Part shown: in pieces, positions 1 through 64,000 of the stretch | Layout of the letters: each line of letters starts with the position of its first letter | Numbering within the stretch: position 1 is the stretch's first letter | NCBI GenBank assembly: GCA_964187785.1 | Contig: OZ076409.1 | Coordinates: 2,854,001-2,918,000 of the forward strand | Direction of reading: 5' to 3' | Length of the DNA: 64,000 nt | Origin: Amphiscolops sp. MND2022 | Lineage: Eukaryota | The notes under the pieces: model-generated | Told to the model about the DNA's origin: nothing | Databases searched by the model: none | Seen by the model: the letters and a program-made list of their open reading frames with translations, nothing else | Position numbers and translations under genes: made by a program

Positions 1-769
1 CTTTGTAATTGTCGGCGCCGCCTTAACTATCCATCAACACCTAAGTTAACACTTCTAACTTAAGAGCGCGGTCTCGAGTGTTTATTAACACTCATCAGAT
101 ACTTGAGGATTTCAAGTGGGTGAAGATATGACGATCAGCCACGCCGTCCACCATCAATATGCTCAGCCAATAAGAAAGCAGCAAAATTTCTCCCAAGCTA
201 ACATGGCTTCTCAAGGTCGCGAACCCGTATAAGGAAATGATATAAAATGACCTTGAAAATAATATAAAATAAAATAAAGCAAGATAAAATCATGAAATAA
301 TTTTGTAAAATACCAAAGTTTTCGAAATAAATAAAGGAAATGTAGATATCGCTGGCAGACTCTATCCACATAATGCCGTAAAATGTAAATAACTGTAAAT
401 TTGACACCAAACTGTATAGCCACGAACTCCAATCTTGACATCTTGTCACATTGCTGATTCGCCTTTTCAATTCTTTTACATTCAATTGCAGTCGTATTAC
501 TCTTTCTTCTTCGTATTTAATCACCAACATATTTATCCACTTTGTATTTAGTCACTTGTTAGTCTTTTAGTCGTGTTTATTTTATACATCTCTCCATTTC
601 TCCATCCCACTTTCATCTTGGGACTCAGCGTCCACACGTCCCCATCCTCGTGAGATTTCTCGGCTTGGTCCATCCAAACGACATCCAGTCCTTATTTTGT
701 ATTTCCCTCTCATCAACTCCAGCTTGTTGCCTTGAAGGAAGGAGTCTCAGACGTGGTTCATTGAGATTC

Positions 770-3700
770 ATGGCAGACTCAATCGACAATCCCTCCAGTG
801 GTCAAAATCAAACAGGTCAGTAGACTTTAGGCTTCTTTTCGATTTGTTGAAAATGAACTAATTTGAGGTTTGATCAGGACTCTCGTTTCGTTCACGTACT
901 TCCTGTCCAATAACTCAAGCATTCACTTGTGTTCAGATTTATCTACTTCCGGAAGATTTTAATGCGGTAAATGGATTCGTATTCAGGAAGAATTCCGCTA
1001 AATTTTATTTCCTTTTATTTAGGAATAACAACCGAAACCCAGGGCACGTCAGGCGTCCCGTCCGTGGATGACCGCCCAGGAGAGTCGGATCAAACAGTGC
1101 CAGGTAGTGTTACTACTACCAGTGAACCTCGTCCTCCTTCCAATTTCTCTGGCTCTAGTGTAGCCACTGAAGAGAGCCTCTCAACTTACGCCGAAAGGAC
1201 GATGAAGGCCATAATTGCTCGAGACCAACCTGGGTCTTCCGGAATCTCTGCTCTGCTTTCCTCACTAAACGAGCAGACTGAAGATACCTCTGGAGGAAAA
1301 GGTATTGAGCAGGGTCGGCCTGGCACTAGTTCACAAAAAGATGCTAAAGAAACGCATTGCACCAGTGTGGAGAAGGCCGTCTCCGGACAGATAGAAGAAG
1401 ATGATGCGAGCATAGTCAGCACTCCAGTCGTCGGTCGCTCAATCGATCCCGCACTGTACTACACTGACACAAGCGGCCCTGAGGACTTGATGGACAGCTC
1501 CGGCGTTGGTGGACCTGTCACTCCCCAATTTAAAAACATCCCAACCCTTGTCAAAGTTCCTAGACAGAGAGGAGAGTCAACTAGCGGGGATGAATCCTCC
1601 AATGGGCTTCCAGGGCCGAGTAACCAGCAGTCGAAGGCACCACGACAATTTTCTGCCAGTGGGAGGACTTTATTACGAAAACATTTCGTAGAGAAGGACC
1701 CAATTGTGATCCCCCGGAACCAGCCCGTTATTGCCCTTACTGAGAGCCAGATCCACACAGTCATGAAAACTATCTCGGACGAGACCATTTTATCTTCCTT
1801 CCACCTTATGAAATCTCTCCTCTTACAGGCCACGTCAGGGAAGGTTTTGACCAAGGAGAAGTGTAGGCACGTGGGTGGACATACTCCTGGGGGCAGACGA
1901 AGTCCCAGTAGCTCAGGAGATGAAACGACCGACGTTGATTCGCCCAATGAAGGATACACCAGTGGTGCTTTCAACACCGATGATGAGCCCGGTAGTTTAT
2001 CTTTCTGTTTGGAGAAAGAGACTGAAAGATGTGAGTCTCCTACTGCAACTTCTGCACAACCCTGCACCATTACAGAAAATTCAGCTGCAAGGCGAGATAC
2101 ATCCATGAGTCCTGGTAGTAACTACAGCATAGGGGATTATGCCCCACTATCCAGCCTCGTCCCGAAGCCTGGTAAGGCCATGCTGCAAAAGAGTCCCCCT
2201 CGTAAACGTAGAAAGTACATGGGAAAACCGGGTAAAAGTATGAAAGAAGCCTACTTTAAAGGCATCCTTTGGACAAAGACATTCGTTACTGGCCCTCTTG
2301 ATCCTGCACACAATCAGTACAAATTCTACTGTAGAATTTGCAAGAGTAATGTTTCAATTCGCTCTAAGGGTGCAAAGGAAATCGTACGCCATTACCAAAC
2401 TGAGTCCCACCTAAGGAAAGACCAGAATTGGAGATACACACATCTCAAGAAGGTTGACGCGATCACAGGCATCACGACTCATCAGGTTCGAGGGAAAAAT
2501 GGAGCCATCCTTACACCATTGGAACTCGAGAAGGAAAAACCGTTTTTTGAGAATGCTCCTCTTGTGGATCTTGGTGGAGAGTTCCCCTTTTATGAAGAGT
2601 ACTTAGCACGTATGGAGGGACGACGGACCACTAGCGACTCACGGGACGCTACGCAGATTGTCTTGATTGGGACAATGGTTCCAGTAAGCGGAGATCTCGC
2701 GTTACTCCAGACTCTGTGGACACAGATTGGAATTCACATGGACCATCAGGAAGCCTTTTTGCCGTTAGACTGGGGTTCAGCTAAGCTAACCGTAAGTTGT
2801 TTTCATGTCTTGAGATGTAGGGAGAGGCCTTTTCCAAAAATCATCTTTTCCTTCCGTTTAGGCGATTTTCCATCATATCTTCATTTGTGGAATCGAGGAC
2901 ATCTCACAACAGATTGTGACTAGCGACATGTATTCCTTGGAGTTTGAGACCATGGGGCGTTTGCGAGTGATGTCAGTCCGTTTCTGGAAAGGAGATACCC
3001 TGGTACGGGTTCAAATGCACCAGTGTCCACTCGCCCAGGGAATGCCTGGAAGTTACTTTTCTGGAGCTTCACGACTACTATCGATTGCGTCTTCCAAGCC
3101 AAAGTTGGTCAGCGTGTCTGGATGCCCTGCCCCCGTTGTTCAGTCATTTGATGACTGTGAGGACTTTCTTTACGGCGTCCAATACCCTTTTCGGTTTGAC
3201 GTTTTTTCCTTGCCGACCATCATGCACCAAACTGATGCTAATGTATTCGGGACTGTGGACATCTTCTCACAACTGAAATTCTTGGTTGTGTCTCTTAGCG
3301 GGGTCCTTGTACATTCCTGGACAACTGAGGCTCCAGAGCTCACCAAGGTCAGTCCTCCTTGTCACGGTTCTAGCACTTCAAAGGAAATTCTAAAAGGCAT
3401 AATAATCTGTGTTATAGGCAATCGAAGCTTGTACCTTTGAGATATCCCAGATCCCCGCCATCTGTTCGGAGTTGATTCTCAACTGGGGGTCTGTGTTGGA
3501 CTATCTTACTAGGAACGCTCCATCAAATGCCATGCAGGGGGTAAAGGACGCGGTTAGTATAAGCATTCCTTTCCTCCGTGATACCAGTCAACATATAGTC
3601 TTTGAAGCCCTGGATTGGAGAAATTTAAATTCAGAGACTAACAACGACTTGTTCTATTTTAGCCACAAAGTCTCGAGTGGACAATCCTTTCGGACGAACT

Positions 3701-5059
3701 GTACCCTGCCAGGCTGGAATTCTTCGGCCGACTGGTCCGGGATTGTAAGTAGCGTTAATAGTCTCTAGCCTGGTCACTTGATTTATTTGATGTAATTACG
3801 CAGTTCGTCTCTATTGTATTGGTCTGATGGTTTGACTGTCTTAGAGTCCACTTCTAGATCATTTCTGACAGGCTAGATTTCAAGGCAGCTTCCTCTGTTT
3901 AGATAACAAGTGCTTCAGTCGGAGCATGATGAAACACAGGGACTCGGGCTTTTTCACCTTCGGAGAGTTGTGTCGTTACCTGCGGAAACTGTGCAGTCGA
4001 GCCATCCTGCCGAAGCATACCCCGGCCGATAATGACTGGTCAGGCTTGTTGCAACTTTCTTTGGATGATTGCCGAGAACTGTCCTGCCGTGATTTCCTCT
4101 CTCGCCTCAAACTGAAGTTCGATTTAGAAGCGGCCTCCGAAGCTAAAGCTAAGAAGGAGAACAGTGGGAAGAAGAACTTGACTGCCATCCTTGGCGGACT
4201 TACAGAGGCTGTGAGGGACACGTTCGCCACTCAAGCACGCAGTTACATCGTGTTCGTAATTGATTCCCTTCTCAAGGACATTCGGTTGACAGCTGGTATC
4301 GTTCGCGGTCTGGGCAGTTTCGACCTTACTGTACTACAAACACAGCCAATGGAGCAGGCTTTATTTTGTTTCCGGGCTTTATTCCATAGTTTCCAAATTC
4401 GAGGATGGGTCCAGGAGAATGAGGAAAGCGAGTACCGGGAGGAATATGTTGAACTCCTCGATCATTTACGGCATTCCTGTGGGCCTCTCAGGACTCCCGA
4501 GTCCGTCCCTGACATGGTCGACCTTTTAATTTCAATGCCAGCCTTACGTAGCAGGCCTCGTCTACTGCATTTGTTCAGACTCAGCTGTTTATGCCTGACT
4601 GAGATTAGCCCTGATCTGCCTCCAATCCGTTTTCAGGGAGTTGATTCCTCTGACCCTAACTGCCGGTTGGCCAATATACTTCGACCCGCACAGTCTTATT
4701 TGGCTGTAGTACCCAATTCCGTGACTTCCTGCGTGACTGAGGCAGCCCTCAGTAAATTTCATGATCTCGAGATGCGATTTGATTCTGGAAATGTTCCTGG
4801 GGACCCATGGGCTCATGTGGACGCTTTCGGTCAAAGCAAGTACTATAGGGCCTTGTTAACTGCCTTCAAGACACAAGGTAACGAAGTTGGTGTAAGCAGA
4901 GTTATCCGGAGTCGCTCTTCTTCTGTCGTCAACGAAGGCTTCGATTCGACTTTCCGGTCTCCTGGGAAATCCGTTAAGCTGGCTCGTGATGGAGTTATTC
5001 CCACCACAGAAGTTGCCAAGACTGTGAAAGAGTTGCAGGGAAGATCCGCTAAGCCTTAA
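770..5059 (+). CDS. Antisense 6-exon accessory gene of element A (~1224 aa): S/T-rich N-terminus, C2H2/BED-like Zn finger, degenerate hAT-transposase-like body. Exons 770-815, 1023-2791, 2862-3347, 3418-3552, 3663-3744, 3903-5059
   Basis: Five GT..AG introns (donors GTCAGT, GTAAGT, GTCAGT, GTTAGT, GTAAGT) join ORF-track pieces 971, 2916 and 3926 and part of 3472 into one 3675-nt frame. Zn finger FYCRICKSNVSIRSKGAKEIVRHYQTESH. Homologous to the minus-strand gene in element C. Confidence 0.85.
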
Positions 5060-5205
5060 ATGTACATAGAGTACATTTGTTATTCTAGACTTTTCATTTG
5101 TAAATTTCCAATTCTGTTTTTTGTTTCAGTATTTATATATTTAATTTCTTTTGAGTCAAAGAAGTCAGAGTAGTCCTAGTAAAAAGCATGCCATCTCAGG
5201 CAAAA

Positions 5206-5211
5206 AATAAA
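5206..5211 (+). terminator. Candidate poly(A) signal of the antisense gene
   Basis: AATAAA ~150 nt after the stop at 5059, just before the convergent pol stop at 5237. Confidence 0.5.
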
Positions 5212-5236
5212 TAGGGACATAATTTAACATTTCTGA

Positions 5237-8200
5237 CTAGTATCTGTATTCATCAGTGAAGTTGGGGGTGGGGTTAGGTCGAAGATTATATTTCCCTCCT
5301 CTAGGGCTAGAAGTTTCTTCATCATTTCCATTTTCCGATATTCCGGGCACGGTAATATCTACGCCTCCTTTTGAAGCAATTTCCGTATTTTCTAAATCAT
5401 TTGTGACGTCATTTTCATTTTGCGTCCTACTAGGCGATTCGCTCGGAAGGGACGACGCGTCACGGCTGCTGGCCGATCGTGGCCTTACTTCATTCTCGTT
5501 GACGTCATCATCATTCATTCTCTCACTGCTGCGTTCACTTTCGTTTACGCTGCTGCTTTCATTCTCGGTGACGTAATAGTCGATTTCTCCGTTCGCGGCG
5601 TCCTGTGGTAGACGCGTGGCCGTGTGTGGCCAATCATCTGTCTTCGGCTCGAATAGCTCGTACTCAAAGTCTGCCTCCCATGAGATGGTATACAAATCAT
5701 CTTGCGGTATTACTATTTCTTCGTCGGGCTGTAATTTCTTCTCTTCGTATTTGTCCTCTAATGGGGCATTTGGAACAAATTTTTTGAGCCTGATCCGGTG
5801 CAAGATTTGCGTTTTATTCGTATTTAAACGACGCACTATATAATTGTTATTTGGTAGAGTTTTTTGAACGACAAAAGGACCAATCCATCGGAAGTCCCTG
5901 AATGGTATTTTAGATCCTTGGCTATCCGCCTTCGGTTGGAGAACAAAACAGTAGTCTTTCTCCTGTAGCGGAGCCGCTTTGGCCTTGCGGTCGTAGTACT
6001 CTTTGTACTTTAAATACGACTGCATAATATTCTTTTTGGTTTGATCAATGAGGATCTGCGTCCTCTGCTGCAATTCTTCCGCGAATTCAGTCGTCGGTAG
6101 GAAATTTTTGTTAGGATTATTTCCTAATTTGTGATCCAAGACGTTGTAGGGAATTCGTCCATGAAAGACTTTGCTAGGCTCACAACCAATACTAGCGTGA
6201 TAAGTAGTGTTATAGTTAAGCACAGCTAGTGGTAAATATTTGTGCCATTGACGACGGTATTCTCCTGAGGCCATCTTTAGGTTGGTTTTTAAAGAGGCAT
6301 GTGTCCTTTCAAGTTTACCAATAGTTTGCGGATGTTTAGTAGTGGCACACTTCAATGTGATCCCCAGTATTGCAGTAATTTCTTCTAAAATTTTTGATGT
6401 AAATGCGGATCCCTTGTCCGTGATGAGTGTTGTTGGCAAATACGAATGTTTCGTCATGATGTCAATTATCACCTTGGCTACGTTGGTGGCTGTTGCCTCA
6501 ATTAGCGGGTAGGCGAATAAATATCTTGAAAATACATCTATTGCCGTCATCACCGTTTGGTATCCGCCGCTAGTTGGTAAATTTGGCAATAAATCAATTT
6601 GCATGGCATCTTCTGGGCCTAGGTCCCATTCAGGTAAATTCAGTAATTCTGGGGTGATTACTGTGTTGGGGACCCTTTTGTCCTTGGCACATATTTCACA
6701 GCCTTCTACCCATTTTTTGACGTGTTTTGCAATTCCGGGGTAGTAATATTTTTGGCGAATTTCCTGTAGCATCTTGGAAATGCCCGGATGTCTATGTGCC
6801 GTGCCATGTATTGCTTGTAATAATTCGTTGAGCAAATGCTTTGGCAATAAGATTTGATGATATTTGACCTGTCCGGTTTCATCGTAGTACTGCCGCGTCA
6901 CTATCTCGTCTTTGAGGACTATTCGGTCGATGTTGTTCAAGTAATACTTGTACCGAATATCCTGTTGGAGGATTTCTTCAGAGTATTCTTCGTTTTGAAG
7001 TTTTGCCCTCAATTGGAGGAGAGTCGGGTCTTTGGATTGTTCAAGTAGTATCTGATTTGTTCTTCTTAATTTCTGTGTGAAATTAGTGATCTTTTCGACA
7101 GCATTTTCTGATATAGCGTCAATTTGGATTGCTGTCTCAGGGACTATGAGTCCCTTTTTGGATTGTTTTTTCCGTTCCCAAATCTGTTCTTCTGTTTCGT
7201 TGTCCTCTTCAGTGAAGAAAATTTGCTCTTCCTCTGATACGCCGGCTGATTGGACGTTGACCTCGATCGGTCTAGTTTCTACGTCTTCTCTTATCTTCAG
7301 GACCAATTTTTCAGTAGGGTCCATTTCCATTCGGGACAAGTAGTCTGCCGCTGTATTGTTTTTGCCTGGAATGTGAGCTATAATGAAGTTGAATTGAATG
7401 ACAAAATCACAAGCATTCCAGAGAGGCGGTGGAATTATCTTTGTCTGGAAGAACCTTGTGACCGATTTGTTATCTGTGAGGATAATCACGGGTTGAGGTG
7501 TTCCCCAGAAGATATGTCCGAACTCCTTAAATGCATAATATATAGCTAGGAATTCCTTTGCATATATCGACATTTTGAGTTGAGAAGGCGTGAAAGTTTT
7601 GGATCCATATGCAATCGGCGCATAGGACTTTTTAACAGAAGTGTATTTTTGATTTGGGTCATCTTCGGTCAATATGGCGTAACCGGCTGCTGTAAAACTC
7701 GCGTCGGTCATAAGGACCAGTTGTTTGTTCGGCAGAGGTTGTTTCAACGCCAATTGACTACATCGGTCTAAATCGCAGTTGATCTCATTAAATTGTTCAA
7801 CTAGCTCTTGCGTAACTAGTACTTTTTCATCCTTTTTGAGCAATTGGAAGAAGGGAACTAGTTTTTCGGATAGCCTTGGAATATAATTCCTGTAGTAATT
7901 GAGGAAACCAAGGTAGCGTTGTAAGGCCTTCTTGGACTTTGGGAATTTCGTCTTTTCCAAGAAGTTAATGATTCTTTCTTTTTGGGGTTTTACGCCTTCA
8001 GGTGTAATAGTTCTCCCAAGAAAGTCAATTTCAGTAGCGCCGAAATGGCACTTGTGCATGGACAATTTCAATCCTGCTTCTCTGATACATTGGAACGTTG
8101 CTCTTAAGTTGACGATAAGCTGGTTGGCGTCTGTCGCCGCAACACCAATATCGTCCACATATTGAGCACATTGGTCTGCTTTTATAACACGATCCAAGTA

Positions 8201-10345
8201 TTCCCTCATGAAACTGGAGAAGGCCGACAGGGCTCTACTGAGTCCTTGGGCTAATCTTCTATATGCAAATGTCCTGCTGGCAAAGTTAAAAGCTAGCATT
8301 TCAATCGATTTCTGGTCCGCCATGGGTAGGCAGTGGTAGGCCTGGGAACAGTCGAGTTTGCAGAAGAGCTTTTTGCCTGCCATATGTTGCGCCGCATCCG
8401 TTAGGGTACTGACTGGGTGATTGTTGTTGATATAATCGTCTGAGATGAGATTATTTATTTTCCTCAAATCAACCAACAGTCTCAATTTCCCATTGGGCTT
8501 TTTCTGCGCGAAGATGGGACTGGCATACTTTGAGAATGGTAATGTCGTTATAATACCATATTTATGAAGTAACGCCAGTTCGACCAATATGTCCTCTTTG
8601 AGGTTGACTGGGGTGGGTAGGCTCTGACTGTAAGCAGGTGATTCGTCTTTTGGGGTCAGTTTGACCGTAAATTCCTCATTGATTCCAATGTCAAATCTAT
8701 GACGAGCAAAGATATCATGGAATTCCACTAATAGAGTTTCTATTTGTCTGATTTCATGTTGTTGTAACATTGAGTCCTTCCAATCAAAATTGCTGAGGAA
8801 TTTTTGACGAGATTCCGCATCGTCGTGCGGGTTGAGTTGTTCTAAACTTTGCAGGTTTCGTAATTCTTTAAGAATTCTTTGTTGTATTGGGGTATGAGTC
8901 GTTTCGTCCCCTGGGTTTTCAGGCGTCGGGAACCAATATTGTTCGTATTGGTCATTATTTCTGTTAGCTTTAAGAAGGCTACTTATATAATAAATAGCGT
9001 CGTCTTCATTTTCATTCAGTAAGTGCCAGGTGGACACTGGGTCTATTGGCCTGACGTGTTTCATCTGTTCAGGGGTCATCACTGAGAAGTTTGCAATGTG
9101 CATCCCTTTCTTTATTTTATAGGGTTGATCAGTGAAATTGTTAACGTGTATTCTCATAGCCCCTTCGTGTAGTGTGACTATGGCGGCGCAGAAGGTTATG
9201 TCGCCTTCTTCGTGCAGAAGATCGCTGGGTTGCAATATGCCCGTAACTGCATTTTCTGCGTAAATTTGTGATTGAATAGGTATGACCACATGGTCATTGG
9301 GCGGAATTGTGACATCCTCAGGATTGAGGATGGGTTCCAAAACATTTGAGTATTTATGGTCAGCCGTCTTGAGTTGCATCGAAAAATAGGGGAAGTTGAG
9401 TATACCTTGGCGCATATCCAGGACAGTGTGGTTCCTTTGAAGGAACATTAGTCCAATTATGGGGCTTGACAGTTTTTCCATTACAATGAAAATTTCGTGA
9501 AATTCTATGTCGCCCACTTCGAATTTTAGTTCGACTGTGCTCTTTGGGGTTTCTAAGTCTCCATTTGCGACCATTATTTGGAAAGGTGGGGCAGGACCTT
9601 CTTTTACAATGGATTGAGGGGCCAATAGGCGTATTTTCCTGAGGTCTGCCTCCGGGATTGCACTGGAGTGAGCTCCAGTGTCTATCAGGCCGTCTAGAGT
9701 TAATTCCCCAAAGTCCATTGGGAAATAGAGCATTCGTCGTTTGAATTTAAGTCCAAGGTTTGTTGAAAGGGGAACGTATGGTAATTCTCCTTCTTTTGTC
9801 ACTAGGAGGTGTAAGAAAGCTGTCTCGTCTAAAAGACTATTAGGAGCCTTGTGGTCCTCCTGTGTGTGTATGGCGTCTACTTCTTGTATAGTTGCCTCAA
9901 AGTTCGGCTGCCAAAGATCAATGAGGGCCCGAGACAGTGTGTTATCTTCAATGTCTGGGTCGTCCTCGTCGTCAGTTGGGGGGTAATCTTCATTTCGAAA
10001 TTGTAAATTGGTTTTGTCATATAGTTCTTCGTCCCAGTATGGGTCTTTGCCATACTCGGGGTCATAGTATTGAGGGTTATAATCTTCGACAGTTTTTAAA
10101 GGGCGAAAGTGAGTTTCCAAGTCGTTGCGGTTACTGTTCCGTCGATATAAGTATGGATGATCACTGTGGATGATATATTGAGTTTCTCTGCGGGCGTCGG
10201 CCATCTGCTGCTGCCAGACAGTCGATGGCATCCCTGTGGTGTCGTTTTGAGTTTGTTTATATGTAATGTTTGCAGGGTCAGATATGACGTACTGTCGTAC
10301 TGACATCGTGTTACATATTTGGAGTCGTGGCGAAATTAGTTTTTT
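5237..10345 (-). CDS. pol: Element A pol (protease, RT, RNase H, integrase), expressed by -1 frameshift from gag
   Basis: LIDTGAHSS protease; QYVDDIG RT; LMTDAS...TDNKS...ADYLSR RNase H; HGTAHRHPG...CEIC plus QIDLL/TDKGS/LERTH integrase; WIGPF. Frame is open back to the slippery site (KKLISPRLQICNTMSVRQ). Confidence 0.96.
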   Translation of the reverse strand, partial: KKLISPRLQICNTMSVRQYVISDPANITYKQTQNDTTGMPSTVWQQQMADARRETQYIIHSDHPYLYRRNSNRNDLETHFRPLKTVEDYNPQYYDPEYGKDPYWDEELYDKTNLQFRNEDYPPTDDEDDPDIEDNTLSRALIDLWQPNFEATIQEVDAIHTQEDHKAPNSLLDETAFLHLLVTKEGELPYVPLSTNLGLKFKRRMLYFPMDFGELTLDGLIDTGAHSSAIPEADLRKIRLLAPQSIVKEGPAPPFQIMVANGDLETPKSTVELKFEVGDIEFHEIFIVMEKLSSPIIGLMFLQRNHTVLDMRQGILNFPYFSMQLKTADHKYSNVLEPILNPEDVTIPPNDHVVIPIQSQIYAENAVTGILQPSDLLHEEGDITFCAAIVTLHEGAMRIHVNNFTDQPYKIKKGMHIANFSVMTPEQMKHVRPIDPVSTWHLLNENEDDAIYYISSLLKANRNNDQYEQYWFPTPENPGDETTHTPIQQRILKELRNLQSLEQLNPHDDAESRQKFLSNFDWKDSMLQQHEIRQIETLLVEFHDIFARHRFDIGINEEFTVKLTPKDESPAYSQSLPTPVNLKEDILVELALLHKYGIITTLPFSKYASPIFAQKKPNGKLRLLVDLRKINNLISDDYINNNHPVSTLTDAAQHMAGKKLFCKLDCSQAYHCLPMADQKSIEMLAFNFASRTFAYRRLAQGLSRALSAFSSFMREYLDRVIKADQCAQYVDDIGVAATDANQLIVNLRATFQCIREAGLKLSMHKCHFGATEIDFLGRTITPEGVKPQKERIINFLEKTKFPKSKKALQRYLGFLNYYRNYIPRLSEKLVPFFQLLKKDEKVLVTQELVEQFNEINCDLDRCSQLALKQPLPNKQLVLMTDASFTAAGYAILTEDDPNQKYTSVKKSYAPIAYGSKTFTPSQLKMSIYAKEFLAIYYAFKEFGHIFWGTPQPVIILTDNKSVTRFFQTKIIPPPLWNACDFVIQFNFIIAHIPGKNNTAADYLSRMEMDPTEKLVLKIREDVETRPIEVNVQSAGVSEEEQIFFTEEDNETEEQIWERKKQSKKGLIVPETAIQIDAISENAVEKITNFTQKLRRTNQILLEQSKDPTLLQLRAKLQNEEYSEEILQQDIRYKYYLNNIDRIVLKDEIVTRQYYDETGQVKYHQILLPKHLLNELLQAIHGTAHRHPGISKMLQEIRQKYYYPGIAKHVKKWVEGCEICAKDKRVPNTVITPELLNLPEWDLGPEDAMQIDLLPNLPTSGGYQTVMTAIDVFSRYLFAYPLIEATATNVAKVIIDIMTKHSYLPTTLITDKGSAFTSKILEEITAILGITLKCATTKHPQTIGKLERTHASLKTNLKMASGEYRRQWHKYLPLAVLNYNTTYHASIGCEPSKVFHGRIPYNVLDHKLGNNPNKNFLPTTEFAEELQQRTQILIDQTKKNIMQSYLKYKEYYDRKAKAAPLQEKDYCFVLQPKADSQGSKIPFRDFRWIGPFVVQKTLPNNNYIVRRLNTNKTQILHRIRLKKFVPNAPLEDKYEEKKLQPDEEIVIPQDDLYTISWEADFEYELFEPKTDDWPHTATRLPQDAANGEIDYYVTENESSSVNESERSSERMNDDDVNENEVRPRSASSRDASSLPSESPSRTQNENDVTNDLENTEIASKGGVDITVPGISENGNDEETSSPRGGKYNLRPNPTPNFTDEYRY

Positions 10346-12018
10346 GAGTCCGTTTTACGTGGGTTTGATTGGCTCGAAGATGCAGTTTCGGGGTTAGTTG
10401 ACTTTTTAGACAACTTTTCATCGCCGGAGTTTTCATCGGCTTTATCTTCGGGTCTTGTCCTTTTGGGACGTAAATGTGCTCCAGCCCCTTTCCAGCATCT
10501 TTCAACAGGGTGATTTTTCTTTCCGCAAGTAGGACATTCTGGGTATGTAGGACGTTGGGGCTTTTTGCCATTTTTGTCCTCCAGTTCTTTCTTCTTTTTC
10601 AATTTGGGACAGCTCTTATAAAAGTGGCCTGTGGCTTTACAATAAGAGCATTGTGCGTCCTTATTAGTATTTATGCCATTAGAGAGCAGATTGTTGTTAC
10701 TGGTGGACGCAGAGGCCATTGTGGCGATTGGCAAATCGTCTGACTCTTCTAATGCGTTGAGTTCAAGCTCTCTTTCAAGATGAGCGACGATTTCCTCATA
10801 TGTCCCGTTCTCCAGGCGGGCCATATTGACAGATCGTTTTAATTTTGGAGGCAGTTTTGCATACAATAAGCTGTCAATCATGCTTTTTGCATTCTCACCG
10901 AAAGCTTTTTCTGCCCCCTGGTTCAGTTCTTCTAAGAAATCCGGCAATTTCATGGTATTCGGATCGAAAGTCAGCCGATGCCATTTGTGTTTTGCCGTTG
11001 CTTGGGATTCCGGTTTAACATATTTTCGCCGGAATATGATTAGCACATCCTCGAGTGTTTGACGGTTTATTGAGTTTATGTTTCTGAAAGTCTGCAGGGC
11101 CCCTTTTCTGAGCAATGAGTGAAAATGGTTTATTTTCATTTGCTCTGTCATGGCCGGTTGCATTTTGATCATTGTGTGGAACAAATCTTCAAAGAGTTCG
11201 AATTTCTCACTCTTTCCGTCAAACGTCATAGGCGTTGTTTGAACAGGCCGGATAGTCATCGTTTGTGGTTTGTTTTGCAAATTAACTAGTACATCAGCTA
11301 ATCTATTGAGCGGGTCTTGAGGTGGCTCTGTGACCTCTGGTTCTGGCGCTGGCAGAGTGGTGTCCAAAGAGACATTGTGGTTAGATTGCTGTCTCTCTAG
11401 GTTCGGGATTGAGTGGATTCGTCCAGTGAGAAATTCAGGTATAGGTTGCTGGGCTTCGTTAGCTCCTGTCACCATGTAAGAGCCACGTCCCGTGGTGTCT
11501 CTCAGATCACCTACGGACCGTGAGTCCTTTTTCAATATCTTAGTTCTTAAGCCAGATGAGTCATTCCTATCCTCCTGACTACTAGGGGACGTACTGGCCT
11601 CAGTGTCCCTGTTCCCTGAAGACGACATTGAACTCACAATGTTTTGTATTTCTGGTAACACCTTCTCTGTTATTGCGGTACTGACTGCTCTATTTATTTG
11701 GCTATGTACCATGGCCATCATAGAATCCATTTCTTGAGACAACCTAAGATTAAATTCATTTGAAAAGGTTTCAAAGGATTGTCTTATGTCATATCGACCA
11801 TGAGGCTCATTTCCTTGAATGAAATCTCCAAGATCGTTTCTTGAGTGACTACCAATTCCTATATCACCATGAATGGAAGATTGGTCTATTACATCTGCTA
11901 ACTCTCTTTCCAAAGGATTTTCACTCCCTATCATCACGTCTAAATTATCCATATCGGACAACATGTCCATCTCTTTGGATTTTCTAGCTTTCGCTTTCTG
12001 TCTTCTTGTGGAAGGCAT
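10336..12018 (-). CDS. gag: Element A gag (560 aa); first 181 codons lie inside the 5' LTR
   Basis: Capsid-like FDGKSEKFELFEDLF...LLRKGAL; knuckles CSYCKATGHFYKSC and CPTCGKKNHPVERC; homologous to element C gag. Confidence 0.93.
   Translation of the reverse strand: MPSTRRQKAKARKSKEMDMLSDMDNLDVMIGSENPLERELADVIDQSSIHGDIGIGSHSRNDLGDFIQGNEPHGRYDIRQSFETFSNEFNLRLSQEMDSMMAMVHSQINRAVSTAITEKVLPEIQNIVSSMSSSGNRDTEASTSPSSQEDRNDSSGLRTKILKKDSRSVGDLRDTTGRGSYMVTGANEAQQPIPEFLTGRIHSIPNLERQQSNHNVSLDTTLPAPEPEVTEPPQDPLNRLADVLVNLQNKPQTMTIRPVQTTPMTFDGKSEKFELFEDLFHTMIKMQPAMTEQMKINHFHSLLRKGALQTFRNINSINRQTLEDVLIIFRRKYVKPESQATAKHKWHRLTFDPNTMKLPDFLEELNQGAEKAFGENAKSMIDSLLYAKLPPKLKRSVNMARLENGTYEEIVAHLERELELNALEESDDLPIATMASASTSNNNLLSNGINTNKDAQCSYCKATGHFYKSCPKLKKKKELEDKNGKKPQRPTYPECPTCGKKNHPVERCWKGAGAHLRPKRTRPEDKADENSGDEKLSKKSTNPETASSSQSNPRKTDSKN
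10339..10345 (-). promoter_or_regulatory. -1 ribosomal frameshift heptamer A_AAA_AAC (element A)
   Basis: TCA AAA AAC TAA ends gag; the -1 frame is continuous with pol. Confidence 0.88.
11461..11474 (-). promoter_or_regulatory. Primer-binding site of element A (TGGTGACAGGAGCT, tRNA-Leu-like)
   Basis: Follows ...TTACA directly. The first 12 nt match those after the duplicated LTR of element C. Resembles tRNA-Leu PBS TGGTGTCAGGAGT. Confidence 0.8.
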
Positions 12019-13108
12019 AAGAGTTTATTGCAAGAGGTAAGAATTTAAATTAAGTTCTCAGGCTTGCAAACAGAGTATGTTGAAACGATTTTAACAAATT
12101 TGAGTATTACGGTATCAAGGAAATTGAAAAAGTCCTTGGGACCTAGGGTCCACGGTATATATACTCAGGTTTACATGACTTGCAAAATAATGAGGGTCAC
12201 GTTCTAAAAATAGCCTTCACAACTATCTAAAAATAGCACCTACTATTTATAGCCATGAAGGCGGCATGACGAAAGGGTCACTTCAAAAGGGGTGATTTTA
12301 TTCAAGCGCCTTCAACAATTCCATATATAGAAGGATTGTAGGTCCAAGCATCCCTCAAGGCCTTTCGTATGTAAGGTTAAGCAACATTTCATGCAATTGC
12401 ATTTGATCAACTATAATTTACATGTACCAACTCATTAATCTAAGTATTCATGTAAATTATTAATATCTAGCATCAAATGGTACAAATGGTTCAGTAATCT
12501 TCATCAAAACGAGTATTTATTAGAAACACCAATCATAGCCTTTATTTACCACTGTAAATTGCACTTTACTTCAATTTGGACTCAGTGTCCATTTACCGTA
12601 AATAGGCAGCAAATTACTGCTAGCTGACGGCGCGTGGCCTTTGAGTCCTTTAATTTAGAGTACTGCGCACAGTGAATGAAATGAATGGCGTGTTCTGATT
12701 GGCTAAGAATTTGAACGGACTGCGTGTCCAGCGAGACAGGAAAGGAAACATTTGAACTCGTTTCCTTTGCCTGTACGCCTTGGTGTCCAATTTCTTAGCT
12801 AATACATTTAAACATACATTATTTACATGCATCAATATATCAAAATCAACTTCAAAGTTTTCAAATAACCAAATGGTATTTCCGATTACTAATTTGCACA
12901 AGATTATATATATAAGGCTGTCAAAACTGAAAACAGAATAACAGACATGCCATAAAATATTACAAATTCAGTTTGAAGTTTTTGTCCCGTCATGACAATG
13001 GGACGCATGGTCCTTTCTTCTAATTTATTGTTAGAGTACCTGGGAGGGCGCGAAAACAGCTGTAATTGATGGTGTAAAAGTTCCCATCGCAGGCGGGAGC
13101 CTGCGACA
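11475..13108 (-). repeat. 5' LTR of element A (~1.63 kb; TGTCGCAG...CTTACA)
   Basis: Inner end fixed by the PBS. Outer end inferred from similarity to the element C LTR start (TGTCACAGCCCGCTCCCG). TATA-like TATAAATAG at 12243-12251 and AATAAA at 12024-12029 (minus). TSD cannot be checked. Confidence 0.7.
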
Positions 13109-14394
13109 ATTGTCAACACTGCAAGAACTTTTTACTTGACTATATAGGTTGTCTGACACTTTTCCTAAGATTTTGAAGATTTTGGGAGATTGTTTGATTT
13201 GTTTTCAGCTTGAAACTTCCGCCGTTGAGCTGATATTTATTCAGATTTTACCAAGGGCTATGCAAAATTGGCGGGTTTCATGAGCTGCATAGACAACCTA
13301 GAGGACGAAAACCCGCAAAAGTTTTATCCTTTTTGCGTGTAAAGTGAACGTTTTGTATGAATATACGTCACTTTTGACGAAAACAAACTCATATTCACTG
13401 AAGCAAAAAAAAATTGCAAAATGAAGAAACATCTATAGCCCGATTCTTCCTCTTTTTCCGTGAAATCCTGGGTTGAAAAGGTTTGAGAAGTTTGTCACGA
13501 TTTGGTGAAAGCTGAGCAAACCACTAGGTTTTATAGTCTTTTGACCGAAAATTCATCGGGACTAAATTAGAGCGTAAAACCGAAAATCATCAAAACATCA
13601 GACTTTCATTGAGCAATTCAACAGGTTTGAGTTTGATTTTTAGATACCGTATCGTACCAGAAAAGCTGCTAAAATGAACTGTTGATGTTGTTATTAGCGA
13701 ACCAAATAGATCTCCAGCGGAACTAATTGACGAAAAAATTCAATCATTTTCCTGTTCGATATTGGAGGTAACATCAAATTTTTGAATAATTTCGACCTCA
13801 AACAATTCATAGCTCCCTAACGGAAGTCTGATGATCTCAAAAACCCTTAAATTTTTGTTAACAGTTTCTCAAACTTATTCTGTCTTCATAATACGCAATC
13901 CTCACCACGCGCCTCACGTTACGCACGTTAGCGCCTCCGTGGTAAATTAGTATCTTGAGAAAAAAACTAAAAATGGGATTAGAATTCCTTAGTCGATACT
14001 TCTGAAAATTTCGCATGTGCAGGCCTGCATGTTAGGTAAATTTTTCATGAAATCTTGAAAATTCGGTAGGACTTGTATGGTAAACTTTGTACGATAGCAC
14101 TACAGTTCTCACTATTGCTGCAAATAATCCCGAAATTATTTTGCGATCAAATTTTATTCACAATTTGATTTCTCAACTACTCATCTGATGTAAACGCGAA
14201 TTAGATTCTCAAATTGCACGCTGATGGGGCTAAATTCTTGTAGTAACGTGGTTACCCTGGTTGGAACTGCTTGAATTTTTCACAAGTTTTTGTAGTTTAC
14301 CAAGCAAATTTTGATAATTTTTAAAAATTCTCGAAGAAACGTCCTTGCCATAAAACTTCACTGGTTCACTTTAATTCTGTCAAGCTGCCTATAA

Positions 14395-16466
14395 TGTGGA
14401 ATTTTTAGTTATTGGCGTCTACGAAAACCCATTGTTTTTGCGCGAAGCACGTACCATCAACAGAACTAGGTTAATTACGTTTTTAAACCGTCGTAATAGT
14501 GAAAACAGCTGAACAGGCTGACAATAGCATGCTTCGATATGGCTTATTTGGCAAACCAGGTATTTACTTAGTAAACGAAACTTCTTAGGCAAAATTACCG
14601 AGCTAGTGAGTGACGTCAGCGAATAAATTGTTCGAATCGGCTAAGTCAGAGTTGAAACTCTGAGAGCAAATTTTACTAAGTCCCACTTTCGACCGAAAAT
14701 AATCTAAGATACGCTAGGAAAAACCAATCATCAAATTTCTGCAACCCCCCCAAACGGTTTTTCTCAAAGACTATTTATCGTAGAGACTTGAAATTTGGCA
14801 CAAGTATACCTGAGCTGTCATGCTACTGATCTATAAAAATGGAACTGAGCCGAGACCCCCCAGTCCCGGGCTACTAGCACTGGAAGTGACCTAGGTCGAC
14901 CCACCCCACGAACTCGTCGGCGAGGCACGAATTAAGTCATATTATATATGGAATTGATAGCCCATAGGATATTAGGCCGTTTGCGTACATTTTTGGAACC
15001 CTACGACGCGCGTAGGAGGAGTATGGACCCTATGTATATAAGCCCCGAAAATTATGTAAATAGCCACCGGATGACCCGAAGATTATGAAACTTACCCAAG
15101 TTGTTCACATAGTAACCCTAGGTAAAACACATGAAAGATACATTAATCGGTCCACCACGCGCGGAGTAATGTTTGTTTAAGGCACGCGGGACCGGACCCG
15201 CGAGCCCGACCGATAAAAGACATTTGACCTTGGCTTGTAATACATCAAACGAACCGGAATGATGAATGTAGTCGATTTATTACGTGAATGAACTCGTATT
15301 TATAACCCATGCGGGGGTAGTCGCCTTAAGTAAACAAACTACACGCATATCATGTAGCTTGAAGACCATTGACCCTAGGACGATATAACATGGCATGTAG
15401 CAACCTTAGATGACAACAAATAACTTCAAGGTCACCCAGGGACCTCAAGGTGTAACCCCGGAACGTATGGAAGAACTTGCGATAAAACATGTAAATCAAC
15501 GTCTTTAAGTGATAATTAATGCATTTCAGTCAGGCGAGGGAATTCGCGATGCACCGCGCTCCGATTGATAGAAAAGTACCCCTCAAACGAGGAGAGCATG
15601 TACACTATGTAATTGAAGGTCATTGAGCAATCGTCTCGATATTAGAAACATCTCGGGTGACTTGATATATTATTGATAAGTGAACTTTGGACAACTAATG
15701 TTGAATTATTTGTCGGTGGCGGCAAAGAATGTTTAGCTGAAGTATAATTAGAACCGACTGCCATGCCATAAAAGGAATAGTCAACATGAAGGTAAACTCA
15801 TGCAAATTTAAGACGCCGACGCCCTGTATATAACTAAAATGTCAAGTATGATAGAAAGTAAAGATGAAACCACCCAAATTGCGGGCGATGAACGAATATA
15901 ATTGAGGCGGAATTGCAATATACTTGAATAGACAGAACCGAGTTAGAAAGCTGGAATTAAGTTGAGTCTTGCGGAGACAAGATACTTGTTCGGAATAACA
16001 CTCGCGCTTCTCAACCGAGTAAGAGAGCTAGAAGAAAGTTGAGTCCCGCGGAGACAAGAGACACTTCTAGATTACGTTGTCGCCAGTAGAAGAGATTAAC
16101 TGACAATTCCGGGACTTGTGATTTTGGTTGAAGTTGGAGCTTCAACAAGATTGAAGTGCGCCTAACGCACCTGGCTGAATCGTGGATTCGATTGTTGTTG
16201 TACCCTTTTACTGAGAATTGTAGATAGTACTTGATGAAGATTAGTTAGTTTGACTGATTAAAATTACTTAGTGTTATTGCTTTCGTTAAAGAAGTAATTT
16301 CATTATTCCTTTACTCGAAGTTTTTGTAAGACGCGAGCCGATAGAGCAAATCTGGAGAGAGAAATAGACAGTAACTTCAAGAGAATTGGCTAACTCACTG
16401 AAACAACTTTTTTGTCTGTTAGGTTCGGTAAAACGCTCTCCGACCCCCGAATTGGATTTTCTTACA
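14395..16466 (+). repeat. Element B 5' LTR (2072 bp)
   Basis: TGTGGAATTTTTAG...TTACA, repeated at 21516-23112. Confidence 0.93.
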
Positions 16467-16467
16467 G

Positions 16468-16482
16468 TGGCACTCCTGGGTG
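16468..16482 (+). promoter_or_regulatory. Element B PBS (TGGCACTCCTGGGTG, loosely tRNA-Asn-like)
   Basis: TGG one nt after the LTR end; tRNA identity tentative. Confidence 0.65.
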
Positions 16483-16568
16483 TGCTACCCATTCTTTTTG
16501 ATGTTACCGTAGACGTTTGTAGACTCTGTTGAAAAGATCAGTGGATTTTACAGAGTTATTTTCGTGAG

Positions 16569-17291
16569 ATGGATACTGAGGAGAGAGGTCTGGGGAGAGA
16601 CCAAGTGGACGTTGGAGAGTTCCCGAGTAGCAATTCCCCCAGCTGGAGAGGTTGGCTGCTGAAGTTGTGGAGCACGGCCGAGCAGTTAAATTGGAACTAC
16701 CGAACGTGTTGTTAGATGATGTCGGAATCTCTCAGGGGAGCTGTGTTTAATGCATTTTTGGAAGCCAAGCTCTCTGTTGAAGTAGAATTGGACGACCCCG
16801 GTGTGATTGACGTTCTGAGCAGAACATCAGAAATTATTGGCGTTTCTCAGTTCGAACTTATTGAAGAACGTTTTCTTCTGGAGCTTCGACAGGAGAAAGA
16901 AGAAAATATCTCCCACTATGCACGAAGGGTGGGCGCATTCAAGACGCTTGCCCTGGAAACATTCAGTGATGAGCATTGGGCCTCCAATTGTTTGTCAGGC
17001 TTGAACGACGAGTGCCTCCAAGATGTTGTGAACGATCATGCGAAAATTACCCTGATTGTTCGAGAGTTGGAACGCCAAGATTGTTTGGAACACCAGCTTA
17101 ATGGGTTTTGGGCCACAATGCATCGAGTTCGACGTCGTCACACCGAGCTTCGTGCTCAAGAAGAAATAATGCCGACAGACAGTAACTTAAGTGTTGCCCA
17201 AAGTAGAGGAAGTCTTCAGAAACTTACGATCATGTCGAAGGAGAAGCAGACGAGAAACGTTGCTGACGTGAACAGTTACAATGCTGCCTAA
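16569..17291 (+). pseudogene. gag: Decayed gag of element B
   Basis: ATG 16569 is in frame with ORF 16716 across one TAG (16713-16715). WRGWLLKLWSTAEQLNW...SLRGA and LRQEKEENISHYARRV are capsid-like patterns. Confidence 0.6.
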
Positions 17292-18270
17292 TGTTAGAAC
17301 GAAGAAACGAAATCAGAAAACATTGCGCACACAAACGCTGGACGTGCGACGAGGTCAACATCAGCATGGAAAGCGTCATACTGGGGAGGTGAAGACAGCA
17401 ATGACGATTGTGATGATCACGTTGGAGACCACGAAGGTACTGCGCACAGGCAGCCTCGACGAAGCGAATGGTGCAGCTATTCCAGTGATGAAGAGTCGTC
17501 AGATGATGAGAAGGACGATATCTGGAACGAGCTGGATAGTGAAGATGACAGTTATTGTCCGTACCAACCACTGACCTTAGAAGAAGCTCTTAGACAGATC
17601 GAAGAAGGGAAGAAAACGAGGCTCGCTGGTAAAAAGACAGATAACCCTACACTGCATGAATCAAGATGCGGCGGGATGTCAGGCCCAGTACTTGTGAGTG
17701 GATCAATGGAGGCACTGAAAGCTTGAGACCAGCCTGTCAAGTAGGCTCAGGAAAAATCAGGGTTGCATCTGTGTGTTTTGAGGGTCGAATCCAGCTGACT
17801 GCTCAAAAGTTCTTGGTCGTTGAATCGTAGGAAATCATGACCGGAAGCGTCGCAGTGATCTATTGGAAAGAAGCAGTGTCTAGAGAAATGAAAGTAATGG
17901 CCGTCGACAGAGTGGAAGCATACAGAGCAAAGATGACTCCGGAGAGGTGCTCCTCAGTCATGATGCCAATCCAAGAAACTTTAATGCGGAAGAATGAAGC
18001 TGCTGAGCCTTCATTACTATTCAACGTGAGCCCTGGAGAAGCAATTGTTCAACGTGTTTGGGTCGAGTAGGATGTGGAGATGACCGTTCAGATGAATCAC
18101 ATCAATTGGTCAGAACGTGGCTTGGTTGAATGCGCAGTAGTTCGACTGAATCGTGAAGCAGCAGCTGCAGATATTGAACAAATGAGTGCTGAGAGAACTA
18201 CGCGTTCCAGCGAAGGATGTTCTTTCATACTGGGAGTACCAACGGAGCTCTCGCAAAGAACTGATGAAAC

Positions 18271-19503
18271 GTGGGAAGTCGAAAGTGGGTTGAGTGTGTT
18301 TTCAAACCCACAGAAGCGCTAGCTGGTTTCAAACTAGATTATGTGAAGCAAGACAATCAGAACGGGATGCATGTGCAGAAGACAAAAGCAAAAAGGTCGT
18401 CGCACGGAGTTCAGACCTTTGTTGTTGACGATGAACTGCAATGGGACCCTCGACACAGTACTCGAGTTGAGGGGGCAGCGTCGCAGTGGGTGCCATACAG
18501 CAACGCCGATATCCAACTGATAGAAGGAAGCGGTGCTAGACTCAAGAGACAAGTTTGGACTTCAGTTCTGTGGCTCATGACAGCCTTGTGGGTGCAGGTA
18601 AACGTTATGTCTGATCGTGGAACGTCCTGGCCTTGGAACGTTTTACCCAGAAGTTCCAAGGGATTGTATCATGCGCTTCGGCGTCGGTCTGTTAATTGGG
18701 AACAAGCTGTGTCGCTGAGGGATGAGGAAGACTGGATGCAGCACAGGCATTGTCTTTCCTCCCGAGGCTGCTGCGAAGCTACGAATTGGAGAGACGGTAA
18801 GGCAACCTACACCTTCGAACAGAGTGATCGAAGTTGGATTCGACACAAAGGAAATCCTGGGGTTGAGCAGATGCTAATGTATACTGAATGTCAAAACGCG
18901 AAAACGAGTGTTCTCATTGTCAATATGGAGAACAGCCACTCAGAAATGATTGAGAAGTTGAACGAAGTCTCCCGAGACACTCAATGTGGACAAATTCTAG
19001 AAGGGCAGCCTCACAGTTCGCCCTCACGAACCACATTCACAAAATTATCGAGGATTTGTCCGAAGTATCCACGCCATGAGGCAAAGATGACATCGGTGCG
19101 TGAGCTCCGAGAGACAAGATGTAAATCACTACAAGAACGAGCGAGAGAAAGTCAGCTTAATGCGTTGAACACAACTGGTGACCATTGGCATCCATCAAAG
19201 AGTCCCACGATTGGTGACGAGCACAGGACTGCGAGGGAAGTCTACGACAGAGGAAAAATGAAACTCGACGGTGGCGACACAGGCCAAGTGATGCGCAAGG
19301 CGATGTTAACTCCAGAAGGGAAGTGGCTCACCTACCCGCGAGCTCCATGCGACTACCAGAAGAGGCCTGTTTCAAGACGTGTCTGTGACAGTGGTCATTG
19401 CGAGGCTGGTGCGGAACAAAAACGAAATATGGCTGTGCCAAGGGCTGATTGTTGCAGCTGGACCGGTCACAGGAAGCACGGAAGGTGGAAAGCGGAGGAT
19501 TAA
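18271..19503 (+). pseudogene. 410-codon ORF, possibly a heavily eroded pol remnant
   Basis: Position after gag; faint integrase C-terminal patterns (EVYDRG...GDTGQV...SWTGH); no catalytic motifs. Confidence 0.3.
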
Positions 19504-20187
19504 GCAGCAAAAAACTCGATGAAAAGATGACCTATCGGGGGACGACAACGTGTTAAGATGCCTACCCATACGACTGTGAGGAGTCAAATGAAAACTGACG
19601 ACAAACGATTAGTCATTAATTACAAACCTCAACTTATTTTTTTTGCTGAAATTAGTTTTCTTTTCGTGGATCCATTTGAGGAAGCTAGCTGATTTTCTGC
19701 ATGGCTTAGCATTTCAGTTTTTTGAGTAACGATGTTACAGTATTGAAGATATATAGTTTTTCTTTGTTTTGTTTGCTGCCCAGAAATAGGTAGAAAATAC
19801 ATGCAGAAGTTCGAGAATGGTCTTCGTCTTTATTCTTTTCGAGGACCCAGCCCATCAGATCATTTTTGTTTATACATGTTGAAATTATGCTGTTAAAAAA
19901 GGTTTATCCTAAACCGCCGACCCTAACCTTTTTTCTACTGTTGTGCCCATGAACAAACCCACCAATCGCAACCCTTACCCTAGTGCTACTCTCCTTGCTT
20001 TTGCTAGGCGCGATAAAAAAGCCCAACCAATCCAAAGTTATACTCGAACACGTAAATTAGGACCGGTAGGACTGCTCCTTGAGCATTACCAAAAAAGAAA
20101 GATGCAGTGAAATTTTTTAGTAGGTTAATAGGGATGAAGCGATGAATGATGACAAAAGGGAAGAAAGTAATAATATTTGTAACATTT

Positions 20188-20484
20188 TTATGATAAAAAG
20201 TCTGGCGCCGTCGTCTTTTTAAATACTCGTTGTAGCTCGCGTCGGGCCAGCCGCATCCGGTAGGTCTGGCCCTCGACCCTCTCCCCCGGAATAGACAGGC
20301 TCAATAGAAACAGAGTGAACTCCACCCAGCCCGGTGATAAAGATTCCAATGAGAGCTGCTCGTCATTCTCCAGTTTAAGATGTATGTCATGCCCGCTGTC
20401 GATAGACATACACAGGGTGCTAAACAACCTGCGATAGTAGGTGGAGGACCATGACAGTCTAATATCGGTGTTTTCCCAAGACAT
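20188..20484 (-). CDS. Small antisense ORF (98 aa) in element B, unknown function
   Basis: ATG-initiated, GC-richer than flanks, divergent from ORF 20838. Confidence 0.4.
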   Translation of the reverse strand: MSWENTDIRLSWSSTYYRRLFSTLCMSIDSGHDIHLKLENDEQLSLESLSPGWVEFTLFLLSLSIPGERVEGQTYRMRLARRELQRVFKKTTAPDFLS

Positions 20485-20837
20485 GTCTCCAGGAATTATT
20501 ATTTTTTGGCAGCGCCTCGCGTGAAACTAGTCACGTAGTTATAGAATAGAAAAGGAGAAGTTTTATCACGCTCAGGATTCGGCTAGTGCTAGTTGACAAC
20601 TCGGCCAAGTGATTATTAGATTCGTAAGCTTTGACGAAAACTCAAAATTAGATTGTTCAGCAAACAAAATCGTTATTGGCAATAAGCGCAAGCCTCGGAA
20701 CTTTGTCAAGAGATCTTGGCAAAGCAGAAACAATTATTTGCTCAGTAAAAAGCTCTCTAAATCAACTTTTGGATAACGAAGCCTTGATCATAAAAAATCA
20801 TTATCCGTCATTCGATACTCAATATCCGATTGCATAG

Positions 20838-21140
20838 ATGCCGTTTAGAAAACTAAGTTTCGTTTGGCCCCTCCCGATATATGCCACACCAGTTAGACTG
20901 GACTATATTAGATGTTTCTATGATGGTGAACCTATCAGTGCAACCGTTTATCGCCGGGACGTTATCCGGTTGGAAGAAATTACAATAGCCCCCTGGACAT
21001 GGCTCTGGAACGAGCTGTATGCCTTTCTGGGAAAATGGGCGAGGAACGAAACTCAGCGAGAAAGCCAGGAGTACGAGAGCGTATTAAACTTGGTTCATTA
21101 CATGGAGGGATTCCTGCGACCACTTCTGAGGGGCAGCTGA
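20838..21140 (+). CDS. Small sense ORF (100 aa) before element B 3' LTR, unknown function
   Basis: ATG-initiated, globular-looking composition, GC-richer than flanks. Confidence 0.4.
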   Translation: MPFRKLSFVWPLPIYATPVRLDYIRCFYDGEPISATVYRRDVIRLEEITIAPWTWLWNELYAFLGKWARNETQRESQEYESVLNLVHYMEGFLRPLLRGS

Positions 21141-21503
21141 AGATAAATAGGCTCGAAACAGTTAAGGAAGTTTTGAAAATAATTGAATTGGAAAGAAATG
21201 GATTTTTGGATCTTGACTTTCATTTTTCATCGGCAATTTTTGGTCTATAGACAAGCGTCCTATTGTCCCATACCGAGCTAAGGCGCTATTACTTTAATGA
21301 TTTGATCTCTCATTTATCATTGTTTGGAAATTTTTTTACTTGTTTCTTATTAGTGTATACCTCTAAGGATTGGTGCTATCAACCGCTTTTCAAAATCATT
21401 TTTACCAAAGCTGAACCCCTCATCATAACGTGTATGTTTCACCCAGATCCCACGAATCAGCCAATGAAAACCATGTTAAGTTTATTCGGGAGAATAAACA
21501 CCC

Positions 21504-21515
21504 AGAAGGAAAGAG
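21504..21515 (+). promoter_or_regulatory. Polypurine tract of element B
   Basis: AGAAGGAAAGAG abutting the 3' LTR TG. Confidence 0.85.
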
Positions 21516-23112
21516 TGTGGAATTTTTAGTTATTGGCGTATACGAAAACCCATTGTTTTTGCGCGAAGCACGTACCATCGACAGAACAATGTTAATTACG
21601 TTTTTAAACCGTCGTAATAGTGAAAACAGCTGAACAGGCTGACAATAGCATGCTTCGATATGGCCTATTTGGCAAACCAGGTATTTACTTAGTAAACGAA
21701 ACTTCTTAGGCAAAATTACCGAGCTACTGAGTGACGTCAGCGAATAAATTGTTCAAATCGGCTAAGTCAGAGTTGAAAATCTGAGAGCGAATTTTACTAA
21801 GTCCAACTTTCGAGCGAAAATAATCTTAGATACGCTAGGAAAGCCAATCATCAAATTTCTGCAATCCCCCCCAAACGGTTTTTCTCAAAGACTATTTATC
21901 GTAGCGACTTGAAATTTGGCACAAGTATAGCTGAGCTGTTATGCTATTGATCCATAAAAATGGAACTGAGCCGAGACCACCCACTCCCGGGATATTAGCA
22001 CCGGAAGTGACCTAGGTCGACCCCCCCATGAACTCGTCGGCGAGGCACGAAATAAGTCATATTATATATGGAACTGATAGTCCATAGGATATTAGGCCGT
22101 TTGCGTACATTGTTGGAACCCTACGACGCGCGTAGGAGGAGTATGGACCCTATGTAAATAAGCCGCGAATGTTATGTAAATAGCCACCGGATGACCCGAA
22201 GATTATGAAACTTACCCAAGATGTTCACATAGTAACCCTAGGTATAACACTTGAAAGATACATTAATCGATAATTAATATTAGAAACATATCGGGTGACT
22301 TGATTTATTATTGATAAGTGAACTTTGGACAACTATTGTTGAATTATTTGTCGGTGGCGGCAAAGAATGTTTAGCTGAAGTATAATTAGAAGCGACTGCC
22401 ATGTCATAAAAGGAATAGTCAACATGAAGGTAAACTCATGCAAATTTAAGACGCCGACGCCCTGTATATAACTAAAATGTCAAGTATGATAGAAAGTAAA
22501 GTTGAAACCACCCAAAATGCGGGCGATGAACTAATATAATTGAGTCGGAATTGCAATATACTTGAAAAGACAGAACCGAGTTAGAAAGCTAGAATTAAGT
22601 TGAGTCTTGCAAAGACAAGATACTTGTTCGGAATAACACTCGCGCTTCTCAACCAACTAAGAGAGCTAGAAGAAAGTTGAGTCTCGCGGAGACAAAGGAC
22701 ACTTCTAGATTACGTTGTCGCCAGTAGAAGAGATTAACTGACAATTCCGGGACCTGTGATTTTGGTTGAAGTTGGAGCTTCAACAAGATTGAAGTGCGCC
22801 TAACGCACCTGGTTGAATCGTGGATTCGATTGTTGTTGTACCCTTTTACTGAGAATTGTAGATAGTACTTGATGAATATTAGTTAGTTTGACTGATTGAA
22901 ATTACTTAGTGTTATTGTTTTCGTTAAAGAAGTAATTTTAATATTCCTTTACTCGAAGTTTTTGGAAGACGCGAGCCGATAGAGCAAATCTGGAAAGCGA
23001 AATAGACAGTAACTTCAAGAGAATTGGCTAACTCACTAAAACAACCTTTTTGTCCGTAAAGCTTCCAATCCGAGGTAAAACTCTCTCCGACCCCCGAATT
23101 GGATTTTTTACA
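21516..23112 (+). repeat. Element B 3' LTR (1597 bp)
   Basis: Copy of 14395-16466 with many substitutions; lacks ~490 bp equivalent to ~15150-15638. Confidence 0.93.
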
Positions 23113-23754
23113 TATAAGATGCATCCTAAATTTGGCGGTAATCCTGATAAGTTTGCAGGTTTCATTAAGACGCCGTTCTCTTTTTGAAAGCAGCTGAGAC
23201 TTTCATCAATTTTACCGCGATTTCATTGCAAATAAATTTCAGTCATTTTATAAGTTTCAAAGTAGCGTCATATTCAGCGCGCTATTTGACTAACGGTGAT
23301 TACATAAGATACTTATTTGAGAAACCTAAAGTGATCGCGGCGGTGAAGAAGTGGAAGTATTTTCAGTTTTAATTCAAATAGGAGGCTGCATTGTAATCCT
23401 ACAAAATGTTTCCATGCATGCTCCCGGAATTTCCCAAGTTTTTTTTCAAAAAATTAGCCTGCATGTTTCCCTGCAGCATGTAAAAAGTTCAAGCAATCTC
23501 GACCAGGGTGAAGTTACTTTGTATTAAAATGGCACTAAATTTGAGGAACTTTCAGCTGCATTTAAAATAGAGCTGACGTAGGTGTTAACTAGAATAACAC
23601 CTACATGAAATTGTCGCGAACATTTTGATATATCTTTCAAGCAGCTTGATAAGTCGAATCCAATAGGGAAGTATTTTGCGGGAAAATTTCCGTGAAAAAC
23701 ACAAACCTCGAAGAACATAATTTGAACAAGGATAAGAAGGTTTTGCACGCTTAC

Positions 23755-26700
23755 TTCAGGAACAAAAACTTGGACGAGCACGGGATCGAACCAGGGTACT
23801 TTGGTGTCGGAGGAGCTGAGAACGGAGACTGAAACCCGCACTGATGACTCCTTGGGCGGTCTTCCGTTGTCAGAGGCTGCCACTGAGAAAGAGTAGTTGA
23901 AGCCGGGTTGGAATGAAATGGAGATGTTGGGCGCTACTGTGATTAGGCCTTCGTTTGCGTCAATGTCGAACAGATCTAAAAAATAACAAGATGGCAACGT
24001 CTAAAATCGGAGTTTCATCTAAGGCTCAATAACATCCAATTTGTTGCAAAAAATTCTTGAAAATTCAAGAGAAGAGCTTTTGGAGACGCTAAAAAATTTT
24101 CGAAAAAGTCTCACAGAGCCGAACAAATTAAAAGGTGGGGCCCTTTAGTCTCGTCCGGTTTTGTATGTTACGTTTAAAAAGTGAAATTTGAAAAGGGGAC
24201 TCTGTGCAATAACTTAGATGCGTATTCCAGGTATTCGTTTAGTTGAACAAATGAACAAAAATTTCGTCGCATTCGAGTCTGTTTTTTAAAAAATAAAAAC
24301 GAGTGACTGTAATAGTCTGTTATTATATGGAAGCGCGGACTAAAAACAGAGAAAATGAAGTTCATAAAATACCAGCACGTAAAAATTCTGCCGAAATTTT
24401 CTATTTCAGACTTTGATATAGAGTGAGAAGTTTTGGATTCTGATACTTTTTGGTGAATGGTAGTGAACATTTCGTTTTCTACCAAATGCGATAATTTTCT
24501 GCAGTTCTGAACAAAATATGAAACACATTTTTAAATCTCAAGAAAACTAGAGAATACTTGCAATTGATGTCCTTCACAAAAGTTGAGCAAAGGTTAAAAG
24601 TTCGTTCACAAGTCTGGCTTTACGTCAAACTTTTTGTCTTGTGTGTTGGAGACTCAGTGAGTTAGTTTCAAGCGCGATCATTTTCTCAAAATTTTGTTAC
24701 TCAAATTTCTTAGAGCAGCCGGAAACATTTACAACGAAGCCTTTGATATCTGAAATCAACAGCTACCCATGTTGAGTTTTCCTTCTGAATCTGTACAGAT
24801 CTATGAGTTTTATTCCCTTGAGAATCTGTGAGGATCGTGCCACTGATCTGTAACAGCTGATCTGCAAGGATCTTTACAGATGTTCAAAGATTCTCTTTTA
24901 CAGATCTTTATAGAATTTCGGGAGCTTCTAGGGAACCATTGTACTGCGTTGTTGGACTTTTTCAACTACTTTAACAAGTATTTTAGCTGACCAAGGCACG
25001 CATTGAGTAGCTTTGGTAATTGCTGGTAACTCGGAATACGTTATAGTAATTTATTGGTCTTTTTTCAAAACAGAAACTTTTTCAAAACTTCACTTCAGTT
25101 ATTCAAAAAATGTACATTTCGAAACTGTATGTACGACTTGCTAAATTTGGACAAATCCTGGAATATCTGTCAGGATCTGTACAGATCTGTACAGATTCGC
25201 AGGGCGTATTCAACATGGGTTTATTTATACAGTAGAGGGTACAAAACAAAATGTGTCTGAACAAAACAAACCTGATTCATCATCCAGAATTCGGTACCGG
25301 ATTTGGCCAAAATATCCAGGGTCCTTGTCCACTGCAAAAACTTGGACCACGAAGTCGCCTCTGCGGGTCGTGTCGGGCAGAGTGACGTCATATCTATCTT
25401 TCACGAACTGCGGAGCCGAGTTCGGCTCGTCAAAAACGACAATGTCAATGTCTGTTTTGATTGGTGGATTCTTATCGGATGCGTCTGTAACCTAGTAACA
25501 ATTTCACGAGTTTCAAGCTCAAATGACCTTAATGAGTGCATTAGCTATTCACTAACGTTTTGTAACTTTTTCTCACGTTAGAAAAATGCATTTTCTTTCT
25601 CGTAACCACAGAACTATCGTTAGCTATAGCTCAAAAATCTATTTCAGGAGCCAGAATACGTTATCGTAATTTTTCGCACATTTATGCATGCAAATTTATT
25701 TCAGCGGTTTGAAGCATTTTGAATATGAAAACGAGTAGAAATACTCGTTGTTGGGTGAAATTAGCCTTAAGACTGAGTCCCGGTTGCTCGTACCGAAGGA
25801 ATAGTGTTTATTGTTAATAATCATACAATTTTGTCCATCGTGATAATATACGAACTTGGGATAATGGTACTTCTTAGTAAGGTCTTGATAAGAATCTTCC
25901 CATGGAATCCATGGTTGCCAAGATGTAGTTAGATCTTGCCAAGACAGCCAAGGTGCTAGTAAGAGGGTCAATCTGGGTAATTTGCGAAATTTCATTCTAT
26001 TGAATGGAACTTCCCTGGAACTAATAACATACAGTATGGAAAAAGGAAAAGATCGTTTGCAGATGCATATATAAATATCAAATTAGATAAACAACAAAAA
26101 ACAGTGGTGGACCTCCACTAAAACATCTAAAAAGGACAGAGATGGTACAGATCTTCGAGTCTCAGCCCGGGAAAATCATTATTGCAGCAATCTATTTTTA
26201 TTTTTATCAGTGTCGGCTATTACGCCTATCCTGATTTACTGGAAGAAACAATTACATAGTATGTGTAACGGCAAGCGCTGAGCGTTTGTTACGCGACAGT
26301 AGAATGGACGGACTGGTACCATGGATATAGGCCGGAACAAACCACCATGATGTCAGCTCACTTTGTCCTCCTAAGGATAGCCGGTCCCGAGGAAGGGGAA
26401 GTGTCTTAATGGACGCTCTCTTGTCTGATACCAGTCTGTCACTGCTAAGAATCGCGGGCATTGTACTAGGATTTGCAACCACCGCGTATATAACTCATAA
26501 AAACAGTTTGTTTGTTGACAACTGACTTTTTTCCAGAGGGTATCTTTCCATATATAATTGTAAATGGTGATATGATAAAAGTAGCCATCGTGCATATTTC
26601 AATCTAAATACATAATACAACACACAAAATTAAGATAATTGAGTCCAGCTCTGCAAAATTGTGGATATTGGGTGGTGTCGTGGCACCAGCGCTCGAGCTG

Positions 26701-29700
26701 GACAAAACCCCGGGCACGAGCAGGTTCGTTAAGCAGTCATCGGAAATGTCACAGCCCGCTCCCGGTCTGGCTTGTGGTTGCCGACGGCTGAAGATAGGGA
26801 GAGGACATGGAAGCAATCTGAGATTCCCCAAATCTTATTTTAACTGGTAACTCTAAAACTTTATCTTTGAAATAAACTGTGACTAGAAATGTGAAAATAA
26901 ATCTAACCCGCGCAAACTTCAACTGGAAATGAAAACAGAGAACAAAATGAACCAAAATGATTTCACGCATTTCCGGTAAGACGTATTTGTCACGTCAAAA
27001 TAGCAACATTCGCCACCTGGAAACTAAATTGAATTACATTCTAAAACAAAGAAAGCATGGTCTAATCCAAATGAAAACGTAGTCAAAATCATCTCCCAAA
27101 AGAACATTAATCAGATCTAAAATAGAAAATACACTGAGATGGCACACCGATTGGTTTAAGCCTTTTTCTTAGAAAGGCAGCTTAATTACTCTTTGAACAG
27201 CAATTAAAGTGGTTTAGGACGTCAATACTGCGCTGAGTAAACAAAGCGGCAAAAGAAATAAGAATACATGTATATTTGTCGTCAGTAGGACGTAGACAAG
27301 TTTGAAGGCATACCAATTGACGTCACTGCCTCGCATACGCGTACCAGCAAATCATTCCAATTATCCGCCTATACTAATAACATTGCTAGGAATCATTCCA
27401 ATTTACCGCCACTGTGACGTCACTGCACCGGCAGCTAGCGAGAGACTCATTTCTAAAATACTCGTCAGCATTGCGTCAGACTAGTCAAAATCTCTATTCT
27501 GCCAAGAAAACTCGTCAACATGACGTTGACAAGTTTATGAAGCTTAAATTCTGCCAAGAAAACTCGTCAACATGACGTTGACAAGTTTATGAGATTGAGC
27601 AAAATGGATGAATTTGCAAGATCAGTTAAGGTTTCATCGCACTAAAGTTGCTATCATGCTAAAAGAAAATGATTGCAGACTATTTCAATTCGTAAAACAA
27701 GTGTAGATGCGGTATTCCCTATAACTTAAAGTACCAACTTAAAGTAGTTTCGACACATATAGGATAATTTAATTCCACGATAATTGATCGTCTCGCAGTT
27801 ATCAACATCGGGGAATTTCCATTACATAAACCATTTTTCCTCTATAGGAGTTCATAGTAAAATAATCAGAAAGTCACAGTTTATGCTTTCAACTAAAGTA
27901 TATTTTGTACTGAAAATGTATTTTCATATACTTCGCATTTTTGTACTCTATGATATTGAACGCTACATTTATGACCAAGGTCATACTGTTCATACTAATT
28001 CAGTTGTTGTTATCCATTAAATGCGTTACGTTGGCGTTGCTATTTAACAAACGTTGCTGTTAATTTCGTAAAACTTGTCGCAGTTGTCACGACTTGACAA
28101 ATTTACTAATGGTGCATTATTTTAATATCATGTTTTTTAATTAAATTTCCAACGAAAAGATGAGTCCGAATTCATAAATTATCGTCTTAGCATCGTTCAA
28201 ATAATCACGCTTCGGAATTAGTCATAGCATTTTGATCAAGCCGAAATTCAAAATCAGGTATTTGTTGTTCACGTCAGCGTCATCACAGCGTCAATTTCCC
28301 GCGAACCAAAGCAGTAAAACAGGGAAGCATTTCCGGTTTGACAGACTGAAGTAATATCTACTTCCTGCTTGGGAGGAAGCAAAAGGACGCCGGGATGAAA
28401 TGAAATGATCATGTTTGATGACTAATGCTAGTTTAAAATTGTCGTGTCTTAAAAATCGACGAAATTTCGACGCAAATTTGGGAACTTCGTGATTTTTTCA
28501 TCGATAAAACAGGAAATGACTAATTGTTCGAGGGAAATTTGGGATTATAGTCGTGATCAAATGATGGTGGGATGGTATAAATATAATAGGATTTGATGAT
28601 TAAGGGACTCAGTCTTTTGCTAGTGCTACAAACTATTTTCGTTCTTCTAACCCTGTTGAAAATCAGAAAGTGAAAATTGAATTCTTCAAGAATAAATCTT
28701 TCTTCAACAATATGTCTACAACACGAAGCCAAAAGAGAAAGAATACCCAGCGAGAAGTTGATGATAACGTAAGTGAAGGTTTTGTATCACCAATAAATAT
28801 GGAGAACTCTTGCCTTTTAGATCAAAACGTAGAATTAGCGGGTCCTTCAAGACCCAAGTCCCCGAGGGTAGAAAATAGCTTCTTGGAAAGCATAAGATCC
28901 TCTCTGAATGAAGAAATAACGTCCGAGATTAGGGCTCTTTTACTCGAGTCTCAAAAGGAAATGTTGAAACTCTTGAGATCTGAAACGAAAGAAAACGCAA
29001 GAGATGAAGCATCAGAAGAGCTAGGAAATGAAACGCGAAACCTCTATACTCCGACGAAAACAGTGCGAATTAATCCTACCCAAAACGAAGATCCTAGTAT
29101 ATTTCGTAACATGGTGACAGGAGTTTTAAACGACTCCACCAATCAACCCAAGAGAGCGAAGGTCCGATCCCAAAGCCAACCTCCATCAAAAGAACGCCCA
29201 ATAGCAGCGCGAACTTTGTTCGCCCCAGACAAAACTAGCGCCACAACATTACCCATGCCAAAAGCTCTAACAGCGTCACTCCCAACTTTTGACGGGAAAT
29301 CCGAAAAACTTGAGCTTTTCGAAGACCTCTTTAGGAACAACATCAAGATGTATCCACACCTTACAGAACTACAGAAGATAAACTACTTCCACTCCCTACT
29401 TAGAGGAGACGCCCTGCAAGCCTTTTGCAACATCGAAGACTCCAAGAAAGACTCACTAGACGACATCATGACGAAATTCAAACGACGATTTGGGGACTAC
29501 CTGTCAATGGCAAAGGCTAGATGTGAATGGGACGCGCTAAAATTTGATCCCTCGACACAAAAACTCCACGAATTTCTGGATGTACTCCAGAAAACCGCAA
29601 AAGAAGCTTTTGGATCAGAAGCGCAACAATTCATAGACAAGGCTATATACGCCAAAGTGCCAGACCATGTCAAGAAAATACTAAATCGCGCATATCTCGA

Positions 29701-32700
29701 AGACAAACCCTACAACGACATAGTACTTCATCTGGAACGGGAAATGCGTCTCAATGGACTAGGAGCACCAGACGAGGTAACGTTAGTACCCCTGAACAAA
29801 ATCGAACTTGCTCAAGCAAAAACTGAGCCTAAACCAGCCGAAAACACCGCTCAGACCACCAAAAAAGGGTACTGCTTTTACTGTAATAAATTCGGACATT
29901 ATAAAGCTGAATGCCGAAAAATGAAAAGGGACAAATGGATGCAAACCCGCAGAAACAACGGGCCGAGCAACCACAGTGCAGGCAAACCACCCAAATGCGA
30001 CACCTGCGGCAAACCACACAAAACAGAAGACTGTTGGAATGGAGCCAATGCTGCCAAGGATCCACGACCCAAGCGCCACAACACACAAGAACGTAAGATG
30101 GACACCTCTGCCACACAACCAATGAACCAACAAGAAGATGAATCAAAAAACTAATTACGCCGCGCCTGCGCTTTGGGGAAACAGTAGACGCGAGGGCGTA
30201 TTCACCAGAAGACCCCTCTACCATATACACAACCGATACAACAACAAGATGCACTGACACTCCAACAGAAAATTGGCTGAGACAACAAGCCATCGCCTCC
30301 ATTAAGAGACCACCACCAGAAAAAGGCCAGGAAACAACATTCCCCCAAGATCAAGATTACAGAAGCTGTCATCAAAATCACACAAACCCATTTTCTCAGC
30401 CAACCACCAACACCAAGGAACTCTCTACTACAACTCAAACAGACAACAATGAAAACGCCCCCGACGACAACCCCACGTCACAAACGACCGAGGAAGTTAC
30501 GCACAAAACCACCATGACATCTGCCTTCCCCATCGCACTCAACTCAATCAAAGAGTACATAACTGAAAGAGACGGAGATACCTACATACCTCTCCACTCA
30601 ACAATAGTCCTCAAGAACAGAAGACGAATGCTTTACTTGCCACTGGAATTTGGAGAACTAACAATGGACGGCCTCGTCGACTCAGGAGCGTTCATCAATG
30701 CCATGTCATGGTCTGATTACAACGCCATTAAAATGAACAGCGATAATTGCGTCATAAAGGAGTACCCACAACCTCCCTTCAAAATTGAATGTGCAAACGC
30801 GCAACTAGAACAACCTATCGCCACAGCCGATATCCAATTCAATATAGGAACATACACGTTCACTGACACCTTTGTCATACTATCAAAGACCTCATTCCCC
30901 ATAATTGGACTGAACTTCATGAGAAATCACCGAGCAGTGATAGATACAGCCAATGGGACCATCACCCTTCCCTCATGTCGAAATGACATTAGCCATGACA
31001 GATGAAAAGAAAAACTGTAACCCCAAACCACTCCAAATCATGGCTGAAGGGAACCAGACACTGCCTCCACAACAAACAACAACCGTAAATGCAATAGTCA
31101 TAACTACAAATGCAATCGACATCACAGGAGCAGTACAACCGCTACCACAGTTTGACGAAACAGCCACCATCATCGTCGCACCAGCACTAGCCACAGCTCA
31201 CAACAAACGAATCAATTTACGAATAGCCAACTTGACAGATTTCCCTCATACCATAGAAAATCACACCAAATTGGCAGAATTGCAAATCTTGCGGCCAGAG
31301 GACACCAAACAGATACAACCCATAGACGTCGCAACGCTAACCACCCTACAAGATCCAGATGACACACATATGTATGTGAATGAGCTTATGAAATCCACAA
31401 ACAATGAACAAAATGACCAAAACCTCTGGTTCCCAACGCCTGAAAACCCAGGGAACGAGGATGAACACACGCCAATACAAAAGCGAATATTAAAAGAAAT
31501 TAGAGAACTCATCAAGAAAGAACAACTCGACCCCACCAAAGATTCAGATTCAAGAAAAGAGTTTCTCGACATGTTCAAATGGGAAGGATCACAAATTGAA
31601 GGCAATGATAAGAAACAATTAGAACAAACAATAGTTGAATACAATGACATCTTTGCACGTCACAGACTCGACATTGGCATCAATAACAGTTTCAAAGTGA
31701 AGCTGACGCCAAAAGACGAACGCCCCATATACACGCAGAGCCTACCAGTACCGATTAACCTCAAAGAAGACCTAACAGTTGAACTGGCCCTCATGCATAG
31801 GTACGGCATAATAACAACACTACCATTTTCGAAATATGCCAGTCCAATTTTCGCACAACGTAAACCAAATGGTAAACTACGTCTACTCGTCGACCTACGA
31901 AAAATCAATGCACTGATATCCGACGACTATATCAACAATAACCACCCAGTCAGTACCCTGTCGGACGCAGCCCAACACTTAGCCGGGAAAAAGCTGTTCT
32001 GTAAATTAGATTGCTCCCAAGCATACCACTGTCTACAAATGGCAGACCAGAGATCAATCGAAATGCTAGCGTTCAACTTCGCAAGCAGAACGTTCGCCTA
32101 CAAACGACTAGCACAAGGACTGAGTAGAGCTTTATCAGCATTCTCTAGTTTCATGAGAGAATATTTAGACAAAGTAACCAAGGCTGATCAGTGCGCGCAA
32201 TACGTAGATAACATCGGAATAGCTGCAAACTCCGTGACGCAACTGATACGGAACATTCGAGCTGTCTTCGAATGCATCAGACAAGCAGGACTCAAACTAT
32301 CCATCGACAAATGCCACTTTGGAGTGACCGAGGTCGAATTCCTTGGAAGAACGATCACCCCACAAGGAATCGCCCCCCAAGACCACAAAATCCAGAAATT
32401 CTTAGCAAACGTACGATTCCCGAAATCAAAGAAACAAGTACAGAGATACATAGGCTTTGTCAACTACTACCGCAACTATATCCCGAGGTTGTCTGAGAAG
32501 CTACTCGGTTTCTACGAACTACTGAAAGCTGACAAACAAATCAAAGTCACAGAAGATCTGTTGGATCACTACAAAGCGATCAACGCAGCGCTAGCGGAAG
32601 CATGTGGACTAGCCCTCAAACAACCAATCACAGGACGACAATACGTCCTAATGACGGATGCTAGTTTTCGTGATTCAGGATACGCGTTAATGATCGAAGA

Positions 32701-35700
32701 AGAAAACGACAAAAAACTCAATTCCAAAAAGAAAACTTTTGCGCCTGTAGCATTTGGATCAAAAGTATTTTCACCAGCACAACTGAAGATGTCAATCTAT
32801 TGCAAAGAATTTCTGGCAATCTACCATGCGTTCCTAGAATACAGCCACATTTTGTGGGAAACAACCCTACCAACTCTCGTAATGACAGACAACAGATCAG
32901 TAACGAGGTTCTTCCAAACAAAAGCGATTCCCCCCACGCTATGGAATGCATGTGACTATGTTGCAGATGAAGAACAACTCTTTTTCCTCCCAGAGGAAAC
33001 GATTGAAACAGAAGAGGAAATCCTCCTACAAAAAGAACAAGCAAGACAAAATGCACGAGACGAGGAGACGACGAAAATAAAGTTGTCAATAAAAGAAACA
33101 ACCCCAATCCCAATAAACAAGGCATCATACACCTTTGGAGCAATCAAAGAAGATGCACGCATTAGAGTTGAACAAGATTCAGATCTAGTTTTCAAAGCAA
33201 TCAAAAGAAAACTGATCTGTGAAGAATACGACAAACACCTCTTACAAACAGATCTGAAAGCCAAACGCCTCTTAGTTCACGAAAATAGACTCATCGTCAA
33301 AGACGGAGTACTAATGCGCAAATACTACGGAGAATGCGGTCAAGTTACAAACAACCAAATATTAATCCCCGAACACCTGATTACAGAACTTCTGAAAGCA
33401 ATCCATGGACAAATGGGAAAACACCCAGGAATCACAAAAATGATCCAAGAATGCCGATCAAAGTACTACTACCCTGGCTTAGCAAAAAGAATCAGACAGT
33501 GGATAATGCAATGCGAAGATTGCATCAAATACAAAAGAATCAACAATAGCCAAATCCGACCGAAGTTGATCAACAACACAGAACACGTATTAGGACCAGA
33601 AGATATACTCGAAATCGACATACTGCCAAACCTACCAAACTCTGCAGGATACCAGAACTTTGTCACAATGATCGATGTATTCTCACGTTACCTATTCGCA
33701 TACCCGACGCAGAATGCCACTGCAAAAACAATCGGACAATGCATCGTCGACGTCATGACCAGACATGCATATCTGCCAACTTTAATTTTGTCAGACAAAG
33801 GCTCACAAATCAGATCAGAAGTCGTCGCAGAAATAACGCAAATCCTTGAAATTCAAATCAGCCATGCGTCCACAAAACATGCACAAACAATCGGAATTTT
33901 GGAAAGGACACACGCCTCAATCAAGACCGCACTCAAAATATCAACGGGTGGAAGACGTTCAATGTGGCACAAATACGTCCAAATCGCAGTCATGAATTAC
34001 AATACGACGTACCACGAAACCTTAGGATGTGAACCATCTACAGTATTCCACGGACGTATACCCTACAATGTTCTTGATTTAAAATTAGGCATCAAGCCAA
34101 AGTGGAAAACAATGCCCAACTCGGACATAGCAGAGCAACTACAAAAGCAAATTGACGAAGTGCGGGCGACAGCGAAAGACAACATCATGCTGTCTTACCT
34201 CAAATACAAAAAATATTACGATCGCAAAGCGTCAGCAGCTCCGCTCAAAGTAAACGACTACTGCTATATCCTCAACCCAAAAGCCGACAACCAGTCGACA
34301 AAGTTTGCGTTTCAAGATTGCATCTGGACAGGACCGTATATTGTGATAAAAATACTATCCAACAACAACTATACAATACGAAGACTTGGCACACGATACA
34401 CACAAACATTACATAGGATCAGAGTACGCCCTTACGTGCCAGAGCAACGACTGCCTGACGTCACAGTACGTACAAATGACTACCTTCCTGATCCGAACGT
34501 CAAAGTGTCACACAATGAGTGGTACGCGGTATCGTGGGAAATGGATTTCGGAAAACAGATTGACGAACACGAAACATTAAAAAGTACAGAAAACAATCGA
34601 CACACAGAAATACAAGAAATGACAAATACGAACGACGAAGACACGACGTCTCAAATGCCAAGGAACCAAACTGATGACACAAATGACGAGGCGCCGCCGT
34701 CTCCGGATTTTTCAAATCTTACTACAGACGTGGGGGATAAACCATACATACGACGCCCCCCACCCATTGAAAGTCCACCTATTCCCCCAAGATCACCGCC
34801 TACAACTATCGGATATAACCCGAGAAAAACAGCAAAGTATAACCTGAGACCTAATCCTAAGCCTAATGCAAATCCTGAGTTTCGACGACTTGACGCTATA
34901 ACTACAACTTACTAAATGAAAAGACAGTATCAGTAGTCCAAACCGAACCGGTCTGACGATTTTCAATTGTAGGCATACTACGGCCTGAACGAATATTTTT
35001 TTCTCTACCTTTTTCTTTTCAACTGCAGCATTTGGAATATCATCCACGCCAGAATAATACAAAGATACAAAAGAAAGCAACAATTAATACAATCTACATT
35101 ACAACGTCACAACAAAGCAAGAGTACTACAATAAACATGGAAACTGTCTTAAAATAAAAGTCACTATTTCTTCGAGCTAGATTCACCACTTTTACTGGCA
35201 GACCTTTTGGACTTCTTCTTGACCACCTTCACAGGCTCCGGTACGACTTCGAAACCACCACGAGAAGCATCTTTCTTTCGCCCAAGCAAAGACGCCAGGC
35301 TACTGTGAACACGCGTCTTACTCCGCCTAAATGAACTGGTATCACTTGAACTAAGCATAGGAGGGAGAGACGCAGCTGACGCAACACTATCTGACAATAC
35401 ATTTTCATCGCCACCAGAACGCAAACCTGGGTTCAAAACATCAGGAGCGCAGGTCTGTTGTGAAACCTCACCCCTTTTCCGGTCGACCCGAGTTTTAAAA
35501 AGACCAGTATAACGCTTCACAAAAGCAGCCTGACCTTCACTGCAAATGCCAGTCCAGGGCATTTGTCATAAAAGACTGCGAAGCATCAATTGCATCACGA
35601 ACTTCTTTCATTGTAAACTTGGTAAAAAATGAACTCAGTTTAAAATCAGAAGCAGAAACACAACTTTGCACACCACTAAAACAGGAAGCTATCACCCACT

Positions 35701-38700
35701 CGGACACTTGACAGTTTGTCAGACCAAGATCCACAGAAGGGTAATCAACACGAGGTTTCAGCGCCACCAAACAACATAACTTGAAGACACGAACTAAACT
35801 CTTGCGGGACAAGAAACTGTAATCTGATAACAAGTATTGCTGAGCATCAACAATGTCCTCTGCACTGGCCCCACAATCCTCATGCCGCCTCCGCGCATCC
35901 ACAACAAAGGTCGAATACTCCTCAACAGCCGTCCTCGACTCGGAAGACGACAAACAACCACTTGACTCCAGGACCCGAATCAACTTGCTAAACAGACCCA
36001 ACATGTGACGGTCATCTCCTTCTAATAATAATTCTGGACAAAACGCATAAAGTCCTTGAGAAAACTCCCCAGTCACAGGTTGTTGACCCAGAATAGCGTC
36101 CACCAGCCGGTCCATGAATTTTCGACACTGCTCGCGGAAAGTTCGCCCACTCCCGTCATTACGACCATGTAAAGTCGACCCGAACGAATGGTTTCGCAGA
36201 AAATCGTCAGGAGAAATAGAATCGAACTCGTCCACCTTCTCCGCATCCATATACTCCTCCCAATTGTGCAAGCCTGGGAATGAACTGATTTTCCGGGTAC
36301 GCGACAACAGGCAGTAGACAAACTGGCACACTTCCATGTAGAAATGAAAACAGTAGTCCATGCGTTTGGACAGCAGCTTCTTGAAGGAACAACGATCTAA
36401 ACATAAAACATTACCACCATATATATGAAGTCAACATACCCAAAATCCCAACCTGACAGAACCCATCCAATAAATAGCGAAAGCACAACAACTTACAAAG
36501 CTCCAGGATGTGTAGAAGAAGACCCAATCGTAGCTCACCCACACCATCAGAGTACACAGCCCAGTCAGTGCCTCGCATCTGCAAAAATCAAATATTCCCA
36601 CTAACGTTACCAACACCACACGGGGAAAATAGAGAAAAGAACACAATCAACATGAGAAAAACAACTAAATAGCCAAATACATCGATACTACGAACAATGG
36701 GATATAACTTACCCGGCCAGCCTCAGTTTTGATATGACGCGGTGCACTATCTCTGATGAATTTCCGCACTAAAGTCCACACAGAGAGCAAATCCTTGACG
36801 ACATCACATAGGTCAAAAAAGAGCACTCGTCCAGCAATCACACTCCGTCGCAGTATTGGCAAATCGTCGAACCACGATTCTTGTAGGGCACCACGCAAAC
36901 GCAAAACCAGGAAATCAATCATGGTGGTCACTTCCAAACCACCAAACACCTCCTGATAAGCCTTCTGTACGTCTGTACGAAACACTTATGAGTCCTCTCA
37001 TCCTCGACAAAGAACACACTGTACTCACGAAACGCAGAAATCCGCGAAATGAGCAACCGCAATGCCCGAGGGAAAAGCGCACGGCAAATTATTGAGTAAA
37101 ACACAAACCAAAAATTACATCCCGAAATGCCGAAAGTTACTCCCTATGACTTCTAGCAGACATCAACACAAAACAACCATATACAAATCAAAAGCAGAAA
37201 ATAGAACAGGAAAATTAAGACTCACCAAGGATTCAGCAAGGCTCCAATTCAAACTGTAGAGGGGATTCTCTCGGCCCAAAGTCGCTCGAAAACTCCCCCA
37301 AAGACGCCGCAAGAGAGTATAGCTTCCACCCGACCGCAGCAACTCAACCAGACAATTGATCATCGTCATCAATGGGACACTCGAATTAGCTTGAGTGCAT
37401 GCTGGCAACAGATCTTCCGGGAAGCTGAACCCCTCACTTTTTCCTTTGCGAGGCCGATCACGATACTCCGACAGTTGAGCCTCAGTCAACACCATCGGGT
37501 CCATCAATCTGTTGAAAACTGGCATGTCGTTCTGCACACGATAGCTCACGTCCAAAACCCAGTGTCGTTTACCGAAAAAGTGGCGAGCAAATTCAGCAGG
37601 GCCTCGTGACTCCATCGATACGTCTCGCTGACATATCATACAGTGGAACAACTTATCAGATCCAGTACTTGACCCACTGACGAAGAGCTCAAACACGGGG
37701 TGCCCCGAAACCATGTCGCGTCGCAACCGATTACGAGGACTGTAGGCTCGTTTTCGCCCTCGAGTGGCCCCCTTCAAAGTCGACTCCTTTCTCTGTATCA
37801 ACTCCTCGAATTCTATAATGGACAAAATGCAATTTCAATACAAGACAACAACAAATAAACAATACAACATAGAACCTCCATATGGAGAACAATCATCAAA
37901 AAACAAAAAAAAACAAAAAACAAAAAAAAGAGAGAAAGGAAAACAAACAAAAAGGAGGAGGAAACGATATCACCACAAAGGAAGAGAAACAATGCGGTAC
38001 GAATAACCATCAAACCATACTTACTAGCTACAAATGGATCCATGGCATGTCTCTCAGTGTCTGACTCGACAACCGGTCGCTGCCCTGGAATCAGTGATAG
38101 AATTTTACTGGTAGTAGGTTCAGCGACTTCTTCATCTCCACTGCTGCGCACATCGAACTGAACATGCCTACCACTGCTTTGTGACGTACCCGGACGAAGT
38201 TGCAGCAACTTTCCACACTGCCCAAGTGACTTTTCTTTTTCGGGAGCGGCCAGTAAAGCTAATATACAATAGCAAGCAATATTAAGCAGCACAATCAAAC
38301 CGACTATGGGAAATTAACTTACATAAATCAACAACCAAAACCAACAGTCAACTCACTCACCACGTTTGGAAGCAGGAGAACTGACTCGACTGCCGAATGA
38401 CTGACTGGAACCAGGCAAGAAATCACTGAACCGTGGAGAAGACGTCTTTGCAGCAACATCATCTCCTGGCGTTGTTTCTATTTGCTTGCTACTTCCTTGA
38501 AGAGGGGGGGACAGAATCTCACCTCCGCGAGTCTCTGAAGCCACGGAAGAACGAATCTGCTGTGCGAGAGCTCCCAAAGTCATGTCCAAATCGTCAGACT
38601 GACAAACAACAGAGTCACTAATGACAGAACCAACTCCACCAACAGAAACCCGAGTAGGACCACCTGGGAGAGAGGTTTCCAGAGTAGAGGCGAGAACACC

Positions 38701-41700
38701 ACCAGCAGGGGACGGAATAGATGGCCCAGAAACTGAAATTAAATTCCCGTATTGACGCGTCAGAAAATCTAAGCTGTGAAAATACGAAACAGAAAAGGCC
38801 TATCTGAGAGTAGTATTATTCATAAAAGCTTAATGGTCCGGGGAATGACAAACCCACCTGTTGCCAGCCGACGAACAATATCGCCATCACTCTGGTAGAT
38901 GTCTCCCTCAGAGAACACGAATTGAGTTTCATTGCCGCTCTGAGCGCCGGTGTCACGACAGGACGGAGGAGGTTCCTGATCCATCTCAAAATAGCAGAAA
39001 TCTGGAAAAAAGAGGATATGAAAACAACAATCAAAACTGACGTCACCATAACGGCGACAAAAATGAAAGTTGGCTAATCACCAACGAAATTGACATCGGC
39101 ATAACGTCGACAAAAAGGTTATCAGGGTTAAGAAATTAATCCTATATCCTAAAATGACGTCATCAAAACGGTGACAAAATCAAAAGTTAGCTAAGCTAAC
39201 GAAAATGACGTCATCAAAACGGTGACAAAATCAAAAGTTAGCTAAGCTAACGAAAATGACGTCAGCATAACGTTGACAAATTTGGCCAAGTAAATTATTT
39301 CAATTTACAGCCAATAAAATGCGATGTCGACATAACGTCAACATCTGAAGATTAAAAAGGATTAAAATATTTGAACAGCCAATCAGAATGGAGAGAATTT
39401 TCCAATTTTCTCCTTAACCCAAATTAAAGCAGGAGATCATTGTGGAACAATTAAATACAAACGACAGCTGCAAAAGAAAAGAAACCTCACAAAGAAGATG
39501 AATAATTTACTAGACATTTACGAGTTGATCGACATTTCATCGTCAAGCGAAGAAGAAGGCGAGATCACAAGAGCTTCTACCCCGTTACCGAGGGCCAACA
39601 AAGAGTACCCCAGAATAATTGTCGAAATACTGAACTCGTCAGCGGAAGCTACTGCAGATGAAGAAGAATTCCTCGACCTTTCTCTAGACTCCCTGGAATC
39701 TGAATGCAAAAGAATGAAACTCAGTGAACCCTACACGAGCTTCGAAACAGTGGAATCGGGTCAGTACCCTCAGTCGGAAAGCCCCGAAGAAATAGTAATG
39801 GCCGCCTCCCCAGAGAGCCCAGATGAAAGCTTGTCATCTGACATATTTGTTGTCGAAACATCGGCAAATGATAAGGAGTCGATAACGAGCAGTAAAGTAG
39901 CAGAATATCTCGGAAAAGTACACCAGGAAGACGCTTCTTCTTACTTCAGCACCCCGACGAGAACGCCAAAAAAGATCAATCTTTTGCAGGCAAGCCCTTT
40001 GAATGACTTGGAGAGGAGAGTACAGACGAACACCACTACTCCAACAATCGCCTCACTGCTCAGAGCCCCGGGCAGCGTCAATCTTCTTACAAGAGCGGCC
40101 CTGTCACAGCCCGTTCCCGGTCTGGCTTGTGGTTGCCGACGGCTGAAGATAGGGAGAGGACATGGAAGCAATCTGAGATTCCCCAAATCTTTCTTTAACT
40201 GGTAACTCTAAAACTTTATCTTTGAAATAAACTGTGACTAGAAATGTGAAAAAACATCTAAACCGCGCAAACTTCAACTGGAAATGAAAACAGAGAACAA
40301 AATGAACCAAAATGATTTCACGCATTTCCGGTTAGACGTATTTGTCACGTCAAAATAGCAACATTCGCCACCTGGAAACTAAATTGAATTACATTCTAAA
40401 ACAAAGAAAGCATGGTCTAATCCAAATGAAAACGTAGTCAAAATCATCTCCCAAAAGAACATTAATCAGATCTAAAATAGAAAATACACTGAGATGGCAC
40501 ACCGATTGGTTTAAGCCTTTTTCTTAGAAAGGCAGCTTAATTACTCTTTGAACAGCAATTAAAGTGGTTTAGGACGTCAATACTGCGCTGAGTAAACAAA
40601 GCGGCAAAAGAAATAAGAATACATGTATATTTGTCGTCAGTAGGACGTAGACAAGTTTGAAGGCATACCAATTGACGTCACTGCCTCGCATACGCGTACC
40701 AGCAAATCATTCCAATTATCCGCCTATACTAATAACATTGCTAGGAATCATTCCGCCACTGTGACGTCACTGCACCGGCAGCTAGCGAGAGACTCATTTC
40801 TAAAATACTCGTCAGCATTGCGTCAGACTAGTCAAAATCTCTATTCTGCCAAGAAAACTCGTCAACATGACGTTGACAAGTTTATGAATCTTAAATTCTG
40901 CCAAGAAAACTCGTCAACATGACGTTGACAAGTTTATGAGATTGAGCAAAATGGATGAATTTGCAAGATCAGTTAAGGTTTCATCGCACTAAAGTTGCTA
41001 TCATGCTAAAAGAAAATGATTGCAGACTATTTCAATTCGTACAACAAGTGTAGATGCGGTATTCCCTATAACTTAAAGTACCAACTTAAAGTAGTTTCGA
41101 CACATATAGGATAGTTTAATTCCACGATAATTGATCGTCTCGCAGTTATCAACATCGGGGAATTTCCATTACATAAACCATTTTTCCTCTATAGGAGTTC
41201 ATAGTAAAATAATCAGAAAGTCACAGTTTATGCTTTCAACTAAAGTATATTTTGTACTGAAAATGTATTTTCATATACTTCGCATTTTTGTACTCTATGA
41301 TATTGAACGCTACATTTATGACCAAGGTCATACCGTTCATACTAATTCAGTTGTTGTTATCCATTAAATGCGTTACGTTGGCATTGCAATTTAACAAACG
41401 TTGCTGTTAATTTCGTAAAACTTGTCGCAGTTGTCACGACTTGACCAATTTACTAATGGTGCATTATTTTAATATCATGTTTTTTAATTCCATTTCCAAG
41501 GGACTCAGTCTTTTGCTAGTGCTACAACTCAGTTGTTCCAAACTTGCTATTCTCAAACTATTTTCGTTCTTCTAACCCTGTTGAAAATCAGAAAGTGAAA
41601 ATTGAATTCTTCAAGAATAAATCTTTCTTCAACAATATGTCTACAACACGAAGCCAAAAGAGAAAGAATACCCAGCGAGAAGTTGATGATAACGTAAGTG

Positions 41701-44700
41701 AAGGTTTTGTATCACCAATAAATATGGAGAACTCTTGCCTTTTAGATCAAAACGTAGAATTAGCGGGTCCTTCAAGACCCAAGTCCCCGAGGGTAGAAAA
41801 TAGCTTCTTGGAACGCATAAGATCCTCTCTGAAGGAAGAAATAACGTCCGAGATTAGGGCTCTTTTACTCGAGTCTCAAAAGGAAATGTTGAAACTCTTG
41901 GGATCTGAAACGAAAGAAAACGCAAGAGATGAAGCATCAGAAGAGCTAGGAAATGAAACGCGAAACCTCTATACTCCGACGAAAACAGTGCGAATTAATC
42001 CTACCCAAAACGAAGATCCTAGTATAATTCGTAACAGGAAACTCTGGGTTCAGCACAGAAAAATACAAGATTCGGCGGGCAAACCGTGGTTTGGCACGTT
42101 TTCAGCTATTGTATACCGTCTGTTTTCTCGGCTGTCTCGCGGGGCGGCTTTTTTGACCTTTGCTCTGCAATTTTCTGGCAGGTACTTCGTCAAAAGCATG
42201 CTCAGGATGCCACGTCAGATTTGAACGAAGTTTTCAGAAATTGTCAAAATTTCGTTTGGTTACAGGAGGCCGTTACAATGAACAGCTGAACGGAGGAATA
42301 AAACAGCTCAGGAATATCACCTATTCAATTTTAAAAACAGATTTTTTTCCAACTTCCGTCAATAAAAGATCAAATTTTAAGAATCAAATCCACACCAATA
42401 AATTATTTATAACTTTCACATGGAAGGTTATCCAAGTATGCACTTTTTCGTAAACGTTGATCTATATGATTTGTGTAGTAAGCTTTTCAAGGAACTGTGA
42501 ATAATATGCATCGAAAGTCTTCTGTTTTTACTCGGCACTTTCTGTAAAAACAGACGTGCCCGACTAGTCAGTAGATTAGTTTTACTTCAATTTAATATTT
42601 TTCGTAACAGCACAGAATCTTTGCGAATGTTCCATTTTTCAACGCCGAATATGTTCACGCCGACTGTAGTTAGGATGGTCGCTTCCCGTCGGCTCCCGAC
42701 TTAAGTGGTCTTTATGTGTCAAAGGTCCTCCTTTGGGTTTTTTCAACACTGAGTGACTTTTTTCTCTCTCAATTTTTTGTGAGAACTTTTTGTTTTGTAT
42801 CAAGAATTAATTAACAGCAGACTTTTAGAACGATATTTTTTTGGGCCTGAAGATTCAATCATTGAAATGTATTTATGATGGTTTGCTCATTGAGCTAGAA
42901 AATTTTTTAAAGAAGCATAGAGATATAGCCTTAACTGAAACGTGGCTGACAGAAAATGACTCCATTAACGAATCAACTCGACCTCTTGAGTCGAAACCCC
43001 GGACCTCAGGCATACTTTTTTTTGTTCAGGAATATGTTTCGTACAAGCCCTTGATTTTTGAAACAAAAATACAATGTCCTATAATAGAGGTGGACTTCGT
43101 TAACAACCAAAGATTGTACTTTTGTGTCGTATATGGACCTCAGAGTCACGAGCGAAAAGACTTTTTGCCGCCGTTTGAAAAAGTATTGCATTTTTGAGAA
43201 GCCGAAAACATGATACTGTTATATTTGGAAACTTCAATACTGATACACTTGTAGACTCTAAATCCAGGAGTGATTATGAAAAAGTACTGTATGCAGTTGA
43301 TTTTAAACAGCAAAACTTTCAGCCAAAAGGGTTACCGCAACAGCATCCACTGGTTTGGATATTTTTATCACAGGATTCCAAACGCAAACAATGACAATTC
43401 CCACAACAATTAGTGATCATTTCAGTGTTCTAGGTGAGATACTTCTATCAACAGTTGGAATAAAACAAAAAGCCTCTTTTCGAAAAACAAAAGACCTTCG
43501 TGGCTTTGAAGGGGAAATTGCACTGAAGTTTCTTTTTTCGTTAGATCAAAAAAGTAAGCAGTACCTAATTCGGAGGGAAAGACCCTACGGAGAAAATCAC
43601 CTGATCGGTATTTGAATGTGTTGATCGCTTCGCACCAGAAAATTTATCAATTCACAAAACAATGGAACTGACTGGGTTACAAACAAAGTTAAAAATGCTG
43701 TGACGAAACGCGATAAACTTTTCCACAATTGGGTTTTGGATCCCAGTGATTTTAAGAGGAAAACATATAAAAAAGCGCAATTTAGTCACTTCAGTCATAC
43801 GAAACGCAAAAAAGGCAGCCAATTTCCACAAACGTGGAAAAAATCATCTACCAAGACGATGAATAGAACTTTAAAATGCCAAACACGAAGTAATCAACCA
43901 CATAACTTGAAAATAGAAATTGATGAATTGGACAAGTTTTTTACATATAGGTAATTAACTCTCCTGCCAAGTACCAAAACCACATCATACCATTGATCTC
44001 CCATGTTTTGGTAAGACAATGGTTTTGAATGATACTAGTCCCGATGCTGCACAAATTATTTTAAAATATGAAAATAAAAGTTTTGAATCTGATGACATCA
44101 GAACTGAAATTCACAAATGCTGCTCACCAGAGGTAGAAGAACATCTCTCTAAAGCATTCAATGAATGCCTCAAGATTGGAATTTTTTCATAATGCCTTAA
44201 CATTGCAAAGGTTAAATATATATATATATATATATACACTCTTGATCTTTGCATCTGATTAAATAGACTTTTTTCTTTATTTCTTTTTTGTAAATTCCGA
44301 TGACATGTTTTTCCCATATTTGGGGTTTACGGAATCGTATTTTTCGAAAAAAAATTGGGTATGTTTTGATATTCTTGGAAGCATTTTTGGAGAAAAGCGT
44401 TGTTGAAGGTCACAGGTCCCCTCTTCTAATTTTTTGGCCACTCTGAAGGTTACGAACTTTTCCTTAAAGTCACCCTGCGCGTTTCTATGTGACTTTGACC
44501 TTTTAGAGCTTTGATTGTAGTGGGGCGCCGACTTTAGACTGTCCCATCTTGTTACAATACGGCCTTTTTCCAGATTTCATGTTCTTTTACTATGATCCTC
44601 TTGTGGCAATGTTTAGTTTAGGTTTTGCTGAAACCCCAACTTTATTGCAAATCAGGTAAAAAGTGTTGCTACCTGTGCGACAAGGGTAAGCTCTTCCGAA

Positions 44701-47700
44701 TTGAGCGTTGACAAAGACCCCACCAGCGAGATTTCGCCTGTCTCCGAGTCGATTGCGAAAACATCAGGGTACTGATTGCCTGAAATCGACAATTAAAACC
44801 TAAATTGTCAGCAAAAACTTTCAAGTTAACTTTGAGAATCGGTCCACATGTATAGATGTCGATCCTTAAATATGTTGTCTAAATTGATGGCTTTCATTGC
44901 CTCTAAATCTGGGATATTGAAAAAAAACTTTCGAGACCAAAGATTTGGAGAAAAGTTAGTTCAACAGAGGAAACACATAAAAACAGTACATATTCTATTC
45001 TATAGAAGCAATTAAACTTTCTATACATAAGAGCAATTAAAAGCAACCTAGTTTAACTTTCAGAGGATCAGTTAATTTCTCCCTGAAATTACCACCCTTC
45101 CGGGAAAACCTTTGGGTCCACACCTAGATACAATTAGAGCCCAGAAGACCAATTAAAATGTTCAAGGGCAACCCACAGAAAAATTAAGGAGCTTGAAGTT
45201 TCTTATCTATTCAATTGAAAAAATGGACTATTAGGACAATTGACTCTTGATTAATCCTAGATTTGTAGATTAACATTTCCCATGTACTCATTTTTCGCTA
45301 GTTGAAATTATAACTTTAGCTTATCTAAAAAAAGCTTACCTTGGAAATTTTTAATGTCCTTGAAGTTTAAAAAACTCAGAAGAAGCTGCACTTTTATGTA
45401 TGAGGCATAAATTAGCACATCAAACTTTTCCTAGATAATTATCAAACTGAATTTTCGATTAGCTCCATTACCATACGCAATGTCAGTGCGTAATGATTGA
45501 TGGTTTTCTTGTATTTTAACGGCAATAGTGAGAAGCGATGTGTAACATCACGAATTTTTTCTCCTGGGGCTCGCTGAATTTTGTAGACATCATCTAAAAA
45601 TGTCTTGCACACAGTAGCGTTCTGAAATATCGCAACCTCATTGCTTAAAATGGCAAAATTCAAAACCGAATATCTCGTAAACTGTCACAAATGCAAACAT
45701 TTGCCAGCTACAAAAATTTCTCAGAATTTCATCTAGTTTACAAAAATGTTTGTTTGAAATTTCTGCCACCCACACTGAAAAAGTTAGAAAATGCAAACTT
45801 TTAGAAAATTTTAATTGAAGTTTGAGTTTTGTCGAAAATTGAGTGGCTTAGAATTGAAATTTTTGGAATTTTTTTCATTCGGAGACTCCTTATTTCAATC
45901 AAAACATATCAGCATCTTCGGGAGATTTGGGGGCAAATAATTGGCTGAAAATTTTTCAAAATAATTTTTTCAACTTGTGAAAATCAAGAAAAAGTGGAAA
46001 TTTGATGAAATTTTGTCAAAAATTCCAATTTCTAACTTTTGTATTTTTTGTTGCAGAAATTTCAAACAAACATTTTTGTAAACATGATAAAATTCTAAGA
46101 AACTTTTGTAGCGGACAACTTTTTGTATTTGTGACAGGTTTTGAAGATATTTGGATTTGAAAATCGCAATTTTAAGCAATGGAGTTGCGATATTTTTTAG
46201 AACGCTACTGTACAGGTCTGCAGTATGTAAAACTTCGGCAGCTTCGTACAGAGAGTGCTCAATGAAAGAAGGAGCGCATTGGCACTGTGATATTTTTGGT
46301 TGCTTCGTAGCAACAGAATCGAGGAAAAAAACTAGTCAAAAAACAACCCGTCGAAAATGCTATTAGAATCTAGTTGCAAGTTACGGTGAATTTTCTCAGC
46401 CACGTTTAGTGCTGTAGCATAACCAGAGCCGCATATGCGGTAAAGGAGTCGGCTTAGGTCTTTTTCCTTCTGACTCGCTCCAATCCCAGTCAAACCAATT
46501 TATTGAAATTGCACGCATAGGCCCATATTATGGTGCAAAATGACTGTAGAAATTTCGTTCGAATCGTATGGACAGTTTTTGCGAAAATCAAAAAAGTCGA
46601 AAAATGACTGTTTTTTGGTCAAATTCGGCTATGTTTCTCACATTCCAGTCATACCATTTTGATGCCTTTGCGCGCGCAGGGGCCCTTTGGGTGTAGAATG
46701 GCTGTGCAAACTTTCATGAAAATCGTACGGACAGTTTTTGAGAAATTTGAAAATTTTTCATTGAAAGGTCGGGAGAAAAAAACGACTTGATTGCATAAGT
46801 AGTCGAAATTTTTTCCGACTCCCAATTATTATAATTTTGTGGTCGTACTGTATTATGAACAAGAGTATTACCCTGTAAACTAAAAGTAAGACATTTCAAG
46901 CAATTATTCTACTGGGAAAGCTGTATTATGAGTAGAAAAGGTGGTATTTTATGGTATATAAAAACGGGGGATTTTAACAGAAAAGATCCGAAAATGAATT
47001 TTGAGTATAGAGTTACTTGAAAAATTTTCTCACCAATGAGTTCAAAGATGAGTTGCATCTGCTGAGCACTTTGCTTGACCTTGAGTGTGAAAACTTCGGA
47101 TCCCACAGTTGACGCCAGAGGCAAATATACCAAATAAGGCAGCCCTTCTAAATGAATGCCTTCGCCAGAAGCCGCTGTCACTACCAAGGAGAGCGAAGTT
47201 TCCGAGGAGAGAGTAGGTTTGTCTGCACCACAATAGGCATTTACCTCGATAAGTTTTTATATAAATTTTGTGTTCAGTTTCCAAAACCAACCCCTTCCAC
47301 CCCCCCCCCCCCCAGGTACACCTTGTTGCGAACAACCCCCCCACCCCAAAAAAAACGAAAGCACATTTTTTTCTTGAATAAATATATTTCACTAATTAGA
47401 GAATATTATATGAATGTAAATGCTTAGAGGATTGTCTCTACAACTGTTTTGACACTTCAGGCGAAAAATACCCTAATTTTTTGATAATATTGTCCAAAAT
47501 AGCAGAAAATCGCGCTTGGAACAAGTTAAAATTGCATAAATTGGCCCCTATTTCAACGCAATTTTCCTCCGTTATACAATCTGATGAGCAACTTTTAACT
47601 GACAGTCAATGTAAAAGATAGGATAATGTCGACATCAATTCTTTTATTGGACCAAAATTCCAACTCAAACGATGTCGACATAATGGTATTTCAACCTTGT

Positions 47701-50700
47701 GTCGTATTTCCCCCCTGTCGCCGCTTGGGGTGCGGAATTGAACACATGGTCCAAAATAATTAACTTTCTGCTCTTATCATATAAGTTTTGTATAGAAGTT
47801 TTGTATAACTATCAAGTTTTAAATCGCTTTGGCTTGAGTTCGCAAATATGCAAAAACCCAAATGTGTATAGTTTGAAAAGGGGAATTTTAGATGTTTTGA
47901 TTTCGAAAGTGCAATAATAAAACACGTTCAGTATTCATACTTTTCCCTGAACTCTTTTCATTGAAAAAAATAGTTTTAAATAGCTTTTAGTACGAACAAT
48001 TTGGGATTTACTTTCAATGAAAGATTTTCAATGTGATTTAAAAGCAGATTGGAATTCTTAAACAAAAACAACGTTTTAGGTAATTTCACAGTGAAAAAAA
48101 AACAAAGAAAACAATCAGATAAGGGATGGACGTGGTTAACATGTGATGATTAAATTGAGGAAGTGCCTGGATTGAAGGCTGATACAATTAGGGTGTAGCT
48201 TATCCCAGCAACCAAATGGCCCCACGTGAACAAAGTCCCGCTTTCTTCTGAAAAAAAAGTGAAATATGTTTCTGAATGTTGAAGTTAAATAAAACTGGGA
48301 ATAAGATTGAAACTCAACTGTAATCATTTTTTGAATCTGCTTGGAAGTTTTCCATTTTGGCTATCATACATACAACGCTAACGTTTTACAAAATATGGAA
48401 CATTTTGGGAGCCTGTTTGGGAAACGTTTGTAGTATTACCATGCAGAGTCCACTTATTCAATCAAAACTAAAAACATTTCGACTTCTTCATCGTCTCGAT
48501 AACCTCTTATTAAGCCACGCTTGAACAGTCAATTGATTAACTTAACGATGCATTAACAGATTTAGTTATAAACAGTGCATTAACAGACAAAACAGTGCAT
48601 TGACAAATTGTTAATGCACTGTTAGAAAAGTTTGTTCACGCATAAGTAAGTTTGGCTTAAAATGATTTGGATCTCTTTCACTATGTCCCCCCTATGGTGA
48701 CTATTCAAATCGTAGAATATTCAAACCGTCGAAACACTCAAAGCTATTCAAAGCGTCGAAAGAATTCCATAGCAGCGATTATTTTCAGGTTATAATTTGA
48801 AGAGGTTAGCATATTTGTTGTATGGCTCGGTCGCTTCGCTGCCTTCGCCAAGTATCAACATTGAGGCATGGCCATATGGCACGTCGCTCCGCTTCGCTTC
48901 GCTCCTGCATTTAGGGCACTAGGAGTATGTGGACATGGCTGACTACCTTATCTTAATTAGTTCGTCGCTTGTGCTGTATTCATTTTACTGAAATTGATTG
49001 GCTCATTGAATGAAAGTTTGGTCACGTGACTATGACGCGCAGTTTTTACTGCGCGTAAACTGCTTTCGACGCTTTGAATATTCAACGATTTGAACCGTCC
49101 CCCCCCCCCCTATATCACTCGTTACACTATGTCCCCCCTAGAAAAAATAAATGTTTGTGGCTCATTTATTTTTATCTCCTATTGGCTAATCTCTCATGCT
49201 ATTCTGTCAATCAATTGATGTCGTCAGAACTAACGACACTTTTTATTGGTTCTTATTATCAAAATCCCAACTCAGCCAATCAGAAGCGTTCTTAGATAAG
49301 AGCAGATCTACGCTATTAGAATGTGCAATACATGTATTTAATAGCGTTTCACTGTGTCCCCCCTTTTTACTGTAGGGGGATTAGTGAAAGAGATCCAGAC
49401 TGATTATTCGATGGCTTGTTCACGCATCTCGAAAATCATTTCAAACTAATGAAAACTACTTCAATGAAATTGATTTCTCGATGCATGAACAAGCCATCGA
49501 TTAACCAGTACTTCACATTTAACTTTCTGCAGTAGCAGCTAATGTAAGGTAGATTGGTGATGTAATCACGTCAAATTGCACGCTGAATACGATGCTACAA
49601 AAAACTTTTATAAAAACTTTGAAACTTGAGACTTTGAGACTCAAGTTGATTTGCATCGAAATGCCGCCAAATTAGATAACTGCTCTACTAAATTTTCTAA
49701 AAAAACTCCGTTGCTCAAATTACCAAAATACAAAATTCAAATCCAAATACCTTTAAATTGTCACGAATACGAAAACTTGTCAGCAAGAATTTTTTATTTT
49801 CCAAAAAAAACTTGTTTGAAAGTTATTCGTCAAAACTACCAAATTTTTGAAGATGTAAATAGCGACAGAACTTAATCAAATTTGTTTTTAGTCGGCGCTT
49901 TTCTAGTGAAAAGTGCCCGACTCTTACAGTGGCCAGTTTTTAGTCGGCGCTTTTCTAGGGAAAAGTGCCCGACTCTTACAGTGGCTAGTTTTTTTTCTTT
50001 TTTTTCGTCAGACTACAATCTCACTCTGATTGGGCCACTTTTCTTACAATCGAAACTACTAAAACTACTAGCATAAGAGGCCAAGTCCTGTCAGCGGAAA
50101 TTAGTGCAAAAGGGTCCCCCTTTCATTTTTTACCTTTTTTACGTAACCTACAAAACCGGAAGAGACCAAAGGGCCCCCCTTTCAATTCTTTTTTGGCACT
50201 GTGCGAAATTTTTTTCGAAAATTTTTTAAGGTCTCAAAAGAGTCCGCCCTTCGAGTTTTTTGATATTTTGCAACAAAATGTATGTTAATAAATCCCAAAG
50301 GGTCCCCCCTTTTCATTTTTCGGCACTATGCGACATTTTCGAAGTTTTTTCAAAAAAGATTTTCCAAAAAATTTTCAAATTTCATTTTGTTCCCAGTCGG
50401 GAAACAGTGATTTTCCAGTCATATAGAGCATGAAAGGCACACTTTGGGTGTGTCCAAAGTGTTTTCAAAGCTTTTCATGAATACGTCCTGAGCATATTTA
50501 GAAAACTTTGCGCTTCTTGAGCCTTAGATATAGCGCCGACTTTAGACGTTCCCGTCTTGTTTTCCTTTTTTTCGTCAGACTACAATCTCACTCTGATTGG
50601 GCCACTTACAATCGAAACTACTAAAACTACTACCATAAGGCCACTTCCGGTCAGCGGAAATTAGTGCAAAAAAATCCCCCCTTTCATTTTTTACTTTTTT

Positions 50701-53700
50701 AACGTAACCTACAAAAGAGGACTAGACTAAAGGGTCCCCCTTTCGATTTTTTTTTCGGCATTGTGCGACTTTTTTTCGAAATTTATTTAATGTCTCAAAA
50801 GAGTCCCCCTTTCGAGTTTTTTGATATTTTGCAAGAGAATATATGTTAATAAAGCCCAAAGGGTCCCCCCTTTTACATTTTTCGGCACTATGCGACATTT
50901 TATGAAAGAAAAAAAATTCAAAAATTTCAAGTTTTTTTTTCAAAAATGTCTTTTGCGCTTTTTGAGCCTTGGATATATCGCCGACTTTAGACGTTCCTGT
51001 CTTGTTCCTCAATATTTAAGAGGTTGAAAAAGATTTCTTCGAAATGTTCAACTAGTACTTTTCCTGGTATCTTTTGATTAGAGAACTTTTCAAACCCCAA
51101 CTTTTATAGCCTATCTTAATACATGTATTACAGTGCTTTTAGTGAGAAAAATGATTATTTTTGTTCAAAACAATGTCTCAACCAAGAACATTCAATTGGT
51201 TTGGGAGATTATAAGGAGTCTCAGTGAAATCGAAAAATTTTGAGTTACAATTTCATTTTTTCTTCAAATAGACGAGGAGTATCAAACAATCATTTTTGAA
51301 ATCTCAGTAAAATTTTAGGGCACAATTGGGAATGACAAATGTTTGTATTTGTGAAACTTTACGAAATAATTTGTTCTGATTTTTGCCAATTTGGGCAATT
51401 ATTTTGCAATATTTTAGAGCGCTACTGTGCTGCAATTGTGTAAGAACTTTGAAAAAACTGAACCTTATTTGGAAAAAAAAGTTTGGACTGCATGTAAACA
51501 AAGCTAGGATTTTACATGGTGATTTTTTCATTCTCTATTTTACTCATGAATTTAAGGACTGGAAAAACAAATTGACTCGATTTGTCTTTCCAGTCCTTAA
51601 ATTCATGATTAAAATAGAGAATGAAAAAATCACCATGTACAATGCTATCTTTGTTTACATGCAGTCCAAATTTTTTTAAGGCGGTTTAATTCGGAATGTT
51701 TAGGATAATGGGTACAACCGCCTTATTTAGCAGATTCTCCTGATATTATTTTTATAAGTAAAAAATGTAAAACCGAAAATACAATCCCCAATGTTTGCGA
51801 AAAATAGCTGTGCCACACGTATGAAGATAGTAAATCAAATGAAATAATAGAAAAAAACTTTCAAAAACTATATCATGCCAATTATTTTCTTGATGTGAAA
51901 TAGTTGAATGTCTTCAGTATTTGAAGAATTACTTGCCAAATACACAAAAGTTCCAAATTAGGTGTCAAAGATTATAAAAATGACCAAAACGATGTCCCAT
52001 ATGCCAATATACCACTACTGTAATACAATAAATGAAAAATGAAATTAGGAAGTTTCTGCATTATTTGCAAACCTACATTTCAAGTGCCCAACAAAATTTT
52101 AGAAAGTTTGTTTATTTGATTTTCAAATAACTCGGATGATAGCAGAAATCAGAGCTAGTTTTGTTTTGGTCCAATTTGGTCCAACAAATAAAGGTTCAGT
52201 TTATTTCTTACTCTATTTTACTGTATTGCCTGATAAAACATCATGGCGCCGACTCGCCGCACGAGCAGCCTAAAGGTAGCATTAAGTGATGTATTACTTG
52301 ATTCTACCTTTAGGCAGCTCGATAACAATCAATTAAAACAGATTATTAGTGCATGGAAATTTCCGTGAGAGTTCTAGAAAATTTGCTCGACAATCTAAAA
52401 CATTATGAGGAAAGTTTAGCCCTAAAAAGACGAGAAAATTTCCAAATCCATGCAAACATCTGGTGCCTAAGCTTGAAATCGCAATATCTTTCTATTTATA
52501 GCGTGTTTGAAAAACTTGCTGACTGTCTAAAGACTTTGCGCCAGAACCTTGCACGCCTCGTGTCTCAAATTGCATTTCGGCATGTTTCAAAACTTGTTAG
52601 GGCTTCGACCCAAGCTTTTTACCAGTGGGAAATGTGCCCACGAACGGAAACGGGAAAAACCGAAAACCTGCACTGTTTTTTCGCGATTTTCTTAGTCCTT
52701 ATTCCTTAGTTTTAGAAACATCAAGTCAATATTTCGTGAAAACGCATGCAATGCTGTGTAATATCGTCTAAAAATGATATTTAGAGTTTTGTTTTTTTCC
52801 ATAAGTTCAGCTTTAAGAACTCTTGCAGAATCTAACTGACACGAAATCGTACCATCGTCCATTTAGGGTTAAGCTGTTTCAATCACGGCAGCAGAGATAT
52901 ATTCCGCGTATCTGCGAATCTTTGATTAATCTTGAAATTACTTTTCATTTTTCCTAAATACTATTCAAAAATTGAGACCTTTTGCGATATTTGAATTTTA
53001 ACTCATTTGTCAATATTTGTTCCCAATTTTAGACTTTTGGCAGTCGCACTTCTTTTTTTTAATGTGAGAGTCTGGTATCATTATTTGTAGTGAACGTTTG
53101 ATGATATTCTATTCGAAAGAGTAAATACAAAATTGGAATACTTTCTTCTTCATGAACTGCAAGCAGGTAGACTTGTAAGTTTTTTTGCTGGAAAGTGAAT
53201 CCGCAATAAAAAAAAGTTTGTGAATATCTGGCTAAAAAGTGACTCTGAGCAAAAGTGACACCCTGATAGTGCCATAATCTCGACTACTAATTGGAAATGA
53301 GCTGTCGACGCGAAAACAACAGATAAGTGAAAATATCGCAGACCCTAAGTTGAAACTTCTTCAGCAAAATGGAATGAAAACATTGATTGTATGAAAATTT
53401 TGCTTCCATTCGTAACAATTCGAACTTTCGGAATGCTTAAGAAAACAACTGATTTCAAATTCTATAAATTGCGGAGCCTTCACTCTCAAAAATTGGTCCG
53501 TTGAAATTCGACGAATCACTAATTTTCACAAATGATTGTGTTCCCTAAAATTCGAGATCAGCCGTTTTAACTTCATTCTCTTTAGTTAACTACGAACAAA
53601 TCTACAGAGTAAAATTTATAATCAAATTACTCACGGTCAATGTAAAATTTTCCTCTTGACCCCGAGATAATTTTGAAGTATATGACAGGGTCACTATCCG

Positions 53701-54134
53701 GGTCAACTGCCGAAAAGGTCATGACCTAAAAGCAACATTTTTGCATGTTTTGATAAAAATTCGTAATCGAACAGTTTTAAATTAAAAATCAATTTTGACT
53801 AATTAATAAAATAATTGAAACAAAGATTGAGATATACTCCACTGTTTGAGCCCATAAAAACATCTTTCTTCAATTGTTCATTTCACATTTTTCACTTCTT
53901 TTTCGATGATTGAGCTTTGATGATTGTAACCGCGATTTCTTCAAACGATGATTTCAGAGAAATATATTTCTATGTTTAAACTGTTTTCAAAGTTGTCTAT
54001 AAAACTATTTAAAAACAATTAGTCAAGTTTGGGATGTAAAAAACCTTCACCTCGCTTCCATAATATTTGTCGTCGGGGACAAAAAGTTCTTGCGGAGTGT
54101 CGTCTGCAAATGTGGGTCTTTCGTCATTTATGTC
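23755..54134 (-). CDS. Host cadherin-repeat gene (Fat/Dachsous/protocadherin-type ectodomain), partial. Exons 54051-54134, 53635-53725, 48167-48247, 47034-47222, 44673-44779, 25272-25491, 23755-23975
   Basis: Phase-compatible splicing gives DINDERPTF...VMTFSAVDPDSD...FYIDQESG...VFAIDSETGEI...NSAPQFVKDRYDVTLPD...VFAVDKDPG...FDIDANEGLI...AASDNGRPP, i.e. cadherin Ca-binding motifs. Gene continues beyond these exons at both ends. Confidence 0.88.
23985..24330 (-). repeat. Degenerate copy of the HINE-like repeat family (see 49890-51006)
   Basis: Reverse complement ends TTGAGCCTTAGAT...TTTAGACGTTGCCATCTTGTT, like the copies at ~50560 and ~51005. Confidence 0.65.
24765..25220. mobile_element. MITE-like element
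   Basis: Terminal inverted repeats ACCCATGTTGA / TCAACATGGGT; internal GATCTGTACAGAT subrepeats. Confidence 0.5.
26747..29111 (+). repeat. Element C 5' LTR (2365 bp), contains the first 133 gag codons
   Basis: TGTCACAG...CGTAACA, near-identical to 40102-42036; TATAAATA 28576-28583; AATAAA 28691-28696; 52-bp-period duplication ~27497-27592. Confidence 0.95.
28712..30154 (+). CDS. gag: Element C gag (480 aa from ATG 28712)
   Basis: MSTTRSQKRK start parallels element A MPSTRRQKAK; FDGKSEKLELFEDLF; knuckles CFYCNKFGHYKAEC and CDTCGKPHKTEDC. Confidence 0.93.
   Translation: MSTTRSQKRKNTQREVDDNVSEGFVSPINMENSCLLDQNVELAGPSRPKSPRVENSFLESIRSSLNEEITSEIRALLLESQKEMLKLLRSETKENARDEASEELGNETRNLYTPTKTVRINPTQNEDPSIFRNMVTGVLNDSTNQPKRAKVRSQSQPPSKERPIAARTLFAPDKTSATTLPMPKALTASLPTFDGKSEKLELFEDLFRNNIKMYPHLTELQKINYFHSLLRGDALQAFCNIEDSKKDSLDDIMTKFKRRFGDYLSMAKARCEWDALKFDPSTQKLHEFLDVLQKTAKEAFGSEAQQFIDKAIYAKVPDHVKKILNRAYLEDKPYNDIVLHLEREMRLNGLGAPDEVTLVPLNKIELAQAKTEPKPAENTAQTTKKGYCFYCNKFGHYKAECRKMKRDKWMQTRRNNGPSNHSAGKPPKCDTCGKPHKTEDCWNGANAAKDPRPKRHNTQERKMDTSATQPMNQQEDESKN
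29112..29124 (+). promoter_or_regulatory. Element C PBS (TGGTGACAGGAGT, tRNA-Leu-like), inside gag coding sequence
   Basis: Begins exactly where identity with the 3' LTR ends. Confidence 0.88.
30145..30151 (+). promoter_or_regulatory. -1 frameshift heptamer A_AAA_AAC (element C) followed by a GC-rich stem-loop
   Basis: TCA AAA AAC TAA; -1 frame open to ORF 30514; TACGCC...GGCGTA can pair just downstream. Confidence 0.88.
30145..34915 (+). pseudogene. pol: Element C pol, inactivated
   Basis: LVDSGA protease; +1 frameshift at ~30965; RT motif YVDN (32201-32212) instead of YVDD; ~54-codon in-frame deletion at ~32962 removing the RNase H ADxLSR motif relative to element A. Confidence 0.93.
35164..38984 (-). 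pseudogene. Antisense spliced accessory gene of element C, homologue of 770-5059, disrupted. Exons 38858-38984, 38361-38732, 38025-38258, 37226-37812, 36713-~37095/37143, 36497-36578, 35164-36396
   Basis: Phase-compatible GT..AG introns; Zn finger FHCMICQRDVSMESRGPAEFARHFFGKRH; blocks align with the element A protein. Deletion/frameshift near 36970, frameshift near 35560; acceptor at 37096-37097 reads AC (in-frame alternative AG at 37144-37145). Confidence 0.82.
39030..39450. promoter_or_regulatory. Candidate divergent internal promoter of element C
   Basis: Between head-to-head ORFs; four TGACGTCA (39038, 39155, 39206, 39257), CCAAT boxes, 51-bp tandem repeat, six spaced palindromes. Confidence 0.6.
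39498..40205 (+). CDS. Acidic S/E-rich sense ORF (235 aa) ending inside the 3' LTR; SIM-like motif
   Basis: AAGATGA start context, uninterrupted frame, LIDISSSSEEE near the N-terminus; no env-like signal peptide or TM segment. Confidence 0.6.
   Translation: MNNLLDIYELIDISSSSEEEGEITRASTPLPRANKEYPRIIVEILNSSAEATADEEEFLDLSLDSLESECKRMKLSEPYTSFETVESGQYPQSESPEEIVMAASPESPDESLSSDIFVVETSANDKESITSSKVAEYLGKVHQEDASSYFSTPTRTPKKINLLQASPLNDLERRVQTNTTTPTIASLLRAPGSVNLLTRAALSQPVPGLACGCRRLKIGRGHGSNLRFPKSFFNW
40102..42036 (+). repeat. Element C 3' LTR (1935 bp)
   Basis: Copy of the 5' LTR lacking ~450 bp (28153-28603) and 8 bp, with ~29 bp extra; carries the gag N-terminal copy from ATG 41637. Confidence 0.95.
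42841..44212 (+). pseudogene. Degenerate LINE (CR1/L2-like) ORF2 fragment: APE endonuclease and start of RT region
   Basis: IALTETWL, VIFGNFNTD, TISDHFSV, AVTKRDKLF, KAFNECLKIGIF..LNIAKV across several frameshifts; ends at a (TA)n tract ~44216-44236. Confidence 0.8.
45612..46210. mobile_element. MITE with ~190-bp imperfect TIRs (Tc1/mariner-like CAGT ends)
   Basis: CAGTAGCGTTCT...AGAACGCTACTG followed by TA; arms ~45612-45800 and ~46020-46210. Confidence 0.75.
48669..49397. mobile_element. Nested MITEs
   Basis: Outer TIR TGGATCTCTTTCACTA / TAGTGAAAGAGATCCA; inner inverted pair TTCAAATCGTAGAATATTCAAA / TTTGAATATTCAACGATTTGAA (~48705-49094). Confidence 0.7.
49408..49500. repeat. ~93-bp foldback element
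   Basis: TCGATGGCTTGTTCA / TGAACAAGCCATCGA termini. Confidence 0.65.
49890..51006 (+). mobile_element. HINE/DINE-1-like (Helentron-associated) non-autonomous element with tandemly duplicated 3' part
   Basis: 5' subterminal repeat AGTCGGCGCT with adjacent partial inverted copy (duplicated, 52-bp period); 3' AGCGCCGACT, then AGACG-TTCC-CGTCT hairpin and T-run at ~50532-50563, repeated at ~50978-51006. Further copy ends ~44553. Confidence 0.62.
51482..51670. repeat. Near-perfect ~190-bp palindrome (foldback MITE)
   Basis: TTTGGACTGCATGTAAACAAAG...CTTTGTTTACATGCAGTCCAAA; arms pair up to a ~7-nt loop at ~51573-51579. Confidence 0.9.
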
Positions 54135-54895
54135 CTGAAACCATGCAAGTTTCAGAGGGGGGAATAGATCCGAAACTAAGTGTTGTAACGAAGCTACAGT
54201 TTGGCTAAAAATTATTCAAGGAACTTCTATTTACGAAAAATTCAATGGAAAAATCAAAATATATCGACTGTTTTACCAACTACCAAAACTGCCCTCAAAT
54301 CCTTTGATTGAAAAAGTTTGAGGGTTTAACGCACGCGCTGAAACCCCTTAGATGTGTTCTTTTGGAGCGTAATTCTGATTATTACCATTCTTACCAAAAC
54401 CGTGAGCAGTATTAATGAAATTCATTCTAGCATAAGTTATTTATAGTTTATTTCTGTTCCAAAGAAGAATTATTTTAAATGACGCTTCATTAAAATAGTT
54501 TGGCCGCTCGAACATTTAGAGGTTTGAGGTGAGATTAATGCAATATGCATCCAAATTTAGCCATTCGTGAAACGTGAAAAGAGAAAGAAAAGAGATCTTT
54601 ATACGATTCAAATCATTTCACGACATTTATCACGTCGATTTTACATTGATTTGAACCCAACAACGTTCCCGTTGGCTAACGATCGGAAAAATTCTCCTAT
54701 TTTTCTATAACTAATAAAACATCAATGAGAACGCGATATTTTTTATCATCTATCATGCACTTAAAAACGTGACATGTAAGTTATGATACTGTGCATGGTT
54801 CATGCTCTTGTGACATGCTCAAGCAAAAAGAGGCGAACTACCTTCCGATCAAGGAAGCCGATCAAAAGCGAAATATTGAAATAGAGCAAGAGCAA

Positions 54896-55330
54896 TATTG
54901 ATGGGGAATTCCCACACAGCAGAAGTCTCAAACAGCAGAAAATGAAAATTCGGTCCCATTCAGAAGAATATTTCTTTATGCTGCAATCTGATTGGCTGAA
55001 ATTTCAAATCGAATTGAATTCACTATGATGAAAACGCGTGTCAGATTTTGTCGGAATTATTATTATAACGTAGTCAGATATGTTCACATACCCCCAGTGC
55101 CCTAAATGCAGGCGCGAAGCGAAGCGGAGCGACGTGCCATATGGCCATGCCTCAATGTTGCTACTTGGCGAAGGGAGCGAAGCGACCGAGCCATACAACA
55201 AATATGCAAACCTTTTCAAATAAATCAAGTTTCTACATACTGGCTGTAACAACACTAAAAGCTAGTAATTTGAATTCTGCTGTATGGGACCGAATTTTCA
55301 TTTTCTGCTGTATGAATAGGCCCCATATTG
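54896..55330. mobile_element. MITE-like element
   Basis: ACAGCAGAAAATGAAAATTCGGTCCCAT / ATGGGACCGAATTTTCATTTTCTGCTGT inverted repeats. Confidence 0.65.
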
Positions 55331-55405
55331 ATCATTATATCATTTTCATCGTCCGTAATTTTAATCGTCCGCATTGCAGTTTCGTATGGCATTAGAGAGT
55401 CTAGC

Positions 55406-55604
55406 TCAATTGGACGACCGCTCAGCTAACCGATTGATATATTGGATGACTATCAGCTGTTTCTAAAATATTATTATTGGTTGATTCAGCTTGCTGACAG
55501 ACTCCGATTACGTCATCATTACAAGTTGAGAGCGGAACTGAAATTGGAATGCGTGCAAAATCGATCAATTGCACAGTCGTCTAACTGAGCGGTCGTCCAA
55601 TTGA
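55406..55604. mobile_element. MITE-like element
   Basis: TCAATTGGACGACCGCTCAG / CTGAGCGGTCGTCCAATTGA inverted repeats. Confidence 0.7.
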
Positions 55605-55748
55605 ACGGTTCCCCGCATTAGAAGCAATTGGTCAAACGTTCAACTGGCCGACTTTGCCGTTAGCTGAACCGATTGAATATGATTGGATGTCCGAAAAAGT
55701 ATTCTCAGTTTTGTTATGCAAAAGTTAGATTGGTATCAAAAGTTTGTT

Positions 55749-58338
55749 TGTGAAGACTACTCGAGTTTTGTATTTATTATTTCCCATTTGAACGGATATC
55801 AAAAGTGAAATGATAAGGAATCAAGACAATCAGCTTCATTTACTGATCTTTGTGAAAATCTTTCCAAATTATAAACTTCGAGTTAGGGCTAATCCCGCCA
55901 ATCTGAAACTTTTTGTTGGCCAATGACGCAGTCGGTCAATGACCTAACAACCAAATCGGGAGCGGCCCAAGTCGCGGCACGTCTTCTAAAATTTACTGAA
56001 AAACATTCATGAGAAAACTCCAAGTGATATAACAATGCCGTAAAACCTCAACAAAAAGTGCAGTGGCACTGAGACATTTTTCGTTCATGCTCTTCTAAAA
56101 CGCCACCTCAATTAACTCCCCCACATCTCCCCCAAACTAGCTCCCCCTAAATTAACTCCCCCAAACTAGCTCATAAAACTTTGCATATAAAGTCCCAAAA
56201 TGGCAAATCATTAAAGGTAACCCTTTTTGTCCTGAAAATGACCGAAATTAGTCGCGAATAACGTTAATGCTTCGTCGAATAAAAAGCAAATATTGTTGTT
56301 AGTATTGTCGTGTGCGACTATGGCAAATAAAAAGAAAGAAACTTACCGTGAAAACACAAAAAGAAATAAACTCAAAACTTGTAATATATAATTTTATCTT
56401 TTGTAACTTGCGCAGTTTTATCTTTATTATTTTCTCGCTTAGCTCTGAATTTTGAACACGCTCGAACGTGTTCACTCCCTTGTTCAGCTCAGCGACGCTG
56501 CACACATTCCTTATTTGGTCATGACGTCAAATGACATCATTTTGTCGTGCACGCTACGCCTGCGGATAACACATACAAAACGCTTTCGTTTGTATAGTCA
56601 TTTGACTTGACGTCATATGATGTCATGCTCGTCAGCCAATCACGATAGTGATTCGATTTTATTGGCGGACGAAGCGGTCAAATTTAGTATAAAAGCAGAG
56701 CGAATTTTCAACTCTCAGAGCTCTTCTTTTGGAATAATACTAAATCGACAAACCCGACCACTCCAACCTCTCAATCTCTTTGCACGAGTTCAACTCCCAT
56801 CATCAGCGGGGCGCAGTAATTGTTAGTTAAAATCTTTTTCAATTTTCTTTTCGGAGCTTTCATTTTCGCTTTCATTTTTTTTCTAAGTCTTTTTCTTAAT
56901 TTAAACTTAAATTAGCAAAACTTAAAATTTTACAAGTCTTGGCTCAATTCTATCTTTGATAATTCTCAACGTTGCTTCAAGTAAAGCAATTCTAACTTAT
57001 ATTTTTTGTCAAGCCTGCTTCCTAGCTGAAGCAAATTCTATCTTTGACAATTCTCAACGCTGCTTCAAGTAAAGCAATTCTAACTTATACTTTTTGTCAA
57101 GCCTGCTTCCTAGCTGAAGCAAATTCTATCTTTGACAATTCTCAACGCTGCTTCAAGTAAAGCAATTCTAACTTATACTTTTTGTCAAGCCTGCTTCCTA
57201 GCTGAAGCAAATTCTATCTTTGACAATTCTCAACGCTGCTTCAAGTAAAGCAATTCTAACTTACACTTTTTGTCAAGCCTGCTTCCTAGCTGAAGCAATT
57301 TTGTCTTTGACAATTTTCAATACTAATTTTCGAGCCAAAACATTTTCAAGCCTGCTCTTAAGATAGAGCAATCATTCTCTTATGTTGGAGTTTTAGTTGA
57401 CTTTTGACTTCGAACAGAAGCTATTATACCGTCTTTGTTCAACAAAGATTGAATAGTCCCTACTTTATAGTGGACTTTAAACCAAAGTCTGGTGATATTC
57501 ACTGACTCTAAACTAAAAACCACAGCCTCAGATGGGTTATAAGAGACTTAAACTACTTAGCTATTGTCTGACTCTTCAAGCCGGACCGTTCTCAATTTGA
57601 GACAAAGAGTAGCCGTATAGCGCTCTATAAAAATAGTACGACGAAGCGTTGTTCTAAAACCAAAGGATAGCGATTCGCTGCCTTTCCCAGTCCGTGACAA
57701 TCGGTGGACTATAAACGCCGTGCAAGCCATTAGCTGCACTTTAGAAGAGAGGTTCGCCCTCTGACTTAATAAAATAAAACATAGTAAAAACTTTACGGCT
57801 TATCCTCTGATAACTTATTTCAATAACCTTCCCTAGTGACTTAACTTATTTCATTTAAAGATTGATATTAAACTAGATTTAGTTATATTTTGTTTATTTA
57901 GCCTAATTTGTTTGTTTTGCTTTTGTATAACTGATGTCTATTACAACTTTAGTATAAATAGAGAAAGATTCAATTCACCTATTTCTGAATCCAAACATTC
58001 TTTTCTCCCGGGTCGTAACAATAAAGTCCTTCCAATCGAACTCGCGCCTGAGACGACATTTGTTGAAGTGTAAGGAAGGCACAGTCGCGGAAATTTTAAG
58101 TACCAGCATATTTTACTTTTTCGAGCAGAAAAATAGAAGAGAAACAAGCTAAGAGTTCACGAATTAGACGATAATTGAGGCTTATAACTACCGAAATTCA
58201 AAGAGAAAAACTGAAGGAAGAAAATCACTAATTTTGAATATTCTTAGAGAAGTTTTCACTAATTGGAAAAAAGATATAGATTCATCAATCTTCCTACCAA
58301 CTTAACAAGCAACGGTACAAATTAACAAGCACTTCACA
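55749..58338 (+). repeat. Putative 5' LTR of element D (~2.6 kb)
   Basis: TGTGAAG...CTTCACA termini, PBS 3 nt downstream, TGACGTCA/CCAAT/TATAAAA cluster ~56520-56695; second LTR not in window. Confidence 0.5.
56946..57320 (+). repeat. 88-bp tandem repeat, ~4.3 copies
   Basis: Units start at 56946, 57034, 57122, 57210, 57297 (partial). Confidence 0.95.
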
Positions 58339-58341
58339 AAC

Positions 58342-58358
58342 TGGTGCGACCAGTGAGG
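58342..58358 (+). promoter_or_regulatory. Element D PBS (TGGTGCGACCAGTGAGG; tRNA identity uncertain)
   Basis: TGG after ...CACA-AAC; TGGTGC-N5-GTGAGG pattern of tRNA 3'-end complements. Confidence 0.65.
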
Positions 58359-58370
58359 CAAACCCAATTC

Positions 58371-58493
58371 ATGATAACTTTGGAAGACCCGGACTACTCA
58401 CTAATCTGGTTTCTGATTTTCTACCATCTTGTCACTAGTTTTATTACACTTGTTGTAAAACTAACTATCTGGACGATATCAACGCACCTCTAA
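58371..58493 (+). CDS. Leader micro-ORF 1 (40 aa), predicted single TM
   Basis: MITLEDPDYSLIWFLIFYHLVTSFITLVVKLTIWTISTHL; below ORF-track cutoff. Confidence 0.55.
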   Translation: MITLEDPDYSLIWFLIFYHLVTSFITLVVKLTIWTISTHL

Positions 58494-58507
58494 AATAACT
58501 GAGGTCT

Positions 58508-58660
58508 ATGATAACAGTGATAACTCCTGAAGACCCGGATTATCTACTCATTGCTGGAATCTTTCTCGTGTTCATCACCCTTGTCACCTGTCTTTGTGCA
58601 CTTACTTTCAATTTTGCTATTGAAAACTCAATTGCAGAATATTATTCATCTACACCTTAA
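58508..58660 (+). CDS. Leader micro-ORF 2 (50 aa), predicted single TM, paralogue of micro-ORF 1
   Basis: MITVITPEDPDYLLIAGIFLVFITLVTCLCALTFNFAIENSIAEYYSSTP. Confidence 0.55.
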   Translation: MITVITPEDPDYLLIAGIFLVFITLVTCLCALTFNFAIENSIAEYYSSTP

Positions 58661-58709
58661 CTAAGATAACTTCAATCACAAGAAGACACAAACTGTCACA
58701 AATCTGAGA

Positions 58710-59975
58710 ATGGCTCAGAACGCAGTCTCTTTCCCCGATCTAGCTTTGGACAAGTTCTCTGGGAACGACCCAGACCAAGATGTTAAATCATTTCTTCTGA
58801 CAGTAGAAAACAAGATAGATTTTTCACTTGGATCACCCCCAAATGCAGCTGATGATGCAGCTAGATATCTCTTCAGAAAGAAAGCACTTTTCTCATCTCT
58901 CCTCCGCGGACCAGCCGCAGAATGGTACGAAGGATTTAACGTAGGTAACCCACTACCTACTTGGATTCAAGTCAGGACAGCTTTCATAACTCGCTTCTCA
59001 GATGACAGAGACAAATACAGGCACAGAATAACTGCTGAAAACTGTGTTAGAGGAAAAGAAGAACTAGTCAAAAATTTCTATCATAGAGTCAAACAAGCAG
59101 TAGACAAAGGATGGCCTATTGATGCAGCAGCCAATCAAAATGAGAGAGATGCTCAACAAAACTTGAGAAATCAGAAGTATATTGACTTCACAATCAGAGG
59201 ACTAACTCCTTCGGGACTTAAGAGGAAAGCTCATGAATACCTGATAGAACATCCAAATACAACATGGGACAATTTCAAAGACCATGTCGCCAACAAAGAC
59301 TTGATTTACTCAGTAAGTTCGGAATTTGTACCAAACTCAACTAATGAGCAGAACTCTAAACTAGACTCGTTAGAAAAACAAGTCAGAGAGCTTTCAACAC
59401 TTCTGAAAGAACAACAAGTTAATGCTTTGAATCAAGCCAACACACGAACCAATGATGTGAACAATAAATCCAGACAGAATGCCACACGCTTCTGTCACTA
59501 TTGTAGACGAAACGGGCACACTCTACAATATTGCAGAACTAAAGCTTTTGATGACGAACGAAAACGCCAATACAATCGTGAGAACCAGCAGAAAAAGCCA
59601 ACGTTCACCAATGATTACAACAAGAGAAAGGGACCGAATTTTGGATCACACAACTACCACAACTCAAATTCTCAACACAATTCCAACTCTTCACAAAGAT
59701 TTGGTAACAGTTATAGTCAGCCGTACAATAGAAACCAAAATTTCAGCAATCAGAATCATAACAACCAGAGTAACTCGAATCAAGGGCAGAATCAACGAAC
59801 AGGGCAAAATAACTACAACTTTCCCGCAAGGCAGAATAACAACTCCAATACTCAGTATAACAGAAATTTCCCTCAGAACAATTCTAACGCTCTCTCTAAC
59901 AATGTGCAATTCATTGATGACGACTCGCAAGAGATGATAAACTCAATCTCCAACTACTTTGCTTTAAACTACTAA
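58710..59975 (+). CDS. gag: Element D gag (421 aa)
   Basis: KFSGNDPDQDV...SLLRGPAAEWY capsid pattern; CHYCRRNGHTLQYC knuckle; N/Q-rich tail. Confidence 0.92.
   Translation: MAQNAVSFPDLALDKFSGNDPDQDVKSFLLTVENKIDFSLGSPPNAADDAARYLFRKKALFSSLLRGPAAEWYEGFNVGNPLPTWIQVRTAFITRFSDDRDKYRHRITAENCVRGKEELVKNFYHRVKQAVDKGWPIDAAANQNERDAQQNLRNQKYIDFTIRGLTPSGLKRKAHEYLIEHPNTTWDNFKDHVANKDLIYSVSSEFVPNSTNEQNSKLDSLEKQVRELSTLLKEQQVNALNQANTRTNDVNNKSRQNATRFCHYCRRNGHTLQYCRTKAFDDERKRQYNRENQQKKPTFTNDYNKRKGPNFGSHNYHNSNSQHNSNSSQRFGNSYSQPYNRNQNFSNQNHNNQSNSNQGQNQRTGQNNYNFPARQNNNSNTQYNRNFPQNNSNALSNNVQFIDDDSQEMINSISNYFALNY
59963..59969 (+). promoter_or_regulatory. -1 frameshift heptamer T_TTA_AAC (element D)
   Basis: GCT TTA AAC TAC TAA; the -1 frame opens pol. 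Confidence 0.88.
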
Positions 59976-62900
59976 GGTCTCCGCAGCCAGATGAAGAAAG
60001 TAACTTCAAATCACGCTTCCATATGAATGTTTTCTATTTTCCCACCGGAGACTCTAAAAAAGATAGTGGACTTGAAATCGAATTCATGGTAGATACCGGA
60101 GCAGCTTGCTCTATCATCAACTATCGCACTTTTTGTGAAATTTCTCAGTTTCTGCAACCAATTACAGTAGTGAGAAGTAAACAAAAGACAAGAACGTACA
60201 CTGGAGAAGAAATACCGATGTTGGGTCATACAACTCTAAACTTTAGTTTTGACTCTGATGGACAACACTGCTTTCAACTCCAACTCTGGATAACAGAAAC
60301 CAAAACAGCAAATCTTTTGGGTATTGAATTCTGCAGAAAATATATCTCCAAACTCCACTTCGATATTCCGGCACTGGAACTTAAAGACACTCCTAATACA
60401 ATTTGCTATGGCAGCCTTTGTGCTACCAAACCTTATCCCTACCTATCACTAATCAGGGCAATACGAATACCGCATCAGATACACATTGATGCTAAGACCT
60501 CTCGTGTCTACAAATATCAACCAAAAGAAGAACAAACTAATTTTGCACCAGGAACTACTTTTATCCCTCATCAAAAAGTAGCTAACTCAGGACTGGACTT
60601 TGTGAATGTACTTTGTACGCAATCAGAACAATACCTACCAATTCTAATGGAGAACAACAAAAACCACCAAATAACTCTTGATAAAGGAATTTTGGGATAT
60701 TCATCGCTGGATATACTCGATTTCGAACGACCGAAATACCAAATAAAAGATTGCGTTAAAATGGTTGACTGTATACTATCTGAGAATGATCAGTATAACG
60801 AATGTTTCCTACTACACTCGACACTACCCCATGAACCAGACTTCAGAGATGGCATACGTATCATCAATGGGAACGATGATACAATCTTTGAAAGTCAAAC
60901 AGCCATTGCTCACTGCATATCGGCAGACGCAAAGATGAGTAAAGGCTTTGCTGAAACTATCACTAACCACATCGGTGGACTACAAGAATATTGCTACAAA
61001 TCAAAAGCTTTTGTTGGTTCAGTTATACCTTTCTGGGACAATGATGCAAATAGATTCGTATACAACCTTGTTACAAAGAACAAGTTCTTTGAAAAACCTA
61101 CCCTTGAGAACCTTCAAATATCGCTTGAAAACATGAAAGGCCACGCTCTGCGCAACAATGTTCACATAATAACAATGCCAAAAATTGGTTGTGGACTCGA
61201 CAAACTCCCTTGGAATGAAGTACTAAAGATATTGAAAGACACATTCACTGACTCTGGAATTCTCATTCAGATCATCTCCAGAAATGAACTAGGCTGTAAA
61301 ATGGCTAACAAACCTTCGAGCTCTATCGAAGATGAAATTGATAACTACACGAACGAATGGACGAATGAAAAGAACGAGCTAGAAACAGACTTCACCAAAG
61401 ATTCAAAATCATGTCAGCCTCCGTGTAAGGAACAATTTCCAATACTGAGACCTAAAGAGTTAAACAATGATCTCATCGACTACTATCTACAGTATCAACC
61501 TCAAGAAATAAAAGACTTCATCAAACAATTCGATTTTCAATACACCGATTTGGAAGATGAAGAACTTGTTATGCTGATAGATATGATCATTGACTCCAGA
61601 GATGTATACTCACAACACAAATTCGATATTGGCCAAACCAAACAGAAGTTCCATGTCACTCTAAAACCAAACTCAGAACTCCGCAAACAACGTCCTAGCA
61701 AAGTTCCACTCCATCTGAAAGATAAGCTTGAAAAACTTCTTGGACAACTACAAGAAACGGGCATCATTAGAGAAATGGGAGACGACGACGAGCTTGGTTC
61801 ACTATTCGTAAATCCAATCATTCTCCTACCTAAAGCTGACTATGTTAAACTTGTTATTGACGCTAGATATCTAAATTCTATCACTGACTTAACAAACTAC
61901 TCTTGGCCACTCGAGCCAGTCCAAATGATTATGACAAGAATCAACGGCAAGTATTTTACAGCAAGTGATCTTTCTTGTGCATATCACCAAGTACCTCTTA
62001 GTGAAGAAACTCAGAAACTAACTAGTTTCATCGTAGGTGGAAAACAATACACCTATCAAGTTGGATTCTATGGCCTTTGTGGACTCCCTCAATGGCTCAG
62101 CCGAATGATGGCGATTAACTTCGAACCACTTGTAAAGAAGAAACAAGCAATCACCTATCTTGACGATAGTCTTCTCCAATCACAAAACAAAGGCGAGATG
62201 TTCACAATCATACACGAATATCACCAACTTCTACGAAAAGGTGGACTAAAAGCCGCACCTGACAAGACACACTTCTTCTTGAGAAAAGTAAAGTTCCTGG
62301 GACACGTTATATCTCAGGACGGAATTCAACCAGTAGCTAAACGAGTACAAGACTTGAAGAATTTGAAGTCACCGGAATGCAAACGAGGCGTAATGAAAGT
62401 CCTCGGATGTTTAGGCTTTTATAGCTGTTATATCAAGAATCTACACGTCGATAGTCAACCGTTCTATGAATTGATAAAAGACACTACACCTTTCAAATGG
62501 ACTGAACAACACGAAACACTTTTCAACCAGATAAAAGAAAGAATCTCAGAAGATACTATTTTAGCAGTTCCTTCAACTGAATACCCTTTTCATATTCACG
62601 TTGACTCTTCGAATGTAGGGACTGGATGTATCTTAGTTCAACAATTTCCAGAAGGAAAACGAATAGTCTCTTTCAACTCTCGTGTCTTTGATAAAGCAGA
62701 ACAAAAAATGTCTACCCTCCACCGAGAACTTTGTGGTATTGTATCTGCACTACAAACCTATGAGCACTACATTATTGGCTCACCATTTCCAATCGACCTA
62801 TACTGTGACCACAAACCCATTCTCTACTTATGGGGACGAAAAGGACAACTTTCTCATCGGTTCTTCAAGTACCAAGTTATAATAACAAAATTTCACAACT

Positions 62901-64000
62901 TGAAGATAATCTGGACGCCAGGTTCAAACTTAGCTTTCCCAGATATACTTAGCCGAAACGTAACACTGTCCGACATCAACAAATTCCAGCTACAGCATAA
63001 AGAAATACCGAAAGAGATATCATTCTATGATGAAAAGGGAGACCAGATGCATTACACTATCAAACACGAAGATAGCCAAGATATCTCATGCAACGACTTC
63101 TTTCCGATAATCTGCCAACATGGAAACGATAGACAAATCCTACACCTAAAGAATGATGGTGACGAACAATATGTCGAAGACTACATAGAAGACAATGAAG
63201 TCTTAGCTACAATACAAGACATGACCGATTGCTTTAAACTCGGCAAGACAATAAACCAATATAAACGACTTTGCTCAGATGTTTGCCCCTACTTCACAAA
63301 TTACACTATCGAAGAGGAAACCTACAGCGAAATTGAAGAACAACAAGATGACGGCTACAACAGCGACAACGAAATAGCAGAACTAAACTTCGATCAGAAG
63401 GACTCCGAATTCTTACACGATTTCTCACTTGCAAACGAATCAATCCGAAGAAACCAGTCACGAAAACCAATTCTAAAATCCAACATAGACTCAGAATTAC
63501 ACCCAGAGGTAGACACAAAGGAATTGATACAAAAATTGAGTGATTTTGCAAAAACTGCTGATTTAGATGTAACTACATTAGTTGAAGAACAACTCAATGA
63601 TCCAGTACTACAAAAAGTACGCAGTTGGATAAAGAAATCAGATAAACGACCAACAAAAACACATGATATCAATCAATCTAAAGCACTACTGTCATACTTC
63701 AACCGATTTGAGCAACTCTTTATAGACGAAGAAACCAACCTCCTATGCTACAACGAGACAGTTCAGGAAACAAGCAAAACTGAGATGAAAATATGTGTTC
63801 CTCTATCATTGTTTCTACCACTTTTCAAACTTGCTCACACACACAGCCACAGTGGTCATCCTGGAATATTTAAGACCTTTGAAAATATTAGACAATATTT
63901 CTTTTGGCCAGGACGATACAAATGGATAGTTTATCTCATAGAAGACTGTATCGAATGTCAAACCAATAAGTCAAAACGTCATGACTTACACGAAGCTCCC
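59963..64000 (+). CDS. pol: Element D pol, partial: protease, macrodomain, RT, RNase H, integrase Zn finger
   Basis: Manual translation (not in the ORF track, consistent with running off the window): FMVDTGAACS, AHCISAD...IGCGLD, ITYLDDS, IHVDSS...CDHKP...PDILSR, HSGHPG...CIEC. Confidence 0.93.

Follow-up and report, generated by a model that had tools for sequence, protein, structure and literature searches.

The window analysed here, a stretch of 64,000 nucleotides from Amphiscolops sp. MND2022 (contig OZ076409.1, positions 2,854,001 to 2,918,000), opens within a complete Ty3/Gypsy element of 15.8 kb, which we call element A. Its 5′ LTR lies at 11475..13108 on the reverse strand and its 3′ LTR outside the window, in the left flank (L011 7305-9006). 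Both have TG..CA ends, and they are 100% identical over 1,384 + 321 nt when the 10-kb left flank is compared with window positions 11475-13108. No repeat was found in positions 1-16000 of the window itself, and the second LTR became visible only after 10 kb had been added leftward. A 5-bp target-site duplication, ATTGT, is present on both outer sides of the element, one copy at 13109..13113 and the other left of the window. The primer-binding site (TGGTGACAGG) is located just after the 5′ LTR, and the polypurine tract (AGGGGGAG) just before the 3′ LTR. The gag frame (10336..12024, reverse strand), whose first ~183 codons are inside the LTR, encodes two CCHC knuckles. It is followed by pol (5237..10354, reverse strand) with protease, dUTPase, reverse transcriptase (RT), RNase H and integrase, the Pfam domains being ordered RVT_1, RT_RNaseH, Integrase_H2C2 and rve. 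All Ty3/Gypsy hallmarks, from the LTR ends, target duplication, primer-binding site and polypurine tract to a CCHC gag and a protease-RT-RNase H-integrase pol, are present in element A.

Between pol and the 3′ LTR, inside the LTR pair, element A contains a gene on the opposite strand (770-5059, forward), which faces pol tail-to-tail, with 177 nt between its end and the pol stop codon. Exon borders were read directly from the sequence and then fixed with homologues. The six exons, all on the forward strand, are exon 1 (770-815; 46 nt, ATG at 770, donor AG/GTCAGT), exon 2 (1023-2791), exon 3 (2862-3347), exon 4 (3418-3540), exon 5 (3663-3744, containing ..SLEWTILSDELYPARLEFFGRLVRD) and exon 6 (3903-5059, including the stop codon). 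All five introns are of the GT..AG type, and the reading frame is preserved across each. Homologue P0024, in which exons 4 and 5 are joined without an intron, fixed the border of exon 4, whose splice sites are conserved; homologues P0011, P0056 and P0106 read from exon 5 into exon 6 in the same intronless manner. An alternative layout, in which 3418-3744 was joined to 3872, was rejected, as the intronless homologues support 3418-3540, 3663-3744 and a last exon starting at 3903. The gene had been recognised in an earlier, sequence-only reading, whose six-exon model is supported by these introns and homologues and whose placement tail-to-tail with pol inside the element is borne out by the LTR pair, target duplication, primer-binding site and polypurine tract. 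The length given there, 1224 codons, needs correction: the exons add up to a frame of 3,663 nt, or 1,220 aa and a stop codon.

The 5′ end of the gene is less clear. In an alignment of seven copies, the exon-1 donor at 815/816 is kept in every copy, and the exon-1 ATG is restricted to the window copy and copy L014. An in-frame ATG at 971, within intron 1 (816..1022), provides an alternative start. A further candidate, in other subfamilies, is the exon-2 ATG. The alignment leaves both exon 1 and the position of the start codon ambiguous. The 3′ part of intron 1 (~855-1022) is strongly conserved, looks non-coding and contains GGAA-core motifs; one sequence in this block, ACTTCCGGAAG, may be an ETS-like motif. 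Exon 1 is separated from a divergently oriented sense frame of the element, ORF3, by a spacer (1..769, forward strand, plus ~190 nt outside the window up to the ORF3 start). The antisense gene begins ~1.8 kb inside the element. The spacer has 74-80% nucleotide identity to subfamilies whose coding exons have 65-72%. It is a candidate internal, possibly bidirectional, promoter region. At the other end of the gene, an AATAAA at 5206..5211 (forward strand) is a candidate polyadenylation signal.

A gene of this kind could also be a nested DNA transposon or a neighbouring host gene peculiar to the window copy, and the window taken alone, in which the second LTR is not seen, would allow such a reading; nothing else was found in its support, and we give it almost no probability. 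The gene is enclosed by identical LTRs and a target duplication. In all seven other copies examined, pol follows directly after exon 6 on the opposite strand, and exons 2-5 are present in six of the seven. Genome-wide, there are at least 105 matches to exon 6 and at least 151 to exon 3, and a homologue occurs in a diverged element. A search for terminal inverted repeats (TIRs) around the gene yielded two inverted 9-mers against 1.33 expected, which is chance level; no TIRs and no 8-bp target duplication bracket it. Both features are expected to be lost from a captured gene. The occurrence of the gene in most copies, in related lineages and in clusters from public assemblies shows that it is not a one-off transduction. 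The nested insertion that the sequence-only reading had itself named as its possible undoing, with its own TIRs and absent from other copies, is thus refuted by the copies examined, and the gene belongs to the element.

The diverged element, element B, occupies 26.7-42.0 kb of the window. Its 5′ LTR (26747..29111) and 3′ LTR (40102..42036), both on the forward strand, share 98.3-98.6% identity, and its gag and pol frames lie at 28604..34915 (forward). Inside this LTR pair, on the reverse strand, is a homologue of the antisense gene (35537..37834), comprising a finger exon (37163-37834) and a last exon (35537-36430) that is shortened in the window copy. It matches the element A gene in the same order at 23% identity in tblastn (E = 1e-5 and 7e-10). 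The genome holds at least 132 matches to the last exon of this lineage, most of them with open frames of 413-442 aa. A sense frame before and into the 3′ LTR (39375..40205, forward) is the positional counterpart of ORF3 in element A, with no detectable sequence similarity between the two.

Divergence of pol and of the antisense gene does not run in parallel. Between element A and copy L014, pol dS is 0.23-0.25 but exon-6 pS is 0.71; between A and L018, pol dS is 0.20 but exon-6 pS is 0.85; and the reverse is seen with L016, for which pol pS is 0.80-0.92 but exon-6 dS only 0.12. Breakpoints map to about 5081-5214 and 5413-5633. These sequence comparisons show that recombination has moved the antisense gene, as a module, from one gag-pol backbone to another. 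Given this strong discordance, classification into subfamilies by RT only misdescribes these elements.

Several lines of evidence show that the antisense gene is a real gene under purifying selection. The dN/dS ratio is 0.11 for exon 3, 0.17 for exon 2 (measured against L017) and 0.16 and 0.14 for exon 6, in pairs with unsaturated dS, and this comparison across copies, which the sequence-only reading had proposed, gave a purifying signature. GT/AG borders are kept at 21 of 21 exon instances examined in six other copies, and 86 of the 105 exon-6 matches listed are free of stop codons. Exon-3 matches span residues 1-162 or 2-162, in open frames that are barely longer, and some distant homologues lack precisely the intron between exons 4 and 5 or between exons 5 and 6. 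In public assemblies, 471 clusters at 50% identity match exon 6 at E<=1e-3; the homologues in public protein collections are unnamed single-exon ORFs only. The reading frame could be incidental if the antisense transcript itself mattered, through double-stranded RNA or interference with the genomic RNA, and antisense transcription is indeed named as a possible regulatory role of extra-ORF regions in a review (PMC7264820). However, it is the protein that is shown to be under selection, by low dN/dS across >1,100 codons, by introns that preserve the frame and by frames that are open at 58-100% protein identity. The RNA could have a role alongside the protein, but as the sole explanation it is highly improbable.

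The encoded protein consists of a low-complexity N-terminus, a PPRKRRK basic patch, a zinc finger, a predicted RNase-H-like domain and a ~330-aa helical domain, in this order. Exon 2 contributes ~440 aa rich in Ser, Thr, Gly and Pro, the basic patch, the finger and a further ~140 aa. The finger is BED-like (CxxC-x16-H-x5-H, with CxxC at aa 452) and has conserved W/F residues upstream. The motifs quoted in the sequence-only reading are all present in the spliced protein: YSLEFE (aa 629), VSVSGC (688), SLEWT (811), YNKCF (836) and LSCLCL (1062). For exon 3, the structure model has the order beta1-2-3/alpha/beta4/alpha (pLDDT 70-86), with YSLEFE as strand 1 and VSVSGC after strand 4, a predicted RNase-H-like core. 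The model of exon 6, the C-terminal domain, is all-helical (pLDDT 78.8).

The acidic residues of a DDE transposase had been described as apparently absent, and comparison of homologues agrees: no acidic residue follows predicted strand 4 of exon 3 (..VSVSGC..), where S-G is invariant in all A-lineage sequences, and there is neither an SER.FS-like motif nor a conserved acidic residue at the corresponding C-terminal place. The protein thus has no canonical DDE triad. Domesticated hAT members also lack the triad, and its absence therefore bears on activity, not on ancestry. Catalytic loss may be incomplete, because both glutamates of strand 1 (exon-3 residues E27 and E29) do not vary within the A lineage (8-sequence alignment, 37-96% identity). 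Such an invariant E-x-E could serve a still-active nuclease or transposase with non-canonical acids, which would provide the element with another means of cutting or joining DNA. Yet in the B lineage the two positions are F and A (L038 ORF, read by eye), and neither the S-G after strand 4, nor the C-terminal region without its conserved acid, nor the lack of TIRs as a substrate fits an active enzyme, which we consider very unlikely.

With regard to ancestry, the sequence-only reading had proposed that a hAT transposase gene was captured. In a Foldseek search with the finger-to-exon-3 model, the comparison with Hermes that had been suggested there, Hermes was indeed the top match (E = 1.4e-3) and Hermes chains made up five of the first seven rows, but the match was below the significance line of the tool. 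Hermes was also the top match of exon 6 in VIA-align (residues 356-601), again below significance. When VIA was run on the N-terminal model, which has a mean pLDDT of 61 and was built from homologue P0215 reading through an intron and not from the spliced protein of the window, integrases ranked above Hermes and Hermes was not among the best 50. The ten best named clusters in ESM-Atlas were all FAM200/ZBED5/GTF2IRD2/DUF4371, with a below-significance score of 0.84, within the range reached by a third of shuffled proteins; exon 6 gave no usable match there. In Pfam, no family was detected at E<=0.001 for any exon, the homologues, a 734-aa B-lineage ORF or the ORF3s, and neither PF05699 nor BED matched the protein; only sub-threshold zinc-finger matches, e.g., ZN292-like, were seen (E = 0.002-0.004). 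PDB sequence searches with three profiles returned nothing relevant. Profiles of the family aligned by hhalign with six hAT transposases encoded in this genome gave no significant match (probabilities <1.3%), the best local alignment pairing the finger with the hAT BED finger (P = 0.044, probability 1.2%). DUF4371 (PF14291) had no match in the genome of Amphiscolops sp. MND2022, a search for longer homologous proteins with exon 6 as query returned nothing, and a scan of JGI metagenomes with the exon-3 alignment gave none that could be confirmed.

These results leave two explanations of unequal weight. The core and finger of a real accessory gene could come from another DDE superfamily, an integrase duplicate or a host protein, the leads to Hermes and ZBED5 being due to chance, as the hhalign and Pfam results and the shuffled-protein range of the Atlas score would allow. 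This is the less likely account, since three unrelated methods, applied to two distinct regions of the protein, lead to one and the same superfamily. In addition, the order is colinear, with finger and core aligning to the front of Hermes and exon 6 to Hermes 356-601, and a helical domain after the core is the hAT layout. BED fingers are characterised by aromatic residues followed by CxxC..H..H, and the finger of this protein shows the same pattern. We therefore favour, as probable, an origin from a hAT-type transposase gene, or from a host gene derived from one, that was taken up in reverse orientation. The hAT ancestry proposed earlier is partly supported: the predicted fold and the ranking of Hermes and of hAT-derived proteins favour it, with scores below significance.

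Antisense introns survive retrotransposition because they are read as CT..AC on the sense genomic RNA and are hence unspliced. The conserved spacer/first-intron region may hold an internal promoter that drives transcription of the gene, and the transcript would be spliced and polyadenylated at the AATAAA at 5206. Its product would be a nuclear, sequence-specific DNA-binding protein devoid of transposase activity that acts in trans for the element family, preferably by regulating how the element itself is transcribed or its chromatin state and, as a second choice, by guiding integration. Overall, a clade of ~15-16 kb Ty3/Gypsy elements carries a true antisense accessory gene, for which such a helper role and a hAT origin seem probable. 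More tentatively, these elements may form an old and widespread four-gene clade (gag, pol, a small sense ORF ahead of the 3′ LTR and the antisense gene) in which a captured, reversed hAT-type transposase gene with a disabled active site became a spliced DNA-binding factor on which the elements now depend, the module being shuffled by recombination. Besides its large size, good conservation and abundance, the gene has several exons, which are liable to be annotated as host genes or fragments. Its recognisable domain layout points to a DNA-transposase ancestor, which makes origin and function testable.

The protein resembles hAT transposases and their derivatives (Hermes, PDB 8edg/2bw3; ZBED5, FAM200, GTF2IRD2 and EPM2AIP1) in having a CxxC..H..H finger, a predicted RNase-H-like core and a large helical region in order, and its loss of catalytic residues recalls the domesticated members. 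However, it lacks significant sequence or profile similarity to them and PF05699, and its gene, without TIRs or an 8-bp duplication, is borne by a retrotransposon and is neither a DNA transposon nor a host gene.

Deltaretroviruses also have antisense genes, HBZ in HTLV-1 and APH-2 in HTLV-2 (PMC11963269). These are likewise minus-strand genes of reverse-transcribing elements that encode nuclear regulators, as the element A protein would be. HBZ of HTLV-1 is spliced. It starts in the 3′ LTR and encodes a small bZIP protein, whereas the start of the element A gene lies ~1.8 kb from the element end, five introns interrupt the gene, and its product is unrelated to HBZ. In the fungus Botrytis cinerea, Zhao et al. 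2011 (Virology 417:248) reportedly described brtn, an antisense gene of Boty-like Gypsy elements. Here too an antisense gene resides inside a Ty3/Gypsy element, but the host is a fungus, the protein is small and is not known to have a transposase-like fold.

The closest parallels are found in plants. The Ty3/Gypsy elements Retand, Grande and RIRE2 have antisense ORFs between pol and the 3′ LTR that encode TRP28/PF04195 proteins (PMC11963269, PMC7264820), and fungal Boty elements carry an antisense gene at the same place (PMC7264820). The sequence-only reading knew of no Gypsy group with this architecture, a view that gives way to these plant and fungal cases as far as the layout is concerned. 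Full-text literature searches, which miss most subscription journals and Repbase reports, gave no account of a Gypsy element whose antisense gene is split into several exons or resembles a transposase. The plant ORFs share with the element A gene their place and orientation, an unusually long, non-chromovirus-like Gypsy carrier, presence in most copies and across species, and a suspected regulatory role for products predicted to bind DNA or to enter the nucleus. They differ in being described as single, much shorter ORFs with TRP28 or SMC-like domains, neither text using the word intron, whereas the element A gene has six exons, encodes 1,220 aa and combines a BED-like finger with a predicted RNase-H-like core; the two showed no resemblance in sequence. 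The same review describes the origin of the plant ORFs as mostly unknown and takes their dissimilarity to other transposable elements as evidence against a captured-element origin (PMC7264820), the very origin that is our leading reading for the element A gene. Should the more tentative four-gene reading hold, it would provide the first clear example of domestication in which a transposon class turned the enzyme of a different class to its own ends, and the gene would be an intron-rich counterpart to those on the antisense strand of plant and fungal Gypsy elements and HTLV.

Element A is a complete and very young Ty3/Gypsy retrotransposon of 15,804 bp, and the antisense gene lies entirely within it. 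A direct repeat search of window 1-16000 found none, and the second LTR, not visible from the window alone, was identified in the 10 kb to the left, with 100% identity to window 11475-13108 over 1,384 and 321 nt; the two LTRs differ in length by approximately 70 nt. These assignments are based on the LTR pair, which starts with TG, ends with CA and has ATTGT at both outer flanks, and on the presence of AGGGGGAG before the 3′ LTR and TGGTGACAGG after the 5′ LTR. The pair encloses the antisense gene, confirming the location inside element A that had been proposed from the sequence alone. Both the gag frame (12024-10336) and the pol frame (10354-5237, 1,705 codons) are open on the minus strand. 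Protease, dUTPase, RT, RNase H and integrase matches were detected in pol, the dUTPase (PF00692, window 9074-9322, minus strand, pol aa 345-427) with E 7.5e-5 and 23.0 bits (cut-off 22). In both A and the diverged Gypsy element B, the LTR holds the first 170-190 codons of the gag frame (window 11475-12024, minus strand, in A; 28604-29111, plus strand, in B; 7305-7922 in L011, the sequence left of the window), with the PBS within that frame. The two gag N-terminal peptides resemble each other (MPSTRRQKAKARK.. and MSTTRSQKRKNTQ..), and an ATG also spans the LTR/PBS junction in A.

Four consecutive long open frames were present on the plus strand between 971 and 5059, tail-to-tail with pol. Direct reading of the junctions gave frame-keeping GT..AG introns and a gene of six exons encoding 1,220 aa. 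E1 (770-815, with an uncertain 5′ end), E2 (1023-2791) and E3 (2862-3347) follow from junction reading, and boundaries of E4 (3418-3540), E5 (3663-3744) and E6 (3903-5059) from alignment with database homologues. One of these (P0024) continues from E4 into E5 and three (P0011, P0056 and P0106) from E5 into E6 without an intron, sharing ..SFEWSIL..ARLDLF..DF..CF... They rule out a model in which 3418-3744 is joined to 3872, and match the E4-E6 split of the sequence-only reading. The six exons of that reading were retained, its length of 1224 codons was not, and all motifs it cited were found in the spliced protein.

Comparison of copies shows that this gene is under selection and indicates that its predicted introns are genuine. 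In all 21 exon instances from six other copies, the exon retains an upstream AG and a downstream GT, despite divergence of the introns. The dN/dS check proposed earlier, reported for pairs with unsaturated synonymous sites, gave 0.11-0.17: 0.11 for E3 and 0.16 for E6 between A and L016, 0.17 for E2 and 0.14 for E6 between A and L017, and 0.14 for E6 between L016 and L017. Saturation is reached in more distant pairs (pS 0.7-0.9), whose frames are still open. Intron conservation is somewhat below that of the flanking exons (89-91% versus 94-96% identity between A and L016). In public assemblies, 471 clusters (50% identity) match E6 at E<=1e-3; among the 150 listed, none exceeds 418 aa and none is named, which means that the exons were called as separate ORFs. 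In addition, single introns are precisely absent in some database homologues and the intron set of a B-lineage locus (L038) differs from that of A, as would be expected of real introns.

The gene is widespread in this 1.07-Gb genome. E6 had at least 105 scored matches with 58-100% protein identity, 86 of these without a stop. At least 151 matches were found for E3, nearly all spanning residues 1-162 or 2-162, with open frames that barely exceed the exon length, and at least 132 for the last exon of the B lineage. Seven diverged copies (L012-L018) were fetched with 10 kb of context. Pol directly follows E6 on the opposite strand in all seven, and E2-E5 are present in six, L013 having none of them within the fetched stretch. 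Some of the copies are damaged, with E3 frameshifts in L012 and L017 and an E6 stop in L015. In element B (plus strand; LTRs 26747-29111 and 40102-42036, 98% identical), minus-strand frames after pol match the finger region and E6 of A with 23% identity and preserved order. A nested insertion, with its own terminal inverted repeats and absent from other copies, is excluded by these copies, by the homologue in element B and by inverted repeats at chance level (two bounding 9-mers versus 1.33 expected).

Other repetitive features were detected in the window. LTR-like direct repeats at 14395-15938 and 21516-22576 (93-97% identical, 7.1 kb apart) enclose ORFs 16716-17291 and 18268-19503, which had no Pfam match. 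An 88-bp tandem repeat of four or more units occupies 56946-57385, and a 170-nt inverted repeat pair (91% complementary, 6.1 kb apart) lies in 48795-55221. Another LTR-retrotransposon pol is located at 59921-64000 (plus strand), with a gag-like ORF at 58665-59975. Between its protease region and RT is a Macro-domain match (PF01661, aa 375-437; E 2.7e-4, 21.3 bits versus a cut-off of 22), which looks, by eye, like macrodomains of the TARG1/OARD1 type. An ADP-ribose-binding or -removing domain in a retrotransposon polyprotein would be worth separate study.

Pol and the antisense gene have conflicting histories, in both directions: among subfamilies, synonymous divergence of one module is approximately ten-fold or more that of the other. 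A is close to L014 and L018 in pol (dS 0.23-0.25 and 0.20) and distant in E6 (pS 0.71 and 0.85), and the reverse holds for L016 and L017 (pol pS 0.80-0.92 and 0.80; E6 dS 0.12 and 0.33). This discordance indicates that the accessory module is exchanged between backbones, for which template switching between co-packaged RNAs would account. Between A and L012-L018, identity shifts either in the short interval that separates the two stop codons or within the pol tail (window 5081-5633).

There is uncertainty at the 5′ end of the gene. All seven copies keep the donor at 815/816 despite strong divergence of E1 itself, and the E1 ATG occurs only in A and L014. L012, L015, L016, L017 and L018 have an ATG at the very start of E2, where A and L014 have ATA and ACG; this pattern may have arisen once, given the relatedness of A and L014 in this segment. 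Within intron 1, six of the seven copies and the distant homologue P0212 have the in-frame ATG at 971. Across subfamilies, conservation of the 3′ part of this intron (~855-1022) exceeds that of the coding exons, and no codon periodicity is apparent by eye. Among its GGAA-core words, presumably similar to ETS sites, is the palindromic ACTTCCGGAAG. Together with the spacer to ORF3, this block is a candidate internal, perhaps two-way, promoter. ORF3 of A is a sense-strand frame of up to 297 codons between the antisense-gene 5′ end and the 3′ LTR (8918-9811 of L011, just left of the window, minus strand) that reads through the PPT into the LTR; its counterpart in B (39375-40205, plus strand) lies before and extends into the 3′ LTR. 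ORF3 of A has 41-53% identity to frames in six of the seven other copies (A clade) and no detectable similarity to the B version. In each, a hydrophobic run precedes Ser/Asp/Glu residues, by eye resembling a SUMO-interaction motif, and neither matched a Pfam family.

The antisense protein has a Ser/Thr/Gly/Pro-rich N-terminal region of ~440 residues, followed by PPRKRRK and a CxxC-x16-H-x5-H finger preceded by a conserved W and F. A finger-to-E3 structure was modelled with a 42-row alignment from P0215, an unaltered database ORF in which intron 2 is read through. Overall quality is mediocre (pLDDT 61; 70-86 in the E3 part), and E3 is predicted to consist of three strands, a helix, a further strand and a second helix, in that order. 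In Foldseek, Hermes ranked first (8edg_A, E 1.4e-3, 310 columns), and the first seven rows also include 2bw3, 8sjd (two chains) and 4d1q. In an ESM-Atlas feature search, the ten top-ranked named clusters were all hAT-derived (FAM200/ZBED5 RNase-like, GTF2IRD2-like, DUF4371 and EPM2AIP1), with a score of 0.84 that the tool itself grades as a lead only. However, no Pfam family was found for any part of the protein or for the homologues searched, and hhalign of the family profiles against six hAT transposases of the same genome gave no probability as high as 1.3%; the strongest local match paired the finger with the BED finger (P 0.044). With three kinds of methods agreeing on two colinear protein parts, the hAT origin proposed earlier is the best-supported lead and rather probable, but the weak hhalign result keeps it short of established. 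Two invariant glutamates lie on predicted strand 1 throughout the A lineage. The proposed absence of the DDE acidic residues was borne out by S-G after predicted strand 4 and no acidic residue conserved at the C-terminal motif in the homologue alignment; an active DDE enzyme appears unlikely.

Element A carries an intron-bearing, selected gene for a protein with a finger and a predicted RNase-H-like fold; the sequence-only observation is confirmed and its interpretation partly supported. Transcription would start at the candidate internal promoter, directed away from gag-pol, and the transcript would be spliced and polyadenylated at AATAAA 5206. The protein might then enter the nucleus and bind DNA without catalysis, serving the element family. 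The favored role, by analogy with proposals for plant antisense ORFs and with the known action of HTLV antisense proteins (PMC11963269), is that of a regulator of the element's own transcription or chromatin state; integration targeting is the second choice.

Full-text literature searches, outside subscription journals and Repbase, found no description of such a multi-exon, transposase-like antisense case. Antisense placement itself is already known in plants and fungi, and the earlier claim that no Gypsy group with this architecture had been described does not hold in this respect. In fungal Boty elements, the antisense ORF brtn reportedly lies between pol and the 3′ LTR, as in element A. The same placement is recognized for plant Retand, Grande and RIRE2 (PMC11963269, PMC7264820). 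Compared to these plant and fungal cases, element A differs in its six-exon, 1,220-aa gene with a transposase-like layout, in the extra sense ORF3 and in its host, apparently an animal to judge from an exon (23524-24000) that by eye looks cadherin-like.

Follow-up and report, generated by a model that had tools for sequence, protein, structure and literature searches.

An intron-containing antisense gene, probably a spliced protein-coding accessory cassette, in two diverged Ty3/gypsy elements of an animal genome

In the HTLV-1 provirus, the minus strand of the 3' end encodes HBZ, a small bZIP protein whose gene contains one intron and yields a spliced form. Among Ty3/gypsy retrotransposons, additional antisense open reading frames (ORFs) between pol and the 3' LTR have been described in maize Grande (gene23), rice RIRE2, Silene Retand, Phaseolus PvRetro13, and Botrytis Boty (brtn), and for Grande both an own promoter and a nuclear gene23 product have been reported (PMC7264820). 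The same source places the antisense promoter of HTLV-1 in the 3' LTR; an animal case is not named in the available part of that review, whose text contains neither the word 'intron' nor the word 'animal'.

Here we describe a multi-exon gene that occupies the interval from pol to the 3' LTR, in antisense orientation to gag-pol, in two elements, A and C, of the window (the whole 64,000-nt stretch of DNA analysed). As described in PMC7264820, the plant and fungal antisense ORFs share with this gene the location, the orientation, the presence in most family copies (the features by which an aORF-3R is defined there), and the lack of similarity to known proteins. The A/C gene differs from these plant and one-fungus cases in its animal host, in a structure of at least 4-5 exons whose positions are kept although the proteins are only 21% identical, in its predicted zinc-finger product of 850-1230 aa, and in being a swapped cassette. 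The likeness to HBZ (an antisense, spliced gene at the 3' end) is one of layout and not of membership: no bZIP or other Pfam domain was found in the A/C gene, and its likely promoter lies inside the element, with another ORF between promoter and LTR. We consider it very probable that A and C are members of one large Ty3/gypsy (Metaviridae) LTR retrotransposon clade in an animal genome, and that this clade carries a selected, spliced, antisense protein-coding accessory gene exchanged by recombination.

Both LTRs and a TSD delimit element C, in agreement with the preliminary description; these direct repeats with TG..CA ends and a short TSD accord with a Ty3/gypsy element (whole span, 26747-42036), which comprises the following sense-strand parts.

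26742..26746, no strand: TSD GGAAA on the 5' side, repeated at 42037-42041 (bases read)
26747..29111, + strand: 5' LTR with TG..CA ends (LTR-LTR blastn)
28604..30154, + strand: gag open frame, stop to stop (Pfam DUF1759, E 3.9e-8)
30142..34915, + strand: protease/pol in two frames (30142-31005 and 30944-34915)
40102..42036, + strand: 3' LTR (blastn of both LTRs; ends read)

The two LTRs are 98.3-98.6% identical (blastn), the gag frame starts inside the LTR, and a 464-bp segment (28153-28616) of the 5' LTR is missing from the 3' LTR. Element A has 100% identical LTRs, the 3' LTR being located upstream of the window, and the last-exon frame of its antisense gene recurs with 100% identity at 12 further genome sites.

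971..2791, + strand: antisense gene of A, exon 1, 607 codons long, with its ATG at 971 (context AAATGG) and the zinc finger near 2324-2410
2862..3347, + strand: antisense gene of A, exon 2 (486 nt)
3418..3552, + strand: antisense gene of A, exon 3 (135 nt)
3663..3744, + strand: antisense gene of A, 82-nt exon (splice sites read)
3903..5059, + strand: antisense gene of A, last exon including the stop (splice sites read)
5237..12024, - strand: pol (5237-10354) and gag (10336-12024) of A

Both pols show the Ty3/gypsy order of protease, reverse transcriptase, RNase H, and integrase by Pfam (A pol: protease 214-307, RVT_1 618-783, RT_RNaseH 854-973, Integrase_H2C2 1171-1226, rve 1247-1342; C pol: RVT_1, RT_RNaseH, Integrase_H2C2, and rve in the same order as in A). 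Between C and A, gag is 37% identical across 338 aa and pol 49% across 1403 aa, where the alignment is gapped at the junction of RNase H and integrase; the C pol of the window is shorter than that of sister copies, whose open frames reach 1697 aa.

The gene had been claimed to hold the same location and orientation in C as in A, and it does so there through the following pieces.

38858..38984, - strand: putative first coding exon (alignment of nine C-group rows)
37813..38799, - strand: upstream coding pieces (open frames 38353-38799 and 37813-38313)
37226..37834, - strand: exon of the zinc finger (FHCMICQ...RHFFGKRH), which is preceded by a basic cluster; the exon ends at a phase 0 donor GTGAGT
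36713..37095, - strand: exon 2/3 remnant of 383 nt, whereas sister copies have 620-621 nt
36497..36578, - strand: 82-nt exon (MRGTDWAVYSDGVGELRL...; acceptor TTTGCAG, donor GTAAGT)
35540..36396, - strand: last exon (exon 5 equivalent) to a premature stop, with phase-1 acceptor TGTTTAG/AT
35164..35565, - strand: last-exon tail, out of frame in the window copy (11-nt deletion)

The putative first coding exon runs from a conserved ATG (MDQEPPPS...) to a conserved phase 1 donor (ACAG/GT), and open frames equivalent to the upstream pieces are retained in four sister copies (L031, L033, L035, L037). At this 5' end, 90 alternative splice paths were equally compatible with all five loci tested, and therefore ORF logic cannot decide the exon limits there. 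The last exon is homologous to 3903-5056 of A. In the window copy of C, the intron 1 acceptor is AC and not AG, 238 nt are missing from exon 2/3, and the 11-nt deletion, seen relative to all eight other C-group rows, shifts the frame and breaks the last exon into 297 + 133 aa, compared with a 429-aa open frame in most sister copies. As read from its bases, this copy is a decayed pseudogene copy and not a working gene, and thus is itself no evidence of one. Its broken state had gone unnoticed in the earlier reading.

Splice sites were read directly in A (donors after 2791, 3347, 3552, and 3744; acceptors before 2862, 3418, 3663, and 3903) and in C (donors after 37226, 36713, and 36497; acceptors before 36578 and 36396). 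Three introns are common to A and C, at the same protein-alignment positions and in phases 0, 0, and 1; the first lies six codons past the W in both, where MAFFT shifts it by one column owing to a gap. The phase 0 sites previously proposed (2791/37226 and 3552/36713) proved exact on direct reading, and the proposed phase 1 intron does follow a shared 82-nt exon (3663-3744 in A, 36578-36497 in C), a length kept in 15 of the 18 aligned rows. The extra A intron claimed at 3348-3417 is likewise real, and all C-type copies are without it: exons 2 and 3 of A (486 + 135 = 621 nt) add up to the length of the single C-type exon in six of nine C-group rows. By our own arithmetic, the chance of such a coincidence is ~1e-8 or less, taking three of three introns to fall on three of four given sites among ~1900 coding positions. 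GT occurs at 31/32 donors and AG at 32/32 acceptors in the A-group (8 rows), and at 24/25 and 23/25, respectively, in the C-group (9 rows); in 10 of 18 rows, joining the exons in silico restored a single reading frame that stays open from the finger exon through to the stop. L033 and L034 lack the last intron precisely and in frame. Judged from these alignments, intron gain or loss amounts to one extra intron in A and precise loss of the last intron in one C subfamily.

Within the window, a tblastx comparison of the A and C regions returned HSPs in a colinear chain (sum E 1.7e-12), opposite in strand to gag-pol, that takes in the zinc finger, VFGTVD/VFGGLE, and the first part of the last exon. 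The window alone offers only short tblastx segments in common and a broken C copy, and one might suppose that the similarity and the GT/AG pairs are coincidental in A-rich antisense sequence. Against intact C-type sister copies, however, the in-silico spliced A protein gave one HSP of 761-807 columns (~760-800 aa) at 21-22% identity in all four comparisons (E 2.1e-35 to 4.4e-28). The earlier claim that the proteins are highly diverged yet alignable is thereby upheld, the alignment of spliced proteins being significant over ~780 aa. Coincidence is also countered by thousands of copies, by 1084 database clusters, and by a selection signal; it keeps hardly any probability, and we reject it on the basis of protein homology, shared intron positions and phases, and dN/dS.

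The predicted product comprises ~850 aa in the C type and ~1230 aa in the A type. Its N-terminus is predicted to be disordered and Ser/Gly/Glu-rich; next come a cluster of basic residues and a zinc finger of the form CX2CX16HX5H, a spacing that we take to be BED-like. In the structure model of the last exon, residues 11-230 are all helical (block-mean pLDDT 65-95, mostly >85) and the C-terminal 150 residues fall below pLDDT 50, which points to a ~220-residue all-helical domain with no known relative. For exon 2/3 of intact copies, the model gave a helix, three strands, a helix, a strand, and a helix at residues ~10-110 (pLDDT 75-85), a predicted beta-beta-beta-alpha-beta-alpha module with a weak likeness to the RNase H fold. 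About half of the Foldseek matches listed were integrases, RuvC-type nucleases, Hermes, sugar kinases, or Argonaute (E 0.02-0.14); with VIA Z no higher than 6.4 and no Foldseek E below 0.02, such scores may, by the tool's own warning, reflect merely a common arrangement. Pfam searches of all exons found nothing beyond weak C2H2-type fingers under the Pfam cut-offs (best ZN292-like, E 0.0012) and no bZIP family for any exon, so that the product also lacks the basic leucine zipper of HBZ; PDB profile searches with the protein gave no match. Only unnamed proteins matched it in the databases, and no annotated spliced protein was found among the longer proteins.

A hAT-like DNA transposon, encoding a zinc finger and an RNase H fold, may have landed antisense in an ancestral Gypsy element and been kept in non-catalytic form, a proposal that concerns origin and is compatible with our main explanation. 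The order of finger (with CX2C...HX5H spacing), linker, beta-beta-beta-alpha-beta-alpha module, and long all-helical region resembles that of hAT transposases and their domesticated zinc-finger derivatives; the module topology would fit an RNase H-fold core, and three of the weak Foldseek matches are to Hermes (E 0.041-0.11, ~207 columns). VIA-align superposed model residues 1-197 on chain 148-344 of Hermes with Z 5.4 over 164 aligned residues, a score in the range that the tool calls uninformative, and at an rmsd of 12-13 A (12 in this alignment). At the sequence level, in contrast, zf-BED, hAT dimerisation, and related families were unmatched in Pfam at E up to 10 (for the dimerisation domain, also with 26 last-exon sequences and a limit of E 1), and PDB profiles were equally silent. 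Moreover, strand 1 of the module has no acidic residue conserved between A and C, leaving a catalytic role unsupported, and the gene, unlike hAT transposases, resides inside an LTR retrotransposon. On balance, we regard descent from such a transposon as unlikely.

The last-exon profile matched 1084 clusters (50% identity) at E<=0.001, and the 1.07-Gb host genome yielded 7548 and 7283 first-look candidates, with open frames present in most of the scored genomic copies. Nuclear-receptor ligand-binding domains, which mark an animal, were also found in the host genome (10 matches, best E 6e-21). All 14 estimates with finite dS gave dN/dS of 0.05-0.24, with synonymous sites saturated between anciently diverged gene versions, and intron divergence followed pS (e.g., introns 0.098 vs pS 0.114-0.154). 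At the level of substitutions, these values show that the antisense gene is under purifying selection, via the element's own replication. They also bear on whether the antisense RNA itself, acting through dsRNA or small RNAs, regulates the element while its open frames are incidental. Non-coding antisense transcripts of retroelements are known, as in micropia (PMC7264820), but the dN/dS values, the exon lengths fixed in frame-keeping multiples (82 nt and 621 nt) beside introns varying from 68 to 189 nt, the finger ligands C, C, H, and H invariant in 9/9 aligned sequences, and the confidently predicted folded domains all run counter to this reading, which we judge quite improbable.

The gene adjoins pol in 16 of 16 loci, which, like all those behind the gene models, were selected through the gene itself; among 104 copies chosen by pol alone, at least 54 have the gene beside pol, and it was present in each of three further pol-chosen copies that had had no scored match. 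No gene copy away from pol was seen in the loci examined. Both the pol tree and the gene tree support the deep A/C split at 100%, whereas within each clade the two trees conflict (AU p 4e-8 to 8e-37, shared topology rejected, for groups named only after the trees were seen). Sliding-window identity revealed diverged genes between near-identical neighbours: L035 and L032 are 93-97% identical in both flanks and 54-71% in the gene, WA and L028 are 90-97% identical in pol and 51-73% in the gene, and WA and L024 show the reverse pattern. Three copies have an integrase 95-97% like that of C and a gene only 46-56% like any sampled C-type. Together, the tree conflict and the diverged blocks between near-identical flanks indicate that the module has been exchanged between related elements by recombination, and the gene, on these comparisons, is an old, selected, highly variable cassette inside otherwise near-identical elements. 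The module had been described as old and vertically inherited rather than a chance insertion: its age and shared ancestry stand (homology, introns, selection, adjacency to pol, and a deep split congruent between the pol and gene trees), while strict co-inheritance with the reverse transcriptase is not supported within clades. The same conflict could be taken to mean that A and C acquired a host gene, or a fragment of one, on separate occasions, in the manner of retroviral transduction; transduction is known for LTR elements, with transduced genes occurring in one or a few copies (PMC7264820). The A/C gene, however, has the same location, orientation, and three intron positions and phases in both elements, is present in every copy examined, and was not seen away from pol; the conflict is one of block exchange among elements that all carry it. 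Incongruence without patchy presence is no pointer to independent captures, which we hold to be very improbable.

The gene lies on the strand opposite gag/pol, tail to tail with pol and upstream of a sense ORF and the 3' LTR. Under the selected, recombining accessory gene that we favour, the common ancestor of A and C would already have had it with at least three of its introns. By established retroelement logic, introns antisense to the reverse-transcribed genomic RNA would go unrecognised there and would therefore survive each round of retrotransposition. Transcription would start from the gene's own internal promoter, in a short region shared head-to-head with the sense ORF, and the antisense transcript would be spliced and then translated. 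The gene exists in many anciently diverged versions, which recombination moves among near-identical backbones. In element C, the following features are relevant.

39038..39264, no strand: four TGACGTCA octamers that separate the antisense gene from the sense ORF and are kept across the C-group alignment
39375..40205, + strand: ORF-X, an extra sense-strand open frame of 276 aa with motif IDISSSSEEEGE

Judged by consensus, the octamers may be CRE sites; three of the four sit in 51-nt tandem units, and this region is a candidate divergent promoter. ORF-X extends ~100 nt into the 3' LTR and is retained at 258-276 aa in seven of nine C-group rows, while L034 has 158 aa and L037 has 191 aa; its counterpart in A, just beyond the window, has 297 aa with IYISSDEEE and LGRGNG. 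Polyadenylation signals within 420 nt after the stop of the antisense gene were found in 6/9 A-group rows and 0/9 C-group rows.

Regarding function, we tentatively suggest a nuclear nucleic-acid-binding regulator, possibly of transposase descent, acting in trans on the element's life cycle, which would either drive element transcription or blunt host silencing. If so, the protein would be the element's conflict or specificity interface. A more specific and more doubtful proposal is that the gene serves this animal retrotransposon as a hypervariable module of specificity or conflict. The protein would then be a transposase-like binder of nucleic acids that has been domesticated and has lost its catalytic activity, and the introns would be kept because they aid expression of the antisense mRNA from a silenced, intron-poor element, and not merely because they are unlosable. 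Diverged versions would be maintained side by side and shuffled between gag-pol/LTR backbones, with breakpoints at both gene ends, a pattern that would be expected for a factor in frequency-dependent conflict with host silencing or competing elements.

Several LTR elements were recognized in the window from repeats and open frames, including two diverged Ty3/gypsy retrotransposons, A and C, in which pol has the same order (protease, RT, RNase H, integrase) and gag matches DUF1759. Identity between them is 49% for pol, 37% for gag and about 21% for an accessory protein, which is encoded by an intron-containing zinc-finger gene antisense to gag-pol. Element A occupies the minus strand, and its LTRs are 100% identical, with the 3' LTR falling shortly before the start of the window; element C, on the plus strand, is bounded, as the preliminary description had stated, by two LTRs (98.3-98.6% identical, TG..CA ends) and a TSD (GGAAA). 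Also as described, the gene has one position and orientation in both elements: its open frames follow one another antisense to gag-pol, in the stretch that separates pol from the 3' LTR. The host genome (1.07 Gb) is that of an animal, as judged by 10 nuclear-receptor ligand-binding domain matches (best E 6e-21). The main features are as follows.

Features of elements A and C (window coordinates, strand, description)
10336-12024, minus: gag of A
5237-10354, minus: pol of A
971-2791, plus: zinc-finger exon of the antisense gene of A
2862-3347, plus: exon 2 of A
3418-3552, plus: exon 3 of A
3663-3744, plus: 82-nt exon of A
3903-5059, plus: last exon of A
about -1079 to -189, minus: A counterpart of ORF-X (a sense-strand open frame between the antisense gene and the 3' LTR), 297 aa, just outside the window in locus L039
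26747-29111 and 40102-42036, plus: LTRs of C
37834-37226, minus: zinc-finger exon of C, window copy
37095-36713, minus: exon of C in which exons 2 and 3 are fused
36578-36497, minus: 82-nt exon of C
36396 onward, minus: last exon of C
39375-40205, plus: ORF-X of C, ending about 100 nt inside the 3' LTR

A 464-bp segment of C's 5' LTR (28153-28616) is missing from its 3' LTR, so that after integration either the 5' LTR gained the segment or the 3' LTR lost it. Residues 345-427 of the A pol, between protease and RT, gave a borderline dUTPase match (23.0 bits, cut-off 22, E 7.5e-5), and the C pol gave none. A third Gypsy element (58665-64000, plus strand, and locus L040) belongs to another lineage, with Retrotrans_gag and, in pol, a Macro-domain match below the cut-off (21.3 against 22 bits); this pol ends near 65470 in extended coordinates, ahead of long sense-strand open frames of up to 701 aa, and no antisense open frame of at least 120 aa was found after it. 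The remaining repeats comprise an LTR pair at about 14395-15938 and 21516-22576 (93-97% identical), whose 14395-22576 element encloses plus-strand frames of 191, 142 and 411 aa without a Pfam match, and a tandem array at 56946-57385 (88-bp unit, about five copies at 98% identity, then decaying).

Gene models were built from direct sequence reading and an alignment of 16 further genomic copies. Splice sites were almost fully canonical, with GT donors at 31/32 and AG acceptors at 32/32 sites in the eight aligned A-type copies, and 24/25 and 23/25, respectively, in the nine C-type copies. Intron lengths vary between 68 and 189 nt across the aligned rows, the 82-nt exon keeps its length in 15 of 18, and in-silico splicing gave an uninterrupted reading frame running from the finger exon through to the stop in 10 of the 18. 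The open-frame chains of A and C are colinearly similar (tblastx, sum E 1.7e-12), and exons 2 and 3 of A (486 + 135 nt) have exactly the length of the single 621-nt C-type exon. The proteins had been called highly diverged but alignable, and aligning spliced A-type with intact C-type proteins bore this out in all four comparisons (single HSP of 761-807 columns, 21-22% identity, E 2.1e-35 to 4.4e-28). The three introns proposed as shared coincide in the multiple alignment, with phases 0, 0 and 1, while the extra A intron at 3348-3417 has a counterpart in no C-type copy. Thus, the preliminary description of the gene in A and C was correct in every particular that could be tested.

Element C has additional predicted 5' exons reaching a conserved ATG at 38984, for which 90 splice paths fitted the ORF logic equally in a restricted search. 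Polyadenylation signals were inconsistent among copies, and no longer, fused or annotated protein form was present among 8000 scored candidates. A 735-aa open frame in locus L038 was considered as an intron-less form and rejected, since the alignment shows that it retains both introns; by our arithmetic, the stretch made up of intron 3, the 82-nt exon, intron 4 and 2 nt measures 345 nt (125 + 82 + 136 + 2), which is a multiple of three, and this stretch happens to contain no stop. In locus L030 (G000:C2:45683216-45693215), the last exon (59% identity to that of A) and pol (1501 aa or more) are both intact, but what precedes the last exon cannot be aligned with the other A-group genes; the gene is either truncated or very different in its 5' part.

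Damage to the window copy of C was overlooked in the preliminary description. Compared with sister copies, its intron 1 acceptor is AC, exon 2/3 is short by 238 nt and the last-exon frame is shifted by an 11-nt deletion, whereas the last exon is open over 429 aa in most close sister copies; its pol has 1323 aa versus up to 1697 aa elsewhere. Because this copy is broken, the argument for conservation rests on the family.

Genome searches returned 7548 and 7283 first-look candidates with the A-type and C-type queries, respectively, and open frames were present in most scored copies, whose identity classes range between about 58% and 100%. When 1.84 billion cluster representatives were searched exhaustively with a profile, 1084 clusters matched at E <= 0.001, of which 181 reached E <= 1e-30; none of the 19 clusters looked up carried a name, all being ENA entries. 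dN/dS was 0.05-0.24 in all 14 estimates with finite dS, and intron divergence follows synonymous divergence. Judged by sequence, the antisense gene is real and under clear purifying selection across thousands of copies. As this selection acts on a gene carried by the element alone, the protein would serve the element's spread. In two loci (L033 and L034), the last intron is missing to the base and in frame, and the 442-aa frame of L033 recurs in 18 rows of scored genome copies, which fits, but does not prove, a subfamily trait. An intron that disappears precisely usually does so through recombination with reverse-transcribed spliced mRNA, and this loss is therefore indirect evidence that the antisense transcript is spliced in vivo. 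Conserved intron positions, taken with a single gain or loss and a single exact loss of an intron, imply that splicing has occurred repeatedly, a natural counterpart of the antisense-intron trick in retrotransposition reporters.

The gene had been proposed to be an old, vertically inherited module. Its age was upheld, since the pol and gene trees each place the A/C split with 100% support, but simple vertical descent was not: within each clade the two trees conflict (AU p 4e-8 to 8e-37, for groups defined once the trees were known). In sliding windows, loci L035 and L032 were 93-97% identical in both flanks and 54-71% across the gene; for the window copy of A and L028, identity was 94% in the upstream flank, 90-97% in pol and 51-73% across the gene. 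The window copy of A and L024 gave the reverse pattern (flanks 48-82%, gene 87-96%). By tree branch lengths, pol and gene diverge about equally in close pairs, which argues for exchange rather than a faster clock in the gene. Patchy presence, named in the preliminary description as evidence against its reading, was not what we found. Among 104 copies picked by integrase alone (92-98% identical to that of C), 54 had a scored gene match just downstream on the opposite strand (60-100% identity), a lower bound because only 132 of the 7283 candidates were scored, and three of three further integrase-picked copies without a scored match contained the gene in other versions, 46-56% identical to those sampled. 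The gene thus lies beside pol in the copies checked, and its presence is not patchy. The antisense gene is a cassette that varies between copies and recombines at both of its ends.

In the encoded protein, the four ligands of a CX2CX16HX5H finger, with a basic cluster upstream, are invariant in 9/9 sequences. Pfam gave no match for any exon beyond sub-threshold C2H2 matches, and PDB sequence profiles gave none for the last exon or exon 2/3 and two at chance level (E about 1) for the finger exon. The last exon was modelled by AlphaFold as an all-helical domain (residues 11-230, block-mean pLDDT 65-95, mostly >85) with a disordered tail, and fold searches found no match (best Foldseek E 0.42; best VIA-align Z 5.6, to the helical cat allergen Fel d 1). 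The exon 2/3 model is predicted as a helix, three strands, helix, strand and helix (pLDDT 75-85 over residues about 10-110). Prominent among its matches, which are weak and within the tool's uninformative range (Foldseek E 0.02-0.14, VIA Z 5-6.4), are retroviral integrases, RuvC-type nucleases, Hermes transposase, sugar kinases and Argonaute, which are classed as sharing the RNase H-like fold; no acidic residue is common to A and C in the first strand of this module. In the ESM Atlas, the last exon reached at best 0.80, under the tool's meaningful level, with EF-hand or unnamed clusters, and exon 2/3 had no usable match. The order of finger, RNase H-like module and long helical region resembles that of hAT transposases, but the Pfam, PDB-sequence and Atlas searches supported no family assignment, and descent from a hAT transposase seems to us rather unlikely. 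The protein holds at least one confidently predicted domain without detectable relative, and may include new folds.

The 5' end of the antisense gene in C faces ORF-X, which is 258-276 aa long in seven of nine C-group rows (158 and 191 aa in the remaining two) and far more uniform between copies than the adjoining gene. ORF-X contains an acidic-serine motif (IDISSSSEEEGE in C, IYISSDEEE in A) that may resemble SUMO-interaction motifs. In C, the interval between the two genes contains four TGACGTCA octamers, three of them within 51-nt repeats. In A, the block at 860-970 (plus strand) before the ATG at 971 contains CCAAT at 907 and the palindrome CTTCCGGAAG at 946 (motif names in both elements are putative and follow consensus sequences). 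Although coding-sequence identity between A-group subfamilies is only about 62%, this block is kept in them; it may represent a core promoter or, if the 5' model begins further upstream at an ATG at 770, an intron. An internal divergent promoter between the antisense gene and ORF-X is thus suggested. The palindromic TGACGTCA occurs 16 times in the 64 kb, against about one expected by our own arithmetic, with sites in both C LTRs (27318, 27415, 40673, 40762), both LTRs of the 14-22 kb element (14611, 21732) and the 3' end of A pol (5404, 5500).

Introns antisense to the genomic RNA would be invisible to its splicing and would therefore be copied at each retrotransposition; this is established retroelement logic and fits the present data. 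As for function, we commit to the guess that the antisense protein is a nuclear nucleic-acid-binding regulator, which would drive element transcription or counter host silencing, and its cassette diversity suggests that it may be a conflict interface.

HTLV-1 HBZ, a spliced antisense retroviral gene, is analogous to the present one in layout only. The plant elements Grande, RIRE2, Retand and PvRetro13 and the fungal element Boty have been described as carrying antisense extra ORFs, of unknown function, that lie after pol and before the 3' LTR (PMC7264820; mentioned also in PMC8220671). Neither 'intron' nor 'animal' occurs in the text of PMC7264820, which gives no intron structure or animal case, whereas the present gene is large, multi-exonic and from an animal. 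We found no intron-bearing antisense gene in an animal LTR retrotransposon in the literature covered, which is weak evidence of absence, as most subscription journals lie outside that coverage. Our analysis extends a phenomenon known from plants and one fungus to an animal genome, and the finding is real and richer than first reported, with firm evidence, at the level of sequence, for conserved exon-intron structure, strong selection and cassette-like exchange. The cassette pattern, in which old gene versions sit in young, homogenised backbones, would mark a part of the retrotransposon under long-term diversifying pressure, and may offer a route to studying element-host or element-element conflict.

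Follow-up and report, generated by a model that had tools for sequence, protein, structure and literature searches.

Two tandem open reading frames (ORF1 and ORF2) located between the PBS and gag of a Ty3/gypsy LTR retrotransposon are best explained as duplicated accessory genes of this element, an interpretation to which we assign a probability of roughly 0.6. Most likely they are translated, as a pair of accessory microproteins of the membrane, and the best reading of their location is that they are positional analogues of sORF2, the small membrane protein of the Drosophila MDG1 elements. Both were found in the stretch of 64,000 nucleotides that was analysed (the window in what follows). The original prediction, made from the nucleotide sequence of this stretch, had placed there two ATG ORFs of 40 and 50 codons between the PBS and gag, and both were confirmed in that position (Table 1).

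The carrier of the two ORFs is a Ty3/gypsy LTR retrotransposon. Its gag is followed by a pol with the domains in the order PR-RT-RH-IN (Pfam) and the best PDB match is the Ty3 Gag-Pol (E 4e-39). The presumed 5' LTR contains motifs (TGACGTCA, CCAAT and TATAAA) that we take to be promoter elements, and further TATAAA motifs are found at 57626, 57710 and 57953. The PBS begins with TGG, and its first 11 nt (58342-58352) form a 4-bp inverted repeat (TGGT-GCG-ACCA). A complement of the PBS that could allow self-priming was looked for within 55001-59000 and was not found. A match to the PBS pattern in one bacterial contig, with no tRNA at that place, was taken as due to chance. The closest gag cluster comprises 153 members; among the 15 listed, 11 have 421 aa and are 96.9-99.8% identical to the window gag, indicating that the family is young and abundant. 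No relative of the element appeared in viral contigs or, by protein search, in prokaryote genomes. The literature search, which left most subscription papers and Repbase entries uncovered, gave no account of this lineage, of its leader ORFs or of any gypsy pol with a TARG1-like domain. This macrodomain is possibly an eraser of ADP-ribose marks. Another stretch of pol (~62950-63750), located between the RNase H and the integrase zinc finger, comprises ~300 partly acidic residues and has no Pfam match. It had also been remarked that no env is visible, which is true but uninformative about its absence: the window is cut off right behind the zinc finger of the integrase, the 3' LTR and target-site duplication lie further on, and the searches recovered no locus that includes this 3' end.

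Table 1. Features of the element in the window and, in the last row, of related leaders from metagenome loci (numbered L001 to L007).
Feature	Coordinates	Strand	Description
Probable RNA polymerase II promoter, 5' LTR	56522..56694	+	Two TGACGTCA motifs (56522, 56608), CCAAT (56636), TATAAA (56688), presumed promoter elements
ATG-poor presumed 5' untranslated region	56720..58370	+	3 ATG against 14.5 expected, 0/1000 shuffles
Tandem repeat in presumed LTR leader	56946..57385	+	88-nt unit, 98% identical; repeat family D1
PBS	58342..58359	+	3 nt past presumed LTR end; single match in window; identical in L006 and L007
ORF1	58371..58493	+	40 aa; acidic head of net charge -3, followed by a hydrophobic helix at ~11-29 and a short tail; ATG in weak context
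ORF2	58508..58660	+	50 aa; acidic head of net charge -3, followed by a hydrophobic helix at ~14-32 that has two Cys and by an acidic tail; ATG in weak context
gag	58710..59975	+	421 aa, with a CCHC knuckle; ATG in strong context; Retrotrans_gag E 4.6e-5, slightly under the cut-off
pol	59921..64000	+	Open to window end; protease, macrodomain, RT, RNase H, integrase zinc finger
Slippery heptamer T TTA AAC	59963..59969	+	Register fits -1 gag-pol frameshift; L001 gag ends with same heptamer
TARG1/OARD1-like macrodomain	60851..61273	+	Between protease and RT; PDB 2lgr, 4j5q, E ~1e-24; Pfam Macro E 2.7e-4
Soluble ORF of relatives, 113-119 aa	L002 270-611; L005 1-327, 372-725, 733-1074; L006 925-1284		Directly before gag

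From the PBS to the gag ATG there are only two ATGs, those of ORF1 and ORF2. A read-through fusion of ORF1 with gag was ruled out, since the frame is shared but seven stops intervene. A single transmembrane helix is predicted by hydropathy in each peptide, and the AlphaFold model of ORF2 consists of one helix (residues 10-47, pLDDT 85). The best Kyte-Doolittle mean over 19 residues is 2.22 for ORF1 and 2.81 for ORF2, which rank 10th and 1st among the 186 window ORFs of 35-70 aa that start with ATG. Twelve of these 186 reach 2.2, and one such hydrophobic ORF alone is therefore not rare. Two of them within the 352-nt leader were obtained in 0 of 2000 dinucleotide shuffles (for a region picked post hoc), and the ORFs taken singly in 0 and 1 of 2000. 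The fraction of T at the second codon position is 0.50 in ORF1 and 0.42 in ORF2, against 0.25 and 0.24 at the first. As for topology, charge difference was the sole measure applied: both heads carry -3, and the tails +1 (ORF1) and -2 (ORF2). The best hydrophobic moments, calculated with the Eisenberg scale (unlike the method of the sORF2 paper), were 0.50 inside the ORF1 helix and 0.37 in the ORF2 tail. Neither peptide matched Pfam at E 0.1. The atlas search with ORF2 gave a best score of 0.89, under the usable mark of 0.9, a word search with ORF2 among proteins of 27-88 aa provided no candidate, and neither exact peptide was present in the protein collection.

The two ORFs had been proposed to be paralogues and this was borne out, with a nucleotide alignment score of 104 (shuffle mean 58, reached by 0 of 500 shuffles) and a protein score of 63 that none of 1000 shuffles attained. 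The motif FITLV, which had been pointed out as common to both, is indeed present in the two peptides but at positions that are not homologous, the FITLV of ORF2 being aligned with FYHLV in ORF1. The helix block differs at 25 of 60 nt and at 11 of 20 residues; in spite of this nucleotide divergence (~40%) both frames retain the ATG, the register and the helix. None of the 11 replaced residues goes to K, R, D, E, N, Q or P, the outcome of 27.5% of single-base replacement changes (P ~0.03, with His uncounted, of which the ORF1 helix has one). Values of pN/pS were 0.63 (p=0.025) along 40 codons, a comparison in which the tails align poorly and perhaps in different frames, and 0.75 (p=0.25, non-significant) along the first 28, reliably aligned codons. 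Of the initial argument that diverged nucleotides with preserved hydrophobicity suggest selection, the preservation stands, but selection between the paralogues is weakly shown. Altogether, we regard the retained hydrophobicity of the helix, in the paralogues and in the copies described below, as moderate and not strong evidence of selection.

Other copies of the peptides could be retrieved. A profile of both ORFs run against 1.84 billion representatives produced five matches, four of them copies (P0219, P0220, P0040 and P0221); the fifth, P0222, is a repetitive protein in which 11 positions were matched and was dropped. A second search among longer proteins gave 35 candidates, including three of the same four copies. 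Identity to ORF2 was 39/47 for both P0219 and P0220 and 34/47 for P0040, while P0221 was identical to ORF1 at 32/40 positions. The peptides are below gene-caller size and the profile search recovered read-through forms only. All four copies were thus detected as extensions into longer frames, which makes them a biased and probably decayed sample. They contain 11 further differences in the helix, none of them disruptive (P ~0.03, ascertainment-biased). P0220, P0040 and P0221 start with the translated PBS region. At the level of protein, without DNA, this set suggests leaders with ORF2 alone for P0220 and P0040 (fused to gag in the latter) and with ORF1 alone for P0221. Such single-ORF copies would imply that the pair is dispensable or easily lost.

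A gag profile identified seven metagenome loci among 288 candidate stretches, with gags 49-73% identical to that of the window. In the gag tree (24 rows; P0014 and P0024, lacking the trimming motif, were left out, and alignment A3, which included the gag fragments P0224 and P0225, was set aside) the distant loci, with about 50% gag identity, group in a clade separate from that of the window (100/100). Past the PBS, the L006 leader has three ATG ORFs for hydrophobic peptides (61, 43 and 41 aa), followed by a soluble ORF of 119 aa directly before gag. The leader of L002 has one hydrophobic ORF of 43 aa and a soluble one of 113 aa, and L007 represents the L002 type in decayed form (between the two there are 12 synonymous and 4 replacement codons, with 1 skipped). 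Dinucleotide shuffles reproduced the three hydrophobic ORFs of L006 in 0 of 2000 trials and the one of L002 in 27 of 2000. L005 has three tandem soluble ORFs within the 1090 nt examined, and in L001 and L003 the sequence covers only the end of the soluble ORF. The three hydrophobic ORFs of 41-43 aa are homologous, with pN/pS of 0.50-0.58 (p 7e-5 to 6e-3), and all six pairs of the soluble ORF gave 0.33-0.65 (p no higher than 0.0011); the alignment of these pairs was made at the protein level, a procedure that favours low pN. By these estimates both the hydrophobic ORFs and the soluble ORF of the distant clade are under purifying selection. The proposal that the window peptides are small membrane proteins under selection is therefore supported from three sides: the four other copies, the kept hydrophobicity and the constrained hydrophobic ORFs of these distant relatives.

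The soluble ORF appears fused to gag in six database proteins and was modelled (pLDDT 84) as a mixed sheet-helix fold. It had no Pfam match and no usable atlas match, and Foldseek gave no match at E 0.001 in PDB or in viral libraries (best Z 4.2), which does not imply a new fold. It was sought in the window and is absent there. Closer to the window, L004 (73% gag identity, within the window's larger clade) has neither an ATG nor a hydrophobic ORF in the 362 nt examined. The same stretch (L004 1-362) contains several short repeated motifs like the start of the PBS, and a strong splice-donor-like site ~90 nt before gag. No homology was detected between the window peptides and those of the distant clade, with profile probabilities of 0.5-1%. 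The best of 30 pairwise peptide tests was matched by 10 of 1000 shuffles, non-significant after 30 tests, and the leader DNA comparisons were matched by 50 to 272 of 300 shuffles. Given these results the resemblances in PxYLL and TxN(F/Y)xI were not accepted as homology. What the window and the distant clade have in common, as far as the sequences indicate, is layout and not sequence.

The preferred interpretation has to be weighed against other possible roles. The peptides could be membrane modifiers similar to viroporins or to the Vpu and UP proteins, forming oligomers or disarming host membrane defences without any role in transfer. Their size and single-helix anatomy fit, the ORF1 helix contains His, Thr and Ser, and the arrays duplicate and turn over fast, as counter-defence genes do. 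The enterovirus UP is likewise a uORF product with a membrane helix, of 56-76 aa and encoded ahead of the main polyprotein (PMC12904569). However, UP is basic (pI 8.5-11.2), IRES-driven and from an unrelated RNA virus, whereas the window peptides are net acidic, and neither a Pfam family nor an atlas match at 0.9 links them to such proteins. We consider this option improbable.

The ORFs could also be purely regulatory, uORFs that tune the translation of gag-pol and whose peptides are by-products, control of gag having been one of the functions initially suggested. The scarcity of ATGs in the leader persists when the tandem repeat is excluded (2 against 9.9 expected in 57385-58370, 1 of 1000 shuffles). 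In the window and its relatives, the upstream starts have a pyrimidine at -3 in 8 of 10 cases and G at +4 in none of the 10, and the gag starts have both a purine at -3 and G at +4 in 6 of 7, although the context preferred by the host may differ. The distance from the ORF1 stop to the ORF2 start is 14 nt, and from the ORF2 stop to the gag ATG 49 nt. A leader poor in ATGs, whose upstream starts are weak and whose gag start is strong, agrees with leaky scanning, or with re-initiation, along the full-length RNA. The depletion of ATGs was not significant in the leaders of L006, L002 and L007, and a donor-like site at 58070 leaves room for splicing to bypass the ORFs. The start contexts thus agree with an influence on gag, but regulation by itself leaves unexplained the kept hydrophobicity, the codon-position bias and the low pN/pS in the relatives. 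Besides, 40-50 codons are long for efficient re-initiation. As a complete explanation it also appears improbable.

The closest known system is sORF2 of the Drosophila MDG1-group elements. The unspliced RNA of MDG1 elements has sORFs ahead of gag that are translated (10.1101/2025.03.14.642691), and sORF2 is found in at least 80% of the MDG1 consensus sequences, never together with env (PMC13486581). As in MDG1, the window element has sense small ORFs between the LTR and gag that encode one membrane helix, and the relatives pair hydrophobic ORFs with a soluble ORF of 113-119 aa, as MDG1 pairs sORF2 (~70 aa) with sORF1 (~110 aa). There are also differences. The window peptides have 40-50 aa and an acidic head, without myristoylation motif or polybasic patch, and the window element has two paralogous membrane ORFs instead of one and no soluble ORF. 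In the relatives the membrane ORFs precede the soluble one, whose model is mixed sheet-helix and not helix-turn-helix.

A more specific option is that they are true cell-cell fusogens of the sORF2/FAST family. The position of both ORFs is the one required (sense, upstream of gag or downstream of pol), they have one helix, and the charge suggests that the N terminus is out. However, none of the two contains the myristoylation motif MGxxxS/T, the 15 residues that follow the helix include one K/R in ORF1 and none in ORF2 (at least three are required), and their 40 and 50 aa are below the range of 60-210 aa. The four hydrophobic ORFs tested in the relatives also lack the motif and the polybasic patch. 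The paper that set these rules states that its own criteria miss palmitoylated variants, that two of six fly sORF2 have no myristoylation motif and that sORF2 failed in heterologous assays (10.1101/2025.03.14.642691). Along these lines, the two Cys near the end of the ORF2 helix could be acylated. The list of sORF2-like sequences in the same paper could include similar peptides, though its screen was restricted to arthropod elements and a few viruses (10.1101/2025.03.14.642691). The reovirus FAST proteins and the nackednavirus smORF2, as described there (10.1101/2025.03.14.642691), are also small and single-pass, and smORF2 is also upstream of the capsid gene, but they have 75-200 aa and a polybasic region, and most of them an acylation motif, features that the window peptides do not have. 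The suggestion of a FAST-like fusogen thus failed on three testable features of the sequence (motif, polybasic patch and length), and we find it quite unlikely. To judge from these features the window peptides are not members of the sORF2/FAST family, although they may work like sORF2. Extra non-env transmembrane ORFs exist in other Ty3/gypsy elements, such as ORF1 of the plant Ogre elements, which is far larger than the window peptides. Another one, a looser parallel like UP, is ORF3 of the bdelloid Vesta4, which has 220-230 aa and two helices and is the third ORF of the element, unlike the window peptides (PMC5408684).

Finally, the frames could be accidental products of a duplicated U-rich leader segment, e.g., a packaging or dimerisation signal, an idea to which the 12 of 186 short window ORFs about as hydrophobic as ORF1 and the L004 leader, with repeated motifs instead of such ORFs, lend something, but which is highly improbable when composition-preserving shuffles give 0 of 2000, the leader RNA has no excess structure (z -0.89) and both frames have kept ATG, register and helix through the divergence of the helix block.

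If ORF1 and ORF2 are duplicated accessory genes that parallel sORF2 in position, the following scheme could be proposed. Ribosomes would scan the ATG-poor leader and some of them would start at the two weak ATGs, with the remainder leaking past or re-initiating to reach the strong gag start. Both peptides would then most likely be made from the full-length RNA, and any dampening of gag translation would be incidental. From the distribution of charges, the peptides would probably enter the membrane as signal anchors that cross it once, their acidic head being outside or luminal. A role at a membrane step like that of MDG1 sORF2 is more tentative and is drawn by analogy only: the peptides might gather or move capsids at membranes, in a cell-to-cell transfer independent of env whose chemistry would differ from that of MDG1 sORF2. 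Even so, a viroporin or counter-defence function, pure translational control and true FAST membership each appear less likely than this membrane-transfer role. A wider possibility, rather doubtful at present, is that in this lineage the segment from the PBS to gag serves as a polycistronic accessory region able to expand, expressed by leaky scanning and encoding several families of 40-60 aa membrane peptides plus a soluble protein without recognised family. The peptides would constitute in this case a second class of env-independent transfer proteins, non-myristoylated, non-basic, below the sORF2/FAST size and of an origin independent of the insect sORF2.

The spread of a retrotransposon by means of a small membrane protein, independently of env, has been shown in flies only. 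The published screen needed a myristoylation motif and at least 60 aa, and peptides like ORF1 and ORF2 would be invisible to it. If they are translated, they would provide a second and chemically different test case for the use of membranes by elements devoid of env.

The window contains other retroelements as well. A second gypsy-type element (5237-12024, minus strand) has a dUTPase between the protease and the RT. The region 14395-22700 has long direct repeats 7.1 kb apart that enclose ORFs without retroelement Pfam matches, and is possibly a decayed or non-autonomous LTR element. An LTR element of 13 kb (26747-41853, gag-pol at 28604-34915) carries after pol several antisense ORFs of 133-297 aa (35164-38799), with a resemblance of motifs, by eye, to the ORFs at 971-5059. 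Both LTRs of this 13-kb element contain a hydrophobic ATG ORF of 37 aa (27950 and 41297).
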